The notes: generated from the sequence alone by a model not told the origin. 64,000 nt of DNA from Clostridia bacterium (GCA_045627045.1 JAZQMY010000005.1:26531-90530), one strand, 5' to 3'; shown: positions 1-64,000, counted from the stretch's first letter. Numbers and translations: made by a program.

Positions 1-80
1 CAGGCATTGATATCCCTCAGAATATTTTAAGCATCAGTGAACTTGCGGAGGCATTATGTCAGTTAAAGCAGAAAATTTGA
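1..80 (+). CDS. C-terminal fragment of upstream gene, possibly ECF transporter ATPase EcfA1 (partial at window edge)
   Basis: Frame open from base 3 (..GIDIPQNILSISELAEAL..) to TGA 78-80, overlapping the next ATPase start. Position fits the conserved ecfA1-ecfA2-ecfT order, but it is too short to identify by sequence. Confidence 0.35.
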   Translation, partial: GIDIPQNILSISELAEALCQLKQKI

Positions 81-916
81 CTTATTACTACATGAAGGGC
101 ACTCCGTTTGAGTCACTTGCAATAGAAAATATAAGCTTTGAGATAGAGCAGGGAGAGTTCGTGGGAATAATCGGACATACCGGCTCGGGAAAATCAACGC
201 TTATCCAGCAACTCGACGGCCTCCTTGTGCCGACATCGGGAAAGGTGACGGTTGACGGCTTTGGGGTCAATTCAAACAAGAAGGACCTCAAGGAAATAAG
301 ACGAAGAGTAGGAATCGTATTTCAGTATCCTGAATATCAGCTATTTGAGGAAACTGTTGAGAAGGATGTCGCATACGGCCCTAAAAATCTCGGATTTGAT
401 GATGAAACGGTTAACCGGAGAGTTCGTGAAGCAATAACGGATATGGGACTTGATTTTGATGAAATAAAGGATCAGTCACCGTTTGAGCTTTCCGGCGGAC
501 AGAAGAGACGAGTTGCAATAGCAGGCGTGCTTGCAATGAATCCGGAAATCATTATTTTTGATGAACCTACGGCAGGGCTTGATCCGGAGGGCAGAGAGCT
601 TCTTTTTGAAAGAATAAAAGAAATAAGAAAAAAGGGCAAGACAGTTATTCTTGTTTCTCACAGCATGGATGACATTGCAAAGCTTGCGGACAGAATACTT
701 GTGCTTTCGGAAGGCCGACTTGTTTTTGACGGAACGCCGGGTGAGGTCTTTTCAAGAACGACAAAGATAAAGGATCTTGATGTTCCTCAGCTGACGACGC
801 TCAGCAGAATGCTCAACGATTCGGGGCTTTTTTCTGTTTCGGAGGATATATTCAACATCGAGGATATGACAAAGGCTATTCTTGATGCTCTCGGGAGGTG
901 CGATAATGTTCAATGA
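56..916 (+). CDS. ecfA2: ECF transporter ATP-binding protein EcfA2 (CbiO family)
   Basis: 286 aa with Walker A GHTGSGKST, ABC signature LSGGQKRR and Walker B IIIFDEPT. Directly followed by ecfT with a short overlap. Confidence 0.9.
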   Translation: MSVKAENLTYYYMKGTPFESLAIENISFEIEQGEFVGIIGHTGSGKSTLIQQLDGLLVPTSGKVTVDGFGVNSNKKDLKEIRRRVGIVFQYPEYQLFEETVEKDVAYGPKNLGFDDETVNRRVREAITDMGLDFDEIKDQSPFELSGGQKRRVAIAGVLAMNPEIIIFDEPTAGLDPEGRELLFERIKEIRKKGKTVILVSHSMDDIAKLADRILVLSEGRLVFDGTPGEVFSRTTKIKDLDVPQLTTLSRMLNDSGLFSVSEDIFNIEDMTKAILDALGRCDNVQ

Positions 917-1718
917 TGTAACGTTCGGACAGTATTATCCCTCAGACAGTACGGTGCACAGGCTTGATCCGAGAATAAAACTCTTGATCACGCTTGCGTA
1001 TATTGTGGTGCTTTTCCTCATTAAATCGGTTATAGGATATGCAATCGCATTCCTCTTTGTGGTGGCGGCAGTGATGCTTTCAAGGGTGCCGATAAAGCTT
1101 CTTCTGAAAAATCTGAAGCCTTTAAGATTTATTCTTATCCTAATGTTCCTGATAAACGTGCTTTTTACTCCTCTTGGAGATAGGGTGCTTTTGGAATTCT
1201 GGGTAATAAAGATAACGGATACGGGAATAATCAAGGCAGTGGAGATGCTCGTAAGAATTGTGCTTCTCATTCTTTTTACGGGACTTCTGACATTTACGAC
1301 CTCGCCGCTTTCACTCACGGTGGCAATAGAGCTTCTTCTGACACCGCTCAAAAAGATAGGCTTTCCTGCGCATGAGCTTGCAATGATGATGACCATCGCA
1401 TTAAGATTCATCCCGACGCTCATGGAGGAAACGGATAAGATAATGAAGGCACAGATGGCAAGAGGCGCAAGCTTTGACACGGGAAACATTTTCCAGAAGG
1501 CAAAGAGCATGATACCTCTTCTGATTCCGCTTTTTGTAAGTGCATTCAGGAGAGCGGACGATCTTGCGCTTGCCATGACTGCAAGATGCTACAATGGTGA
1601 CAACGGCAGAACGAGAATGAACCCGCTGAAAACTGCTCCTATGGATTGGATCGCGTTTACGGTGTCGATGGTTGTGATCGCCGCAATGGTGGTATTCAAT
1701 TATCTGAAATTATTTTAA
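906..1718 (+). CDS. ecfT: ECF transporter transmembrane component EcfT
   Basis: Polytopic membrane protein with EcfT/CbiQ-type Ala-Arg-Gly helices (KAQMARGASF, AMTARCY). Start moved from 882 to the in-frame ATG at 906 (MFNDVTFGQYYP). Confidence 0.85.
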   Translation: MFNDVTFGQYYPSDSTVHRLDPRIKLLITLAYIVVLFLIKSVIGYAIAFLFVVAAVMLSRVPIKLLLKNLKPLRFILILMFLINVLFTPLGDRVLLEFWVIKITDTGIIKAVEMLVRIVLLILFTGLLTFTTSPLSLTVAIELLLTPLKKIGFPAHELAMMMTIALRFIPTLMEETDKIMKAQMARGASFDTGNIFQKAKSMIPLLIPLFVSAFRRADDLALAMTARCYNGDNGRTRMNPLKTAPMDWIAFTVSMVVIAAMVVFNYLKLF

Positions 1719-1724
1719 GATAAA

Positions 1725-2465
1725 ATGAGAAATATCAGACTTTGGATAGAATATGACGGAACTGATTTCTGCGGCTGGCAGGTTCAGCCGAACGGTGTAT
1801 CGGTTCAGCAGACGATAAACGAGGCTCTTTCCCGAATGGAAGGCAGAGAAGCGTCAGTCACGGGAGCTGGAAGAACCGATTCCGGTGTTCATGCAAGATG
1901 CCAGGCAGGAAACTTTTTCACCGAAAGCAGAATACCTGCGGAAAAATACAGAGATGCGCTGAATGCACTGCTTCCGGACAGCATAAGAATATTGAAGAGC
2001 GAAGAAGTATCGCCTGATTTTAACGCGCGCTTTTCGGCAAAGAAAAAGACATACAAATATTATGTCAGAAACTCTGACGTAAAGAGTGCACTGAATTGCC
2101 GATACGAATATCACGTTCAGGGGAAAATCGACATTGAAAAGATGCAGGAGGCTTGCTCATGCCTTGTGGGTGAACATGATTTTGCTGCATTTATGGCGGC
2201 AGGAAGCACAATAAAGGATACGGTGAGAACGATATTTGAAGCGTCGGCAAAGGCTGAAGGAAGTGTGATAGAGTTCACTTTCACGGGAAACGGTTTTCTT
2301 TACAAGATGGTGCGCCTTATGGTAGGAACGCTTCTTGATATCGGAAGGGGAAAGCATCCGCCGGAATATATCAGGAAATTGCTTGACGGCAAAGGAAAAG
2401 AGAGAGCAACTTTGTGCGCTCCTCCTCAGGGACTCTTTGTGGACAACATTGAATACGGAGAATAA
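1725..2465 (+). CDS. truA: tRNA pseudouridine(38-40) synthase TruA
   Basis: N-terminus IEYDGTDFCGWQVQP and catalytic-Asp motif GAGRTDSGVHA are TruA hallmarks. The ecfAAT-truA linkage is conserved in Firmicutes. Confidence 0.93.
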   Translation: MRNIRLWIEYDGTDFCGWQVQPNGVSVQQTINEALSRMEGREASVTGAGRTDSGVHARCQAGNFFTESRIPAEKYRDALNALLPDSIRILKSEEVSPDFNARFSAKKKTYKYYVRNSDVKSALNCRYEYHVQGKIDIEKMQEACSCLVGEHDFAAFMAAGSTIKDTVRTIFEASAKAEGSVIEFTFTGNGFLYKMVRLMVGTLLDIGRGKHPPEYIRKLLDGKGKERATLCAPPQGLFVDNIEYGE

Positions 2466-2466
2466 G

Positions 2467-3135
2467 ATGATAAAAGCACTTCTTATCGATATAGACGACA
2501 CACTGCTTGATTTTGCAAAATGCGCCGAAAATGCAATGAAGCTTGCATTTGAAGAAGAAGGCTTGCCTTTTTCCGATGATGTGCAGGAGAAATTTCATTT
2601 TGTGAATAACCGCCTGTGGAGGGAAATAGAAAACGGAACACTTACAAGAGAAGGACTCTCACTCATAAGATGGAACAAAATCTTTTCTCTTCTCGGGATA
2701 GAGCATGACGGAGTGCAAACTGAGAATGCGTTCAAAAAATATCTTGCTGAAAGCGCCGAAAAGATTGATGGTGCAAGCGAAATGCTTGAATATCTGAAGG
2801 GAAAATATCTTCTTGCGGCGGCATCAAACGGACCCTGGAGAGAACAGGTATCCAGGATGAAAAAAGCTGAAATATTTGATTATTTTGACTATATTTTCAT
2901 ATCTGAAAAAGTTGGATACTCAAAGCCGGATATCCGCTTTTTTGATGAATGCAAAAAAGCATTTGATTTGCCTGGAAATGAGATAATGATGATAGGAGAT
3001 TCGGTCAATGCGGATATTGACGGCGCAAGAAAAGCAGGAATAATAACATGCTTTTTTGATTTCCACGCATCAGGAACAGAATGTCAGGCAAATATGAGAA
3101 TACAAAAGCTTTCTGATCTGAAAGAGATATTATGA
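2467..3135 (+). CDS. HAD-superfamily hydrolase (YjjG-like nucleotidase/phosphatase family)
   Basis: DxDxT motif (LLIDIDDTLL) and C-terminal IGDSVNADIDGA motif. Start moved to ATG 2467 (MIKALLID); the 2335 ORF start lies inside truA. Confidence 0.8.
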   Translation: MIKALLIDIDDTLLDFAKCAENAMKLAFEEEGLPFSDDVQEKFHFVNNRLWREIENGTLTREGLSLIRWNKIFSLLGIEHDGVQTENAFKKYLAESAEKIDGASEMLEYLKGKYLLAAASNGPWREQVSRMKKAEIFDYFDYIFISEKVGYSKPDIRFFDECKKAFDLPGNEIMMIGDSVNADIDGARKAGIITCFFDFHASGTECQANMRIQKLSDLKEIL

Positions 3136-3181
3136 AAAATCCCTGCGCACTTTAATCTGTGTGCAGGGATAGTTTTATTTT
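3134..3181. terminator. Bidirectional rho-independent terminator between convergent genes
   Basis: Hairpin ATCCCTGCGCAC / GTGTGCAGGGAT (3139-3170), preceded by an A-run and followed by a T-rich run. Confidence 0.75.
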
Positions 3182-3182
3182 A

Positions 3183-3974
3183 TCATTTGAGGTTGAGAAT
3201 TCGTTTTGCGTTGCCGGAGAGGATGAGCTCTTTTTGTTTGTCGGAAAGAAGAAATTCATCCCTGACACCGCCGATGAACATTGCAGGATTACATATAGGA
3301 TAATCGGAGCCGAGAATGAAACGCTCTGCTCCGAAAAGCTCGATTCCGTGCCTCAGCATACCGTGACGGAAAAGTCCGGTTCCGGAAACATCAAGGTAGT
3401 AATTATCGCTCATTTTCATTCTGTTCATATGATGCTCAAATGAATCCATTTCGCCGGGATGAGCGGCAACAAATGTTACTCCCGGATGCTCCTTTACCAT
3501 TTTATCCATATTGTCCTCACCCATTGAATGAAAGGACACTACCATTGAGTAATACTCTGCAAGCTCGAGAATTTCAGAAAGCCCTGCGCATGAGTAATCT
3601 CCCCAGCCCTGAAGGTAGGGAACAAGCTCACCTATAAGGTTTACTCCGAGACTGTGCATACGCTCAATTTCTTCGCAGGATTCCTTTACGAATGAGGGGT
3701 GAACATGAAATCCGGGAATATAAAAGTTACCGTATTTTTCACGGAGGAAAAGAGCTTCATTGTTAAGCTCTTTCACATCGTCAAATGTTTTGATTTTCGG
3801 GGTGATATAGATGACAGAACCGCAGATTCTTGAAATGCCTATTGACATCAGCTCACTTTTTGTCTTATCGGCATCCATTTCAAAGTAGTCCCGGTGAATA
3901 CAGATGTTGGTTTCCTTTCTTGCGAAAGGATGTGTGTGAAAGTCTATGATTTCAAAATCAGAATTGTGATTCAT
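3183..3974 (-). CDS. Amidohydrolase-family metal-dependent hydrolase (TIM barrel)
   Basis: 263 aa with N-terminal IDFHTHPF metal-binding His-x-His motif and later HP..../GSDYP motifs typical of amidohydrolase_2 proteins. Confidence 0.7.
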   Translation of the reverse strand: MNHNSDFEIIDFHTHPFARKETNICIHRDYFEMDADKTKSELMSIGISRICGSVIYITPKIKTFDDVKELNNEALFLREKYGNFYIPGFHVHPSFVKESCEEIERMHSLGVNLIGELVPYLQGWGDYSCAGLSEILELAEYYSMVVSFHSMGEDNMDKMVKEHPGVTFVAAHPGEMDSFEHHMNRMKMSDNYYLDVSGTGLFRHGMLRHGIELFGAERFILGSDYPICNPAMFIGGVRDEFLLSDKQKELILSGNAKRILNLK

Positions 3975-4049
3975 AAATATTCTCCTTAATGTGATATGTT
4001 TATTTTATCATAAAACAACAAAGCTTGCAACAGAAAAAATAAAAATAAA

Positions 4050-4092
4050 TGTGACCAAGTCACTTTATTTATAACGCAGATTGTGCTATAAT
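4050..4092 (+). promoter_or_regulatory. Promoter of the flavodiiron operon with an upstream Crp/Fnr-like palindrome
   Basis: TGTGAC-caa-GTCACT palindrome (4050-4064), weak -35, and extended -10 TGcTATAAT (4084-4092). The palindrome centre sits about 42 nt upstream of the expected TSS. Confidence 0.5.
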
Positions 4093-4151
4093 CAAAGCAA
4101 AGGATGACTTATACGAAATAGTCTTTAATATAAAAGGAAAGGAAATCAGTT

Positions 4152-5945
4152 ATGAAAAAAATAACGAAAGATATTGTTTACGTAGGTGTAAACGATCACA
4201 AGATAGATCTGTTTGAAGGTCAGTATTCGGTTCCAAACGGCATGGCATATAATTCATACGTTATTCTGGATGAATACGTTGCTGTAATGGATACGGTAGA
4301 TAAGAACTTTACTCATGAGTGGCTTGATAACGTAGCAGCCGCGTGCGGAGACAGAAAACCTGATTATCTGATTATACAGCATATGGAACCCGATCATTCC
4401 GCTAATATCACTCAGTTTATGAACAACTATCCTGAAGCAAAGATAGTAGCATCTTCAAAGGCTTTCGTGATGATGAAGAATTTCTTCGGAACGGATTATG
4501 CAGACAGAAGACTTGTTGCCGGAGAAGGTGATAGACTTCCTTTGGGAGAGCATAATTTAACATTTGTTACGGCACCGATGGTGCATTGGCCGGAGGTAAT
4601 CGTAACCTACGACGACAAGGAACAGATCCTTTTTTCAGCCGATGGCTTCGGCAAATTCGGCGCACTCGACATCGATGAGCCGTGGGATGATGAAGCAAGA
4701 CGCTATTACATCGGCATCGTAGGAAAATACGGCGCACAGGTGCAGGCTCTGCTCAAAAAAGCGTCGGTACTCGACATCAAGACGATCTGCCCGCTGCATG
4801 GTCCTGTTCTTACGGAAAATCTCGGACATTATATAAAGCTTTATGATACATGGTCATCATATACTTCCGAAAATGAGGGTATTGTGATAGCATATACTTC
4901 GATTTACGGAAATACCAGAAAGGCAGTTGAGCTTCTCGCGGAAAAGCTTAAGGCACAGGGTACACCTGAAGTCGTTGTGCATGACCTTGCAAGAACAGAT
5001 ATGGCAAAGGCAGTTGCGGATGCATTCCGTTTCAGTAAGCTTGTTCTTGCCACAACGACCTATAATGCCGATATTTATCCTTTTATGAAGGAATTCATTA
5101 ACCATCTGACGGAGAGAAACTTCAGAAACAGAACTGTTGCGTTTGTTGAGAACGGTTCCTGGGCACCTCTTGCGGCAAAGACGATGAAGGCTATGCTTGA
5201 AGGATGCGAGAATATTACGTTTGCAGATACAACGGTAAAAATCCTTTCAGCACTTAACGATGACAGCAAAAAGCAGGTTGATGATCTTGCCGTAGAGCTG
5301 ACAAAGGAATATGTGGCGCAGAACGGAGAAAAGGCTGATAAGAATGATCTTTCCGCTCTTTTCAAAATAGGCTACGGTCTTTATGTGGTTACGTCAAATG
5401 ATGGGAAAAAGGATAACGGACTTATTGTAAATACGGTTTCACAGCTGACAAATTCACCGAACAGGGTTGCAGTCTGCATCAACAAGCAGAACTATTCATA
5501 TCACGTTATCAGACAGACCGGAATTATGAATGTAAACTGTCTTTCTGTTGAGGCTCCGTTTGCGGTATTTGAGTCTTTCGGATTCAGGAGCGGAAGAAAT
5601 ACGGATAAATTTGAAGGTCAGAATGCTCTCAGATCGGATAACGGACTTGTGTTCCTGCCGAAGTATATCAATGCATTTATGTCGCTCAAGGTGGAGCAGT
5701 ATGTTGATCTTGATACGCACGGAATGTTTATCTGCTCGGTGACGGAGGCAAGAGTCATTTCGGATAAGGAGACAATGACATATACGTATTATCAGAATAA
5801 TGTGAAACCAAAGCCGGAAACAGAAGGCAAGAAGGGCTATGTCTGCAAGGTATGCGGTTACGTTTATGAAGGCGACGAGCTTCCGGAGGATTATATTTGC
5901 CCTCTCTGCAAGCACGGTGCAGTTGATTTTGAACCGATAAAGTAA
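4152..5945 (+). CDS. Multidomain flavodiiron protein (metallo-beta-lactamase + flavodoxin core, flavin-reductase-like domain, C-terminal rubredoxin)
   Basis: 597 aa. HMEPDHS diiron motif, a flavodoxin-like segment (IVIAYTSIYGNT), an FMN-reductase-like middle part, and two C-terminal CxxC pairs (CKVCGY..CPLCKH), which is a rubredoxin signature. Confidence 0.85.
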   Translation: MKKITKDIVYVGVNDHKIDLFEGQYSVPNGMAYNSYVILDEYVAVMDTVDKNFTHEWLDNVAAACGDRKPDYLIIQHMEPDHSANITQFMNNYPEAKIVASSKAFVMMKNFFGTDYADRRLVAGEGDRLPLGEHNLTFVTAPMVHWPEVIVTYDDKEQILFSADGFGKFGALDIDEPWDDEARRYYIGIVGKYGAQVQALLKKASVLDIKTICPLHGPVLTENLGHYIKLYDTWSSYTSENEGIVIAYTSIYGNTRKAVELLAEKLKAQGTPEVVVHDLARTDMAKAVADAFRFSKLVLATTTYNADIYPFMKEFINHLTERNFRNRTVAFVENGSWAPLAAKTMKAMLEGCENITFADTTVKILSALNDDSKKQVDDLAVELTKEYVAQNGEKADKNDLSALFKIGYGLYVVTSNDGKKDNGLIVNTVSQLTNSPNRVAVCINKQNYSYHVIRQTGIMNVNCLSVEAPFAVFESFGFRSGRNTDKFEGQNALRSDNGLVFLPKYINAFMSLKVEQYVDLDTHGMFICSVTEARVISDKETMTYTYYQNNVKPKPETEGKKGYVCKVCGYVYEGDELPEDYICPLCKHGAVDFEPIK

Positions 5946-5994
5946 AACCAAACAAAAATAACTGACTTGATTAAATAAAAAAGGAGATATTGAT

Positions 5995-6369
5995 ATGGAA
6001 ATGAAATTTTATAGATGTGCACATTGCGGAAAGATAATTGCAGTTGTGAAGGAAACGGGAGTACCGGTATTTTGTTGTGGGGAAGAAATGAAGGAGCTTG
6101 TTGCAGGAACAACGGATGCAGCAAGAGAAAAGCATGTTCCCGTATACAGAGTTGAGGGTAATACTGTATACGTTTCAGTCGGAGCTGTGGAGCATCCTAT
6201 GACAGATGCACATTACATCGAATGGGTATCAATTGAGACAACTTCAGGTAACCAGAGAAAGGCACTAGCACCCGGAATGAAGCCAGAGGTAAGTTTCTTG
6301 ATTTCTAAGGACGATGAGGTGAAGACAGTGTATGCTTACTGCAACCTCCATTCACTCTGGAAGGCATAA
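5995..6369 (+). CDS. dfx: Desulfoferrodoxin / superoxide reductase
   Basis: N-terminal CAHCGK...CCGE desulforedoxin-like centre. C-terminal EKHVPV, HPM..H and CNLHSLW motifs of the SOR iron site. Confidence 0.9.
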   Translation: MEMKFYRCAHCGKIIAVVKETGVPVFCCGEEMKELVAGTTDAAREKHVPVYRVEGNTVYVSVGAVEHPMTDAHYIEWVSIETTSGNQRKALAPGMKPEVSFLISKDDEVKTVYAYCNLHSLWKA

Positions 6370-6387
6370 TTCTGCAGACGGATAAAT

Positions 6388-7059
6388 ATGAATGATTATC
6401 TTAAAAAACTGTCATTCTGGAATGAACTAAATGACGATGAAAAGATATTTGCTGAAAACAGCACTGTAACAAGACGGTATGCAGGCAATACATTGCTTCA
6501 TTCCAACTGTGATAACGGCTTCAGCTGTATCGGACTTATATACATAGTAAGCGGCGGCATAAGAGCGTTCATGCTTTCTAAGGAAGGAAGAGAGATCACT
6601 CTTTTCAAGCTTTCGGCAGGAGATACCTGCATATTGGCGGCATCGTGCATTCTGTCGCAGATTAGCCTTGACACGCAGATAAGAACAACGGGAGAATCCG
6701 AATTGGTGATATTGCCTGCTCACGCCTTCTTGCGACTATCAAAGCAGAATATAAATGTGAAATGCTATATGTACGAGCTTTCCACGAAGAGATATTCTGA
6801 GGCTATGCTGACACTGCAGAATGTACTTTTTACCGGCGTGGATAAGAGGCTTGCATCGTTTCTTCTATCTGAATATGAGAAGACAGGAAATGAAGAAATC
6901 AGAAAAAAACAGGAGCAGATAGCAGAGGAAATAAATTCTGCAAGGGAAGTTATTTCAAGAATGCTGAGACAATTCTGCCGGAATGGCATTGTGGAGTATA
7001 AAAAAGGCGCAATATTGCTGAAGGATATTTCTGCCCTGAAGGAATTATCAGAAAAATAA
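6388..7059 (+). CDS. Crp/Fnr-family transcriptional regulator
   Basis: 223 aa with an N-terminal cNMP-binding-like beta-roll and a C-terminal HTH (IAEEINSAREVISRMLRQF). Confidence 0.85.
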   Translation: MNDYLKKLSFWNELNDDEKIFAENSTVTRRYAGNTLLHSNCDNGFSCIGLIYIVSGGIRAFMLSKEGREITLFKLSAGDTCILAASCILSQISLDTQIRTTGESELVILPAHAFLRLSKQNINVKCYMYELSTKRYSEAMLTLQNVLFTGVDKRLASFLLSEYEKTGNEEIRKKQEQIAEEINSAREVISRMLRQFCRNGIVEYKKGAILLKDISALKELSEK

Positions 7060-7072
7060 AAAAACCGAAAAG

Positions 7073-7097
7073 CAGAGGATGAACCTCTGCTTTTTGC
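7073..7097 (+). terminator. Rho-independent terminator of the detox operon
   Basis: GCAGAGG-ATGAA-CCTCTGC followed by TTTTT. Confidence 0.85.
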
Positions 7098-7114
7098 TGT
7101 GCTGAATTTGCTAT

Positions 7115-7143
7115 TGACAAAGACACGGATAAGTGATAATATT
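7115..7143 (+). promoter_or_regulatory. Sigma-70-type promoter for the exonuclease gene
   Basis: TTGACA (7115-7120), 17-nt spacer with TGn, then TAATAT (7138-7143). Confidence 0.6.
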
Positions 7144-7199
7144 ATACAGATATTTACAGACGATGAAAATGAGCTTTACGCTGAAAGGAGAATACGGAT

Positions 7200-7838
7200 A
7201 TGAGCAGGTATGCGGTTATTGACCTTGAGATGTGCAGAATATCTGCAAAGGACAGAAAGTATGATTTCGGATATCCGACTGAACTGATACAGATAGGAGC
7301 GGTGCTTCTTGATGAGAATTATGAAATGAGTGATACGTTTATGACACTTGTGCATCCGGAGTACGGCATGATAGATCAGAGAATAGAAAGACTGACAGGC
7401 ATAAGCAACAAGGATGTGGCTGATGCACCCGATACGAAAACGGCACTCACAAACTTTTTTGAATGGCTTCCGGAGGATGCGAAGATAGTTTCGTGGAGCG
7501 AAAGTGATAAGAATCAGATTGCGGCAGAGATTGCGGGTAAATCAATTTCAATTTCCGGCGTGGAAAAATACATGGAGGAATGGATTGACTGCCAGGTGAC
7601 ATTCTCTGAAAAAATGGATAATTCAAAGCAGTATAATCTTACTGATGCGCTCAATATATGCTCCATTGACAGCGTTGACGGAGAACATGATGCCCTTGTC
7701 GACGCCAAGAATACAGCGCTTCTTTTTGCCAAAATGAATAAGGAGGAAAACCTGCGGCTCAGTGATTATTATTCCGAAAAAAGCGATACGCTTGTGAATA
7801 ATCCTATGGCACAGCTCCTTAAGAATTTCAAATTCTGA
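7200..7838 (+). CDS. DEDDh 3'-5' exonuclease domain protein (DnaQ-like)
   Basis: Exo I motif VIDLEM, and an Exo III H-x4-D motif (EHDALVDAKNTA). Confidence 0.8.
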   Translation: MSRYAVIDLEMCRISAKDRKYDFGYPTELIQIGAVLLDENYEMSDTFMTLVHPEYGMIDQRIERLTGISNKDVADAPDTKTALTNFFEWLPEDAKIVSWSESDKNQIAAEIAGKSISISGVEKYMEEWIDCQVTFSEKMDNSKQYNLTDALNICSIDSVDGEHDALVDAKNTALLFAKMNKEENLRLSDYYSEKSDTLVNNPMAQLLKNFKF

Positions 7839-7914
7839 TTTATCAAGCAGAATACCAGCATTTTATACACCCGGGTACAAATTGTGCCCGGGTATTTTTT
7901 GCAAAAATATCCTG

Positions 7915-7970
7915 TTGACAAAATCGTAGAATGTGATATAATATTATCAAACGGAAACAAACGTTTCCGT
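7915..7970 (+). promoter_or_regulatory. lexA promoter with overlapping SOS-box-like palindrome
   Basis: TTGACA (7915-7920), 16-nt spacer, TGaTATAAT (7934-7942). This is followed by the perfect palindrome ACGGAAAC-aaac-GTTTCCGT (7951-7970), whose AAC-N4-GTT core matches the Firmicute GAAC-N4-GTTC LexA box. Confidence 0.65.
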
Positions 7971-7993
7971 TTGCGCCGACGGAGGTATTTTTC

Positions 7994-8620
7994 ATGCAGC
8001 ATAAGAAAACGGAGATTTTTACTTTAATAGAGCAGTTCATAGATGATTATGCAGACGCAAATGGCTCATCACCTACCGTCCGTGAGATTGCAGAGGAAGT
8101 GGGTATAGGCGCGCCTGCTGTGTGCAAATATCTTTCGACAATGAAAGAGCAGGGCACAATAGTGTACGACGGACACAGACGTCCTCTCACAAAAAGAATG
8201 CAGAATGATCTGAATAATACGGTGCGTTCACCTTTGATAAAGGGCGGAGCACCCATAGTCGGAAGCATTGTGTGCGGAACTCCGGAGGCGGCAGAGGAAT
8301 ATGTTGAGGACACAGTGAAGCTTCCGGGCACATTGTTCGGCGGCGGCCCGCTCTATATACTTCGTGCAAGCGGAGAATCCATGATCAAAGCCGGAATAGA
8401 CGACGGAGACCTCGTGGTCATAAGTATGCAGAAGACGGCAAGACCGGGTCAGATAGTGGTTGCATTGATAGACGGTATGACAACGCTCAAGAGGTTTTAT
8501 CCGGAGCCGGATAAGCAACGCATCAGACTTCAGCCGGAGAATGACAGCATGGAACCTATGTATTTTGATTCGATCGAGATACAGGGCGTGGCGGTCAAAA
8601 TAATCAAGGATGTGAAATGA
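7994..8620 (+). CDS. lexA: LexA-like repressor (HTH + S24 peptidase)
   Basis: N-terminal winged HTH (SPTVREIAEEVGIGAPAVCKYL). S24 catalytic Ser (SGESM) and Lys (TLKRFY). C-terminal RLQPEN motif as in B. subtilis LexA. The cleavage-site position reads Cys-Gly. Confidence 0.85.
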   Translation: MQHKKTEIFTLIEQFIDDYADANGSSPTVREIAEEVGIGAPAVCKYLSTMKEQGTIVYDGHRRPLTKRMQNDLNNTVRSPLIKGGAPIVGSIVCGTPEAAEEYVEDTVKLPGTLFGGGPLYILRASGESMIKAGIDDGDLVVISMQKTARPGQIVVALIDGMTTLKRFYPEPDKQRIRLQPENDSMEPMYFDSIEIQGVAVKIIKDVK

Positions 8621-8623
8621 TGT

Positions 8624-9916
8624 ATGGAAGAGAAGAAACGGACTTATTTCTGTATAGATATGAAGACGTTTTATGCTTCTGTTGAGTGCGCTGAGCGTGG
8701 ACTCGATCCTTTTGAAACCAATCTTGTGGTGGCGGACGAAACAAGAGGAAAAGATGCACTTTGCCTTGCCATAACCCCGAAGCTGAAGGCACAGGGAATA
8801 AGAAACAGATGCAGAATGTCTGAAATACCTGCAAACATAAAATATGAAACAGCACTGCCGAGAATGCAGCTCTATATTGACTATGCGGCGGATATATATT
8901 CGATTTATCTGGATTATTTTGCTCCGGAGGACATATATGTCTATTCCATTGATGAATCGTTTATAGATGCGACGGACTATCTGTCCATGTATAAGACGGA
9001 TGGAATATCGCTTGCAAAGAAAATGATGGTTGAGATAGCAACCAGACTTCACATTCCGTCAACTGCAGGGGTGGGAACAAATCTCTATCTCGCAAAGATT
9101 GCACTCGATATAACAGCAAAGCATACAAAAGACCATATAGGCTATCTTGATGAGAAGAGATACCGTGACACATTGTGGTATCACAAGCCGATAACGGATT
9201 TCTGGATGGTGGCAGGAGGCACGGCAAGCAGACTTGCAAGGTACGGCATATTTGATATGCATGGGATAGCAACGGCTCCCGAGGAACTTATGTATAAAAC
9301 GTTCGGTGTGAATGCCGAGCTTCTGATAGATCATGCGTGGGGAAGAGAAACCTGCAGAATGGAGGACATAAGAAATTATAAGACACGGAGCAAGTCTGTT
9401 TCATTTTCACAGATATTGCCGAAGGACTATAATTTTCACGATGCAAGAACAGTGCTTTCGGAGATGGTTTACAACGGAGCGCTTGAGCTTGCAAGAAGAA
9501 AGCTTGTGGCAGGAAAAATAAGCTTTTTTGTAGGCTACACAAGGAGCATTATACCTGAAACAACAGGTTCGGTGAAGCTTTCGCATCAGACAAATCTCGG
9601 CTCGGGCTTTGTGACACCGGTGCTTGAAGAGTATGACAAAAAGACAGACAGAAACGTAATGATACGTCGCCTTGGCATTGCATTTGAAAATATTTGCAGC
9701 GAGGAAAGCGCACAGTACGATCTTTTTACGGATACGGAAGAGGAAGAGAAGCAGAAGAAGTTACAGCATACTGTACTCGGGTTGAAGGACAGGTTCGGGA
9801 AGAACATACTCCTGAGAGGAATAAACTATATGCCTGAAAGTACTCAGAGAGAAAGAAACGAAATGATAGGAGGGCACAGAGCTGGATTCAATGATGACTC
9901 GACAAGAAAGAGCTAA
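8624..9916 (+). CDS. Y-family DNA polymerase (UmuC/ImpB/UvrX-like)
   Basis: 430 aa. N-terminus FCIDMKTFYASVE and SIDESFIDAT catalytic motifs of Y-family polymerases. Starts 4 nt after the lexA stop. Confidence 0.9.
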   Translation: MEEKKRTYFCIDMKTFYASVECAERGLDPFETNLVVADETRGKDALCLAITPKLKAQGIRNRCRMSEIPANIKYETALPRMQLYIDYAADIYSIYLDYFAPEDIYVYSIDESFIDATDYLSMYKTDGISLAKKMMVEIATRLHIPSTAGVGTNLYLAKIALDITAKHTKDHIGYLDEKRYRDTLWYHKPITDFWMVAGGTASRLARYGIFDMHGIATAPEELMYKTFGVNAELLIDHAWGRETCRMEDIRNYKTRSKSVSFSQILPKDYNFHDARTVLSEMVYNGALELARRKLVAGKISFFVGYTRSIIPETTGSVKLSHQTNLGSGFVTPVLEEYDKKTDRNVMIRRLGIAFENICSEESAQYDLFTDTEEEEKQKKLQHTVLGLKDRFGKNILLRGINYMPESTQRERNEMIGGHRAGFNDDSTRKS

Positions 9917-10214
9917 ACAATTTATGCCGTTTGATGCAATGAAGGGCTTGCAGGAAGCACTCAAGGACAGACGGGAACGCCACGGCAGAGTTGAGAAGCG
10001 GGAAATATCGGATGAGGATAAAGAGAAAATAGGAGAAGTGATAGTCCGACTGAAAAAGGACAGCCGTATAAGAATTACTTACTACAGCTGTTTTCACGAG
10101 GTAACGAAGGACGGCTTGGTAGCCTGCGTCAATACCGTCCATAAGTACATCCTTATGGATGACGAAAAGATATTTTTCGATGATATATATTCAATAAGAA
10201 TAACGGATAAATAA
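9891..10214 (+). CDS. YolD-like protein
   Basis: 107 aa. N-terminal RAKQFMPFDAL-type motif (RAKQFMPFDAMKGL) typical of YolD-like proteins. Overlaps the polymerase gene end. Confidence 0.8.
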   Translation: MMTRQERAKQFMPFDAMKGLQEALKDRRERHGRVEKREISDEDKEKIGEVIVRLKKDSRIRITYYSCFHEVTKDGLVACVNTVHKYILMDDEKIFFDDIYSIRITDK

Positions 10215-10249
10215 AAAACGCATTACCGTAATATGCTTACGGCAATGCG
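10213..10249 (-). terminator. Terminator of the minus-strand B12-uptake operon
   Basis: Hairpin CGCATTACCGTAA / TTACGGCAATGCG. A plus-strand A-run (10213-10218) gives a T-run on the minus strand. Confidence 0.7.
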
Positions 10250-10265
10250 AACAAAACGTAAAATA

Positions 10266-10850
10266 TCAAGCTCGGCTTTTTACCAGATGCTTTTTCATAA
10301 AGGTTGATAACGGAAGTACAAGCATACCTGCAAAGAGATTACTTATTCCGTGTATCGCATCAAAAGGCAGACCTGAAAGTACCCATGCTACCGTCTGCCT
10401 GAAGTCAAGTCCGAAGAGAAGTGCCTGGGCAGGCGCATATAATGTGCCGAAGAGAAGCCCGTGCAGACAGCATATAATCGGATAGACTATGCATGCGCAG
10501 GTAGGCGAAATATTTTCGGGCAGGAGCATGGTGACACCCCAGAGTACCGTCCATATGTAGAGATACGGTATCCACCAGGATGCAAATCCTGCGAAAAAAC
10601 CGTTGATCAGAACGTATATGTATATTGGGTAAAGTGCTCTTTTCCTGTAAACGACAGTAAATGTCATTGTGAACATTCCGAGCAGATGAATGTTTGGAAG
10701 CATTTCCATTATGAATTTTGAGCAATACATGAGAGCTCCGAGCATTGCGAAAATGACGGTCTCGCGTACGGAAAGCTTTGCTTTTTTATTGTTGTTATTT
10801 TGTATAGACAAGTTCGTAATGTTCTCCATCGGCAATGGTGGCACCATCAA
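10266..10850 (-). CDS. ECF transporter S component (substrate-capture membrane protein, likely cobalamin-related by context)
   Basis: Small protein with about 6 TM segments of ECF S-component type, downstream of a DUF4430 gene behind a cobalamin riboswitch. The start is uncertain (10850 or the ATG at 10829, MENITN). Either start overlaps the upstream gene end. Confidence 0.65.
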   Translation of the reverse strand: MMVPPLPMENITNLSIQNNNNKKAKLSVRETVIFAMLGALMYCSKFIMEMLPNIHLLGMFTMTFTVVYRKRALYPIYIYVLINGFFAGFASWWIPYLYIWTVLWGVTMLLPENISPTCACIVYPIICCLHGLLFGTLYAPAQALLFGLDFRQTVAWVLSGLPFDAIHGISNLFAGMLVLPLSTFMKKHLVKSRA

Positions 10851-11223
10851 CGCCGACCATCATCATTTCACCGTCCTTGAAAAATGCCCAGTAGCTGCAG
10901 TCAATGTCATAGTCAGCAACGATTCCGTTGACCTTTTTGACATAGAGACCGTACTGCGTTTCATCACCTGCGATGAGGTCAAATTCACAGAGCGCATCTC
11001 CGAGAACGGTTTTGTCCGTTTTCAAAGTGAATGTGACAGAATCGTCACCTGCCTTGACTTCTACCTGAACAGAAGTCTTTCCGTTTCCGAATGTTGTGTC
11101 CTTGGTGTAAACTGCGTTTTCCCAGAGACCTTCTTTGCTTACGTTGTTTTTGCATGCCGTGAAGCTGAAAAGAACAGCTATTGCGAGAATGACAAAAACA
11201 AGTGTTTTCAATGATTTTTTCAT
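10795..11223 (-). CDS. DUF4430 (transcobalamin-like) lipoprotein
   Basis: Start moved to ATG 11223 (MKKSLKTLVFVILAIAVLFSFTAC lipobox). The C-terminal WAFFKDGEMMMVGVD..YELVY resembles DUF4430. The upstream part of the 11478 ORF is riboswitch RNA. Confidence 0.75.
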   Translation of the reverse strand: MKKSLKTLVFVILAIAVLFSFTACKNNVSKEGLWENAVYTKDTTFGNGKTSVQVEVKAGDDSVTFTLKTDKTVLGDALCEFDLIAGDETQYGLYVKKVNGIVADYDIDCSYWAFFKDGEMMMVGVDGATIADGEHYELVYTK

Positions 11224-11289
11224 TGTTTTCAATATCCTTTCGATTGTATAGTTACAAAAGGATAAAATAAAAGCGCTCTCCAGGGAATA

Positions 11290-11510
11290 AATGCAAACGA
11301 AAACAAGGGTATCCTGCTCAAATACCCTCAAAACTCCGCATCTCTTCCGCTTTGCCCAAGAGACTTTTACGGGACACGATGCCGATAAGCATTCCGACTT
11401 GACCCAAAGGGAGTTACGGTAATGGCTGTTGCAGCGGATTTGCACCGCTATTTCCTTATCCCCGAGCAATACCGTCATGCAGTATGCCCGGTTTCCCGAA
11501 TGAACGGGAC
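11290..11510 (-). ncRNA. Cobalamin (B12) riboswitch
   Basis: The minus strand reads ..GGGGATAAGGAAATAGCGGTGCAAATCCGCTGCAACAGCC..ACCGTAAC..GTCAAGTCGGAATGC... The GGTGnAAATCC core and an AGTCGGA B12-box-like segment are recognisable. Boundaries are approximate. Confidence 0.65.
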
Positions 11511-11537
11511 GGCACGTGCTTATTCTTTTGTGAAAAT

Positions 11538-11566
11538 ATTATAAGGCTTTTTGAATGAAAAGTCAA
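11538..11566 (-). promoter_or_regulatory. Promoter of the B12 riboswitch leader
   Basis: Minus strand TTGACT, 17 nt, TATAAT. Confidence 0.7.
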
Positions 11567-11574
11567 TATTTTTT

Positions 11575-11609
11575 TGATAAAAAGAAAACGGGGGTACTAC
11601 CTCCGTTTT
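11575..11609. terminator. Terminator after spoVT
   Basis: Hairpin AACGGGGG-tacta-CCTCCGTT with T-runs on both strands. Confidence 0.7.
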
Positions 11610-11622
11610 GAAAATTGCGCTG

Positions 11623-12180
11623 TTACATTGTCATCTGTCTTGCAAGAAGTGCGGCGGTGGTTCTGACGGCGGCGGCAGTGGCTTCGCTGAATTCCTTTCC
11701 GTCACCTTTGATGAAGGCAATTACCGCACCTATTGCATCGCCCTCGGGGAGAATCGGCGCAATGCATTGTGAACGGTATTCATCCGCATTCGTTTCTTTT
11801 TCGGTGATGGCGATGGGCAGGGAAGCGGAGCCTTTGTTCATGAGCTTTACTTTTTTATCCCATATGATTTTGGCAACTCCCGTGGTGATGCCGACTTCAA
11901 GGTATTCCTTTCTTGAGGCGTGCTGAACGGATATTATCGTATCGTTGTCGCAGATGACAACTGTGCAGCCAAGCACATCGGAAAGCCCCTCTGCGTACTC
12001 ATCCGCAATATCCGAGAGTTCACGCACGGGAGAATACTTTTTCAGTGCGATCGTGTTGTCTATATCGGTGAAAATTTCTATGGGACTGCCTTCCTTTATT
12101 TTCATTGTTCTTCTTATTTCCTTAGGAATGACTATTCTTCCGAGATCGTCTATCCGTCTGACTATTCCTGTTGCTTTCAT
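11623..12180 (-). CDS. spoVT: Stage V sporulation protein T (AbrB-type DNA-binding + GAF domain)
   Basis: MKATGIVRRIDDLGRIVIPKEIRRTMKIKEGSPIEIF..LKKYSP.. is nearly colinear with B. subtilis SpoVT, including the C-terminal GDAIGAV.. and LARQM. Confidence 0.93.
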   Translation of the reverse strand: MKATGIVRRIDDLGRIVIPKEIRRTMKIKEGSPIEIFTDIDNTIALKKYSPVRELSDIADEYAEGLSDVLGCTVVICDNDTIISVQHASRKEYLEVGITTGVAKIIWDKKVKLMNKGSASLPIAITEKETNADEYRSQCIAPILPEGDAIGAVIAFIKGDGKEFSEATAAAVRTTAALLARQMTM

Positions 12181-12383
12181 TTTTTATTTCCTCTCTGAGC
12201 TGTCAGAATTATTCAAATTTAATTTGTTGTATGGCTATTGTTTGCAAGCGACGGAAAAATTATACACAATATGATAAAAATTTGATTTTTGATAAAATTT
12301 TTGCCTGAAAACATTTGAAATAGCACACAGTATATGATATAATATATAATAAACTATTTTTTATTGATCATGAGAGAAGAAAT

Positions 12384-12950
12384 ATGAGAATAAATTCCGG
12401 AAAATGGAAGGGCAGAGAAATAAAAACGGTTCCGGGGCTTGACACAAGGCCGACACCGGATATAGTAAAGCAAGCCATATTCAATATCATAGGCGGCAGT
12501 GTGAAGGACGCTGAATTCTGCGATATATTTGCAGGCACGGGAAGCGTTGCTTTTGAGGCACTGTCAAGAGGAGCAAAGCACGCAACACTTATTGAGAATG
12601 CACGTCCTGCCATTGAAGTTATAAACAGGAATGCGGAGACATTCGGTTGCAAAAACGATATGACACTGATGACACGGGATGCAGGTCTTTCGCTGAAAAT
12701 GCTTGCTTCGAAGAGGTTTGATTATATTTTTTTTGATCCGCCGTACAACAAAGGCTTTGAAAAAGGCGTGCTTGAAGCGATAAAGACATCGGATTTGCTG
12801 AAGGATGACGGAACGGTAATAATTCAGTATGATATGGCGAAAAACAGAACCATTGAGCTTCATGATGCTTTTGAAACCGTTGACGAGAGAAGATACGGAA
12901 GAAACGGAATAATATTTCTTAAACTGAAAAAAGGAGAGAATATAGAATGA
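12384..12950 (+). CDS. rsmD: 16S rRNA (guanine966-N2)-methyltransferase RsmD
   Basis: N-terminus RINSGKWKGREI..RPT.D.VK.AIFN and the FFDPPY motif. Conserved rsmD-coaD-ylbJ order as in B. subtilis ylbH-ylbI-ylbJ. Confidence 0.9.
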   Translation: MRINSGKWKGREIKTVPGLDTRPTPDIVKQAIFNIIGGSVKDAEFCDIFAGTGSVAFEALSRGAKHATLIENARPAIEVINRNAETFGCKNDMTLMTRDAGLSLKMLASKRFDYIFFDPPYNKGFEKGVLEAIKTSDLLKDDGTVIIQYDMAKNRTIELHDAFETVDERRYGRNGIIFLKLKKGENIE

Positions 12951-13447
12951 GAATTGCAGTATATCCGGGAAGCTTTGATCCCATTACGAAGGGACACCTC
13001 GATATTATCAAGAGAGCTTCCAAAATGTTCGATAAGGTAATAGTAGCGGTGGTGCTCAATCCGAGCAAAAAGCCGACCTTCTCTTTTGACGAGAGAAAAA
13101 GCTATATTGAGAAGTGCGTAAAATCTGTTCCGGGGCTTGATAATATCGAAGTCGATGCATTTAACGGACTCCTTGTTGATTATCTGCACGCACACGATTC
13201 AAGGATAATAGTCAAGGGACTCCGATTTGTTTCCGACTTTGAGTATGAATTCCAGCAGGCTCTGACAAACAGAAAGCTTGATGAAGAAATAGAAACCGTA
13301 TTCATGGTCACCTGCTATAAGTATTCATATCTCAGCTCATCTATTGTGAAGGAGATATGTTCACTCGGCGGTGACGTTTCGGATATGCTTCCGGATGCAA
13401 TATACGAAGAAGCTTCGGATGAAATCAAGAAAAGAATAAAGCATTGA
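12947..13447 (+). CDS. coaD: Phosphopantetheine adenylyltransferase
   Basis: AVYPGSFDPITKGHLDII (T/HxGH nucleotidyltransferase motif) and ISSS.VKE at the C-terminus. Confidence 0.95.
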   Translation: MRIAVYPGSFDPITKGHLDIIKRASKMFDKVIVAVVLNPSKKPTFSFDERKSYIEKCVKSVPGLDNIEVDAFNGLLVDYLHAHDSRIIVKGLRFVSDFEYEFQQALTNRKLDEEIETVFMVTCYKYSYLSSSIVKEICSLGGDVSDMLPDAIYEEASDEIKKRIKH

Positions 13448-13460
13448 GAGGAAAAACAAA

Positions 13461-13916
13461 ATGAACGTAATAGATCTTTTGAGTGCAATGGAGGATATAG
13501 TCCTTGAAGGAAAGCTTCCTCTGACAAAATCAAAAAGCATTATTGATATAGACGAATGTCTCGGAATGATCGACGAAATAAGAAACCTTCTTCCGCAGGA
13601 GCTTCAGGCAGCAAACCACGTCAGAGCCGAAAAGAACCATCTTATAATCGAGGCACAGCAGGAGGCCGAGCTTTTGATGGAGGACGTGACGAAGGAAGCC
13701 GATCGTCTTGTAAGCGAGAACGACATTACAAAGAATGCCGAGAGAAGAGGCAAGGCAATTATAAGACAGTCGGAAGCAGAGGCAGAGGCAGTAAAGCGCA
13801 ATACATACGAGTATCTCTCCAACAAAATGGAGGAAATCACGGACACACTGATGGGCGTTACATCGGAGCTTGCTGCAAGCAAGAAACAGCTTGACGATTA
13901 TCTTAATAAAAAATAA
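13461..13916 (+). CDS. Hypothetical coiled-coil protein
   Basis: 151 aa, charged and heptad-like (EAQQEAELLMEDVTKEADRLV..). Good RBS spacing after coaD. No family recognised with certainty. Confidence 0.6.
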   Translation: MNVIDLLSAMEDIVLEGKLPLTKSKSIIDIDECLGMIDEIRNLLPQELQAANHVRAEKNHLIIEAQQEAELLMEDVTKEADRLVSENDITKNAERRGKAIIRQSEAEAEAVKRNTYEYLSNKMEEITDTLMGVTSELAASKKQLDDYLNKK

Positions 13917-13995
13917 AATTCAGGACAAAGTAAATAACATTATTGAAAAGCACGGTACATAAAATTTACCGTGTTTTTTGTTTTGGAGGGAATAA

Positions 13996-14931
13996 TTGAA
14001 AAGAAAGGCGTTGATTCAGATACCGGCCGTTCTGACGGTTGCTTTGCTTCTGATATTTCCCGATATTTCAGCGTCGGGTGCCGAGTATGGGCTGAAGCTG
14101 TGGACTCAAAGGCTGATACCTTCTCTTTTTCCGTTTATGTGCGCCTCGGCAATGCTGACTTATTCCGGCGTGATGGATAAGATAACCTCTGCTGTGGGAA
14201 AAATTGCCGGAAAGGCTGGTCTTCATCCTGCTTTTGCAGGAGCATTTGTTGCCGGCGTGATATCGGGCTTTCCTTCGGGTGCGGCGGCAGTGAAGGATGC
14301 GGTAAAAAGAGACGGCAGGCTGAAGGATGATGCAAAATCTGCACTGTGGTACTGCACGTTTGCTTCGCCTGTATTTGTGATGAATACGGTGGGAGAAAAG
14401 CTGCTCGGCGACAGAAAAGCAGGGATAGCGATACTCATTGCAGACTATATTTCATTTGCAATACTGTTTTTTATATTTGTGCGGAAAAAGTATGATAACA
14501 GATATATGCTTGCCAAAGACACGGCAGAGAAGATATCTGTCGGAGGAATGCTGAGGTATTCGATTTCATCCGCGGTCACGGGAATTGTCTTTGTGGGAGG
14601 ATGCACGGTGATTTTTTCTGTCTTGCTTTCAATGCTTGAGGCGATTCCGCAGGTGAGAGAGAACAGTGTTCTGCTTGCGGTGATATCGGCATTTGTGGAG
14701 GTGTCAAACGGCACTGCGGCGGCATCCGCAATGAACGCTCCCTTCGGCGCAAAGACGGCGCTTGCGGCATTTGCCGTATCGTGGGGAGGACTCTCAGTGA
14801 ACGCACAGATAGCAGGCTATGCGGATGAATGCGAAGCTTTTTCGTACTTTTTCGTAAAAATGGGCATTTTGCACGGAATAACGGCGGCGGCTCTTGCTCC
14901 GCTTATTCTGTGCTTTATGAACAAAATATGA
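13996..14931 (+). CDS. ylbJ: Sporulation integral membrane protein YlbJ-like (nucleoside-recognition-domain membrane protein)
   Basis: TTG start after GGAGGG. The N-terminal GLKLW....IPSLFPFM motif and synteny after coaD match YlbJ. Shorter than B. subtilis YlbJ. Confidence 0.7.
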   Translation: MKRKALIQIPAVLTVALLLIFPDISASGAEYGLKLWTQRLIPSLFPFMCASAMLTYSGVMDKITSAVGKIAGKAGLHPAFAGAFVAGVISGFPSGAAAVKDAVKRDGRLKDDAKSALWYCTFASPVFVMNTVGEKLLGDRKAGIAILIADYISFAILFFIFVRKKYDNRYMLAKDTAEKISVGGMLRYSISSAVTGIVFVGGCTVIFSVLLSMLEAIPQVRENSVLLAVISAFVEVSNGTAAASAMNAPFGAKTALAAFAVSWGGLSVNAQIAGYADECEAFSYFFVKMGILHGITAAALAPLILCFMNKI

Positions 14932-15069
14932 AATAAATATTAAAAGGTTATACTTTTACCCCCCTGAAGCTATTGACTTTTTCAGCCTTGTATTGTAAAT
15001 AGCCAAGCTTGATGTTGAATCGCCGTATGGCGATTACGATATCAGAGATATTTTGGAGGTATTTGTTTT

Positions 15070-15579
15070 ATGAAAAAGACAAAGATTATCCTTCTTGTTC
15101 TTGTAGTTGCTCTCGCACTCACAGCTTTCTGTGCTTGCGGCAAGGGCGCAAAGAGCATTGAGGACGTAAAAGGCGAGACGATTGATGCCGGTAACATCAA
15201 GGCTCTCTGCCCGACAGGCTGGCTCAATGATCCGGTAAGTGATTATTCTTCTGACGAAGACGATGCTATAGATCCTGATACAGTTCGTTTTATCAAGGGC
15301 GCAAAGAGCTCACTCGGAATCCTTACAAAGCCTTATGTTCAGATTGGTTATGCTGAATCAGGCTGGACAGTTTACACAGATTGGTATGATGATGTTGAAG
15401 AAGTATCAGTTGAGATTGCCGGCAAGAAATACACCGGCTTCACGTTCGATTCTATCGGCACAAAGGAAGCTATGCTTTACAACGAGGATAAGACGATCCA
15501 GATCATCATCGTTCGTATAGATGAAGTTTCTTACGATGATATCGAAGTTCAGGCTATCATTGCAAGCATTGAACATTGA
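15070..15579 (+). CDS. Lipoprotein, unknown function (paralogue 1)
   Basis: Signal peptide plus lipobox LTAFCAC. Shares an ..A[LF]CP.GW.. motif and overall layout with the next gene. Confidence 0.75.
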   Translation: MKKTKIILLVLVVALALTAFCACGKGAKSIEDVKGETIDAGNIKALCPTGWLNDPVSDYSSDEDDAIDPDTVRFIKGAKSSLGILTKPYVQIGYAESGWTVYTDWYDDVEEVSVEIAGKKYTGFTFDSIGTKEAMLYNEDKTIQIIIVRIDEVSYDDIEVQAIIASIEH

Positions 15580-15602
15580 TTCTGAAATTCATTAACGATC
15601 AA

Positions 15603-15630
15603 CCGTCGGCACAACGCCGGCGGCTTTTTG
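15603..15630 (+). terminator. Rho-independent terminator
   Basis: CCGTCGGC-acaac-GCCGGCGG followed by CTTTTT. Confidence 0.8.
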
Positions 15631-15644
15631 TATATACGAAGCTG

Positions 15645-15673
15645 TTGACAAAAACTGTTTTCCTGTGTATAAT
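15645..15673 (+). promoter_or_regulatory. Consensus sigma-70-type promoter
   Basis: TTGACA, 17 nt, TATAAT (with TGtg upstream). Confidence 0.75.
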
Positions 15674-15694
15674 AAAAAGGAAAGAGGAGAACAG

Positions 15695-16231
15695 ATGAAA
15701 AAATTCAATATAACACTTTTGATGATTGTAATTATGATCCTGACTGTTTTTCTTGCGGGCTGTAACGGAAAGGCAGAAAGCACACCGAAGCCTTCGTCTG
15801 CTCCGGAAGCGACAACGGCACCACGGGGAAACATTGTTCGGTCGGGAAGACTTGAGGCATTCTGCCCTGACGGCTGGAACGTAAAAAAGATAAAGGATAC
15901 TTATTCCGAAAGCGGAGAAAACACCGATTCGATCATGCTTGTAAAGGATGATTATTACGAGGGCTATTCAACGGACAGCGGCTATGTGAGAATTGACTGC
16001 GCTGATGAGGCGTTCCCCGATATCAGGGAATACTACGGCAATACGCTTTACATTGCACTTATTGTTGACGGGAGAAAATGGGAAGGCTTTTCGGGACAGA
16101 TGTACGGAAAGAAATATGCGTTTCTCTATTATTATGACAGAAAAGTGCAGGTTATGATTTCACTTGAGGGTGAGTTTGCCTATAAGGATGAAGATGTGAA
16201 GAGCATTATTTCGGGAATATCTTTTTATTGA
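15695..16231 (+). CDS. Lipoprotein, unknown function (paralogue 2)
   Basis: Start moved to ATG 15695 after AGGAGAA (MKKFNITLLMIVIMILTVFLAGC lipobox). Confidence 0.75.
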   Translation: MKKFNITLLMIVIMILTVFLAGCNGKAESTPKPSSAPEATTAPRGNIVRSGRLEAFCPDGWNVKKIKDTYSESGENTDSIMLVKDDYYEGYSTDSGYVRIDCADEAFPDIREYYGNTLYIALIVDGRKWEGFSGQMYGKKYAFLYYYDRKVQVMISLEGEFAYKDEDVKSIISGISFY

Positions 16232-16261
16232 AGAAAGAGTTTACAGAATAAAAAAGAAAAA

Positions 16262-16295
16262 CCTGTCGGAAGAGATGAAAATCTCTCACGGCAGG
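16262..16295. terminator. Bidirectional terminator between convergent genes
   Basis: Long hairpin CCTGTCGGAAGAGAT-gaaa-ATCTCTCACGGCAGG flanked by A-rich and T-rich runs. Confidence 0.8.
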
Positions 16296-16309
16296 CTTTA
16301 TTATTTACT

Positions 16310-18577
16310 TCAGTCGATTTTGTTTTCTTCAAAAATCATTTTGTCGGGATCGTTGAAGTTTGATTCAAGGATCAATACCGGATTGTCAACGTTTTCGCTG
16401 AGATCGTTTCTTCGGAGGATACATCTTTCAGCTTCAAGCTCAAACAGGATGCCTGTGCATGAATCGCTGACCTTGTTCTCCTCAACGATCATATCCGTGA
16501 AGAAGCCTTCTTTTGAATTACGGAAGCCTCTGAACTGAAGAAGCGCGTTATCGGTGAGAGTGTTTCCTCTGAAAAGCATTCCGCTGTTGGTGGATCTGCA
16601 GCCCTTCGTGATGCAGCCGATGGAGGAGTATCCGCTCCAGCCGTCAACGTAGCCTTCTGCCTTTTCACCGAATTTGTGGAGATAGTTTCCGCTTGAGATC
16701 TTGTTGTTGATTACTGATACGAAGTGAACCTCGGTTCTTGCAAAATCAGCCAGAGCGCCGGGCTTTTCACCCTTGTTATCTATCCAGCAGTAAAGCATTA
16801 CACCGGCAGAACGTGACATCTCGTTTCCGTCAAGAACGGACATGACCTGATCGCAGTAGAACTGGAGATGACCGCCGTTTCTCACAGTGTTGTTCAGGAT
16901 GTAGTAGTTTGTACGGAACATACCGCCGAAGCAGAATTCGGAGGTTTCATCGGGCTCGACCGCAAACGGTGAATCGAAGGTGACCTCGTTGTCATGGAAT
17001 TCGACAACTCTTCTTGCCTGACCTGCGCCTTTTCCGGTATTGATAAAGAGACCGCCGCACTTTACTCTGTCTTCACGAAGCTGAATGCCCTCAGGGAACC
17101 ATACCTTTGTGCCTTCGATCTTTATCATTCTTGCAGAGGTCTGCGTGTAGCTCATGTCGGTTGTGAGAGCCTCTCTGTCATTATTGAGCTGATCGTGGAG
17201 GAAGTTCCTTGCCATGTAGCAATGTGATCCGCCGAAGCCGACCGTGCATCCTTCAAATTCACTGTCTTCAAGTATGAGGTTTTCACATCTGCTGAAATAT
17301 GCCCAGCCGCTTGTTCTCTCGTAAACCTTGTTGTTTTTGAAAAATACGTTCTTTTTGTATTTTGTGCCTGTTGTTCCGAATGTCATACCTGTATTGTGGA
17401 ATTCGGAATCAGTGATCTGAATGTTGTCTGCGGCTATTCTGATGAGTGAGGCAGGGTACTTTGACATAAGAATCTCGTTATAAACCTTGACTCTGTTTTC
17501 GGGGCTTGTAACGTGGAACTCACCGCCGGCAAGAGCGTTGAAGTCGGCAATGACGTTTCTGATTATGATGTTCTTTGCATCGTCACGGTTAAGACCTGCG
17601 CAGAGGAGAGCAAGAACTCTTGTGCCTCTGAATTCTACGTTTTCAAATGTAACATCTGATTCAGCTGTGATATATGCTTCCGGAAGCTCGCCGAAGGCAT
17701 ACTGGAAGGGAATCCAGTAAAGCTGTGTCTTTTCAAGAGCTTCGCCTCTGAAAATCGTATGATCGGGAACATTGATCGTGCCTGTCATCTTGTATCTGCC
17801 TCGAGGGATGTAGAGCACACCGCCGTTATTGGCGGCAACTGCATCAAGTGCTTTGCGGAAAGCTTCTGTATCATCTGCTTCACCTGTACCGCAGGCACCG
17901 TAGTCGCGTACGTTGAACACCTCGCAGGGGAATTCTTCGGGCTTCTTTATTTCAATGGAAACAGGCATTGACCATGCCGTTCTTCCGCCGAAGCCGTTTG
18001 AAACGTAGACCTTATATGTACCTTCATTGAGTGTGGCGGGAATTTCAGCCTCGATGGAATAAGCATCAAAAATCTTTTTAACGGGGATCCTTGTGTATTT
18101 ACCGTCTTTTTCAAAAACGATTCTCGGCTTTTTGTCGCCGATAACAAGCTTTTCACCGTTCAGACGGAGCCAGCCGCCGAGTGAAGCTGATTTGCCGAGG
18201 TCACCCTGAAGCCATGAGAGCATAGGCTGATTTACATATACTATATCAAAGCTGTCAGCCGAAAGGAGAGATACAGAGAGCACGCCGTGAATAAAGTCAT
18301 CAGGAATGATGAACTTCAGAGACTGACTGCTCTTCTGGAGTATTTCTGCTTTTCTGGAGCCTTCGCCTTCGATAGGGCGGTCAGCGTTTTGAATCGTCTC
18401 CTCATCAGGTATGGATACCGGTGTGTTGATTGCAATGTATGAAGGCTTTCCAAGAGAAGAGTCAGGAAGACGTGATATTTCAATATCTGTTATTGAGTCA
18501 AGCCCGCTGCCCGAAAGCAATACTGTTTCTCCCGGCTTGACTACCGTGTTTCCACTGAAGTAAACTGTCTTTTTCAA
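16310..18577 (-). CDS. Right-handed parallel beta-helix protein (pectate-lyase-3 / GH28- or GH55-like domain)
   Basis: 755 aa. FNVRDYGACGTGEADDTEAFRKALDAV..GGVLYIPRGRY is the typical N-terminal cap of pectate_lyase_3 beta-helix proteins. No obvious signal peptide. Confidence 0.7.
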   Translation of the reverse strand: MKKTVYFSGNTVVKPGETVLLSGSGLDSITDIEISRLPDSSLGKPSYIAINTPVSIPDEETIQNADRPIEGEGSRKAEILQKSSQSLKFIIPDDFIHGVLSVSLLSADSFDIVYVNQPMLSWLQGDLGKSASLGGWLRLNGEKLVIGDKKPRIVFEKDGKYTRIPVKKIFDAYSIEAEIPATLNEGTYKVYVSNGFGGRTAWSMPVSIEIKKPEEFPCEVFNVRDYGACGTGEADDTEAFRKALDAVAANNGGVLYIPRGRYKMTGTINVPDHTIFRGEALEKTQLYWIPFQYAFGELPEAYITAESDVTFENVEFRGTRVLALLCAGLNRDDAKNIIIRNVIADFNALAGGEFHVTSPENRVKVYNEILMSKYPASLIRIAADNIQITDSEFHNTGMTFGTTGTKYKKNVFFKNNKVYERTSGWAYFSRCENLILEDSEFEGCTVGFGGSHCYMARNFLHDQLNNDREALTTDMSYTQTSARMIKIEGTKVWFPEGIQLREDRVKCGGLFINTGKGAGQARRVVEFHDNEVTFDSPFAVEPDETSEFCFGGMFRTNYYILNNTVRNGGHLQFYCDQVMSVLDGNEMSRSAGVMLYCWIDNKGEKPGALADFARTEVHFVSVINNKISSGNYLHKFGEKAEGYVDGWSGYSSIGCITKGCRSTNSGMLFRGNTLTDNALLQFRGFRNSKEGFFTDMIVEENKVSDSCTGILFELEAERCILRRNDLSENVDNPVLILESNFNDPDKMIFEENKID

Positions 18578-18594
18578 AATGAAATCTCCTTATA

Positions 18595-19707
18595 TTAGTT
18601 TTCTGCTGTTGTTGTGTTTTTATTTTTACGTCTGAATATCAATGCGAAAATATAGATGACGAAAAATGCCAATGAAATGTAGAGAACTGTCTTTCCGACA
18701 GATCCGAAGGCTTTTCCGATGCCTGTAAAGATGCCCAGAACGGATTCATCAAAAGGAAACTCCACTCTTTTTGTTATAACGGAAGTAAGCATACCGCCTG
18801 AGGTAACGCTCCGGATGAGAACGAAAATTCCGCCGAGGAAAAGTGATATGAGCGAGAGCCACAACCATCCGAATCTGCTTCTGTGATGAATTACGACAAG
18901 GATGAGTGCAAAGAACGCTGTTATGCCGATAAGAACATAGACCACCCATTTTTTGAAAAGAGGAGAGGCGAATTTTTTGATTGAAGTGAATGTATTACCG
19001 AATTCACTTTCCGAGCTGAGGTATTTTGATTCGATTTCGCCTGCGCTCGGAAGATTATTATTGAAGGCAAGAGCGAGAGGCTCACTTTTGTTCTTTATTT
19101 CATCAATGAGCTTCTGAGCCGTTTCCTCAGGAATTTCAAGATCTGTATTCCTGTTGATTGCTCCGATGAGAGTATCTGCGGCTTCTGTTATCTGCTCGCT
19201 TGTAACGGACGGGTTGGTTTTGCTTCCCGTGAGCAAGCCGCTTACGATTTCGGCGGTGTAGTCTGAAGCAACATCAACGAAGGATGAATCAGTCAGTATC
19301 TTCAGAATCGTATCCTGATCAAAATTGGCTTTTGAAAAGTCAACATCAAGTATGCCTGTGTTTTTCAGGTCGAGCTCAACGCCTGAAAAATTGAGTATGC
19401 CTGTTTCTTCATTATATTTGAATGTAAAATCCGAAAAAAGCTCCGAAATGTCTGCTGACTCGGAAGGCAATTCATATTCGCCGGTGAGCATTTCGTTGCT
19501 GCAGATTACATCAGCGGCAGGCTTTGACAGATTTTCGGAATAGGATGCGAGTACGCCGAAACCCGATTTGATTATCTCGGACAGAATTTCAGGTGAAACA
19601 GCCTTTTGAATGGAAGCAACTGTCATGGTAGCCAGCTGAAGAGCCACAATCAGAACTGTGAGAATGATAGTCAGAATGAATCTGAAAAAGCCTGCAATTA
19701 TCTTCAT
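18595..19707 (-). CDS. Hypothetical membrane protein
   Basis: 370 aa with an N-terminal TM, a large acidic middle domain and 3-4 C-terminal TM segments. Lies 18 nt upstream of the beta-helix gene. Confidence 0.65.
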   Translation of the reverse strand: MKIIAGFFRFILTIILTVLIVALQLATMTVASIQKAVSPEILSEIIKSGFGVLASYSENLSKPAADVICSNEMLTGEYELPSESADISELFSDFTFKYNEETGILNFSGVELDLKNTGILDVDFSKANFDQDTILKILTDSSFVDVASDYTAEIVSGLLTGSKTNPSVTSEQITEAADTLIGAINRNTDLEIPEETAQKLIDEIKNKSEPLALAFNNNLPSAGEIESKYLSSESEFGNTFTSIKKFASPLFKKWVVYVLIGITAFFALILVVIHHRSRFGWLWLSLISLFLGGIFVLIRSVTSGGMLTSVITKRVEFPFDESVLGIFTGIGKAFGSVGKTVLYISLAFFVIYIFALIFRRKNKNTTTAEN

Positions 19708-19999
19708 AGAATAATCTCCTTGTCGGTATGATGGTATTTGACGGAGCCTGAAACCGATGCTGCTTTCCGCCTGACAGCTGAATTGCTGATTTTGTTGCTT
19801 TTTTCAATGCAATTTGCCATTTAATCTATTATAGCATATAGCATTTGAAATGTCAAATGCAAAAAATAAGAAAAAAACCATTCTTTTTTAATAAAACCCT
19901 GTTATTGATATTGCAAAAAAACAGATTATCTGTTATAATATACTGTGGATATTGCGGAACTTTTTATTGCCGCAGATTGAAAGGGGCATAACAGATATT

Positions 20000-20698
20000 A
20001 TGAAAGAAGCAAGCGCAAACAGTGAGAAGAAACGCCTTGCAGGCGAATATGCCGCAACACTTATTGAAAACGGTATGACAGTTGGCATAGGAACAGGCTC
20101 AACGGTTTTTTTCTTTGTAAAGGCACTCAAAAAGCGTATGGATGAGGAGAACCTTGAATTTACCGGAGTTGTAACTTCATTTCAGACGAGATGCCTGTGC
20201 GAGGAGCTCGGAATAAAGCTCGTTGACGTAAGCAGTGTGGATAAGCTTGATATTGCAGTTGACGGAGCAGACGAGGTCGATCCGGAGCTTAACGGAATAA
20301 AGGGCGGCGGTGCAGCCCAGACGATCGAAAAGGTTGTAGCTGGACTTGCGGAAAAGTATGTTTTTATTATCGACGAAACAAAGAAGGTTTCATATCTCGG
20401 CGAAACATTCCCGATCCCTGTTGAGGTAATACCTCAGGCATGGAGATCGGTAAGAAATTCCATAAAGAAGATGGGCTTTGATTCTGAAATCAGAATTGCA
20501 AAGCGTAAGGACGGCCCTGTAATAACAGATAACGGAAATTTCGTTCTTGATGTAACAATCGGTCGCAAGGTTGATATAGACAAGCTCAATAAAGATATTA
20601 CAATGCTTCCGGGTGTACTGGAAACAGGCCTTTTCATCGGATACGGTGATATTGCCTGCGTAGGTACAGATAACGGCGTTGAAGTTATAAGAAAATAA
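20000..20698 (+). CDS. rpiA: Ribose-5-phosphate isomerase A
   Basis: GIGTGSTV and DGADEVD..L..IKGGG motifs. Start moved to ATG 20000 after GAAAGGGG. Confidence 0.92.
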   Translation: MKEASANSEKKRLAGEYAATLIENGMTVGIGTGSTVFFFVKALKKRMDEENLEFTGVVTSFQTRCLCEELGIKLVDVSSVDKLDIAVDGADEVDPELNGIKGGGAAQTIEKVVAGLAEKYVFIIDETKKVSYLGETFPIPVEVIPQAWRSVRNSIKKMGFDSEIRIAKRKDGPVITDNGNFVLDVTIGRKVDIDKLNKDITMLPGVLETGLFIGYGDIACVGTDNGVEVIRK

Positions 20699-20731
20699 TC
20701 AGAAAAAACAAAATAAAGAAGGTAACAGACT

Positions 20732-21361
20732 ATGAACAGAATTCACGTAATGGATCATCCTCTTATTCAGCACAAGGTTGCTCTTATAAGGGATAAGAAC
20801 ACAAGCTCAAAGGATTTCAGAGAGCTCGTTGAAGAAATCGCAATGCTTATGGCATATGAAGTAACAAGAGATTTCCCCCTCAAAGAAGTAGAAATCGAGA
20901 CACCGGTAGCCAAGGCAAACGTAAAAAGAATCGATGGCAAGAACGTAGCTATCGTACCGATCCTCAGAGCAGGTCTCGGAATGGTAAACGGTATGCTCAA
21001 TCTTGTTCCTAACGCAAAGGTAGGTCATATCGGCCTTTACAGAGATCCAGACACAAAGAATCCTGTTGATTACTACTGCAAGCTCCCTGTTGATATTGAA
21101 GAGAGAGAAGCAATCATCGTAGATCCTATGCTCGCAACAGGCGGCTCAGCTATTGAAGCTATCAACATTCTCAAGAGACATCACGCAAAGAACGTTAAGC
21201 TCATGTGCCTCATCGGTGCTCCCGAGGGCGTAAAGGCAGTTTCAGAAGCTCATCCTGATGTTGATATTTTCGTTGCTGCAGTTGATGAGAAGCTCAACGA
21301 AGATTGCTATATCGTACCGGGTCTCGGCGATGCAGGCGACAGACTCTTCGGCACAAAGTAA
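20732..21361 (+). CDS. upp: Uracil phosphoribosyltransferase
   Basis: [17 protein letters not shown], the [14 protein letters not shown]-binding loop, and C-terminal [15 protein letters not shown]. Confidence 0.96.
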
Positions 21362-21384
21362 TCAGAAAACAAATCAGAAATACA

Positions 21385-21422
21385 AAGCTCAGTACGGATA
21401 TTGAGTCCGCACTGAGCTTTTT
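21385..21422. terminator. Bidirectional terminator (upp / phosphoesterase)
   Basis: AAAGCTCAGTACGGA / TCCGCACTGAGCTTT hairpin with flanking A and T runs. Confidence 0.8.
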
Positions 21423-21453
21423 CATTATATATTATTGCTTTTTTGATTGCTTT

Positions 21454-22440
21454 TTACTCGTTTTCGCCAAAGAAGGATCTGATATCCACAAACTTATGCT
21501 CAACGCTGCTGATTCCGTCAGAAGAGACTTTCATCACAGTTCCGCCTATGAGATCCTTACTGTAATAACAACCGATACCTGTTTTCAGTGAGTACATAAG
21601 CCATATACCGTCATAGCAGATACCGAAATTGTTTACATGATCGTGACCTACGAGGACGTGCTTTGTGGTGCCTGCTTTTTTCAGCACTTCGAATGCTCCC
21701 TCATCCTTGCAGAATGAACAGATCCTTTCGTGGCGGACACCGAATGAATCTTTGTAGCCTTCGTTCCAGTGGGACAGAGAGTTATCTGTCGGCGGTACTT
21801 CTTCCGCTCTCATATCACCGCTGAATGCCGCATCAAATGCTCTGTTGTAAGCATAGATCGGTATGTGAGTGATGAGCGTCGTGTCAGTATAGCCGAGTTT
21901 TTTGAACTCTTCCGCTTTTTCGGAGTACCATTCAAGCTGATTCGGCTCAAAGCAAGCCCAGTCCGATTTTGTCTCACCGTTTTCATCTACGTATGATTTT
22001 CTGTCGTGTGAATCCATCATGAAGAGAGCCTCGCATGGCTTTTCGCCTTCATTTATAAGAATAATGTAATTGCCGTTTCCGAGAGCAGGATCACCCTTTT
22101 CAAAGAGACAGAATTTGTGCTTCAGGTATCCGTCAGCCATTCTGTTTACTTCCTCTGCGCCACCCTGATTGTCATGATTGCCCCATACGGGAGCCCAGAG
22201 AATGCCGAGCGAATCCATGTAGTCTGCGAATTTTTCGTAAGCGTCGGGCTGAGGAGCAAAAGCGATATCACCGCTGACCGTGATGAGATCGGGCTTTACC
22301 TCTTCGACGAGCTTTTCCATTGTGTATCTGAATATTTTTCCGACCATATTATCGTTTTCATATTCGTTGGAATTTACCTGAGGGTCCGAAATGTTAAGGA
22401 TCGTGAAATCCTTATCTCTTTTTTTCTGCAACTTTATCAT
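21454..22440 (-). CDS. Metallophosphoesterase (calcineurin-like)
   Basis: Motifs ISDPQ, SGDIA, GNHD, and later ITHIP and GHDH. Confidence 0.8.
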   Translation of the reverse strand: MIKLQKKRDKDFTILNISDPQVNSNEYENDNMVGKIFRYTMEKLVEEVKPDLITVSGDIAFAPQPDAYEKFADYMDSLGILWAPVWGNHDNQGGAEEVNRMADGYLKHKFCLFEKGDPALGNGNYIILINEGEKPCEALFMMDSHDRKSYVDENGETKSDWACFEPNQLEWYSEKAEEFKKLGYTDTTLITHIPIYAYNRAFDAAFSGDMRAEEVPPTDNSLSHWNEGYKDSFGVRHERICSFCKDEGAFEVLKKAGTTKHVLVGHDHVNNFGICYDGIWLMYSLKTGIGCYYSKDLIGGTVMKVSSDGISSVEHKFVDIRSFFGENE

Positions 22441-22472
22441 AATTATTATTTCCCTTTTATTTTTTCAAAATA

Positions 22473-22802
22473 TTATTTTTCGTTGTTTTCTTCCTTTGAC
22501 TCACGAATTTTTTCTTCGAAGATATTTTTTGTTTCCTCTCTCCAATTATCGCTCATCATCGCTTTGGCAAATGGTTCAAAATCAGGGTTGTCGCTATGCT
22601 CGACAGTATGCTTTATTAGAATCTGCTGAATAAGCGACCAAATCAATGCCAAAATAAAGATTCCGAGTGCAAAATAACAACATATTTTGTTCTTGATCCC
22701 GATAATTGCCAAAACTGCCGCAATCAGAAGCAATGGGAATTTTTTCAGCAGATTCATCAAAAAACCTATAATGAACAGATCTGAATTATATTTATTGTTC
22801 AT
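22473..22802 (-). CDS. Small membrane protein, unknown function
   Basis: Start moved to ATG 22802 after AGGAGAAA. Three predicted TM helices and a charged C-terminal tail. Confidence 0.55.
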   Translation of the reverse strand: MNNKYNSDLFIIGFLMNLLKKFPLLLIAAVLAIIGIKNKICCYFALGIFILALIWSLIQQILIKHTVEHSDNPDFEPFAKAMMSDNWREETKNIFEEKIRESKEENNEK

Positions 22803-22900
22803 TTTATCTTTTTCTCCTATTTCCCTTTTCTCATAAATCTTGTCGGCATGATGACAAAACTTCATTATGCACTATCATCCAAGAAAAAATTCCGTTTTTA

Positions 22901-23875
22901 TTACAGTATTCCGCCTGTGACCTCATGAACCACTGAAAGCGACTTTGCCGCCTCACTGACTGTGCAGGTGATCTTCGTATCGTTAATGATGGAATTGAGA
23001 AATTCAAGATCCTCTGCGGCAAACATATCGTTTCTCTTTGTTGCGGCATGGAATTTCTCTTCCTTCATTGTGTCACGTCTGAAGCAGGTGAGATCATACT
23101 CGTCCCATGAGCCGAACGAAAGCTTCATTGTGCCCTTCGTACCGATAAGCTCAAGCTCTCTGCGGCGTGGAGTCTGGAAGAAGTCGAGATGAACCGTTGC
23201 GACCTTGTTACCCGAAAGCTTCATAAGAAGCTCTACCGTATCCGGTGCTTCAATGCCTATGTCGCTGAACGGACCGTAAACGCCGTAAGCCTTTTCAACA
23301 CTGCTTCCCGTGAGCCATATTGCAAGGTCAAGGTCATGAATAAGCTCAAATGCGCCTGAGTGCTTTGCGTAATAGATCGTTTTGTAATCGGGACGCACGT
23401 CAGGGAAATGTTCGCCCATCATTGCTCTTACCGAAACAATGTCGCCTATTGCTCCCTCGTCTGCAAGACCTTTCATCTTCAGAACTCCGTCATGGAATCT
23501 GAAGCAGAAGCCTACCATTACCTTTTTGCCGCTTTCATCGACCTTCTTAATAAATTCGTCCACGCCCTTCATTGAATCCGAAAGCGGCTTTTCAAGGAAT
23601 ACGTTGCATCCTGCATCGAGTGCATCACAGGCATTTGAGATGTGAAGCGCAGGAGGAGTGAGAACGAAAACGGCATCTGGCTTTTCAGCGAGACCTTTTT
23701 CGTAGCTTTCAACGTATCTTGCGCAGGGTGTCTGCTGAATGAGAGCATCCGCTTGGGCTTTTACGGGATCGAAAACGAGAATGTTTTTTATGCCTATTGA
23801 GGATAAAACGTCTGCGTGACGCTTGCCGATTGAGCCGCAGCCGAGTATCAGAACCTTCAAGTCACTTATTTGCAT
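22901..23875 (-). CDS. Gfo/Idh/MocA-family oxidoreductase
   Basis: N-terminal Rossmann motif ILGCGSIGKRH and an EKP motif (FLEKPLS). Confidence 0.85.
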   Translation of the reverse strand: MQISDLKVLILGCGSIGKRHADVLSSIGIKNILVFDPVKAQADALIQQTPCARYVESYEKGLAEKPDAVFVLTPPALHISNACDALDAGCNVFLEKPLSDSMKGVDEFIKKVDESGKKVMVGFCFRFHDGVLKMKGLADEGAIGDIVSVRAMMGEHFPDVRPDYKTIYYAKHSGAFELIHDLDLAIWLTGSSVEKAYGVYGPFSDIGIEAPDTVELLMKLSGNKVATVHLDFFQTPRRRELELIGTKGTMKLSFGSWDEYDLTCFRRDTMKEEKFHAATKRNDMFAAEDLEFLNSIINDTKITCTVSEAAKSLSVVHEVTGGIL

Positions 23876-24687
23876 GAGCTGAATCCTCCGTCAACTACGA
23901 TATTCTGTCCTGTGATGTAATCGGAAGCACCTGATGCGAGGAAAAGCGCAGTGCCCTTGAGATCCTTGCCCATTGTGCCCATTTTGCGCTGAGGCGTGAG
24001 AGCGGCATAATCGTTGACAAAGCCCTCGGGGATATCGCCCTTGTCGAAGCCACCGGGGGAGATGCAGTTTACATTTACATGATATGGCGCCATAAATGCA
24101 GCAAGGTCTCTTGTCATACCTATTACGCCTGCCTTTGATGCGGCATAGTCGATAGGCTGTTCACCTTTGTTGTTTCTGCGGTACATTTCTCTGTCTCTGC
24201 CTACTATGCCTGCGATGGAGCCGATATTGATTATCTTTCCGCCGCCGTTGTCAGCCATTATCCTGCCGATCTCCTTACAGCAGTAGAGCGCACCGATGAG
24301 GTTCGTAGTGATGAGGTTATTTATGTCTTCAGCTGAACGCTTGAAGAGATTTCCCTCTGATGCACCTGAGCCACCGCCTGCATTGTTTATGAGTATGTCT
24401 ATGTGGCCCTTCCAGGCGAGTGCCTTCTGAGCGGCAAGAACTACTTCATCATAATTCTTCTGATCGAGCTTTACGCCGAGCGTATCAACGCCGTATTCGT
24501 CATGAAGCTTTGATGCTGTTTCAACGGCTCTTTTTTCATCTCTTGATGTAACGACTATGTCACAGCCTGCTTCGGCGAGAATGGATGCCATATCCCAACC
24601 GAGCCATGCATGGGCACCGGTAACGAATGCAACCTTTCCTGTGAGATCAAAGAACGAGTTGATAGTATTGCGTTTATCTGAAATCAT
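23866..24687 (-). CDS. SDR-family oxidoreductase (gluconate 5-dehydrogenase-like)
   Basis: TGAHAWLG cofactor motif, NNAG, and the catalytic YAASK. Confidence 0.85.
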   Translation of the reverse strand: MISDKRNTINSFFDLTGKVAFVTGAHAWLGWDMASILAEAGCDIVVTSRDEKRAVETASKLHDEYGVDTLGVKLDQKNYDEVVLAAQKALAWKGHIDILINNAGGGSGASEGNLFKRSAEDINNLITTNLIGALYCCKEIGRIMADNGGGKIINIGSIAGIVGRDREMYRRNNKGEQPIDYAASKAGVIGMTRDLAAFMAPYHVNVNCISPGGFDKGDIPEGFVNDYAALTPQRKMGTMGKDLKGTALFLASGASDYITGQNIVVDGGFSSCK

Positions 24688-25001
24688 ATGTTTTCCTCCT
24701 TGTAGTGAATGTATTTATTATAGTAAACTCTTCTGAAAATGTCAAGCAAAAATGATAAAGAATTTATTTTTATTGCTGCTCTGAAGACTTAAAAAAGAGG
24801 ACGGAAAGCTTTTTCTGAATAATAAAAGCATTCAATATGCAGAAATAAGCTCTTACGAGCTGAAAAATAATATTTTTTGTATTGAAAATGAAAAAACAGT
24901 AAATTTTCTTTCAAAAAGATATTGCTTTTTTTTATTAAATGATGTATAATAAGGCAAAATTCATAATTCCGTCACAAGATGGAAAAAAACGGAGGTTTAT
25001 C

Positions 25002-25988
25002 ATGAAAAAGATCATTGCTATGATTCTTTTGCTTGCATTTGCTGCAGTTATGTTTTCAGGCTGCGCAAGCGAGCTCATAACAGTAGGAACAGGTGGTCCT
25101 ACAGGTACATATTACGGATATACAAACGCAGTTGGTACGATTCTCGGAACAGAGACAGGTCTCAATTTCAACGTTGTTTCAACAGGCGGTTCAGTTGCTA
25201 ACATCAAGGGTATGGATGACGGCGACTACAAAATGGCTATCGTTCAGAACGATACAATGATCAAGGCTTACAATGCTCTTGATGACAAGAACTTTGCAAA
25301 CGGCGCTATCACATCTTTCTCAGTTCTCGGCGAAGTTTACTCAGAGGTAGTTCAGATCGTTGTTGACGGCAAGCTCAAGGATCAGGTCAAGACACTCGCT
25401 GACCTCAAGGGTATGAGAGTATCTGTCGGTGATATCGGCTCAGGCGTTCTTGATAACGCAAAGCAGCTTTTCGCTATGTACGGCATTGACATTGACAAAG
25501 ATATCCAGCAGTTCAACCTTTCTGTCGGCGACTCTGCTTCACAGATGAAGGATGAGAAGATTGATGCTTTCTTCTTCACATCAGGTGCTCCTGCAACAGC
25601 TATCACAGACCTTGCTCTTTCAAAGGACATTTTCCTTCTTTCACTCGAAGATTCAGTAATGGAGAAGTTCATCGAGAACAACAAGATCGATGGTAAATAC
25701 GAAGTATATTCAAAGCAGCCCATCACACACGCTCAGTACGCTTGCATCGCTGAAGATGCTCCTGTTTACACTATCGGTGTTACGGCAACATTTATCGTAT
25801 CAAACAACCTTTCAGAAGATACTGTTTACTCGATCACAAAGGCTCTCTGGGAGAAGAAGGCTGACATCGCACAGGCACACGCTATCGGTGCTTCAATGGA
25901 TGTAAACAGCGCATTCGTTACTATCGGTAATGTTCCGCTCCACAAGGGTGCTGAAAAGTACTACAAGGAAATCGGTCTTATCGACTGA
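25002..25988 (+). CDS. TAXI-family TRAP transporter solute-binding lipoprotein
   Basis: Start moved to ATG 25002 after GGAGG (lipobox FSGCAS). TVGTGGPTGTYY is the TAXI (TIGR02122-type) hallmark. Confidence 0.85.
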   Translation: MKKIIAMILLLAFAAVMFSGCASELITVGTGGPTGTYYGYTNAVGTILGTETGLNFNVVSTGGSVANIKGMDDGDYKMAIVQNDTMIKAYNALDDKNFANGAITSFSVLGEVYSEVVQIVVDGKLKDQVKTLADLKGMRVSVGDIGSGVLDNAKQLFAMYGIDIDKDIQQFNLSVGDSASQMKDEKIDAFFFTSGAPATAITDLALSKDIFLLSLEDSVMEKFIENNKIDGKYEVYSKQPITHAQYACIAEDAPVYTIGVTATFIVSNNLSEDTVYSITKALWEKKADIAQAHAIGASMDVNSAFVTIGNVPLHKGAEKYYKEIGLID

Positions 25989-26015
25989 TCAAAAAGAAAA
26001 ATAAATCGGTCATTT

Positions 26016-26047
26016 GCCCGGTATCTTAATGGACACCGGGCTTTTTT
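26016..26047 (+). terminator. Intra-operon hairpin/attenuating terminator after the binding-protein gene
   Basis: GCCCGGT-12 nt-ACCGGGC followed by TTTTTT. Confidence 0.7.
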
Positions 26048-26111
26048 ACGGAGAATATCTGCCGAAGGATCTGTTCCCGAAGGCAGAAGAAATTGTTAGG
26101 AGGAAAATTCT

Positions 26112-28244
26112 TTGAGCGAAGTAAATGAACAAGAAGTCAATGCCGAAGAATTGATGAAAGAACTTGATAAGGACAGTGCAGGAAGAAATCTGTTCGGAAA
26201 AAGAAAAACTGCACTTGATGTCCTGTTTGTTCTGTTTGCAGTGGTGATGATCACTCTGACACTTATTGTGTCCGGAATGACACCTCAGACACTCAGACCT
26301 CTTTTTGTCGGTCTGGTACTTTTTATCGGTTATCTTAAATTCCCGGCATCAAAGAAGGACAGCAGAATTGTAAATTCCATACCGTGGTATGATATTGCGC
26401 TTGCGTTCCTGTCACTTGCGGTTTATCTTTATTTTCCGCTGAATCAGAACCATATTCTTATTGCGCAGACACAGATCGGTACGGTCGATATTATCGTAGG
26501 TATTATTGGCTTCATCCTTCTTGCAGAGCTTTGCAGAAGATCACTCGGTCTGCCTATGCTGATAGTTGCAGGCGGCTTCATAATTTATGCTGTAATTTAT
26601 AAGGTCAGCATCAACCCGCCTACGGCACTCAGAAACATTATTTTCGGCCTTTTCTATGATGTAAAGGGCGGCGTATTCTCAACGCCTATCGATGTTTGCT
26701 CTTCATTCATCGTGCTTTTCATCATACTCGGATCATTCCTTGAAAAGACGGGTATCGGCAAATTCTTCGTTGATCTTTCATCATCCGTTGCGGGATTTGC
26801 AGCCGGCGGCCCTGCCAAGGTAGCCGTTATTTCCAGTGCTCTTGAGGGTATGTATTCAGGCAGCTCTGTTGCAAACACGGTAGGTTCGGGATCAGTTACA
26901 ATCCCTACAATGAAAAAAATCGGATACAAGCCTGAATTTGCGGCTGCTGTAGAAGCTGCGGCATCAACAGGCGGTCAGATAATGCCTCCTATTATGGGTG
27001 CAGCGGCATTCCTTATGTCGGAAATCACACACGTTCCGTATTCAACGATCGTAATTGCGGCAATACTTCCTGCAGTGCTTTACTTCACAGGAATATTCCT
27101 TATGGTACACTTCGAAGCAAAGAGACTCGGACTCAAGGGACTCCCTAAGGACGCCATCCCGAATTTCTTCAAACTCATTCTTGAGAACGGATATCTGCTT
27201 CTTCCTGTTGTAGTTCTTGTTGTATGCATGAACCACTTCACGGCAGGTATGTCTGCTTGCTTTGCAATTCTTTTTGCACTCGTTGTAAGCCTTATTGATA
27301 AAAAGTGCGTTGTTCGCCTTTTCAAACTTAAACTTAACGGAATCAAGGACGTAATAACGATAATTCTTCCGCTTGTGCCTGTTGCATTGCTCTACCTGCT
27401 CTGGAAGGTTATAAAGCTGGATATGGGTCTTTCGGTATTCATTTCAATGCTTGCCGCAGTTCTTTGCAGTGTATTCCCGAATGAATCGATCCTCAATCCT
27501 CCTATGGTTGCAGAAGGTCTCAGCGGCGGAACTAACAGCTCCATCGGTGTTGCAGTTGCCTGCGGTATGGCGGGAATCGTTTCCGGAGTTGTAACAATGA
27601 CAGGTCTCGGATCAACACTTATGACGCTCCTTCTTCCTATCGCAGAGAAGAGCTCGTTCATTGCTCTCTTCCTGACTATGATATGCTGTATCCTGCTTGG
27701 TATGGGCGTTCCTACTACGGCAAACTACGTTATCATGGCAACGATCATGGCACCTATTCTTGTCAAGATGGGCGTACCGCTCCTTGCGGCTCATATGTTT
27801 GTTTTCTACTTCGGAATCGTTGCAGACATCACGCCTCCTGTTGCACTTGCCGCATATGCAGGCGCAGCTATTGCAAAGTCGAATCCGCTGAAAACCGGCG
27901 TCACCGCGACGAAACTGGCGATCACGGCTTTCATCATTCCTTACATATTTGCATATTCACCACAGATGCTTCTTGTTGTTGAGGGTTACACACCGAGCTT
28001 CTTCAGCATTGTAACGATCATTTTTACATCAATCGTAGGATGTATCGCACTTTCAAGCGGACTTGAGGGATACCTCAAATCAACACTCAAGTGGTGGGAG
28101 AGAATCGCACTTATCGGTGCAGGACTTTGCCTTATTGTTCCTGATCTTCTTTCAGACGGAATAGGACTTGCAGTGGTCGTAATCATTGCGGCAATTCAGT
28201 TCTTCTTTGACAAGAACAGAGAAAAAAACAAAACAGCTGAATAA
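26112..28244 (+). CDS. TRAP transporter fused permease (TAXI-associated 4TM/12TM)
   Basis: 710 aa polytopic protein. TTG start 9 nt after AGGAGG. Directly downstream of the TAXI receptor. Confidence 0.85.
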   Translation: MSEVNEQEVNAEELMKELDKDSAGRNLFGKRKTALDVLFVLFAVVMITLTLIVSGMTPQTLRPLFVGLVLFIGYLKFPASKKDSRIVNSIPWYDIALAFLSLAVYLYFPLNQNHILIAQTQIGTVDIIVGIIGFILLAELCRRSLGLPMLIVAGGFIIYAVIYKVSINPPTALRNIIFGLFYDVKGGVFSTPIDVCSSFIVLFIILGSFLEKTGIGKFFVDLSSSVAGFAAGGPAKVAVISSALEGMYSGSSVANTVGSGSVTIPTMKKIGYKPEFAAAVEAAASTGGQIMPPIMGAAAFLMSEITHVPYSTIVIAAILPAVLYFTGIFLMVHFEAKRLGLKGLPKDAIPNFFKLILENGYLLLPVVVLVVCMNHFTAGMSACFAILFALVVSLIDKKCVVRLFKLKLNGIKDVITIILPLVPVALLYLLWKVIKLDMGLSVFISMLAAVLCSVFPNESILNPPMVAEGLSGGTNSSIGVAVACGMAGIVSGVVTMTGLGSTLMTLLLPIAEKSSFIALFLTMICCILLGMGVPTTANYVIMATIMAPILVKMGVPLLAAHMFVFYFGIVADITPPVALAAYAGAAIAKSNPLKTGVTATKLAITAFIIPYIFAYSPQMLLVVEGYTPSFFSIVTIIFTSIVGCIALSSGLEGYLKSTLKWWERIALIGAGLCLIVPDLLSDGIGLAVVVIIAAIQFFFDKNREKNKTAE

Positions 28245-28251
28245 AAAATGT

Positions 28252-28280
28252 GCGCCCGGATAAAATGCCGGGCGCTTTTG
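28252..28280 (+). terminator. Rho-independent terminator
   Basis: GCGCCCGG-ataaaatg-CCGGGCGC followed by TTTT. Confidence 0.85.
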
Positions 28281-28352
28281 ACTAAAGCGTATGTCCGGAT
28301 TTGATCCGGGCGGAATGATATTTGAAAAAAAGAAGGCTGAGGAACTGAAAAA

Positions 28353-29033
28353 ATGAATAACAGTTTTAAGGACATATTGAAAAACTCTCTGCTTGCGGTT
28401 GCGGGATTGTTTCTTTTCGGATTCGGCGTGCACCTGACGATTCAGGCAAACATTGGCGCCGCACCGTGGGATGCATTTGCCCTCGGACTTTCGTCCACGA
28501 TAGGCATAAAATACGGCACGGCAAGTGTAATTATTTCTTTGATTCTTATTGTGGTGGATATATTGCTCAGGGAAAAGATAGGAATAGGAATGTTCCTTGA
28601 CGCAATAACGGTAGGAAAGACGGTTGACCTTTTTGATTGGCTCGGCTGGATACCGAAGCAGGAAAATATTTTCTCAGGCATATTGATAATGCTCGGCGGA
28701 CTTGTGATAATGGGCTTCGCACAGTATATGTATATGAAGGCGTCGCTTGGCTGCGGCCCGAGAGATACACTTCTTGTGGGCTTGAAGAGAAGAACGAAAA
28801 AGATACCGATAGGCGTTATAAGCATAATGATTCTTGCTGTGGTAACGTTTGCAGGCTGGCTTCTCGGAGGACCTATCGGAATAGGCACTATAATATGCGC
28901 CTTCCTTGAAGGGCCTGTAATGCAGCTTGATTTCAGAATAGTGAAATTTGAGCCGACAGAGATAAAACATCAGGGAATAATAGAGTCATTCAGAATAATA
29001 TTCAAACTCAATAACAAAAGATCCGGTGAGTAA
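28353..29033 (+). CDS. YczE/YitT-like membrane protein
   Basis: GLFLFGFGVHLTIQANIGAAPWDAF is typical of the YczE/YyaS family. Confidence 0.7.
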   Translation: MNNSFKDILKNSLLAVAGLFLFGFGVHLTIQANIGAAPWDAFALGLSSTIGIKYGTASVIISLILIVVDILLREKIGIGMFLDAITVGKTVDLFDWLGWIPKQENIFSGILIMLGGLVIMGFAQYMYMKASLGCGPRDTLLVGLKRRTKKIPIGVISIMILAVVTFAGWLLGGPIGIGTIICAFLEGPVMQLDFRIVKFEPTEIKHQGIIESFRIIFKLNNKRSGE

Positions 29034-29046
29034 TCCGGATCTTTTT
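29016..29046. terminator. Bidirectional terminator overlapping the stop codon
   Basis: AAAAGATCCGG-tgagtaat-CCGGATCTTTT. Confidence 0.8.
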
Positions 29047-29076
29047 GTGTTTTTATGATACTCCTTTTTATCTTCC

Positions 29077-29892
29077 TCAATCGTTTCCGATTATATCCCT
29101 TGCAACCTGTGCTGAAAGCCTGTAAAAGAGCATCAGAGCCTTGTAGCTGAGCGCTTCCGGCGGCTTGACTTCAAGATTGAATGAGCCCTTGTAGCCGCAG
29201 GTACGGACGGTTTGAGCAAAGCTCTTCCAGTCGACACCACCCATGAAGCCGGGAATCATGTGCAGATCATCCGTGTATACTGTGGAGTGGATGTGAAGCG
29301 CCGTAAGCTTGTGCTTTAATTTTTCAAGCATTTCATTTACGTTCTGACCGCGGATGAGAGCGTGTCCCGTGTCAAGACAGGCACCGACGTAGGGAGAAGC
29401 GAAGTAGTCCGAATAGAAGAGAAGGTCTTCTGCCGAGGACAGGAATGCGTCTCCGAAGTCACCGTTGTAGATATTTTCGGTTGAGAGGATCACATTCTTC
29501 TTTTCAAGCGAGGGGAGAAGCTTTTCGATAAGGCGGATATTTGAAGTGCGGCTTTCCTCTCTTTCTTTTCCGTAATAAAGGTGAACGACAGCTGTCCTGC
29601 AGCCCGTATCGCCCGTGAGCTCAATTCCGCGGATCATTCTCGGAAGAATGAATTCTTCGTACTCTTCATACGTTGAGAACTCCGGATAATGAGAGGGCCA
29701 GAACGGAAGATGTGTCTGGCAGATTTTTAAGCCTGCTTTTTGTGCATCGGAATATTTTTTCATTATTGTATCGGAAAAGCCTGCCTCAAGAATATGATCA
29801 AGGTTATTAAGCGGAAGATCGATTCCGTTGAAGCCTGCCTCTGCAAGCTCGGAATAATACTGATTTAAGCCACAGATGATTGAAATGTCCAT
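29077..29892 (-). CDS. Sugar phosphate isomerase/epimerase (xylose-isomerase-like TIM barrel)
   Basis: AP_endonuc_2-type motifs (..VVHLYY.., CLDTGHA, LHIH). Start placed at ATG 29892 after GAGG; a TTG at 29910 is also possible. Confidence 0.75.
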   Translation of the reverse strand: MDISIICGLNQYYSELAEAGFNGIDLPLNNLDHILEAGFSDTIMKKYSDAQKAGLKICQTHLPFWPSHYPEFSTYEEYEEFILPRMIRGIELTGDTGCRTAVVHLYYGKEREESRTSNIRLIEKLLPSLEKKNVILSTENIYNGDFGDAFLSSAEDLLFYSDYFASPYVGACLDTGHALIRGQNVNEMLEKLKHKLTALHIHSTVYTDDLHMIPGFMGGVDWKSFAQTVRTCGYKGSFNLEVKPPEALSYKALMLFYRLSAQVARDIIGND

Positions 29893-30008
29893 AGTAACCT
29901 CAAGATTCAATGTGATTTTGAATTATATTATATCACTCAAACTGAAAAATGTAAATAATGAGATTTAACAATGGCAGATTTGCAATAAAAACATGACTGT
30001 AAATGCTA

Positions 30009-30037
30009 TTGACAATCAGGGAGCGATGTATTATAAT
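30009..30037 (+). promoter_or_regulatory. Consensus promoter upstream of nrdG
   Basis: TTGACA, 17 nt, TATAAT. Confidence 0.7.
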
Positions 30038-30135
30038 TTAGTTGTATTTTTACAGTGAATTTTATTTTATTCCGTTTTTCGGAAAAACATGATCTGCCTG
30101 TATTTTATAATTGATTCTTGTAAGAGGAAATGAAA

Positions 30136-30828
30136 ATGATATTCAACGGCTTTCAGAAAATGACACTTCTTGACTTCCCGGGAAAGGTTGCGATTACTGT
30201 TTTTACGGGAGGATGCAACTTCAGATGCCCTTTTTGCCACAATGCACTGCTTGTGACGAAGACGAACGAATTGCAGGAATACAAGGAGGAAGAGATACTT
30301 GATTTTCTGAAGAAAAGAAAGGGCCTTCTTGACGGCGTTGCGATAACGGGCGGAGAACCGCTTCTTCAGAAGGATATTGAGGGCTTTATGGAGAAGGCAA
30401 AGGACCTCGGCTTTGAAGTGAAGCTGGATACGAACGGAAGCTACCCTGAAAGGCTGAAGGAAATAGTGGCACACGGACTTGTGGACTATGTTGCAGTTGA
30501 TATCAAGAATTCAAAGGAAAAATATGCCTCTACCGTAGGTCTGAAGAATTTTGATATAGGAAAGATCGATGAGACGATAAGCTTTCTGATGCAGAAAACT
30601 GTCCCGTTTGAATTCAGAACTACCGTGGTGGATGAACTTCATGAGGTGGAGGATATAGTAAAAATATCCGAATGGATAAAAGGTGATGAACCATATTATC
30701 TCCAGAACTTTGTTGACAGCGGAGATCTGATTACTCCGGGACTTCATGCGGCTTCAAAGGAAAAGATGCTTGAAATGCGTGAAAAAGCAGCTTCGGCGGT
30801 TCCGAACACGTATTTGAGAGGTCTGTGA
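30136..30828 (+). CDS. nrdG: Anaerobic ribonucleoside-triphosphate reductase activating protein (radical SAM)
   Basis: SLLDFPGK-type N-terminus (TLLDFPGKVA) and CNFRCPFCHN (CX3CX2C). Start at ATG 30136 has better SD spacing than 30130. Confidence 0.9.
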   Translation: MIFNGFQKMTLLDFPGKVAITVFTGGCNFRCPFCHNALLVTKTNELQEYKEEEILDFLKKRKGLLDGVAITGGEPLLQKDIEGFMEKAKDLGFEVKLDTNGSYPERLKEIVAHGLVDYVAVDIKNSKEKYASTVGLKNFDIGKIDETISFLMQKTVPFEFRTTVVDELHEVEDIVKISEWIKGDEPYYLQNFVDSGDLITPGLHAASKEKMLEMREKAASAVPNTYLRGL

Positions 30829-30895
30829 GAAAATCAATATATAGTATAATGAGAGCAAAAAATCATTTTTTTCTACAAAATATCAGAAAAAATGA

Positions 30896-30924
30896 TTGAC
30901 AAATGAGGAATAATGTGATATACT
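30896..30924 (+). promoter_or_regulatory. Promoter upstream of nrdD
   Basis: TTGACA, 17 nt, extended -10 TGaTATACT. Confidence 0.65.
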
Positions 30925-31014
30925 TTTCACATAGTTGGAAATAAAGAGGAAGAGTGCAATAAGCATATGAACTCTGCAGATTACCAAAGAAAAAACAAAA
31001 AAGGATAGTTTAAT

Positions 31015-33390
31015 ATGTACAACGTCAAAAAAAGAGATGGAAAGGTAGTAGAGTTCAATCTTTCCAAAATTAAAGATGCTATAATAAAGGCATTTGATGC
31101 CTGCAATAAACAGTACCACCCGGATACGATTGATTTTCTTTCACTCAAGGTCACAGCAGACTTTGAATCAAAGGTGAAGGACGGTATTATTTCCGTTGAA
31201 TCCATTCAGGACAGCGTTGAAACTGTTCTTATCAAAGCAGGCTATGATGACGTTGCAAAGGCATATATTCTTTACCGTAAGCAGAGAGAAAAGCTCCGTA
31301 ACATCGACAAGACAACTCTTGACTACAAGAAGACTGTTGATGATTACATGAAGAACCTTGACTGGAGAGTCAAAGAGAACTCCACTGTAACTTATTCTGT
31401 CGGCGGTCTCATCCTTTCAAACTCAGGAGCTATTACGGCTAACTACTGGCTCTCCGAGGTTTATGATGAAGAGATTGCAGATGCGCACAGAAATGCAGAT
31501 ATTCACATTCACGATCTTTCAATGCTTACAGGCTACTGCGCAGGCTGGTCACTCAAGCAGCTCATTCAGGAGGGTCTCGGCGGTGTAACAGGCAAGATCA
31601 CTTCTTCACCTGCATCACATCTTTCCACTCTCTGCAACCAGATGGTAAACTTCCTCGGTATCATGCAGAACGAATGGGCAGGCGCACAGGCTTTCTCATC
31701 ATTTGATACTTATCTTGCTCCGTTTGTAAAGGTGGACAACCTTTCATATAAAGAAGTCAAGCAGTGCATCCAGTCTTTCATTTACGGTGTAAATACTCCT
31801 TCAAGATGGGGTACACAGTCTCCGTTTACAAATATCACTCTTGACTGGACAGTTCCGAACGATCTTTCCGAGCTCAACTGTATTGTAGGTGGCAAAGAGG
31901 TTGACTTCAAGTATAAGGATTGTAAGAAAGAAATGGATATGGTGAACAAGGCGTTCATCGAAATTATGATCGAAGGCGATGCTAACGGCAGAGGCTTCCA
32001 GTATCCTATTCCGACATACTCCATCACAAAGAATTTTGACTGGTCAGATACGGAAAACAACCGTCTCCTTTTTGAAATGACGGCAAAATACGGCACACCT
32101 TATTTTTCAAATTACATCAACAGCGATATGGAGCCTTCTGATGTAAGAAGTATGTGCTGCAGACTTCGTCTCGATCTCCGTGAACTCAGAAAGAAATCCG
32201 GCGGCTACTTCGGAAGCGGCGAGAGCACAGGTTCGGTCGGCGTTGTAACGATCAATATGCCGAGAATAGCATTCCTTTCTGCCGATAAGTCAGACTTCTA
32301 TCAGAGACTTGACAGACTCATGGATATTGCGGCCCGTTCGCTCAAGATCAAGAGAACGGTCATCACGAAGCTCCTTGAGAATGGCCTCTATCCGTACACA
32401 AAGAGATACCTCGGAACTTTTGCAAACCACTTTTCAACAATCGGTCTCGTAGGCATGAATGAAGCCTGCCTCAATGCAAAGTGGATAGGTCACGATCTCA
32501 CATGTGAGGATGCACAGAAGTTTACGCAGGAAGTTCTCAATCATATGCGTGACAGACTTTCTGACTATCAGGTCGAATACGGCGATCTCTACAACCTCGA
32601 AGCAACACCTGCAGAGTCAACGGCTTACCGTCTTGCAAAGCACGATATTGCACGTTATCCGAGCATTATCACTGCCGCAAAGAAGGAAGGAGATACTCCT
32701 TACTACACAAACAGCTCACATCTCCCTGTCGGATATACAGAGGATATCTTTACTGCACTTGAGATCCAGGATGATCTCCAGACACTCTATACATCAGGTA
32801 CTGTATTCCATGCATTCCTCGGCGAAAAGCTTCCGAACTGGAAGGCTGCCGCAACTCTCGTCAGAAAGATCGCAGAAAACTTCAGACTTCCTTACTACAC
32901 GCTTTCTCCTACGTACTCTATCTGCAAGAATCACGGATATATCCCCGGCGAGCAGTATGTTTGCCCGGAGTGCGGTGAGCACACAGAGGTTTACAGCAGA
33001 ATAACAGGCTACTACCGCCCTGTTCAAAACTGGAACGTAGGCAAGACACAGGAATTCAAAGACAGAAAGGTTTATGATATGGGTAAATCTGTTCTGAAGA
33101 CAAAGGAAGCTCATGTTGAGGAAGCTGCGGAAACAGCTGCTGAGACAGTCGTTTCAAACGATGAGAACAGAGCGATCCTCTTTGCAACTCCTACCTGCCC
33201 TAACTGCAAGATAGCTGCCGCAACACTCGACAAGGCCGGATTTGCTTATGAAAAGATTTTTGCAACCGATGCTCCCGAGCTTGCCCAGAAATTTGGCGTA
33301 AAGCAGGCACCGACACTCGTAGTTGTCAAGGACGGCGAGTTCACAAGATACACAGGTGTTTCCGATATCAAGAAATTCCTCGCACATTGA
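31015..33390 (+). CDS. nrdD: Anaerobic (class III) ribonucleoside-triphosphate reductase with C-terminal thioredoxin-fold extension
   Basis: N-terminal ATP-cone (VKKRDGKVVEF). Zn ribbon CPECG. Glycyl-radical motif SRITGYYRPV. This is followed by a linker of about 35 aa and an 80-aa CPNC thioredoxin/glutaredoxin-like domain. Confidence 0.92.
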   Translation: MYNVKKRDGKVVEFNLSKIKDAIIKAFDACNKQYHPDTIDFLSLKVTADFESKVKDGIISVESIQDSVETVLIKAGYDDVAKAYILYRKQREKLRNIDKTTLDYKKTVDDYMKNLDWRVKENSTVTYSVGGLILSNSGAITANYWLSEVYDEEIADAHRNADIHIHDLSMLTGYCAGWSLKQLIQEGLGGVTGKITSSPASHLSTLCNQMVNFLGIMQNEWAGAQAFSSFDTYLAPFVKVDNLSYKEVKQCIQSFIYGVNTPSRWGTQSPFTNITLDWTVPNDLSELNCIVGGKEVDFKYKDCKKEMDMVNKAFIEIMIEGDANGRGFQYPIPTYSITKNFDWSDTENNRLLFEMTAKYGTPYFSNYINSDMEPSDVRSMCCRLRLDLRELRKKSGGYFGSGESTGSVGVVTINMPRIAFLSADKSDFYQRLDRLMDIAARSLKIKRTVITKLLENGLYPYTKRYLGTFANHFSTIGLVGMNEACLNAKWIGHDLTCEDAQKFTQEVLNHMRDRLSDYQVEYGDLYNLEATPAESTAYRLAKHDIARYPSIITAAKKEGDTPYYTNSSHLPVGYTEDIFTALEIQDDLQTLYTSGTVFHAFLGEKLPNWKAAATLVRKIAENFRLPYYTLSPTYSICKNHGYIPGEQYVCPECGEHTEVYSRITGYYRPVQNWNVGKTQEFKDRKVYDMGKSVLKTKEAHVEEAAETAAETVVSNDENRAILFATPTCPNCKIAAATLDKAGFAYEKIFATDAPELAQKFGVKQAPTLVVVKDGEFTRYTGVSDIKKFLAH

Positions 33391-33401
33391 TAAAAATATC
33401 C

Positions 33402-33437
33402 GGCGTGAATGCCTGAACGGGTTTCACGCCTTTTTTA
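33402..33437 (+). terminator. Rho-independent terminator after nrdD
   Basis: GGCGTGAA-13 nt-TTCACGCC followed by TTTTTT. Confidence 0.8.
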
Positions 33438-33466
33438 TTACCTAATATCAAAGGACAAATAAAGCT

Positions 33467-34372
33467 ATGTATGACGTAATTATCATCGGCGGAGGTCCGG
33501 CAGGACTTACGGCCGCACTCTATGCAAGAAGAGCAAACAAGACGGTATTGCTTATAGAAAAAGAAACCTTCGGAGGGCAGATCACTTTTTCACCAAAGGT
33601 TGAGAATATTCCGGGCTTTATTGAGCTTTCGGGAAACGAATTTGCCGAGAAGCTTGTTGAGCAGGTGCTCAATCAGGGAGCAGATTTCGAATCGGCAGAG
33701 GTAACGAAGATAATCAATTCAAATCCCAAAAAGGTTATTACCGATGCAGGAGAATATGAATCAAAGGCGGTAATAATTGCCGCAGGAGCAAAGCACAGAC
33801 TCACAGGTGCGGCAAACGAAGAGAAATTCATCGGAAACGGAATATCGTTCTGCGCAGTATGTGACGGAGCGTTCTACAAGGATAAGACAGTTGCAGTGAT
33901 AGGCGGCGGAAATTCTGCCCTTCAGGAGGCTGTATTGCTGTCAGAACTTGCAAAAAAGGTCATCGTGGTGCAGAATCTTGATTTTCTTACAGGCGAAGAG
34001 AAGCTCAGAGAACAGCTCTACGCAAAGGCTAATGTTGAGATAATTTACGGCGCGGTGATGGACGAATATCTCGGCGACGATGAGCTTACGGGCATAAGAA
34101 TAAAGAAAACGGCAAACGGTGAGACACAGGATGTAGCACTTGACGGCGTATTTGTGGCAATAGGACTTGTGCCGCAGAACGAACCGTTTGCAGACCTTGT
34201 TGCGCTTGACGGCAGAGGATATGTTGATTCGGACGAATCCTGCAGAACAAATGCGGACGGAATTTTTGTTGCCGGAGATTGCAGACGCAAGACGGTAAGA
34301 CAGGTCACAACGGCTGCTGCTGACGGTGCAGCGGCGGCTCTTGCGGCGTGCGATTGGGCAGACAGAAACTGA
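33467..34372 (+). CDS. trxB: Thioredoxin-disulfide reductase
   Basis: GGGPAG FAD motif, redox-active CAVCDG, and the GGGNSA NADPH motif. Confidence 0.93.
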   Translation: MYDVIIIGGGPAGLTAALYARRANKTVLLIEKETFGGQITFSPKVENIPGFIELSGNEFAEKLVEQVLNQGADFESAEVTKIINSNPKKVITDAGEYESKAVIIAAGAKHRLTGAANEEKFIGNGISFCAVCDGAFYKDKTVAVIGGGNSALQEAVLLSELAKKVIVVQNLDFLTGEEKLREQLYAKANVEIIYGAVMDEYLGDDELTGIRIKKTANGETQDVALDGVFVAIGLVPQNEPFADLVALDGRGYVDSDESCRTNADGIFVAGDCRRKTVRQVTTAAADGAAAALAACDWADRN

Positions 34373-34393
34373 TAAATGAAATAATAATAAATC

Positions 34394-34436
34394 AACCCCG
34401 ATGAGAACATCAATCTCATCGGGGTTATGTTTTTCA
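34394..34436. terminator. Bidirectional terminator
   Basis: 13-bp perfect hairpin AACCCCGATGAGA / TCTCATCGGGGTT with a downstream T-run. Confidence 0.8.
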
Positions 34437-34453
34437 TAAAGAATCAATGGCTC

Positions 34454-35152
34454 TCATTCAAAGAACTTTCTGTACTTCAGTCCGTCTTTGAAAACGAAAT
34501 GCTTTTCAATGATTTTTGAGAAGAAGGCAATGGCAGGAGCATTCACAACGGCACAGATTATCGTTCCCCATTTGATGCCTTCAAAATGCATCCATCCGAA
34601 GAAGAGGAATGACATGGCTACTGCCACGATACAGCTCACGATATCATATATAAGCTTGACTTTATTGATATTGACCGAATATCTGACGGAATACTCACGC
34701 ACAAAAAGCTCATACACTTCCGGCGACACATACGAGTGAAACAGAAATGAAATAGCAAGCGTGCAGATGAGGAAGCCGAAAACATAGTAAATAAGCTTCA
34801 GGGCAAAGCTTTCGTGAGGCAGCAGGTTGATCAGAACTGTTGCGCCGTCAAGCGATAAGCCGTAAAGAATGGCGGTTACGAAAGAGAATATGTAGGAAAC
34901 CTTGAATCTCCTTATCACGAGGCACATTATCACGAGAAGCATTGCCTGAAGGGTATATTCAGCCATGCCGAAAGAGAAGAACGGAAGCGCTTCCGATAGC
35001 TTCAGATGAAGAATATATGCCGGAGCAACAACGTTGCACACACCGAAATCGGCAAACGCCATAAGGGCTGTGCCTGTTGCAAGCAGAACTATTCCGAGGA
35101 CATAGGCAAGCTCATTGTAAAAAATATGCTTTGTCGGTTTTGCTTCTGACAT
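34454..35152 (-). CDS. Polytopic membrane protein (YitT/DUF6198-like)
   Basis: 232 aa with about 6 TM segments. Architecture is similar to the 28353 gene. Family call is tentative. Confidence 0.55.
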   Translation of the reverse strand: MSEAKPTKHIFYNELAYVLGIVLLATGTALMAFADFGVCNVVAPAYILHLKLSEALPFFSFGMAEYTLQAMLLVIMCLVIRRFKVSYIFSFVTAILYGLSLDGATVLINLLPHESFALKLIYYVFGFLICTLAISFLFHSYVSPEVYELFVREYSVRYSVNINKVKLIYDIVSCIVAVAMSFLFFGWMHFEGIKWGTIICAVVNAPAIAFFSKIIEKHFVFKDGLKYRKFFE

Positions 35153-35240
35153 AATAAAGTCCTTTCCGCAAACAAAATTTATGATAAAAAGCCTTCGGAG
35201 AAATTATCGCTGGTAATATGCAATATCAATTCCCGAAAAC

Positions 35241-35277
35241 AAAAAACTCACCTTTATCAGTCAGACAAAAGTGAGTC
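35241..35277 (-). terminator. Terminator after tRNA-Leu(UAA)
   Basis: Minus strand ACTCAC(TTT)...(AAA)GGTGAGT followed by TTTTTT. Confidence 0.6.
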
Positions 35278-35279
35278 TC

Positions 35280-35366
35280 TGGTGCCGAAGACCGGACTTG
35301 AACCGGTACGATTTTTAGGTCCCGGGATTTTAAGTCCCGTGCGACTGCCTATTCCGCCACTCCGGC
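35280..35366 (-). tRNA. tRNA-Leu (anticodon UAA)
   Basis: 87-nt class II tRNA. Acceptor GCCGGAG/CTTCGGC, anticodon arm CGGGA-CTTAAAA-TCCCG, long variable arm, T arm ACCGG-TTCAAGT-CCGGT, encoded CCA. Confidence 0.93.
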
Positions 35367-35389
35367 ATATAATTATCAAAAACTGATTT

Positions 35390-35458
35390 TGCCGACGGGA
35401 TTTTAAGTCTCGTGCAGTCCGAATGTCAGCAAGCTGACAACCATTCCGCCACTCCGGC
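35390..35458 (-). ncRNA. tRNA-Leu-derived tRNA-like element B (69 nt, non-canonical)
   Basis: The first 16 nt are identical to the tRNA-Leu(UAA) 5' end. Its 3' end CGTCGGC-A can pair with that 5' end as an acceptor-like stem. It retains a CTTAAAA anticodon-like loop but has no T arm and an extra TGTCAG-cttg-CTGACA hairpin. Confidence 0.5.
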
Positions 35459-35477
35459 AAAAAAATCAATTAAACAT

Positions 35478-35550
35478 TGCCAGACGGGATTTGTAAGAAG
35501 CCCATGCAGTCTGAATGTCAGCAAGCAGACAACCATTCCGCCACTCCGGC
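35478..35550 (-). ncRNA. tRNA-Leu-derived tRNA-like element A (73 nt, non-canonical)
   Basis: Same 5' 23 nt as element B. The 3' GTCTGGC-A pairs 6 of 7 with the 5' GCCGGAG. The internal arms do not fold as a cloverleaf. Confidence 0.5.
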
Positions 35551-35586
35551 AAAGAATATCAAATCAAAGCAAAATTGATTATTATT

Positions 35587-35615
35587 ATTATAGCACAAGA
35601 GAAGCGGAATGTCAA
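35587..35615 (-). promoter_or_regulatory. Consensus promoter driving element A, element B and tRNA-Leu(UAA)
   Basis: Minus strand TTGACA, 17 nt, TATAAT, about 37 nt upstream of element A. Confidence 0.75.
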
Positions 35616-35644
35616 TATTTTTTTGATGAACGGATGAGGAAAAA

Positions 35645-35678
35645 CAAATAAAAACGGTGAAGCAAATGCTTCACCGTT
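35645..35678 (-). terminator. Terminator of the Na+-dependent transporter gene
   Basis: ACGGTGAAGC-atyt loop-GCTTCACCGT, 10-bp perfect stem, followed by TTTTT on the minus strand. Confidence 0.85.
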
Positions 35679-35700
35679 GATAAGAAGTGATAGATTAATA

Positions 35701-37203
35701 TTACTTCTCGTCCTCGTTGGTACCTGTTTCTTTCTTTGCAAAGCAGGCGAAATAAATGATTATTCCGACTACGAGAAGACCCACTGCCGAAAGCACGATT
35801 GCAAGACCGTTTTTATCAAACGTTCTTCCTGCTTCGCCGGCAGGCATAATAAGATCGAAAATACCGAAGATTTCAACGATTGCAATAAGCGCAGGCGTGA
35901 TGTATTTTACCATGAAAGCAAAAATCTTTCCGAATACACCGAACTTGGTACCGCCGTCTTCGATTTCTTTCACAATCTTCTTTGCGCCAACTATCCAACC
36001 GATACCGATACAACTGATGAATGCGCATACAGGCATGAGCACTGTGTTTGTGATTATGTCAAAGAGATCAAGAAGATCCTGACCGAACAGAGTGAATGAA
36101 GTGTCGCCGTTAAGAACTTTTCCGAGAGAAATGCTTATCGGAACAGAAACAAGGAAGCAGATTACAGCGACATATGTTGTAGCCTTTTTTCTGTTTGAGT
36201 GTGATTTCTGAATAACGAACTGCGTTGCAACCTCGAGAAGCGAGATAACTGATGTTACTGCGGCAACTGTTACCATTGCAAAGAAGAAGAATGAAACAAT
36301 CTGACCGAATGCACCGAGGTTTTCAAATACGAGCGGGAGAGTCTTGAACATAAGTCCGAGTCCGCCCATGCCGAGCTCACTCGTGGGCACTCCGTTAATT
36401 GCACTGTAATGGAATACGGCAGGGAAAATTGCCAGACCGCCGAGAAGTGCAACGAGTGTATCAAAGAGACAAATCATACCTGTTGACTTAACGAGGTTGA
36501 TTTCATCGCCTGCGTATGAACCGTAAGTGATCATGATACCCATACCGAGTGAAAGTGAGTAGAAGGCCTGTCCGAGTGCCGCAAGTGCCGTTTTCCACGT
36601 TACAGCTGAAAAATCAGGCTTGAGGTAGAAAGCGAGACCGTCGCTTACACCTTCACCAAGTGAAAGAGAATAAACGATAATAAAAAGAAGAATTACGAAA
36701 AGCACAGGCATAAGTACCTTTGAGGCTTTTTCGATACCATCTTTTACGCCACCCATAATAATGACCATAGCAAGAACGATAAATATTGCAGAGCAGAGAA
36801 TTGCATCTCCGATATTACCTGCAAATATTTCAAATTGTCCTGCGTTTCCGACAAATGAATTCAAAGCAAACTTAACTGTATATCCACCGAGAACGGAATA
36901 GTAGCAAGCAATGAATGCAGGAACGATTATGACAATAAGACCTATCCAGCCAAGCTTGGGGCTGATTTTTTTGAACGCTGTTACAGGGTTTGCATGAGCT
37001 CTTTTTCCGATGTATATTTCGGCAATCATTGTTACAAGACCGAGAAACAATACACTGCAAATATACAAAAGAACAAAAGCGGCACCGCCGTTTGCGCTTG
37101 TTTTGTACGGGAAAGCCCAAAGGTTTCCCAGACCGATTGCGGATCCTGCAGCTGACAGAATAAAGCCTATGCCGCTGGCGAATCCGTTCCTTTTCTTTTC
37201 CAT
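35701..37203 (-). CDS. Sodium-dependent transporter, neurotransmitter:sodium symporter (SNF/NSS) family
   Basis: N-terminal GFILSAAGSAIGLGNLWAFPY is the NSS signature. 500 aa, about 11-12 TM segments. Confidence 0.9.
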   Translation of the reverse strand: MEKKRNGFASGIGFILSAAGSAIGLGNLWAFPYKTSANGGAAFVLLYICSVLFLGLVTMIAEIYIGKRAHANPVTAFKKISPKLGWIGLIVIIVPAFIACYYSVLGGYTVKFALNSFVGNAGQFEIFAGNIGDAILCSAIFIVLAMVIIMGGVKDGIEKASKVLMPVLFVILLFIIVYSLSLGEGVSDGLAFYLKPDFSAVTWKTALAALGQAFYSLSLGMGIMITYGSYAGDEINLVKSTGMICLFDTLVALLGGLAIFPAVFHYSAINGVPTSELGMGGLGLMFKTLPLVFENLGAFGQIVSFFFFAMVTVAAVTSVISLLEVATQFVIQKSHSNRKKATTYVAVICFLVSVPISISLGKVLNGDTSFTLFGQDLLDLFDIITNTVLMPVCAFISCIGIGWIVGAKKIVKEIEDGGTKFGVFGKIFAFMVKYITPALIAIVEIFGIFDLIMPAGEAGRTFDKNGLAIVLSAVGLLVVGIIIYFACFAKKETGTNEDEK

Positions 37204-37373
37204 ATTTTACCTCCGCATGAAAAGCATACCTTGAAATTATAACATAAAATAATATATAATTCAATATTATTTTTCTAAAAAATAAAAAAATTTTCATTTT
37301 TCAGGGAAAAGGTAATATAGTATATGATGACTGAATCTGTAGCAGAATAATTGTTTTATACAGATAAACATAA

Positions 37374-37402
37374 TTGACTTTATCCGGTGTGAGTGATATA
37401 AT
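37374..37402 (+). promoter_or_regulatory. Promoter upstream of the deacetylase genes
   Basis: TTGACT, 17 nt, TGaTATAAT. Confidence 0.65.
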
Positions 37403-37466
37403 AGAATCGTAAAGTTCACGGGCAAAGCCACCCGAAGCTATTGAAAACTCTTGACAGGAGAATAAT

Positions 37467-38402
37467 ATGGACAGGAATGATATCAGATTTTGCTACCCAA
37501 ACTGGGCACCGAAGGCAGTAACGTTTTCAATTGATGACGGACATAATGTACTCGATAAAAAGTTTATGAGCTATGTCAAGCCGGCAGGAATCAAGGGCAC
37601 TTTTAACCTTACGGGAAGAGAGCCGTCTCCGTCACCTGACTATCCGCAGATGTATGAGGACTACGGCATTGCAAATCATTGCAAGGCTCATCCCTTTGCT
37701 CTGACAGAGGACAAGAAACATCTTGTTGTGAATGAACCTTATGACGGGGAGACCGCAAAGGATAATACGATTTATCCAAGAGATGAAAGGGGTCTTTATT
37801 TTTTCAGGATAAACAAGAATATGATATGGCCTATTGCCGAAATATGGAAATATATAGAGCTTATAGACAAGGCACAGAGAGAGCTTGAAGAGATTTTCGG
37901 AAAAGGCAGGATACGTGACTTTGTATGGCCCTTCGGAAAGCAGAGATCACCCGAGCTTATCGACTACATCAATTCTCACTTTTATTCATGCAGAAACTCG
38001 AATGTGATCAAGGATACCTTCGGCTATGAAGTGCCGCCGGATAAGAATGACTGGTCGATCACGGCTGGCTGGAGTGATCTTGTTGATCAGGCAAAGAAAT
38101 TTGCGGCTCTTGAGGATGATTCAAAGCTCCGTTTCTTCTGTATAGGAATGCACTCTCACGATTATGAGAACAATAACAGCTGGGAGTCACTTGAGTTTGC
38201 CTGCAATCTTTTCGGCAATCAGCCTGACAAGTATTATTCTGACGATGTTGACGGCTTGTTTGACTATTCCGATGCGGTGAATGCAGTGAAGTTCATTGAC
38301 GGAAAGCCCGTGAATGAGTCCGGCATTGATATCTGGATGAAGGTGAACGGAAAGAAGGCTATTCTTGAGAAGAAGTCTTCATATATCAGATGGATCGATT
38401 GA
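37467..38402 (+). CDS. Polysaccharide deacetylase (CE4/NodB-like) family protein
   Basis: The AVTFSIDDG motif is NodB motif 1. The remainder is divergent. Confidence 0.6.
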   Translation: MDRNDIRFCYPNWAPKAVTFSIDDGHNVLDKKFMSYVKPAGIKGTFNLTGREPSPSPDYPQMYEDYGIANHCKAHPFALTEDKKHLVVNEPYDGETAKDNTIYPRDERGLYFFRINKNMIWPIAEIWKYIELIDKAQRELEEIFGKGRIRDFVWPFGKQRSPELIDYINSHFYSCRNSNVIKDTFGYEVPPDKNDWSITAGWSDLVDQAKKFAALEDDSKLRFFCIGMHSHDYENNNSWESLEFACNLFGNQPDKYYSDDVDGLFDYSDAVNAVKFIDGKPVNESGIDIWMKVNGKKAILEKKSSYIRWID

Positions 38403-38454
38403 CGAAAGCATGTCCCGCGCCTGAAGCAGATACGGCATTATTTTGAACATAATG

Positions 38455-38485
38455 ATACCCGGAAAAACTTCCGGGTATTTTTTAT
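38455..38485 (+). terminator. Rho-independent terminator
   Basis: ATACCCGGAA-aaac-TTCCGGGTAT followed by TTTTTT. Confidence 0.85.
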
Positions 38486-38566
38486 AGATGCAGGCAGTTG
38501 AAATAAAACGGCTTTTATGGTAAAATTAAAATATAAAACAACTTTATCGGAAAAAGGAGAATAAAT

Positions 38567-39262
38567 ATGTTCAACGGCAAGATGAAGGCTGTCACATTCA
38601 GCTATGATGACGGAGTTTTTCAGGATAAAAGACTTATAGCATTGTTCAACAAGTACGATCTGAAGGGTACATTCAATCTGAATTCGGGGCTATTCGGAAA
38701 CCTCTGGAATCTTGACGTTATGGGAAATTTTGTTCCACACGTCCGCTTTCCTGCAAGGGAAATCCGCAAAATATATGAAGGACACGAAATTGCAGTGCAT
38801 TCTCTTACGCATCCTTATCTTGAAAATCTTGGGGACGAGGAATTTATAAACGAAATAGAGCAGGACAGACTAAACCTTTCGGAGCTTGCAGGCTATGATG
38901 TTGTCGGAATGGCTTATCCGGGCGGCTCAGGCTATCATACGGAGCATTACCTTGACCTCGTACGCAGCTGCACCGGAATCAGGTATGCAAGAACGACGCA
39001 TTCTGTTTATAATTTTGATTTACAGACAAATCTTGTCCGATTCAATCCGACAATATATCATCTTGAATGGGACAGGCTTTTTGAATTGGCAGAAAACTTT
39101 ATTGGTATGAAGCCTGAAGAACCCAAGCTTTTCTATATCTGGGGACATGCATACGAGCTCGATTACAGCGAAGAGGGCTGGGAGAAGTACGAAGAATTCT
39201 GCAGGATGATAAGCGGCAGGGACGATATATTCTACGGAACAAACAGTGAGTGCATCCTGTAA
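38567..39262 (+). CDS. Polysaccharide deacetylase (CE4/NodB-like) family protein
   Basis: AVTFSYDDG, HEIAVHSLTHP (His-His metal motif) and MAYPGG motifs. Confidence 0.75.
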   Translation: MFNGKMKAVTFSYDDGVFQDKRLIALFNKYDLKGTFNLNSGLFGNLWNLDVMGNFVPHVRFPAREIRKIYEGHEIAVHSLTHPYLENLGDEEFINEIEQDRLNLSELAGYDVVGMAYPGGSGYHTEHYLDLVRSCTGIRYARTTHSVYNFDLQTNLVRFNPTIYHLEWDRLFELAENFIGMKPEEPKLFYIWGHAYELDYSEEGWEKYEEFCRMISGRDDIFYGTNSECIL

Positions 39263-39377
39263 TATGGAATATTGTTGTTTTGTATTATTTTATAGAAAAA
39301 TATGATTTTTTATTTAATTTGCTATTGCAATTTTTGTAAAACAGTGCTATAATAACACAGTAAACAAATTGCTACAC

Positions 39378-39542
39378 GCAATACGCAGGAAAAGGCTCGT
39401 ATGGGCCGCCGAAGGAGTAACACTCTCAGGTATCGATTCGATGGGACTGTGTATGTGCAGAGCTCCGGAGAAGTCCACTAAATGGGTACCGAAGGTGCAA
39501 GGCTTTAAGCCGAATCTCTCAGGTAAAAGGACGGAGGTCTTA
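39378..39542 (+). ncRNA. Tandem glycine riboswitch
   Basis: Two aptamers: ..GGAAAAGG..CCGAAGGAGTAA..CTCTCAGG..GGGAC and CTCCGGAGAAG..ACCGAAGGTGCAAG..CTCTCAGGTAAAAGGACGGAG. Upstream of an alanine/glycine symporter, which is a classical context. Confidence 0.88.
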
Positions 39543-39574
39543 AGCGAGTTATAGAATAACTTGTATTTTTTCCG

Positions 39575-39604
39575 GAGCCAACAGAAATGTTTGGCTCTTT
39601 TTGT
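39575..39604 (+). terminator. Expression-platform terminator of the glycine riboswitch
   Basis: GAGCCAA-9 nt-TTGGCTC followed by TTTTTG, between the aptamers and the symporter RBS. Confidence 0.75.
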
Positions 39605-39641
39605 TTATAATTTTAACATACGATTCGGGAGGAATCATAAA

Positions 39642-41156
39642 ATGTGGGAAAACATTATCCACGCTATCACGGTCGCCAATGATTATGTAAACAACATAGT
39701 ATGGGGCTGGCCGGTAATCATTCTTATCCTGGGCACAGGTCTTTTGCTCAGTATCCGTACACGTTTTCTTCAGCTGAGAAAATTCGGTGAGTCAATCAAC
39801 ACGACTATCGTTCCTGCCGTAAAGAGCATCGGCAAGAAGAAAAAGGTTGATAAGAATGCAAAGTCAGTATCACAGTTCGAAGCGTTTTCAGCTGCTATTT
39901 CGGGTACGGTAGGTACAGGCAACATCATCGGTGTTACATCAGCTATCCTTACAGGCGGCCCCGGCGCAGTATTTTGGATGTGGATATCAGCATTTTTCGG
40001 AATGGTAACAAACTACTCTGAAAACGTTCTCGGTCTTTATTACAGAAAAAAGGACAAGCATGGCAATTTCTCCGGCGGCGCCTTCTATTATATTGCAGAC
40101 GGACTCAAGTGGAAATGGCTTGCATACATTGCCGCAGTCTTCTGTCTCATTGCCGCAGCAGGCATGAGCGGCGTTCAGGCAAACAAGATTGCAGGAACAA
40201 TTCAGTCCACATTTTCAGGCTCAATCAGCATTGACCCCACTGTTTTCAAGCTTATTATCGGTGCGATAGTTGCGATTCTCATTGCCCTTATCATCATGGG
40301 CGGCATCAAAAGAATCGGTAAGATAGCATCATTGCTTGTTCCTTTCATGTCATTGCTCTTTATCGTGCTTTCACTTGTAATCATAATAATCAATATCGCA
40401 TCTCTTCCTGCAGCGTTTGGTCTTATCTTCAAGAGTGCATTCAACTTCAAGGCAGCAGGAAGCGGTATCATGGGCTATGCTTTTGCTCAGGTAATCAAGA
40501 AGGGTATGGCACGAGGTGTATTCTCAAATGAAGCAGGTCTGGGTTCATCTGTTATTGCTCACTCTGCATCGGAAACAAGAGAACCTGTAAAGCAGGGTCT
40601 CTGGGGTGTTTTCGAGGTATTCTTCGATACATTCGTAATCTGCACACTTACAGCCGTGGTTGTACTTACTTCATATGATGTCAGCGCTTTTACCGGTCTT
40701 GAGAGCGATACGGCAGTTGCCATCGGAGCATTCTCAAATGTATTCGGTTCATTCGGTACAGCTTGCTTTACGATAATTCTTCCGCTCTTTGCCTTCACAA
40801 CAATTCTCGCATGGTCATATTACGGCGAGAAGGCCTGTGAGTTCTGCTTCCAGTGGCTTGGCGAGAAGGGCAGAAAGATTGCTGTTATCGTATTCAAGGT
40901 AATATATGTCCTGTTTATTGTATGCGCTGCAATTATTGAGAGCGATCTCGTATGGGCTATTGATGATACGGCAAACGGACTTATGTCAATCCCGAACCTT
41001 GTTGCACTCGTTCTTTTGAGCGGCGTTGTGGTAAAGGTTACGAAGAATTATTTCGATCGTAAGAACGGCAAGAACGTTGAGCCTATGCTTTCAAACGATC
41101 CTGAGCTGAACGAAGAGTTCAAGAAGGATATCGCTGAGGAAGAAAAGCAGGCATAA
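39642..41156 (+). CDS. Alanine/glycine:cation symporter (AGCS family)
   Basis: Start moved to ATG 39642 after GGGAGG. SQFEAFSAAISGTVGTGNI and FSNEAGLGS are AGCS signatures. Confidence 0.9.
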   Translation: MWENIIHAITVANDYVNNIVWGWPVIILILGTGLLLSIRTRFLQLRKFGESINTTIVPAVKSIGKKKKVDKNAKSVSQFEAFSAAISGTVGTGNIIGVTSAILTGGPGAVFWMWISAFFGMVTNYSENVLGLYYRKKDKHGNFSGGAFYYIADGLKWKWLAYIAAVFCLIAAAGMSGVQANKIAGTIQSTFSGSISIDPTVFKLIIGAIVAILIALIIMGGIKRIGKIASLLVPFMSLLFIVLSLVIIIINIASLPAAFGLIFKSAFNFKAAGSGIMGYAFAQVIKKGMARGVFSNEAGLGSSVIAHSASETREPVKQGLWGVFEVFFDTFVICTLTAVVVLTSYDVSAFTGLESDTAVAIGAFSNVFGSFGTACFTIILPLFAFTTILAWSYYGEKACEFCFQWLGEKGRKIAVIVFKVIYVLFIVCAAIIESDLVWAIDDTANGLMSIPNLVALVLLSGVVVKVTKNYFDRKNGKNVEPMLSNDPELNEEFKKDIAEEEKQA

Positions 41157-41181
41157 CAAACATATTCGGAAAATATATATT

Positions 41182-41219
41182 TCAGAGCGGTTAAGATAAT
41201 TGACCGCTCTGATTTTTTA
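41182..41219 (+). terminator. Rho-independent terminator
   Basis: TCAGAGCGGT-11 nt-ACCGCTCTGA followed by TTTTTT. Confidence 0.85.
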
Positions 41220-41534
41220 TAGGCAAATATGAAATCAAAAATGAAATTGGACAGCGACAAAAGACTTTATCGGCTCTGAAATGAAAGATAGCTTTGGATG
41301 AGATTTGATCGGAAAACGTGAAACATTGATCCTGCGGCGCAGATGTGCGCCTCTGCGGGCTGAAAATAAAACATCCTTCGGAATCGGATGAGAAGAGAGG
41401 ACATTCTTCACACACGTTCAGGAAAGATACATAAAAATTTTCTTGACTAAAAAAGAAAAAAATGATACAATTAAAAATATTTATATAAAAAAATAACGAA
41501 AACCGCCTCTTTGTCAGTTTTCGGGGAGTGTTAT

Positions 41535-42812
41535 ATGCCGAATTTCAAACGATTCGATTTTTTGAAGGATCCGAAACGCTTCAAAACGTATTTAAGACCG
41601 GTCGCAAATCTGATCTGCGCACCGTATCTGAAAAAATACAAGCCGAGGATCACGTTTCATAACGGTGCGGAAAATGTCAAGGGACCGTTCCTGCTCCTGT
41701 GCAATCATAATTCATTTATGGATTTCAGCGTTGCATACAAGCTGCTGAAAGGGGAAAATCCGAATTTTGTCGTTGCAATTGACGGTTTCATAGGCAGAGA
41801 ATGGCTTCTTCGGGACATAGGATGTATCTGCAAACGCAAATTTACGAATGATACCGTGCTTGTCCGCAAAATCAAAAAGGTACTCGATCGCGGCGACATT
41901 CCAGTAATTTATCCGGAGGCACGTTACTCGCTCTGCGGGACAACGGCTGTTCTTCCAAAGTCGCTCGGCAAAATGGTGAAGCTTTTCCGCGTGCCTGTCA
42001 TGACGCTGATTTGTCACGGCCACCATATCAATGAACCATTCTGGGATACTTCTCACGCAAGAGGAATTCCCTATAACGAAGCTGATTATACACTTCTTTT
42101 CACAAAAGAGGAATTAGATGAGCTTTCCGTTGACGAAATCAACAGCCGCCTTGCCGAGACATTCAGATATGATGATTTTGCGTGGCAGAAGGAAAAGAAA
42201 ATCTGTATTGATGATCCGAAGCGTGCGGACGGATTGGATAAAGTTCTGTATCAGTGTCCCTGCTGCAATAAGGAATTCGGTATGAAATCCGAAGGTACCC
42301 GGATTTACTGTTCACATTGCGGAAAAACTTGGGAAATGACTGAGTACGGTGAGCTGAAGGCGACAAACGGTGAGACTGAATTTTCTCATATACCGGACTG
42401 GTACGAATGGGAGCGTGCGAATGTCAGAAAAGAAGTGGAGGAGGGCAGATACTCAACGGGAATCATGCCTGTCAGAGTGAAATCACTTCCGAATGCGAAA
42501 AAGTTCATCGACGTAGGAACGGGAACGATGATTCACGATATGCAGGGCTTTTATGTGAAGCTCGACAATCCGGAAAAGAGCGATACAACAGAAATCTGCC
42601 TGAAAGCTGCAAATACCTATTCAGTCCACATTGAATACCGCTATCTCTTCAAAAACGGTGACTGCGTGGATCTGAATACATCAAAGGACACCTGGTACGT
42701 ATATCCTTATGACTGCGATTTTTCCGTGACGAAAATGGCACTGGCAACGGAGGAGCTGTATTTTGAGAAAATGCGAAAATCCGGAAAGGAAATACAACCG
42801 GGGCTTGCCTGA
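41535..42812 (+). CDS. Acyltransferase (PlsC/LPLAT family) with extra C-terminal domain
   Basis: H-x4-D acyltransferase motif NHNSFMD. YPEARYS resembles motif III. CxxC..CxxC zinc-ribbon-like pairs occur mid-protein. Start moved to ATG 41535. Confidence 0.7.
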   Translation: MPNFKRFDFLKDPKRFKTYLRPVANLICAPYLKKYKPRITFHNGAENVKGPFLLLCNHNSFMDFSVAYKLLKGENPNFVVAIDGFIGREWLLRDIGCICKRKFTNDTVLVRKIKKVLDRGDIPVIYPEARYSLCGTTAVLPKSLGKMVKLFRVPVMTLICHGHHINEPFWDTSHARGIPYNEADYTLLFTKEELDELSVDEINSRLAETFRYDDFAWQKEKKICIDDPKRADGLDKVLYQCPCCNKEFGMKSEGTRIYCSHCGKTWEMTEYGELKATNGETEFSHIPDWYEWERANVRKEVEEGRYSTGIMPVRVKSLPNAKKFIDVGTGTMIHDMQGFYVKLDNPEKSDTTEICLKAANTYSVHIEYRYLFKNGDCVDLNTSKDTWYVYPYDCDFSVTKMALATEELYFEKMRKSGKEIQPGLA

Positions 42813-42840
42813 ACAACTGAAAAATAAACATTATGAAACA

Positions 42841-42880
42841 CCCTCCGAAAGGTCTGACCTCCGGAGGGCACTTTATTTTG
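42841..42880. terminator. Terminator between convergent genes
   Basis: CCCTCCG...CGGAGGG hairpin followed by a T-rich run. Confidence 0.6.
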
Positions 42881-42910
42881 CTTGGGGACAATTTATAAAC
42901 GGGTTTTTAA

Positions 42911-43657
42911 TCAGATATTAATGACGTTGATGGATCTGCATATATCATTAAGGAGATCAAAGAATGAGTCAAGAGTGATCTGAGCGGATAACATTACGGT
43001 ATCAACTTCAACACCGTAGTATTCCAGGTAGTATTGAAGATTATCCTCTGAAAATGCGAAGTAAGCACAAATATCGTCAAAAGCCAGGGATTCCTCGTCA
43101 ATATGCATATACTTTGTAAGTGAATGCAAATCAAACATATAAGGATTATATTCTTCCGGCATAAGCTCAACTGTTATCTGACCTGAAGTGCAGTCTACTA
43201 GAAGTATCCTGTCATAATAGCTGAACACGAGGACTTCCTTTTCTGCTGACATACCTCTGATCAGGTTTTCAAGGCTGTCTTTTTTAGTACAATCAATTAC
43301 GAAAAGCCCATTGGTGAACGGATTATTCATATATCCGAATTTGCTTTCAGATAATTCGGAAATTGTTGCCTGAAAATAATAATCTGTTTCAAGCTCAAAT
43401 TCACATGAATCATTCATTACAAGATAGGTACAATCCATAAGAATAACGTCTGAAGAACCATTATGAGGATTCTTGGGAGAGAAAAATACAGATGTGAGCA
43501 AAATCGACAACAGAATTACTGCTGCTGAAGCAGAAATAATAGCAGTGTAGACTGTTTTGCGCTTTGAATTTTTTGAATTTGTTTTTTGCGGATTTGCTTC
43601 TTCAATGTAGATATCATCAATTGATGAAAGCTGTTTACTTAATTCTAATTTATTCAT
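42911..43657 (-). CDS. Putative anti-sigma factor / single-pass membrane protein
   Basis: ATGA overlap with the upstream ECF sigma gene. Short cytoplasmic N-terminus, one TM (VYTAIISASAAVILLSILL) and an extracytoplasmic domain. Confidence 0.55.
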   Translation of the reverse strand: MNKLELSKQLSSIDDIYIEEANPQKTNSKNSKRKTVYTAIISASAAVILLSILLTSVFFSPKNPHNGSSDVILMDCTYLVMNDSCEFELETDYYFQATISELSESKFGYMNNPFTNGLFVIDCTKKDSLENLIRGMSAEKEVLVFSYYDRILLVDCTSGQITVELMPEEYNPYMFDLHSLTKYMHIDEESLAFDDICAYFAFSEDNLQYYLEYYGVEVDTVMLSAQITLDSFFDLLNDICRSINVINI

Positions 43658-44202
43658 AATATATTCTCCTTTATCAAGTGTGTTTTAAGGTCTGATCTTG
43701 TTCTGTGCAGAACAGTTTTAACATTGCTTTCGGTTAGTGAGTTGTTTTTTGCAATTTCAGATATGGAGCAGCAGTAAAAGTATCTCTGAATAAATACTAT
43801 CCTGTCACGCTTTGACAGCGTAGCAAGAAATACGTTCAGAGCATTCTTAATAGCAAGACTGTTTGTAATGTCGGGAGTGTTATCAGGAAAGCACTCTGAG
43901 AACTCATCGATTGAAACATCTGCTTCAGAATTTCGCTTTGATGCTGTTTTTCTGTCAAACATATTCAAAGCAATATTTCTTGTGATCCTGCCCAGGTAGG
44001 CACGAAGATTATCAGGATGCTCAGGCGGAATGTTATTCCATACGGCTAAAAGCGCATCGTTTATACATTCTTCGGCATCTTCGTTTGAATTCAGAATATT
44101 ATAAGCTATGTAGCTCATGTATCGTTTGTATTGCTTTTCTGTTTCGAGAATTGCATTTTCAGAACGGATGGAAAACAACTGCAACAGTTCCTTATCATTC
44201 AT
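43654..44202 (-). CDS. ECF-type RNA polymerase sigma factor
   Basis: Start moved to ATG 44202 after AAGGAGG. Region 2 (..DAEECINDALLAVW..) and a region 4 HTH (CSISEIAKNNSLTESNVKTVLHRTR). Confidence 0.8.
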   Translation of the reverse strand: MNDKELLQLFSIRSENAILETEKQYKRYMSYIAYNILNSNEDAEECINDALLAVWNNIPPEHPDNLRAYLGRITRNIALNMFDRKTASKRNSEADVSIDEFSECFPDNTPDITNSLAIKNALNVFLATLSKRDRIVFIQRYFYCCSISEIAKNNSLTESNVKTVLHRTRSDLKTHLIKENIL

Positions 44203-44531
44203 GATATACCTCCTTGTTTTAGCTGAAAGGCCTTTCAATACTAAAGTAATAATTTGCCATAAAAAGGTTACAAAATAAAAAAATAATTATGAACTGCCGT
44301 ATATACTAACATAATCAGATAATAAAGTCAATCAGTTCTATGTCAGCAGGCAGGATAGTTATTACGGATAATTATAATTTGTTTTTCGGAAAAGTGTGGT
44401 CAGAGAAGGGCTGATGCCGGATAGGATAAAAATGTTATGTAGTAAAGAGATTGTTGATTGATTTTGTATCTTGCCAGGAAACTTCAGCATAAAATCGAAA
44501 GCGAAGGCATCCACCTCGCTTTTTTGACATG

Positions 44532-44560
44532 AAAAAAGTGTCCGTGAAACTCACGAACAC
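44532..44560 (-). terminator. Orphaned terminator of tRNA-Leu(GAG) copy 1, now separated from it by the 15.3 kb element
   Basis: Minus strand GTGTTCGTGA-gtt-TCACGGACAC followed by TTTTTT. The 37-nt segment 44534-44570 equals 60282-60318 (downstream of tRNA copy 2) with one mismatch. Confidence 0.8.
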
Positions 44561-44571
44561 TTGATCTGGTA

Positions 44572-44593
44572 CGAGTGTTCATAAGGGATTTGA
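44572..44593 (+). repeat. Left terminal inverted repeat of the element
   Basis: CGAGTGTTCATAAGGGATTTGA. The reverse complement of 59816-59837 is CGAGTATTCATAAGGGACTTGA, so 20 of 22 positions are identical. Confidence 0.8.
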
Positions 44594-44676
44594 TAAATCA
44601 AATTACTCCGGCTCCGAATACATATATTCTTACTCGTATCCATTGCCGTTTGCAAATAATAATTTTGGATGATGAA

Positions 44677-45693
44677 TTACAGTGTGTATTTCTCTTGCAA
44701 GCATTGTATCAATTTAGGTATATATTCAATTTCATTTGCTATTATTTCTTTTATAGTATTGTCGATGTTTTCAAAATGCTTTTTATTCTGAGTTAATTCC
44801 ATTTTTATACCGAGAAGATGTATGTTTTCGGCTCTTTTATAATTCGTTTTTGCAAACAAACAAATTTCCTGGTTTTCAGGTAAAAACAAGTCACAGATTT
44901 GATTTAGAATCCACTCATGTTCAAGCAACACTCTTGCATACCTTCTGTCAACGTAAGCGTAGTCACTGTTTGTAATTTCATTTATGAAATAATCTCTTAC
45001 TCTTATGAGAGTCGAAATACCAAGAGATGCCTCATTAGGTAAATATTCTATTTCTGAAATATAGTCTTTAAGGTTTTTTATCATTCTTTTTATATTTGGT
45101 TCAGGTTCTGCGTTATCATTATAGCTTATAAAGTCAAGATTAATCAGTTCTCCTTTAATTGTCATTAGCCCAAGAATTACCTCTGCTTGTGAAGATTCAA
45201 ATCTCTCAAATACCCCGTTTTCAGTGTATCCTTCTAAAATGAAATTATCATCGTTATAACCGATAATTAAGAAATCGTGTGTATAATCAAAGTTGTGATA
45301 TGCATTTGTATGACAGACGTACTTCTCGTTGATGTTGCCATGAACATAGCAATTGTTATCTAATGATTCCTTTAAGATATACGATAAATTCAAACCGAAA
45401 ACATCCACTAAATCTTTCCGAATATATAAAGTCTGCTTAACCGTTAGTTTCTCTTCTGTTCCCCATAAATCTGTTGTCAAAATATTAAATTTGTTGTTTT
45501 TTGAATTTGGATAATATGAACAACTAACACATTTTGTGCATGCCCATTTTGTTATCTCTTGTGGAGCATTTGCCTGAATAATACCAAATGGATATGCAAG
45601 ATTATGATAACTTAATAATATTGGTTTTTCGGGGAACGGTAATATTTTCATTTCGTTAAATCTCATATTTTCTGATCTATAATTTGTTGACAT
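44677..45693 (-). CDS. Hypothetical protein, possibly papain-fold (C39/BtrH-N-like)
   Basis: 338 aa. Overlaps the FkbH-like gene end by 17 nt. The HDFLIIGYNDDNFILEGY segment resembles the catalytic-His strand (H-x-hydrophobic-GYD) of C39-like/BtrH-like proteins. Otherwise unrecognised. Confidence 0.5.
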   Translation of the reverse strand: MSTNYRSENMRFNEMKILPFPEKPILLSYHNLAYPFGIIQANAPQEITKWACTKCVSCSYYPNSKNNKFNILTTDLWGTEEKLTVKQTLYIRKDLVDVFGLNLSYILKESLDNNCYVHGNINEKYVCHTNAYHNFDYTHDFLIIGYNDDNFILEGYTENGVFERFESSQAEVILGLMTIKGELINLDFISYNDNAEPEPNIKRMIKNLKDYISEIEYLPNEASLGISTLIRVRDYFINEITNSDYAYVDRRYARVLLEHEWILNQICDLFLPENQEICLFAKTNYKRAENIHLLGIKMELTQNKKHFENIDNTIKEIIANEIEYIPKLIQCLQEKYTL

Positions 45694-47140
45694 AATTACA
45701 ATTTAGCATCCTTTCTTTGAGCCAAGCAGAAAAGTCTGCGTTTTTCCCGGTATTCCCGATTGCAATATCCGTTATTATTTCTTGTTTCAGAAGATAATTT
45801 GCCATCTGTTCTTCTACCCCTTTTCCGATTACACGGCATGAAAGTGAGAACAGTTTCACTTTCTCATTTTGAATTGCCATTGCTCCGATCAAACCGTAAT
45901 CGCTGACGGTGTCTTTGTAATACACAGAGTATAGTGTCCCTTTTTCATCAAGCAGTGTTTTCAGACCCCCGATGGTAAAACGGCCTCCGTTGGTTTTTTG
46001 GTTCGTCCGCATAGACAGTTCAGATATCCGTTTCCATTCGCTACTGTCGGCAGGATGTATTTCCGTTTCTCCGATAGTATTCATTGTATCTATTGATGCC
46101 TGCTCTGCTTTGAAATTCATTGCCCGGATTTTTGCTGTATCACTGTTGTTTTCTTTTAGCTTGAAGCAAGAAAGATCTCTATATACGGTATACGGATCAA
46201 AAAGAACTGTCTGAACTTCCGGCAAAAGGAAATTCATTTCTTTTATTTCTTCCGCGGAATCATCGACAAATACAATACTGTCCGGAGAGATATGCAGCAA
46301 CCCGGCCATTTCTCTAATGTTATCTGCCTTTCTTGTATAACCCGCGCGAATAATTGCGAAGTCTGTGTCTTTCAGTAACATTCCTGTATGGCTTTTCAGA
46401 ACTTCTGACAATGTTTCCTTATCATTCTTGGAACAGATACACAGGATGACTCCTCCTTTTAAGAGCCGAAGGACAAATCTTTGAAAATCCTTGTATTTCT
46501 CTGAGATATCTATTCCTTCTATGCCGTCTTCGTTCAGGATACCTCCCCACAGGACACCATCACAGTCCAGCGTAAGACATTTCTTGGTTTTGGAATATGC
46601 GATACAGTATTGGGTATATACTTCCTCCGCTATTTTTTTTATCAGTATCTCGGAATAAGGAGAGTTCCAGCGGTATTTCCCCTTTGCATTATATGAGTTG
46701 TTTATTCCGACTTCGGCGATTATCCTCTTAAAATCAATCAGCACGTCTGTTTCATCCAGAATTTCGGAAATATACAGATTGAGTTTATCGGACAGCCCAT
46801 GATATGAGAGTAGGTTGCCGAATACATTGCTCTCTTTCAAGTAATAGTCTTCAAACCCGAGCCAGAGGATTTGTGCATTTGTTTTCTCCCTTACGGTTCC
46901 GTATATTTCAGTACATTTGTTACACATATCGATATACCCAGTAATATCCGGAACCAGACTCCATTCACTCAGATGAAGATATAATAAGGCAAAATCCACA
47001 TCGAATGTGCGGATTTCAAAAACAGAATTCAAATATATGTATGTAATCTCGATATTATCAGAAAACACCTCAGTAAAACAGGGCTTCAAATATGGCTCAA
47101 AGTTCACGTTGCTGATAACCGCTATCCGAATCATACTCAC
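45677..47140 (-). CDS. FkbH-like HAD-IIIC family protein
   Basis: 487 aa. HAD motif I in the FkbH form LDCDGVLWGG, motif FVDDS, and a C-terminal GNAT-like part. ATGA overlap with the ACP gene. Confidence 0.7.
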   Translation of the reverse strand: MSMIRIAVISNVNFEPYLKPCFTEVFSDNIEITYIYLNSVFEIRTFDVDFALLYLHLSEWSLVPDITGYIDMCNKCTEIYGTVREKTNAQILWLGFEDYYLKESNVFGNLLSYHGLSDKLNLYISEILDETDVLIDFKRIIAEVGINNSYNAKGKYRWNSPYSEILIKKIAEEVYTQYCIAYSKTKKCLTLDCDGVLWGGILNEDGIEGIDISEKYKDFQRFVLRLLKGGVILCICSKNDKETLSEVLKSHTGMLLKDTDFAIIRAGYTRKADNIREMAGLLHISPDSIVFVDDSAEEIKEMNFLLPEVQTVLFDPYTVYRDLSCFKLKENNSDTAKIRAMNFKAEQASIDTMNTIGETEIHPADSSEWKRISELSMRTNQKTNGGRFTIGGLKTLLDEKGTLYSVYYKDTVSDYGLIGAMAIQNEKVKLFSLSCRVIGKGVEEQMANYLLKQEIITDIAIGNTGKNADFSAWLKERMLNCNYVNKL

Positions 47141-47391
47141 GAATCCTCTAATATTTCATTAATAACGTCCATTATGTGGGATATTGAGTCCAATTCCAAC
47201 ATTGTCAGTTTTTCGTCTGGAAAATCAAAGTCATATGTTTCTTCCAATTTTACTATTACCGAAATAAAAACTATAGAGTCTACACCTATTTCTATTAGGT
47301 TCTTTTCTGTGTCTTCCTCTGTAATTTTAAGTTCATCTGTGCATGAATTGAACATCTCAATAAGCTCCTTGATAGTTGGCTTCTTATTCAT
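47137..47391 (-). CDS. Acyl carrier protein
   Basis: 84 aa, acidic, with phosphopantetheine attachment motif GVDSIVF. Confidence 0.8.
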   Translation of the reverse strand: MNKKPTIKELIEMFNSCTDELKITEEDTEKNLIEIGVDSIVFISVIVKLEETYDFDFPDEKLTMLELDSISHIMDVINEILEDS

Positions 47392-48280
47392 CGTTTGCTC
47401 CCATAAAAACTTTTTTATTGATTTCTATCTTTCTTCTGTCTCTGTCGGTCAGGTCGGCTTCTATTAAAGGCAAGAGGTTATCTGCTTCCAACCGTGTGTT
47501 AAAGTCTACTTTCCACTCTTTTCGCTCTTTTTCGCAAAGCCCGTAAAGGTTCAGAAGTCTTTCTCCCTCCGGCGTACGGAATGCTTCGATGTATTTCTTC
47601 AGTATTTCATCCTCAAACACCTGGCTGGTATAATAAAGGACGTAAAAGACATATGGGATTATTTCATATTCCGAACTGATTCTGTACAGCTTTTCAATAG
47701 ATATTTCTTCAAAATTATTCTTTAGAAGATAATACACATCCTTGAACATTTCGTATTTGATACTATTCCTTGTCGCAAGAAGAAAGATACTGTTCATATC
47801 TTTATAATGATGGAGGATAAGCTGTACCATCGTTTTTAGCGGAGGAAGTGTTTTGACCTTTACCCCGTATATTTCCATATCTACTGTATCTGATAGGAAT
47901 TCCTCTATATCCACTCTTTTCTCTTCATATTCGCCCCAAAATATATCATAATTTATATCAATTGTAATAGGTAGATTCCCTACTTTAATTGCGTACTTTT
48001 GCAATTGATGCGAAGAAAGAAGGGGGAGAGCTCTGCTTATCCGATTAGAACACTGGCAAAAACCTATTTTTTGTAAAATACTTTCAACAACTTCTAAATT
48101 ATCTCGAGATACCAAAATATCAATATCTTGATATTGACGCAATCCCGACCTTTCGTATGCCATAATTGATAACGGTTCTCCTTTTATCAAAGCATAGGGT
48201 ATATCACCATTACCAAGTTGGTTCAACATGCCAGAACAACGTGAATACATTGCACTATATATTATGCTAGAATCAATCAT
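47384..48280 (-). CDS. Nucleotidyltransferase-family protein (NTP_transf_5-like)
   Basis: 298 aa. LKGEPLS...YQDIDILV resembles the uncharacterised nucleotidyltransferases found with HPr-kinase-like genes in peptide clusters. 8-nt overlap with the ACP gene. Confidence 0.6.
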   Translation of the reverse strand: MIDSSIIYSAMYSRCSGMLNQLGNGDIPYALIKGEPLSIMAYERSGLRQYQDIDILVSRDNLEVVESILQKIGFCQCSNRISRALPLLSSHQLQKYAIKVGNLPITIDINYDIFWGEYEEKRVDIEEFLSDTVDMEIYGVKVKTLPPLKTMVQLILHHYKDMNSIFLLATRNSIKYEMFKDVYYLLKNNFEEISIEKLYRISSEYEIIPYVFYVLYYTSQVFEDEILKKYIEAFRTPEGERLLNLYGLCEKERKEWKVDFNTRLEADNLLPLIEADLTDRDRRKIEINKKVFMGANDE

Positions 48281-48994
48281 ATAATACTGGTATAATTAAA
48301 TCATCCCCCAGCAAAAGATTCAATTACAAACTTCCTTTTCAAAAATTGGACTGTATGATATAATACTTGTGCTTTTAGGAGAACAGAGGATCAGGCACTG
48401 CTGGGAAGCGACCTGAGCACCGTTCCAGATTTTAAGAAGGAAAATACTTCCGATTGAATTGGCTCATCGCCCTTCGGAAAACATAAGGCAATAAACCAAT
48501 CCGGTAACTTTTTTGAAAAGTCCCATAATCCATTTCATATTTGAACTACAGCGACTTCGGTTGACTGGTTAATGGAGGGCTTGGCTGCGAGCTTTTTCCA
48601 GTTATTGTTATTAGTTTGTTATAGCGAAGGGCACATGCTCTTAGACTAGTTATAGGAAACCAGGGAATTGGGGAAGGTTACTCAGGGAGCACCGTGGCTT
48701 TTTCTTCATTTTCAAGGCGGACCGTCACATCCTCGTCGGTATCGATGTTGCATTCAAAAAGCATGATTATTTCATACTCCGCAAAGAAAGTGGTGAAACT
48801 AAAGTAGCTGCACTTCTCAACGGGCACTAAAAATGCGCCGCAGGACAACTCATAGAAGCTACTGGACACACGTAGAACTAAAGTCTGACTGCTACGCTTT
48901 TGAACTCACTGACAACATTGAGGAATTCGAATATATCTAACGCCACGTTGATAATTCTAATCAATAATGCTACATATTTGCAATGAATTTGTGT

Positions 48995-49906
48995 TCAGAC
49001 ATCGGTTAAATACTCGCAAATTTCCGCAATATCGTCAGCAGTTTTTTCGATTTCCTCAAGATTGTTCGGGATGATAATTTTGTAAAAAACCACCTTATCT
49101 GTAATTTCGTTAAACAAAAAAGATTTTTCAACCATATCGCAAAATTTGTACCCTAAAGAATTTGTTCCACATATGTTAAAATGAAGCAACATTTTTTTAT
49201 TGAACGTATTAGACACTTTATTCAATGATACCTTTTTACTGTTTTCGCGTTGAATAACGATGATAGAATCGATAGGTTGGCATGTTGTTCGATGTGTCCA
49301 TTTATCAGGTGGCTTCAGATATATCTTATTTTGTATATTTCTCCTCAAATCACAGTTTTCGCTATGTAATTGCAAAGCTTCATATGCAGTTTCAGTCAAT
49401 TTTAAACAATTTGCCCCAGAATATCCCACTATTCTCTCGTGCAAACATATTGCGATTGTATCGTCTGAAAAGAATGGATACCGCTTTTTTACAATTGCAG
49501 AGACCAATGTTGTTTTTCCTGAGCCTTTAGGAGCACATATCGGAATTAAATGGTTATTACAAATAAAACCTGATCCGTGCAATAACAACATTTGTTTACG
49601 AACTAAAAACAAGGCAAACGGTAAATTGAGTAAAGTTGATTGAATTTGTTCCAAAGTTATGGCTTGAGCAAAAATTATGTTACTATTATAATCCAGTCTG
49701 TATTTAATGTTTGAGTTGAGTTCCAACTCGTCGATTTCATCTCTCATATTAACACTAACAAACATTTTATCGTCCACACAATTGTTATCACACAAACTGA
49801 TTTCTAGAGTAACTACATCCATAAAAATTTGATTCGAATAAACGTCCAATATATTCAACTCATAATTGGATAATAATTTGAATCCATACAAATAATACTG
49901 AAACAA
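48995..49906 (-). CDS. HPr-kinase-C-terminal-domain-like P-loop protein (HprK-related kinase)
   Basis: 303 aa. LLLHGSGFI...ICAPKGSGKTTL matches the HprK-like core (hHGS/A..G....GxSGxGKS/T). Confidence 0.65.
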   Translation of the reverse strand: MFQYYLYGFKLLSNYELNILDVYSNQIFMDVVTLEISLCDNNCVDDKMFVSVNMRDEIDELELNSNIKYRLDYNSNIIFAQAITLEQIQSTLLNLPFALFLVRKQMLLLHGSGFICNNHLIPICAPKGSGKTTLVSAIVKKRYPFFSDDTIAICLHERIVGYSGANCLKLTETAYEALQLHSENCDLRRNIQNKIYLKPPDKWTHRTTCQPIDSIIVIQRENSKKVSLNKVSNTFNKKMLLHFNICGTNSLGYKFCDMVEKSFLFNEITDKVVFYKIIIPNNLEEIEKTADDIAEICEYLTDV

Positions 49907-49933
49907 GCCATCTCACCCTACTTTATATATTCT

Positions 49934-51631
49934 TTACTTATTCTCAACGATTTCAATTAACTGTCCTTTTTGAAACCGTAACACTACATCCGCAAACTTA
50001 GTCAGCTCATGATTGTGTGTGACAAATATAATTATTCTGTCATTACTATTCTTTTCGCACATATGCTGTATAATAGACTCTCCTGAAGCACTATCAATAG
50101 CGCTAGTAGGTTCATCCATAACAACTATTCTTTTATCTTTTAGATTTAAAGCAGCACGTATATTTGCTAGCTTTTGTTTTTCTCCGCCTGAGCACTCCAA
50201 ACCGGTGGCAACAAATGTTTTAGAATAATCGTTTTGTATTTCATTAAATCTGTCTAAATTAAAAACTCTGGTGAGATTAAGATACTCCTTCATATCATCT
50301 TCGTTTTCAATCAAAAGATTGTTTTTGATACTCATTCCGTCAATAAATTGAAAATCCTGCAAAATGCTTGAAACCTTTGAGTAATAATCAATCAAATTAA
50401 TCTCAGATAATAGGTGATCATTTACCAGTATCTGTCCTTCTGTTGGCCGATATAGTCCTAATATCAATTTTATGAGGGTACTTTTTCCTGACCCGTTTTC
50501 CCCAATAATAGCATAAGTTTTCCCTAACAAAAAATCAAAAGTAATCTTTGATAAAGCAAAACCATCTGTACCATAGTAACGATAAGAAACCTCTTTAAGT
50601 GAAATACAATTTATCTTATCGTCTCTCAATTTTTGTGTCGATATGTTAGATTCTGTTATTTGTTTGAACTTTTCATAATTCTTGCTCTCTAACACTCCTC
50701 CATAAAGGCTTGCAACCAATTTAATCATAGAAAAAAGCACACCGCTAAATTGCAAGGATGTATTTAATGTCACGGTGTAGTCGCCAATCGTCATTTCGCC
50801 TGATAACAACATATACCCAAATAATATCATAATGCCAAGCGTTACACTATTTTGCAAAACATTACCTGCTTGCGTGTAATAGAATAACCTAAGATTATTC
50901 TTAAAAGTGGATGTAATAAACGATTTTGAAATATCCGTAAATGTATATTTTAGAATTGGGTAAGTCCCATTGAGTCGAATATCTCTAGCTTGTTGTTTGT
51001 TTAGCAACAAGCCTTGAAAATAATTGATTTTTCTCCTCATTAATGTCGTTTGATTATTATACTCAACATCACACTTCGCCTTTTTTATCATTAACACATA
51101 ATTGACTATTACACTAGCAGAAATAGCTAATAACACCAAATAATTGAATTGAGCAACGATATAAATATACGATATAATAGTTATCGTGGTAGAGACTACA
51201 TTCAGAAATGTGTCAAAAACCCTTAATCCCACACCCGTTGCAAAGCCAAACGCTCTCTGAAAAATATTTGCTGTTTCAACATCATCATAATAATCGTATT
51301 GCATAATGAACATTCTGTCTAACGCTTCGCTCGTAATTAATAAATTGGCCTGCTGCAAGAGCTTATTTGAAAACAATTCAATAACCGCATATATCAATGA
51401 CAGTATTGTTTGCATGATTACAAAAAATACCACATATAAAAGGAAATAGTATATACTTTGTCTTACAACAATTGCGTCCAATATGTATTTAGGCATTACC
51501 GCGCTAAAAACGGGAAAAAAGCCTCCAATTAAAGCCAGCAAAACTTTTAATATAACAAAAATGCAATTTTTCTTTGCCACAGAAAATATAAAATTTAAAT
51601 AAAATTTAATTTCTTTCATAACATACTCCAA
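49934..51631 (-). CDS. ABC exporter, fused permease/ATPase (no peptidase domain)
   Basis: 565 aa. Six-TM N-terminal half, Walker A GENGSGKST, signature CSGGEKQK, Walker B VVMDEPTS. Confidence 0.88.
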   Translation of the reverse strand: MEYVMKEIKFYLNFIFSVAKKNCIFVILKVLLALIGGFFPVFSAVMPKYILDAIVVRQSIYYFLLYVVFFVIMQTILSLIYAVIELFSNKLLQQANLLITSEALDRMFIMQYDYYDDVETANIFQRAFGFATGVGLRVFDTFLNVVSTTITIISYIYIVAQFNYLVLLAISASVIVNYVLMIKKAKCDVEYNNQTTLMRRKINYFQGLLLNKQQARDIRLNGTYPILKYTFTDISKSFITSTFKNNLRLFYYTQAGNVLQNSVTLGIMILFGYMLLSGEMTIGDYTVTLNTSLQFSGVLFSMIKLVASLYGGVLESKNYEKFKQITESNISTQKLRDDKINCISLKEVSYRYYGTDGFALSKITFDFLLGKTYAIIGENGSGKSTLIKLILGLYRPTEGQILVNDHLLSEINLIDYYSKVSSILQDFQFIDGMSIKNNLLIENEDDMKEYLNLTRVFNLDRFNEIQNDYSKTFVATGLECSGGEKQKLANIRAALNLKDKRIVVMDEPTSAIDSASGESIIQHMCEKNSNDRIIIFVTHNHELTKFADVVLRFQKGQLIEIVENK

Positions 51632-52252
51632 ATAAAAAGCATAATCATAAGGGAACCTCTATAAATTGAATTTTTCAGTTCCCGTTTTTGATTTTTCGGT
51701 TCAAATTTCGAAATTATTTCCATGCACATATTATAAACAAGATTAGTAAGACCGATATTGAACTTGGCTCTCTCAATACCGATTGAACGTACAGTAAGCC
51801 CATGCATTGTCATTGTCATAAAACCGAATACATGCTCAATTCTTGCTCTTGTTTTGGTCTTGATTCGATTGCTTTCTTTTTGCTTTGCTGTCAAAGATTT
51901 AAGGCAGCCCTTTTCATGAACATGATTGGTTACGTGCTTTGGTAATTCTTTTCCTGCATAGGCGGCTGTCGACATAAACTTATTTATCGTTTTTGTCGAT
52001 AAAATCCACAAACCCATTGCTGTCGTGTACATTTGCAGATGTTACGGCATAATCGATGATAAGCTTGCTTTCGGCATCGACTTTGGTATGATCCTTATAG
52101 CCGTAATGTGTTTCATTGCCCTTCTTTGTCCAACGGGCATCAGTATCTTTTTGAGCCAGTTTTGCCTTGTTTTCCTCCCATTCTTCAGGTATTTCGCCGT
52201 TTTTTATTATCTTGTTCTCCTCACTGTTGTTTCTTCGATGGGAAGCGTCCAC
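51616..52252 (-). pseudogene. IS5-family transposase remnant (5'-truncated, frameshifted)
   Basis: Two overlapping ORF fragments (..QKDTDARWTKKGNETHYGYKDHTKVD.. and ..RARIEHVFGFM....RSIGIERAKFNIGLTNLVYN) cover only the DDE core. The N-terminal third is missing and there is a frame shift near 52030. Confidence 0.8.
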
Positions 52253-52268
52253 ATACGTACTATCTCTA

Positions 52269-53621
52269 TCAAAATAATCTGGTTTTGCTTTTTTCGTAAT
52301 TCAAGTATACAATTTGATCCAAATTGTCCTTGGTGGGAGAGCACTTGGGTGATACCTCAAAACCATTTTTCACTCTATATGCAGGGCATGAAGATCCACA
52401 GCAAAATGGATATGCAATACACCCGAAACACTTATTTTTGCGTAGATACTCTATGTAAAATTTATCATCCAAAATCCATAATTTCTCTTTTTCAGCGTTT
52501 ATGTTAAAATACCCTTCGTTAATATCTCCAATTACAAATGGGGATTCACAATCTGGTGATTCTTCCAATGTACATTTTCCGATGCATCCATTTTTGTATA
52601 TAACATATGTGTGTTTTTTATTAGCATAGCACAACTCTGATCCACAAGCAAAATTATAGTGTTTTGCAGGGTAAATATCCATTTCCCCGCACTTCTTCAA
52701 CAATTGCTCCATTATGTATGGATGATACTCACTAGAAATGGCAGAGTATTGGTCGTCATTTTCACCGCCCCAGTGTCCAATAGCCTTAAAGGCTATTTCA
52801 AATCTAGCATCATCCTTGAAATTAAAACTGAAATACTCCAAAAATCTCTCAATGCTGTTAAGAATTTCAAAATTGTAATTAACACGTATTAAAACTTTAA
52901 ACTGCTTCTCTATAGTTTTCATTTGCAATAAATTATTGGTTATTCTTTCCCACGTTGGATTGCCAAACTTGTCATATCTATATTTATCATGAGTTTCCGC
53001 CATCCCGTCCACTGTGATTTGGAAAATATTAACGCTTGCATCAATTAATTCTTCAGCAAGTTTTTTCTTAAGAAGTGAACCATTTGTTGTCATACTGTGC
53101 TGAAATACAATATTTTTTGATTGACAGAAATTATTAATACGAGTCGTTAAGTCAAGTATTTGGTCATAAAACAGCAATGGCTCACCGCCAAACCATTCAA
53201 TTTTCAAAAAACCAAATCCGACAGTTTCATAGTGTGCTACAATAGAAGAATATATATTTTCAATCGTTGCTTGACTCATAAATCCCGCTTCTTTATTCTC
53301 ATAGCAATACTTGCATTTGAAATTGCATTCTAATGTAGGAAAAATAATTAGTGATAAACTATTTTCATCTCCAATAATTTTTCTTATTTGGTGATATACC
53401 CTCAAATCTTCATCGTCATTCACGGCAACGCAATAGTTTTCAACTATGCGTTTATCTAATTGTTCGGAACTAATTGGACGATCTACTAGCGAACGAATTT
53501 GCTGAATTAAAGATTCATCAAATATAACACTTTGTTTTCCAGTAACAGTATTATATACTATCATTTCTTCGGTTTCATCTAGTTCTATGACCTTTGTATA
53601 TTTTGATAATGTGTATTTCAT
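52269..53621 (-). CDS. Radical SAM/SPASM peptide maturase with N-terminal RRE-like extension
   Basis: 450 aa. CNFKCKYC (CX3CX2C) at about residue 90. C-terminal Cys cluster CFGCIAYPFCCGSSCP (SPASM-like). The N-terminal 85 aa (..EEMIVYNTVTGKQSVIFDES..) looks like a PqqD/RRE-type domain. Confidence 0.8.
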   Translation of the reverse strand: MKYTLSKYTKVIELDETEEMIVYNTVTGKQSVIFDESLIQQIRSLVDRPISSEQLDKRIVENYCVAVNDDEDLRVYHQIRKIIGDENSLSLIIFPTLECNFKCKYCYENKEAGFMSQATIENIYSSIVAHYETVGFGFLKIEWFGGEPLLFYDQILDLTTRINNFCQSKNIVFQHSMTTNGSLLKKKLAEELIDASVNIFQITVDGMAETHDKYRYDKFGNPTWERITNNLLQMKTIEKQFKVLIRVNYNFEILNSIERFLEYFSFNFKDDARFEIAFKAIGHWGGENDDQYSAISSEYHPYIMEQLLKKCGEMDIYPAKHYNFACGSELCYANKKHTYVIYKNGCIGKCTLEESPDCESPFVIGDINEGYFNINAEKEKLWILDDKFYIEYLRKNKCFGCIAYPFCCGSSCPAYRVKNGFEVSPKCSPTKDNLDQIVYLNYEKSKTRLF

Positions 53622-53932
53622 ATTAATCTCAATTCTGCCGCTAAAGCATCACCACAAATAGGAATGAAAGAGTGCTACTAGGCGGCGATTTTGTAACAAT
53701 TTTCTGTTAAAATGTTTTCAGGGAGAAGACACACTACAACGCACAGGGAGGTGAGTCGTAGAAGTACTTCTTGCTGAAAACAGTATTTTAATCAGTGTTA
53801 GAATCATCTTGTCAAGCACAAATAAGTGTTGACACCGAGCACGTACGCTAAAAAATGTTTTAACGCCTGTTAAATTGTGTGATGATTCAGTCACTGTCTT
53901 CTCCTCACAGCTTAATTTGAGGAGGGATATTT

Positions 53933-55160
53933 TTGAAAGTTGTATTTCCTGTTTGCTACGGTATCGATGTTTACAAAACATTTTTGGTCGGAACGACTAT
54001 TTCAACCACAGACGGTGTACACCCGCATTACCAAAAGAAACGCTTTTCCACATATAATTCAGACCCGCATCGCTTTGCCGACTGGCTTCTCGCAAACAAC
54101 CGCTATGATATCTGTATGGAATCCGCTGGCAAGTATTGGGTTCCGATTTTCAACATTCTTGAAGAATGCGGCATCCGTGTTGCGATTTTCAATCCCAAAT
54201 AGGTAAAAGCCGTCAAGGGTAACAAGGACGATATAAAACGACTTGTTTCGTTTGAGGCTTTTCCCGGGGAGTTTTATTCCGCCTAAGGAAATTCGCATCC
54301 TTCGTGAATTTGCCCGCTATCGCTACAAACTAGTTTCAGTGAAAAGCAGTGAGAAAAACCATTTTCAAAACGCTTTTACCGTTTGTAATGTTGCTCTTGA
54401 TTCTGTTGTTTCGGATATGTTCGGCAAATCTGCAACTGCAATTACAGATTACCTCATCTCCGAAGATTCATTCAATCTGGAATATTGCGTCTCTCTTTTA
54501 CAGCGTTCCCTGAAAAAGAAGTCCGATTCCGTGCTTGAATCCATTGAAGGATATTCCATTACAAATGAGCAAAAATTGCAAATGAGAATTGTACGTTCTC
54601 ATCTGTATTACATTACTAGCACTATTTCTCAGGTGGATTCTGCGATTGATGCGATGGTCGCAAAGCACGATGTGGTGATTTCTCTGCTCTGTACTATTCC
54701 CGGTGTTGACCGCAATTCTGTCATTACGATCATTTCCGAAATCGGTACCGATATATCTCAATTCGGTTCCTCAAAACGCCTGTGCTGCTGGGCGGGACTA
54801 ACGCCCAATAACAATGAATTTGCCGGCAAGAAAAAGTCTGTTCGCATTACACGTGCTGGAGTATATCTCAAACCTGCATTGGTGCAAATTGCCCATGCAG
54901 CCGTGAAACCAACCGACAATTCTTACCACCGTTTGAAGTATGAGCAAATTTCCAAGTGCAGAGGAAAGAAACGAGCCATCATTGCCATCGCACGGATGAT
55001 TCTCACTGCTGTTTTCAAAATGATGTCTACCGGCGAAGTCTGGAATCATAAAAATCTCTTCAAAGTCGATATGCCGAAATCACTCATAGAACGCAAACTT
55101 ACCAAAGCTGTCAAACAAGCCACTAAATTCCTTGAAAAGCAAGGATTGACCGTTTCTTAG
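53933..55160 (+). pseudogene. IS110-family transposase, disrupted
   Basis: The N-terminal DEDD domain (VCYGIDVYKTF...MESAGKYW) ends at an in-frame TAG where IS110 proteins have NPKW. The frame then changes before the C-terminal domain (FIPPKEIRILREFARYRYKL...). Confidence 0.8.
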
Positions 55161-55351
55161 TTCTTTGTTGAATACCTTTTCGTTAACCTTGCAAAAAAAT
55201 ATCGTCTTGCAATGTCTTTTCCTTATGCCTTTCGTCATGTGGACGTGGTATTTCTTTTACGCTAACACCTTTAATTATATTAACAACAGCGACGTTCAAA
55301 ATAGTTAATAAACTTCCTTGAACAATTCTGCCAATAAAAATTTCGAATATC

Positions 55352-55405
55352 ATTCCGAGACGCCAAACGACAAAGCAACTTGGCATCTCGGAATCCGTTT
55401 TTTTT
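55352..55405 (+). terminator. Strong hairpin plus T-run (terminator in plus orientation, probably IS110-associated)
   Basis: ATTCCGAGACGCCAA / TTGGCATCTCGGAAT 15-bp stem followed by CCGTTTTTTTT. Confidence 0.65.
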
Positions 55406-55502
55406 GTGGCAATCTCATTTTTGAAATGCAGATTACCACGGGGCTACCGCCACTCACAATGACAACTCAATCCCATTTTACTACTTCGACTTTATATTTG
55501 CG

Positions 55503-55628
55503 TTATGAACATGCGATGCCCAAATTGGGCGAACAACCACATTGTGGAACAATATTTATTGTTCCACCGCATCCAGGAATAAAGTTAATTCCGTTGGGGG
55601 CAGTTATGTTGTTATCAAAATCCTTCAC
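55503..55628 (-). CDS. Candidate RiPP precursor peptide B (41 aa, not in ORF track)
   Basis: GTG start 9 nt after AAAGGAG. Translation: (M)KDFDNNITAPNGINFIPGCGGTINIVPQCGCSPNLGIACS. Paralogous to peptide A. Confidence 0.7.
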   Translation of the reverse strand: MKDFDNNITAPNGINFIPGCGGTINIVPQCGCSPNLGIACS

Positions 55629-55677
55629 ACCAATATACTCCTTTCTGTGTTGTGATTATCAATGAATATTAGTTTAT

Positions 55678-55779
55678 TTAAGAGCAGACACACATATTTA
55701 AATTAATGGTACAGCCACATAATGGAACAATATTGAGATCAAATTGCGGATTCTCTGCTACGGGCAATAAATTACTCAT
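55678..55779 (-). CDS. Candidate RiPP precursor peptide A (33 aa, not in ORF track)
   Basis: ATG 9 nt after GGAGG in AAGGAAGGAGG. Translation: MSNLLPVAENPQFDLNIVPLCGCTINLNMCVCS. Confidence 0.7.
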   Translation of the reverse strand: MSNLLPVAENPQFDLNIVPLCGCTINLNMCVCS

Positions 55780-55982
55780 TTGTATAATCCTCCTTCCTTT
55801 TGAATAATATGTTCATAGACTCTGCGTTCGTCCTTATAACGAAAAACGGTGGCAAAAGTATTACAAACCCAAAATTAGTTTGGTTTGAGAACTATTGGAT
55901 ATCAAACAACAACTCAATATACTCGGGGGAATTATGTCCTAATAATCCGACGCGCATATACCAACCTCCATCTGATTCTAAT

Positions 55983-56018
55983 AAAAAAGCACAAACCATC
56001 CCTTAGAATAGTCTGTGC
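55983..56018 (-). terminator. Rho-independent terminator (minus strand) upstream of the precursor genes
   Basis: Minus strand GCACAGAC-14 nt-GTTTGTGC followed by TTTTTT. Confidence 0.6.
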
Positions 56019-56262
56019 ACTATATTTCAAATTCTCTTGGAGAATGTGAGTGTCTTGATTACTAAACAGACATATTCTTTGTTAATTTTATTATACTACA
56101 CTATTTATTATTTGTCAACTATTTAATCACAAAAAATATATATTTTTTATCATTATTTAAATAAAATTTTACACAATATTTCAAACATATTATAATCTTT
56201 TTAAAATTATTACATAATCATTCAGCTTTTCTGATTCTTGTGATTATTTTTTCAAAATACCC

Positions 56263-56470
56263 GATATTTTGGTCCACCTTATTCCATACATTATGGAGCC
56301 CCTCTATTGACGATAGCACGGGATAGAACCGTACACAACACGACTTGCGTGAAACATAGAAAAAATAATACAGGAAGCCGCAAACAGGGTTATCTTTTGC
56401 CACCCCGTATTCCATACATTATGGAGGGCACTCTTGACAACAGCACCTGATATCACCGTACACATCACTG
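56263..56470. repeat. Two direct repeats with a period of about 126 bp, each containing a TCCATA-cat-TATGGA palindrome (a degenerate third copy lies near 56587-56650)
   Basis: CCACC..TATTCCATACATTATGGAG..C(T)TTGAC..ACCGTACACA occurs at 56274-56337 and 56400-56464. A weaker match GACCACCCTTTGTGCATTAATTATAGAGGG...CCTTGACAAC starts at 56589. Confidence 0.75.
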
Positions 56471-56957
56471 GATTTTCATAAAATTTCAAAAAAGCAAGCT
56501 AAATATGGCAATTTAGGTTATCTTCCGGCACTGAATTGTAAATTTATTATGAATATTTCAGAAAATGTCCAAAAACACCCTAATATTTGACCACCCTTTG
56601 TGCATTAATTATAGAGGGTATTTTTTCTTTCACTGTTCCTTGACAACTGAATAAACGACCTTTGCAGGTGATACGACATTGCCATGACTCCGAACGGACG
56701 GATGAGCGATGCAACGCCGGAGAAACACTCGGGCAGGAACTGCTGCGAATGAGGCGCCGTACATGCTCTGTTTTTCAGAGTAAATTAAAAATAAGCGGTT
56801 CAGAGCCGCAGGAGAATACAAAATGCGTATCAAAAATTATTCACGAATAAAGAAGAAAGGAGGAGAAAAACATGGAGACGGGTTTTCTGATGATTTCCGG
56901 AGCAGTTTTCAAGGATGAAAAGTATTCCGGAATATCACTCTACGCCTTTTGAGTATG

Positions 56958-57020
56958 ATTACGGACGCGGTGCGTCCGTAATGTAGCAAGCATCGCATTT
57001 GGGTGCACACACCCCAATGC
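56958..57020 (+). other. Two adjacent strong hairpins, candidate oriT or regulatory region upstream of the MobC-like genes
   Basis: ATTACGGACGC-ggt-GCGTCCGTAAT (perfect 11 bp) and GCATTTGGGTG-caca-CACCCCAATGC (10 of 11). Confidence 0.4.
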
Positions 57021-57074
57021 AGTTGTCAGGGGAAGCCCTGAAACCCTGAGAAACAGACAAAGGAGAACAAGAAT

Positions 57075-57431
57075 ATGGAGAAAAAGACTGAAAGAATTAA
57101 ATTCTGGCTTACTGACAAGGAACTGAAAAAACTTGACCGTCAGGCAAAGAAAGCAAAAATGACTCGTTCGGAATATATCCGCAAAAAAATCAATGAAAGC
57201 ACAGTAATCATCTCACCGGAGATTGATTACGAAAGCTATTACAAAGAGTTCCACCGACTCGGAGATGAATTGAACGGTTACGTTGTCAAACTGAACACGA
57301 CCGGAGTCTTCAATGAAAAAAAGACGGATCGTATTATTACAGAGCTTAACGAGCTGATGAAAAAATTTGACACCGAAGCAACCGAAAAGCTGAATGAAAA
57401 CATTAAAAAAGCTAATGGAGAGCCGGTATGA
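57075..57431 (+). CDS. MobC-like ribbon-helix-helix protein
   Basis: 118 aa. ..FWLTDKELKKLDRQAKKAKMTRSEYIRKKI.. is the typical MobC/RHH N-terminus. Confidence 0.65.
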   Translation: MEKKTERIKFWLTDKELKKLDRQAKKAKMTRSEYIRKKINESTVIISPEIDYESYYKEFHRLGDELNGYVVKLNTTGVFNEKKTDRIITELNELMKKFDTEATEKLNENIKKANGEPV

Positions 57432-57787
57432 GAAACAGTAAGCATTATATTCAGGCAAGAGTATCGCCAAGTGAGAAAGACCACTTCTTACGAGTGACGG
57501 AACTTTGTAATATGACAGAACACACAGTTCTTGACCATTATCTGGAAGGATATCCGCTCGCAGAGCACCCACCGGAAGAATTTTGGGAGCTCGACAGATT
57601 GCTTTTGAGAATCACATTGCTGCTAAGCCATGTATGGCTTAGCAAAAATATGCGTTTGGAAAAGCAACAGAACAAATATTACACTGCACAGAAACAACTG
57701 AACAAACTCTGCAATAATGCTTTTTGGAAAATAAAACTCGCTGATCCAGATTATGGAAACGACAGCAACGATAAAAGAAAGGGCTAA
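57428..57787 (+). CDS. Hypothetical protein, second MobC/RHH-like
   Basis: 119 aa. ..ARVSPSEKDHFLRVTELCNMTEHTVLDHYL.. resembles RHH relaxosome accessory proteins. ATGA overlap with the previous gene. Confidence 0.5.
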   Translation: MRNSKHYIQARVSPSEKDHFLRVTELCNMTEHTVLDHYLEGYPLAEHPPEEFWELDRLLLRITLLLSHVWLSKNMRLEKQQNKYYTAQKQLNKLCNNAFWKIKLADPDYGNDSNDKRKG

Positions 57788-57796
57788 ACACACAAT

Positions 57797-58027
57797 ATGA
57801 AAAGAAATAGATGGATATGCGGATTGCTCACAGGAAAACAGGAATATTTGATAAACGGCGTAAAGTATATTGTATCAGCCGAATTTGAAAAACGGGATTC
57901 AAGTAATACAATACGCTCCCGTTTTGAGCATGCAATAAAAAGTGAAATGATAGATTTGACAATACGGCCGTCTGATGATATAATAAGAAAGGAATATATG
58001 TATTCGGCTGCCGGAAAGGAGGATTAA
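57797..58027 (+). CDS. Small transposon-associated protein (TnpW-like, tentative)
   Basis: 76 aa, immediately preceding (stop/start adjacent) the serine recombinase, as small ORFs do in Tn4451-type elements. Confidence 0.45.
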   Translation: MKRNRWICGLLTGKQEYLINGVKYIVSAEFEKRDSSNTIRSRFEHAIKSEMIDLTIRPSDDIIRKEYMYSAAGKED

Positions 58028-59743
58028 ATGCAGTCGAAAAACAAAAAAGTAAAAAGCGAAGAAACAGGAATCACAGCACTGTATAGCCGTCTTTCACGGG
58101 ACGACGGATCAGACAGTGAAAGCAATTCTATTGCCAATCAGAAAAAACTGCTTTCTCAAAAGGCAAAGGAGCTGGGGCTGACCAATACAAAGCATTATGT
58201 TGATGACGGTTACACGGGGACAAACTTCAATCGCCCGGCATTTCAGCAGATGACAGAGGATATTGAGATGGGATATGTTACAACTGTTATGGTGAAGGAT
58301 TTATCCCGTCTGGGCAGAGATTATGTTTCAGTAGGAAATTATACTGACAGATATTTTCCGGAGCACAACGTCCGTTTTATCGCCGTTAACGACGGCATAG
58401 ACAGCGACGAGGGCGAAAGTGAAATCGCACCGTTCAAGAATATTCTGAACGAAATGTACGCAAGGGATATTTCAAAAAAGATAAGAAGCTCGCACCGTCT
58501 GCGTGGCAATGCCGGTGAACCGCTTTCACAACCGCCTTACGGATATATGAAATCACCCGAAAACAAGAAAAAGTGGATTGTAGATTATGAAGCAGCAGAA
58601 ATCGTAAAGCGTATATTCAGGATGTGCATTGAAGGCAACGGAAACGAAACAATTGCTCACTCACTGCAGAACGAAAAAATTCTGAATCCGATGGCATACT
58701 GGCGAAGCAAAGGTCTCAACAGAGGCGGCAAAAGGACACAGCCGGATCCTTATCATTGGTGTAAAACCACAGTACAAAAAATACTTGCACAGCAGGAATA
58801 CTGCGGCGACATAATCAACTTCAAAACATATTCGAAGAATTTCAAAAACAAAAACCGTCTTGAAAACCCGAAGGAGAACTGGGTGATTTTCAAAGATGTT
58901 CATGAACCGATTATCGACAGGGAGACCTTCGAACAAGTACAACAACTTACCGCAGAAACAAAACGCCGTGCACCGAAACCTGATAATTCACAAAAGAGTA
59001 TATTAAGCGGTTTGATTTATTGCGGAGACTGCCACAATATAATGCGATATCATACGAATACGTCAAACAAAGATATCCATTTTTTCTCGTGTAGCAACAA
59101 TATAGTGGACTATCGAGGTACCTGCCGCAGCCGTCATTATGTCCGTGCTGATTCAGTAGAGCAGGTTATCACGCTTGAACTCAGACGTATGGCTTCTTTC
59201 CTGAAAGCCGACGAAGATGCCTTTGCAGAGCTTCTTGCGCAAAAAACCAACGAATCAATTGCAAAAGAACAGAATCAGGCAAATGATGAGCTGCAGAAAG
59301 CACTTGTACGGAGTGATACAGTTTCACAATTGTACGAAAAGCTCTATGAGGATAACGCTTCGGGAAAGGTATCTGATGAATGGTTTATGCAGCTGTCCCA
59401 TAAATATGAACTGGAACGAATGGAACTTAAGGCAAAGATAACCGAATTACGAAAAAAGCTTTCTGAAATCGGGAGTCGCCAGCAGGAGCGGAACAATTTT
59501 ACCTACGCCATTCGCAAGTTTATGGAGATGGACAAGCTGACTGCACCGCTTCTTCGTGAGCTCATTGATCATATTGATGTTTACGAAACAGAAGGTACTG
59601 GCAAAAACAGAACACAACGGATAGTAATCTATTACCGCTTTGTGGGCTATATTGAATTGCCTGAAAACTTTTTCCGTACAAACTACAAGGCTGATACAAG
59701 GCGTGGTGTTGCAGTGGAGTATATCCCCACAAAGACAGCATAA
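58028..59743 (+). CDS. Large serine recombinase (TnpX/phage-integrase-like)
   Basis: 571 aa. Resolvase catalytic motif ALYSRLSRDD. Recombinase domain. Zinc ribbon CGDCHN...FFSCSN. C-terminal coiled coil. Confidence 0.92.
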   Translation: MQSKNKKVKSEETGITALYSRLSRDDGSDSESNSIANQKKLLSQKAKELGLTNTKHYVDDGYTGTNFNRPAFQQMTEDIEMGYVTTVMVKDLSRLGRDYVSVGNYTDRYFPEHNVRFIAVNDGIDSDEGESEIAPFKNILNEMYARDISKKIRSSHRLRGNAGEPLSQPPYGYMKSPENKKKWIVDYEAAEIVKRIFRMCIEGNGNETIAHSLQNEKILNPMAYWRSKGLNRGGKRTQPDPYHWCKTTVQKILAQQEYCGDIINFKTYSKNFKNKNRLENPKENWVIFKDVHEPIIDRETFEQVQQLTAETKRRAPKPDNSQKSILSGLIYCGDCHNIMRYHTNTSNKDIHFFSCSNNIVDYRGTCRSRHYVRADSVEQVITLELRRMASFLKADEDAFAELLAQKTNESIAKEQNQANDELQKALVRSDTVSQLYEKLYEDNASGKVSDEWFMQLSHKYELERMELKAKITELRKKLSEIGSRQQERNNFTYAIRKFMEMDKLTAPLLRELIDHIDVYETEGTGKNRTQRIVIYYRFVGYIELPENFFRTNYKADTRRGVAVEYIPTKTA

Positions 59744-59799
59744 AACAAACGAGCAGACAAAATGCCTGCTCATACATTAATAAAATTAACATCAAAAAA

Positions 59800-59839
59800 A
59801 TCGAGTATCCATAGGTCAAGTCCCTTATGAATACTCGAT
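59800..59839 (-). terminator. Hairpin in the element's right end that acts as a replacement terminator for tRNA-Leu(GAG) copy 1
   Basis: Immediately after the tRNA CCA, the minus strand reads ATCGAGTAT-22 nt-ATACTCGAT followed by TTTTTTT. Confidence 0.6.
59816..59837 (-). repeat. Right terminal inverted repeat of the element
   Basis: The reverse complement CGAGTATTCATAAGGGACTTGA matches 44572-44593 at 20 of 22 positions. Confidence 0.8.
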
Positions 59840-59840
59840 A

Positions 59841-59923
59841 TGGTGCAGTTGACGGGACTTGAACCCGTACCCTTTCGGACACGCCCCTCAAACGTGCGCG
59901 TATGCCAATTCCGCCACAACTGC
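59841..59923 (-). tRNA. tRNA-Leu (anticodon GAG), copy 1
   Basis: 83 nt. Acceptor GCAGTTG/CAACTGC, anticodon arm CACGT-TTGAGGG-GCGTG, variable arm, T arm ACGGG-TTCAAGT-CCCGT, encoded CCA. Confidence 0.92.
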
Positions 59924-59966
59924 ATTCATATTTACGTCGGCTGATGTCACATCAACTGACATGCGT

Positions 59967-59995
59967 ATTTTACATCTTTTTTTGAATTTTGTCAA
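59967..59995 (-). promoter_or_regulatory. Promoter of tRNA-Leu(GAG) copy 1
   Basis: Minus strand TTGACA, 17 nt, TAAAAT. Confidence 0.65.
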
Positions 59996-60281
59996 GTACT
60001 TTTTTAACAGGCAGGAGATAACCTGCTTGCATATTATTTTCGGAATAATGCAATAAAAACGCTGAAATGAGTATAAAAAGGACACAAAAAATAATAAAAA
60101 ATATTTTCCGAAATACGATTTTTGACTCATTTTTTATAGCTTGGAGGATGAAATGATGCCTTTTGTTGAGTAAAGAATTATGAAGAGCCGAAGTCTGATA
60201 TCAAAACTTCAGAAGACAGAGCAGGAAAGAGACTTTCGCATTGCAGGATATCAGGCAAGTCGGACAGATTCTGACAAAAAG

Positions 60282-60308
60282 AAAAGTGTCCGTGAAACTC
60301 ACGTACAC
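60282..60308 (-). terminator. Terminator of tRNA-Leu(GAG) copy 2 (intact arrangement)
   Basis: Minus strand GTGTACGTGA-gtt-TCACGGACAC followed by TTTT, 6 nt after the tRNA CCA. Confidence 0.8.
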
Positions 60309-60314
60309 TTGATC

Positions 60315-60397
60315 TGGTGCAGTTGACGGGACTTGAACCCGTACCCTTTCGGACACGCCCCTCAAACGTGCGCGTATGCCAATTCCGCCACAACTGC
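60315..60397 (-). tRNA. tRNA-Leu (anticodon GAG), copy 2
   Basis: Sequence identical to copy 1 over all 83 nt. Confidence 0.92.
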
Positions 60398-60439
60398 ATT
60401 ATTTGGTCGCCAATTGATTTCTCATTAACTGACTTGCTT

Positions 60440-60468
60440 ATTATACCTCGCTTTTAACATTTTGTCAA
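60440..60468 (-). promoter_or_regulatory. Promoter of tRNA-Leu(GAG) copy 2
   Basis: Minus strand TTGACA, 17 nt, TATAAT. Confidence 0.7.
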
Positions 60469-60572
60469 GTACTTTTTTCAAAAAATGATATAAAAAAGAG
60501 AAGGACTTATGAAATGGTATCACCCCGGATACTTATTATAAGTCCTTCCTGGAAAAGAGTATAAGTCTGATT

Positions 60573-62183
60573 TTAATCCTTCATATACGCTACCGTATAG
60601 TATCCGAATTCCTTCAGCTCAAGCCCGAGGTTTTCCAGCTGGTATGCAGTTGATTTGTTGGTGGACTTGAAAATGTATGCTGAATTGTTCCAACAGTCGG
60701 CTATTGTGTGGTAGCTAATCTCAAAAGTATAGTTCGAGAACGTATGAATGTTCATGAACGGAGACGGCCAGTTGTTATATACCACAGTGTCGGCGAAAAC
60801 ATCGTGAGGCGTTTTGTCAAACCAAAGAACCTCGGCAAAGCAGATCGAAAGATCAACGTATACGTTCTCAAATTCTTCTTCCTTGACAAAATTCACTGAA
60901 TCCTCCATGCCATACATGAATGCACCTGCAATTTTGTCCTTGTAGTCTCCGAAATAGTATTCGCCGAACGACGTCAGGGCAACAAGGTAAACAGTGATCA
61001 CTGCTATGTTTACGATTCTCCTGACCGATACAAACGAGCCCTTGAAAAAGGGAAGCAGCAATGTATCAAGTCCGAGTGCGATGAGCATGAGGAGATAGGG
61101 AATGGCTCCGTTTGCTCTGTTGATATTCAGACTCGTGACAAGAAGACATGAGAACAATGCAGCAATGAATGCAGGCAGGATCAAAAGCTCCGGAGAGAAC
61201 TTTTTTCTGCCGATGCAAACGATGGTGTTTACCAATAATCTTCCGAGGCCGATGAATATGAACGGAATGCTGAAATAATAGCACAGACCGAAATCTGAAA
61301 TCGTATTCCATGTCATGCCGTCGTCCTGTCCGATAAGAATCTTCCATACGGCTTTGAATGATTCTATGTCCTTGACTCTGCTGAGTGACAATTCGTTGTT
61401 TCTCATTGAAACAAGCTTCGGGATCGAAATGAAGTTTGTTTTTATTTCAGAAATGTATCCGAAGTTTACAAGCAGGAAAAGCATAAGCGGAAGGGCAAGC
61501 ACGAAGAGTATTGCAGCCGATGCAAAAACGTACTTCCATTTGACACTGACTTTTGCAATCAAAAGATAAACTGTCATCAGGAAGAGTGTGAGCGGCACCG
61601 TTATCCACATTGTTGAATATGCATAAAGGCTCAGACCGTAGAACATTGCCGAAAGCATAAAGTACTTGCTGTTTTTTATTCCCTTGACAAAGAAGAACAG
61701 ACCGAAAATGAGAAAACCGGGAGCGAGATTGCTTTCAAGCCCCCATCTGGAGAGCATTATCTGCCAGGGCGATACGGCAAAAATAAGAAGCCCGAGAAGA
61801 GCTGCTCTTTTGCCTGACATTTCTTTGATAAGAAAATATACCGAGATAAGTACGCCGAGAGAAACGATAAGCTGAGGTATGCGGAATACTGTAATTGATT
61901 CGCCGAAAAGCCGGAAGAGAGGTATTGCAAGATAAGTCTCAAGTGCGTTCATTCCGCTGCCCCAGGCAATGAAGTAGACAGGGTTGTGGTAGCCAAACGA
62001 ATCAACACCGAAGTTGAGAAGCGAATAGGCTTCGTAAGCTGCATATGCTTCGTCCTGATTGAAGCCGGCAGGCATTGATCCGAACTGATAAAGCCTGAAG
62101 CCGGCACCTATCAGAAAGATGAAAAGCACTGCGGCAGGATATCTGTACCTGAACAGAAAATCGGTTATTTTTTTAACTTTCAT
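60573..62183 (-). CDS. Glycosyltransferase family 39 (ArnT/PMT-like) membrane protein
   Basis: Polytopic. The N-terminal loop FNQDEAYAAYEAYSLL carries the DE motif typical of GT-C/GT39 enzymes. Start placed at ATG 62183 (GGAG, 6 nt). Confidence 0.75.
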   Translation of the reverse strand: MKVKKITDFLFRYRYPAAVLFIFLIGAGFRLYQFGSMPAGFNQDEAYAAYEAYSLLNFGVDSFGYHNPVYFIAWGSGMNALETYLAIPLFRLFGESITVFRIPQLIVSLGVLISVYFLIKEMSGKRAALLGLLIFAVSPWQIMLSRWGLESNLAPGFLIFGLFFFVKGIKNSKYFMLSAMFYGLSLYAYSTMWITVPLTLFLMTVYLLIAKVSVKWKYVFASAAILFVLALPLMLFLLVNFGYISEIKTNFISIPKLVSMRNNELSLSRVKDIESFKAVWKILIGQDDGMTWNTISDFGLCYYFSIPFIFIGLGRLLVNTIVCIGRKKFSPELLILPAFIAALFSCLLVTSLNINRANGAIPYLLMLIALGLDTLLLPFFKGSFVSVRRIVNIAVITVYLVALTSFGEYYFGDYKDKIAGAFMYGMEDSVNFVKEEEFENVYVDLSICFAEVLWFDKTPHDVFADTVVYNNWPSPFMNIHTFSNYTFEISYHTIADCWNNSAYIFKSTNKSTAYQLENLGLELKEFGYYTVAYMKD

Positions 62184-62344
62184 AATATACTCCATATATT
62201 AAAGATAATATCTAATTTATACATCTTTTTTTCGGATTTGTCAATAGCATTTGATCAGGGAGAAAATGAAAAAGAGAAAAATGTCCGATATTTCACCCAG
62301 AGTTCACACAGAAAGAATATAATTCAAAAGAAGGAGAAGACAAT

Positions 62345-63634
62345 ATGGATAAAAGCAAGGATGTCAAAATATTGGATACAATCGGACTTGTATTCTCCCT
62401 GACAATGATCGGACTGAATTTCTGCTTCTTTGATATGTTCAGGGCTATGTTTGACGAAATCGGATTTATGTTCGGCATAATGAACAGCTGGTGGGAGAAT
62501 TCGTATATTACGGCGGCGTGCGTACTGCTTATTCTGATGTGGATATTGTTCACGCTCGCAACGTTTTACTTTGCCGTGAACGTTGTATATGTGATCCAAT
62601 GGTTCAGGAAGAAAAACGAAGACGATCTTCTGATGAACTTTGCCGTCGCTCGCTGGATGAAAAAGTTCCCGCAGAAAAGATATATCAAACGTATCGAAAG
62701 CGAAACGATAGGGGAGAAGTACAGAAAGCAGAAGCTAGATGCGTTGTATAACGAAAGAAGAAAGCTCGGCTTTCTTTATAATCTCGTCGGAACGGTATTG
62801 CTGTTTGCAATGATGACGGTATGCATACTCGGAATATCAATGATAGTTACATATTTTTACGGCGGAGATAAGCTTAAGAATAACGAAATAACGTGGATCA
62901 GGACAACACTGCTTGCATTGATCCCGCTTGCGGCGGCGGCGCTTTACTCAATTATGTATAACCTGAGGGTTGCCGACGTGAAAAGAAAAGTAATTGGTAT
63001 AATTCAGATATCTACTGAAGCTTTGAGAAAGAGAGAGTATAAAAAGATAATAAGCACGCTCAGAAAATGCGGTGTGCTTCATATTATCGTACTTCTGATG
63101 ACGGAACTGCTGTTGACCTGCTATCTTGATACCGCCGTATTCGGATATAAACTGAAGGACCTCAATACCGGGGAGATAATTGAAACGGGAGAAGTGACCA
63201 CGGAGGATTTTATCAGGAGAATAAACTCAACAACGTCCGAAGAAGCACTGCGAATAATTGCAGAAAGCGGAGCAGGAGAAGACGGTGCACTGTGTGCAAT
63301 ACTCGCAATAATAGGGCTGGCACTCTATTTCTGGATATTTCTATTGCTCGTCGTGTGCATAAGGAAGATATTGGGGAAGAGCGGCGGCGGTATGGCTATA
63401 ATGTCCGGAGCGGTGATGATGGGGATTCATTTTGTGTCAGGTATGCTTTTATTCATAAAGGTGGATTCGGAAAGCAAACTGTACGGAACCTTATCAAAGC
63501 ACGGGAACCTTGAAGCAATATTCAGGACGGAGCTCATTATACCGTTTGTCATAATGATAATACTGTGCGTACTCTATCGCTATCTGCATTCAGAAAAACT
63601 CAAAAAGAGACTTGACGGGAACGAAAAGCAGTAA
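62345..63634 (+). CDS. Hypothetical polytopic membrane protein
   Basis: 429 aa. AAGGAG RBS. Multiple TM segments. No recognised family. Confidence 0.6.
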   Translation: MDKSKDVKILDTIGLVFSLTMIGLNFCFFDMFRAMFDEIGFMFGIMNSWWENSYITAACVLLILMWILFTLATFYFAVNVVYVIQWFRKKNEDDLLMNFAVARWMKKFPQKRYIKRIESETIGEKYRKQKLDALYNERRKLGFLYNLVGTVLLFAMMTVCILGISMIVTYFYGGDKLKNNEITWIRTTLLALIPLAAAALYSIMYNLRVADVKRKVIGIIQISTEALRKREYKKIISTLRKCGVLHIIVLLMTELLLTCYLDTAVFGYKLKDLNTGEIIETGEVTTEDFIRRINSTTSEEALRIIAESGAGEDGALCAILAIIGLALYFWIFLLLVVCIRKILGKSGGGMAIMSGAVMMGIHFVSGMLLFIKVDSESKLYGTLSKHGNLEAIFRTELIIPFVIMIILCVLYRYLHSEKLKKRLDGNEKQ

Positions 63635-63681
63635 AACAGAAGATGTAAAGAAAATATGTGATAAAAACAGACGAAAACATC

Positions 63682-63710
63682 AAGGGCTTCCGGCAACGGA
63701 AGCCCTTTTC
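63682..63710 (+). terminator. Rho-independent terminator
   Basis: AAGGGCTTCCG-gcaa-CGGAAGCCCTT followed by TT. Confidence 0.8.
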
Positions 63711-63752
63711 ATATAAAAACATACAAAAACATTAAAAAAGAGCAAAAAAGGC

Positions 63753-63781
63753 TTGACAAAAACGGAAAAAAGATGTACAAT
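63753..63781 (+). promoter_or_regulatory. Tandem promoter P1
   Basis: TTGACA, 17 nt, TACAAT, preceded by an A-rich UP-like tract. Confidence 0.65.
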
Positions 63782-63868
63782 ACGCAGGCACCTTTGAGAG
63801 AACGGCAATTCGATTGGCTTCGAAAGAGCCGGTTTGGAAAAAAGTTTTCGAAAAAGTGAAAAAAGTGC

Positions 63869-63897
63869 TTGACAAAAACTGAAATCAGTTGTATAAT
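63869..63897 (+). promoter_or_regulatory. Tandem promoter P2
   Basis: GTGCTTGACA, 17 nt, TATAAT, followed by ACGCAGGCAC as after P1. Confidence 0.7.
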
Positions 63898-63979
63898 ACG
63901 CAGGCACGTTTGAGAAAGCGGCAAATTGAAACATCTGAAAACAATTTGCAAAAAGCTTTTGAAAAAGTGAAAAAAGTGC

Positions 63980-64000
63980 TTGACAAAATACAAAATCAGT
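63980..64000 (+). promoter_or_regulatory. Tandem promoter P3 (-35 only; truncated by window end)
   Basis: The same GAAAAAGTGAAAAAAGTGCTTGACAAAA unit as P2. The -10 lies beyond the window. Confidence 0.5.

Follow-up and report, generated by a model that had tools for sequence, protein, structure and literature searches.

Two short Cys-rich peptides, A and B, encoded in tandem on the minus strand of a contig from a Clostridia bacterium (GCA_045627045.1, JAZQMY010000005.1:26531-90530; the whole stretch of 64,000 nt is referred to here as the window), are probably, at roughly 70%, the precursors of an undescribed family of RiPPs that would be cross-linked through thioethers and phospho-tailored on their terminal Ser. 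Both peptide genes are conserved, and so is the gene set to which they belong, comprising a radical SAM/SPASM maturase, an ABC exporter, a 303-aa kinase-like protein and a PF14907 nucleotidyltransferase (Table 1).

Table 1. Features of the peptide cluster, in coordinates of the window.
Feature	Position	Strand	Details and basis
Sigma-70 consensus promoter (predicted), TTGACA-17-TATAAT	56118-56090	minus	pattern scan only; ~210 nt upstream of A
Terminator-like hairpin	56018-55989	minus	~70 nt after the predicted promoter
Shine-Dalgarno of A, GGAGG	55793-55789	minus	9 nt before ATG; read from sequence
Precursor peptide A gene	55678-55779	minus	33 aa; ATG at 55779, stop TAA; C-terminal Ser
Shine-Dalgarno of B, GGAG	55641-55638	minus	9 nt before GTG; read from sequence
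Precursor peptide B gene	55503-55628	minus	41 aa; GTG at 55628, stop TAA
IS110-family insertion	53650-55480	plus	between B and maturase gene; boundaries approximate; Pfam
RRE-radical SAM-SPASM peptide maturase (predicted)	52269-53621	minus	450 aa; motifs, NCBIfam, AF2, Foldseek
DDE_Tnp_1 transposase fragments, two ORFs	51616-52252	minus	between maturase and ABC gene; Pfam
MsbA-like ABC exporter	49934-51631	minus	565 aa; Pfam/NCBIfam
HprK/PEPCK-fold kinase-like protein	48995-49906	minus	303 aa; profile, AF2, Foldseek
PF14907 (NTP_transf_5) nucleotidyltransferase, short form	47384-48280	minus	298 aa; Pfam E 1e-22
Acyl carrier protein	47137-47391	minus	overlaps nucleotidyltransferase gene
FkbH-family protein	45677-47140	minus	overlaps ACP gene
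338-aa protein	44677-45693	minus	overlaps FkbH gene

Two paralogous peptides and their relatives

Peptide A (MSNLLPVAENPQFDLNIVPLCGCTINLNMCVCS) has a core made of one full N-x4-C module and one partial module, while peptide B (MKDFDNNITAPNGINFIPGCGGTINIVPQCGCSPNLGIACS, read from its GTG start as (M)KDFDNNITAPNGINFIPGCGGTINIVPQCGCSPNLGIACS) keeps an exact period, N15, C20, N25, C30, N35 and C40, closed by S41. The initial annotation, made without database searches, had described the two as unannotated paralogues, each with a Shine-Dalgarno site at 9 nt, assembled from repeated modules of about 10 residues and sharing a terminal Ser. Coordinates, translations and both Shine-Dalgarno sites came out identical when read again. 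A and B are truly paralogous, since they align by BLASTP at E 1e-5 over NIVP[LQ]CGC[TS].NL and their genes share 77% DNA identity over 35 nt (55522-55556 against 55700-55734). A second BLASTP alignment of the pair, one module out of register (E 2e-4), supports the internal repeat of 10 residues. The closest relative of peptide B (P0124, 80% identical) has an ATG where B has its GTG.

Homologues of the radical SAM protein were gathered, and the contigs encoding a tight clade with 36–60% identity to the window maturase were analysed. A- and/or B-type ORFs were found in 11 of 11 other distinct loci with an orthologous maturase in this identity range, located directly upstream of the radical SAM gene or, in one case (L096), of the adjacent ABC gene. 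All 11 encode a B-type peptide, which is accompanied by an orthologue of A in L002, L009, L016, L010, L012, L013, and L096 and stands without A in L006, L011, and L015. In a negative control, 79 viral-contig loci whose radical SAM proteins are only distantly related contained no peptide of either type, so the recurrence next to orthologous maturases exceeds what chance would give. This is the setting expected for a radical SAM RiPP precursor, as which A and B had been interpreted in the initial annotation from their Cys-poor leader and Cys-dense repetitive core.

Altogether the family comprises 31 distinct peptides, of which 29 end in Ser, so that the residue first noticed at the end of A and B is family-wide. 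The leaders are very short (~12–15 residues, consensus M-x-[DE]-[IFLM]...), a point that the initial annotation had not made, and the signature of the family is N-x2-P-x-C recurring every 10 residues. Counting from the first Asn, N(0), P(3), C(5), N(10), and C(15) are invariant in the 21 B-type peptides; offset 20 is N in 15 of them and D in five, a Cys is found at offset 23 or 25, and offset 26 is Ser. After the CGC motif there is, in addition, a conserved Ser/Thr.

A conserved gene order, interrupted in the window

Where the cluster is intact the genes follow the order peptide(s), radical SAM/SPASM protein, ABC transporter, 303-aa protein, and PF14907 nucleotidyltransferase, as exemplified by L016 (JAZMFA010000015.1 of GCA_052831625.1), an NCBI assembly in which the cluster sits in a chromosomal housekeeping context. 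The ABC exporter adjoins the maturase wherever the contig extends far enough. No peptidase domain was detected in the 565-aa exporter, and the cluster lacks a gene for a leader peptidase. Immediately 3′ of the cluster in L011 (8013-10184, plus strand) there is a 723-aa protein with a weak ricin-B-like region and a HEMIH (HExxH) motif; judged by these features it may be a secreted metalloprotease and a candidate leader peptidase, in this one locus only.

In the window, two insertions that had escaped the initial annotation break this order. An IS110-family element parts the peptides from the maturase, disrupting the adjacency of a short Cys-rich precursor and the maturase gene that is kept across loci, and a second transposase remnant parts the maturase from the exporter. 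The IS110 transposase is itself split into two plus-strand ORFs (53933-54202, DEDD_Tnp_IS110; 54243-55160, Transposase_20) and is followed by its own terminator hairpin. As a result B and the maturase gene lie 1881 nt apart, compared to 54 nt in L009, and 637 nt of transposase fragments separate the maturase and ABC genes, compared to a 4-nt gap in L009. The stretch between the kinase-like and the nucleotidyltransferase genes (48281-48994, 715 nt) contains no ORF ≥80 aa and resembles nothing in the other loci compared, in which the two genes either overlap or lie end to end. Upstream of A, the predicted promoter and the hairpin that follows it (55989-56118, with no Rfam match) could be an operon promoter with its leader, a regulatory leader, or a small RNA, all of which are possible readings of the sequence.

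With the operon interrupted by two IS-related insertions, co-expression is doubtful even though the genes are intact, and the separation of the genes by IS elements, together with the lack of a detectable promoter-like site just upstream of the maturase gene, counts against the proposed pathway. The most serious competing explanation, one that we doubt but that deserves real weight, is that the window locus is a decaying remnant in which the IS110 and DDE insertions have uncoupled the peptides from their enzymes and maturation has ceased. The opposite-strand transposase and terminator between B and the maturase, the transposase fragments in front of the ABC gene, the ORF-less gap after the kinase-like gene and the missing maturase promoter are what one would expect of such a remnant, but every ORF of the cluster is full length compared with its orthologues, the Shine-Dalgarno sites of both peptides are kept, and a consensus promoter is found upstream of them.

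The ACP, FkbH, and 338-aa genes are additions mainly specific to the window, their only trace elsewhere being an ACP-like ORF that overlaps the nucleotidyltransferase stop in L013. Their overlapping starts and stops suggest an extra decoration, of glyceryl or acyl type, in the window variant. For the 338-aa protein there is no relative in Pfam, NCBIfam, or the PDB, and none was found in the metagenome-contig scan; a BtrH-like acyltransferase identity was considered from the ACP context and nothing supports it.

At 35.7%, the cluster is lower in G+C than positions 1-35000 of the window (~43%). It is flanked at 57075-60400 by a mobilisation gene of NikA-like type, a serine recombinase of 571 aa, and two tRNA copies (59824-59926 and 60298-60400, 94% identical), and in L006 a relaxase and a 571-aa recombinase are also located beside the cluster. 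The low G+C and this neighborhood, repeated in L006, suggest mobile cargo, and the sequence makes it likely that the cluster is carried by an integrative mobilisable element. Neither the IS110 region nor the recombinase region had a megablast match among plasmids. Neither a family peptide nor a kinase-like gene was found in 79 viral-contig loci, whose radical SAM relatives are all distant (≤36% identity), which argues that the cluster is not phage-borne. Just downstream of the cluster (42911-44238, minus strand) there is an ECF-type sigma factor with a possible membrane anti-sigma partner, and in L006 a sigma-70 region-4 protein directly follows the cluster; from its position, the sigma factor may be a dedicated regulator. 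The window also contains a glycine riboswitch aptamer (39455-39544, plus strand; Rfam RF00504, 67.6 bits) that is unrelated to the peptides.

The kinase-like protein, the nucleotidyltransferase, and the terminal Ser

The kinase-like protein has an invariant H110, a P-loop (K127-G-x-G-K-T-T133), and an S147-D-D-T150 motif. Sequence searches of the PDB with the protein or its profile returned only generic P-loop matches, so a fold comparison was required. The AF2 model (pLDDT 83, pTM 0.83) has PEP carboxykinases as its top Foldseek matches (E 8e-8), and the PEP carboxykinase fold superfamily includes the HprK catalytic domain. At the profile level, TIGR04355 (HprK-related kinase B) matches 8/8 orthologues and TIGR04352 (HprK-related kinase A) 7/8, with a best E of 7e-8. 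Taken together, sequence and model make this protein a likely kinase. Its scores of 14–19 bits are nevertheless far below the curated cut-offs of every HprK family (19 at best, against 200), and this, like the restriction of its PDB sequence matches to the P-loop, counts against the phospho-tailoring proposal. Every locus whose contig is long enough has the gene, over a range of 34–60% maturase identity, with orthologues also in L096 and L098.

The PF14907 gene was found in the window and in eight of the nine other distinct loci with enough contig, L010 being the one without it. The protein exists in a short form (~300 aa; window, L013, and L011), which was compared with the proteins of L002, L006, L016, L096, and L098, and in a long form of 490–526 aa with an extra C-terminal domain; BLASTP at E 1e-3 finds no link between the two. 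An ACP gene accompanies the short form.

A sister cluster in L098 (genes 6101-12017) contains the same set of maturase, ABC, kinase-like, and PF14907 genes. The maturase there shares 34% identity with that of the window, and the kinase-like protein matches the family profile at E 3e-44. The two Cys-rich peptides encoded there (7607-7940, plus strand) have NC[TS]Q-type repeats, a core unrelated to that of A and B, and both end in Ser. As the core differs and the Ser end persists, it is the enzyme set and not the core motif that the terminal Ser follows. The initial annotation had not recognised the terminal Ser as family-wide, nor its link to the conserved HprK-like kinase and PF14907 nucleotidyltransferase.

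There are precedents for such a set of enzymes. [quoted passage not shown]

It is unlikely, in our opinion, that the kinase-like protein and the nucleotidyltransferase serve regulation, immunity, or nucleotide metabolism and leave the peptide alone, the Ser being important for something else, e.g., export or recognition by the maturase. The weak similarity to HprK, the absence of a PF14907 gene from L010, and the lack of activity of LppN in a heterologous host (PMC13381572) would be in line with such a role, but it would leave unexplained why the kinase-like gene accompanies the maturase in every sufficiently long locus, why the same trio tailors lasso peptides and LPPs, and why L098 has kept the Ser end through a complete change of core.

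The maturase

The maturase has an invariant C99-x3-C103-x2-C106 and GGEP motif, together with seven conserved C-terminal Cys (C331/C350/C398/C401/C407/C412/C427). In the AF2 model (pLDDT 93.5) the N-terminus forms a beta-sheet with helices, i.e., an RRE-like domain; the CxxxCxxC motif, the approximately seven SPASM Cys, and this domain, the last as predicted by the model, are those typical of a radical SAM/SPASM peptide maturase. The best Foldseek match is CteB (5why; E 2e-17 over 456 columns, N-terminal domain included), other structural neighbors being TigE (a cyclopropylglycine synthase), ChlB, SuiB, and anSME. End-to-end alignments were obtained with the NCBIfam models CefB, TIGR04463, Clo7bot, geopeptide, and PapB, all at scores (109–139 bits) far below the cut-offs (340–600), which indicates a separate subfamily, one that falls in none of the families with known chemistry. 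Looking up the exact protein sequence of the window maturase gave no match, and scanning genome contigs with it recovered one distant relative only (28% identity).

Some other radical SAM chemistry is less probable still than a non-tailoring role of the downstream enzymes. The peptides would remain substrates of the maturase, which would introduce C-C or C-O cross-links, epimerise residues, or carry out a cyclopropyl-type reaction on Ile, Val, or Asn, with the Cys forming disulfides or binding metal. TigE, ChlB, SuiB, and anSME among the structural neighbors, and the position of the maturase outside any family of known chemistry, leave room for this. However, the invariant residues of the core are Cys and Asn and not aliphatics, the nearest NCBIfam families all act on Cys-rich peptides, and the best structural match, CteB, is a thioether-forming enzyme.

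Coding status and rarity of the peptides

A Shine-Dalgarno sequence is located 6–10 nt upstream of every one of the 15 peptide genes examined in nine distinct loci. In codon alignments of the same genes pS (0.5–1.0, mostly saturated) exceeds pN (0.04–0.5) in every pair. The dN/dS values of the B genes range from 0.04 to 0.8, the lowest corresponding to those of L006 and L015, which share 92% protein and 82% DNA identity. Two further distinct loci with both peptide types (L016 and L096) are outside this nine-locus analysis. The initial annotation had proposed to look for conservation of both ORFs and of their ribosome-binding sites, and had named equally frequent synonymous and non-synonymous changes as the outcome that would speak against it. 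What we found is that synonymous changes far exceed non-synonymous ones and that no gene lacks its Shine-Dalgarno site, so the frames are conserved, and A and B are genuine conserved coding genes under purifying selection.

When 5.8 billion clustered proteins were searched with a profile built from the 15 peptides, no more than 20 clusters were retrieved, all of them unnamed and free of Pfam domains. The HMM search that had been suggested for the core motif was run with the family profile, exhaustively, over 1.84 billion representatives and gave 15 matches; four of them are long proteins, and the matches are otherwise nearly all peptides of 31–49 aa with the same layout. The long matches P0147 and P0152 were rejected as members since they turned out to be unrelated repeat proteins on inspection. 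The peptide family is therefore rare, with about 30 distinct members among billions of predicted proteins. The idea that A and B are chance ORFs of an intergenic region, to which their length below that usual in gene calling and the GTG start of B might lead, has a negligible probability and is already refuted by the Shine-Dalgarno and pS/pN results, along with the conservation, the exclusive synteny, and the near absence of anything but such peptides among the profile matches.

Comparison with known systems

Neither A nor B has a match to a model of Pfam or NCBIfam at E ≤0.1, the SCIFF and CefA precursor models included, so the initial annotation was correct in placing the motif in no precursor family known to it. 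The closest resemblance is to ranthipeptides and sactipeptides (PapB-freyrasin, CteB-SCIFF/thermocellin), in which a short Cys-rich precursor with a core of repeated short modules is also encoded upstream of an RRE-radical SAM-SPASM enzyme, and CteB is matched over its full length by the maturase model. The freyrasin precursor carries repeated C-x3-D motifs, whereas in A and B the motif N-x2-P-x-C recurs every 10 residues and the conserved partner is Asn, and their cluster includes in addition the kinase-like and nucleotidyltransferase genes. A and B belong to none of the individual families, whose defining features were absent in each case. For SCIFF/ScfB, A and B have no NCBIfam match and the maturase scores 54.6 bits against a cut-off of 425 (TIGR03974), and for PapB/freyrasin it scores 109.5 bits against 340 (NF047865), the core of A and B being N-x2-P-x-C-G-C. 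The "Cys-every-fifth" system CefA/CefB (NF038108/NF038107) bears some resemblance, as CefB is the top-scoring NCBIfam model for the maturase, the core of A and B shares its 5-residue register (N, C, N, C ...), and CefA weakly matches one peptide of the sister locus L098 (E 0.011); nonetheless, A and B do not match CefA, and with CefB the maturase reaches 139 bits where the cut-off is 600.

The other half of the cluster is reminiscent of the tailoring module of paeninodin and pseudomycoidin (PadeK/PsmK, PsmN, and an ABC exporter), whose precursors also end in the Ser that is phosphorylated in those lasso peptides (PMC6993621). In the A/B cluster, in contrast, it is a radical SAM/SPASM protein that defines the class, the ORFs include neither a lasso cyclase (C) nor a B1 or B2 protein, and the kinase is only distantly HprK-like, a likeness seen in family profiles and fold. 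[quoted passage not shown] The A/B cluster has no discrete RRE gene and no SipW-like signal peptidase gene, and its leaders are devoid of YxxPxVLxHQ. Finally, the best family matches of the 303-aa protein and its orthologues, TIGR04352 and TIGR04355, were defined in cassettes in which HprK-related kinases occur with PqqD-like proteins, radical SAM/SPASM proteins, and nucleotidyltransferases; these cassettes have another precursor family, and a separate PqqD gene is missing from the A/B cluster. Overall, the A/B system looks like a ranthipeptide/sactipeptide pathway fused to paeninodin-like tailoring, outside the SCIFF, PapB, CefAB, lasso, and LPP families.

Proposed pathway and significance

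The thioethers, the ring topology, and the phosphorylation site are predicted by analogy with these systems. The short leader (~12–15 residues) would be bound by the N-terminal RRE-like domain of the maturase, and the enzyme would join the thiols of the periodic Cys (C20, C30, and C40 in B) to carbons of acceptor residues, the likeliest being the invariant Asn (or Asp) five residues from the Cys. PapB uses Asp beta-carbon acceptors and NxxcB uses Asn, and a beta-carbon acceptor of this kind agrees with the change of Asn to Asp at the third module. Each peptide would end up with two or three small thioether rings in succession, comparable to those made by PapB on the repeated motifs of freyrasin. 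The HprK-like kinase would phosphorylate a Ser, most likely the near-invariant C-terminal one as PadeK and PsmK do, and the PF14907 nucleotidyltransferase would put a further group on the phosphate, in the way that PsmN adds a hexose. In the window, the FkbH/ACP pair may supply an extra glyceryl-type unit. The product would be exported by the MsbA-like ABC transporter.

Several observations count against this proposal. The Ser3 target of the LPP kinase, together with the conserved Ser/Thr that follows the CGC motif, weakens the case for the terminal Ser as the modified site, and the missing nucleotidyltransferase of L010, the unusually short leader, and the lack of a peptidase weigh on the pathway as a whole.

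RiPPs are rarely phosphorylated. A list published in 2025 is limited to microcin C, two lasso peptides, phospeptin, a lanthipeptide, and cyanobactins, none of them a thioether peptide from a radical SAM pathway (PMC12639078), and the literature searched links no HprK-type kinase to a radical SAM/SPASM pathway. If our proposal is true, N-x4-C repeats would represent a new precursor scaffold for radical SAM thioether chemistry. The kinase, NTP-transferase, and exporter would then be a portable tailoring cassette common to at least three RiPP classes. A more far-reaching version, to which we give somewhat less than even odds, is that these are the first radical SAM thioether peptides to be also phosphorylated and further decorated on a C-terminal Ser, a hybrid in which ranthipeptide/sactipeptide cross-linking is combined with the HprK-kinase/NTP-transferase tailoring that lasso peptides and LPPs alone are known to have, that this Ser is a universal handle throughout a wider superfamily whose Cys-rich cores are interchangeable, as in L098, and that the FkbH/ACP pair of the window possibly attaches a glyceryl-derived unit via the phosphate. 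With 33–41 residues, A and B would, on our proposal, offer a compact substrate for the study of both enzymes. At least some of the related loci come from gut metagenome assemblies, and this origin, along with the mobilisation and recombinase genes that neighbor the cluster in the window and in L006, suggests that the product may matter for competition within the gut microbiota.
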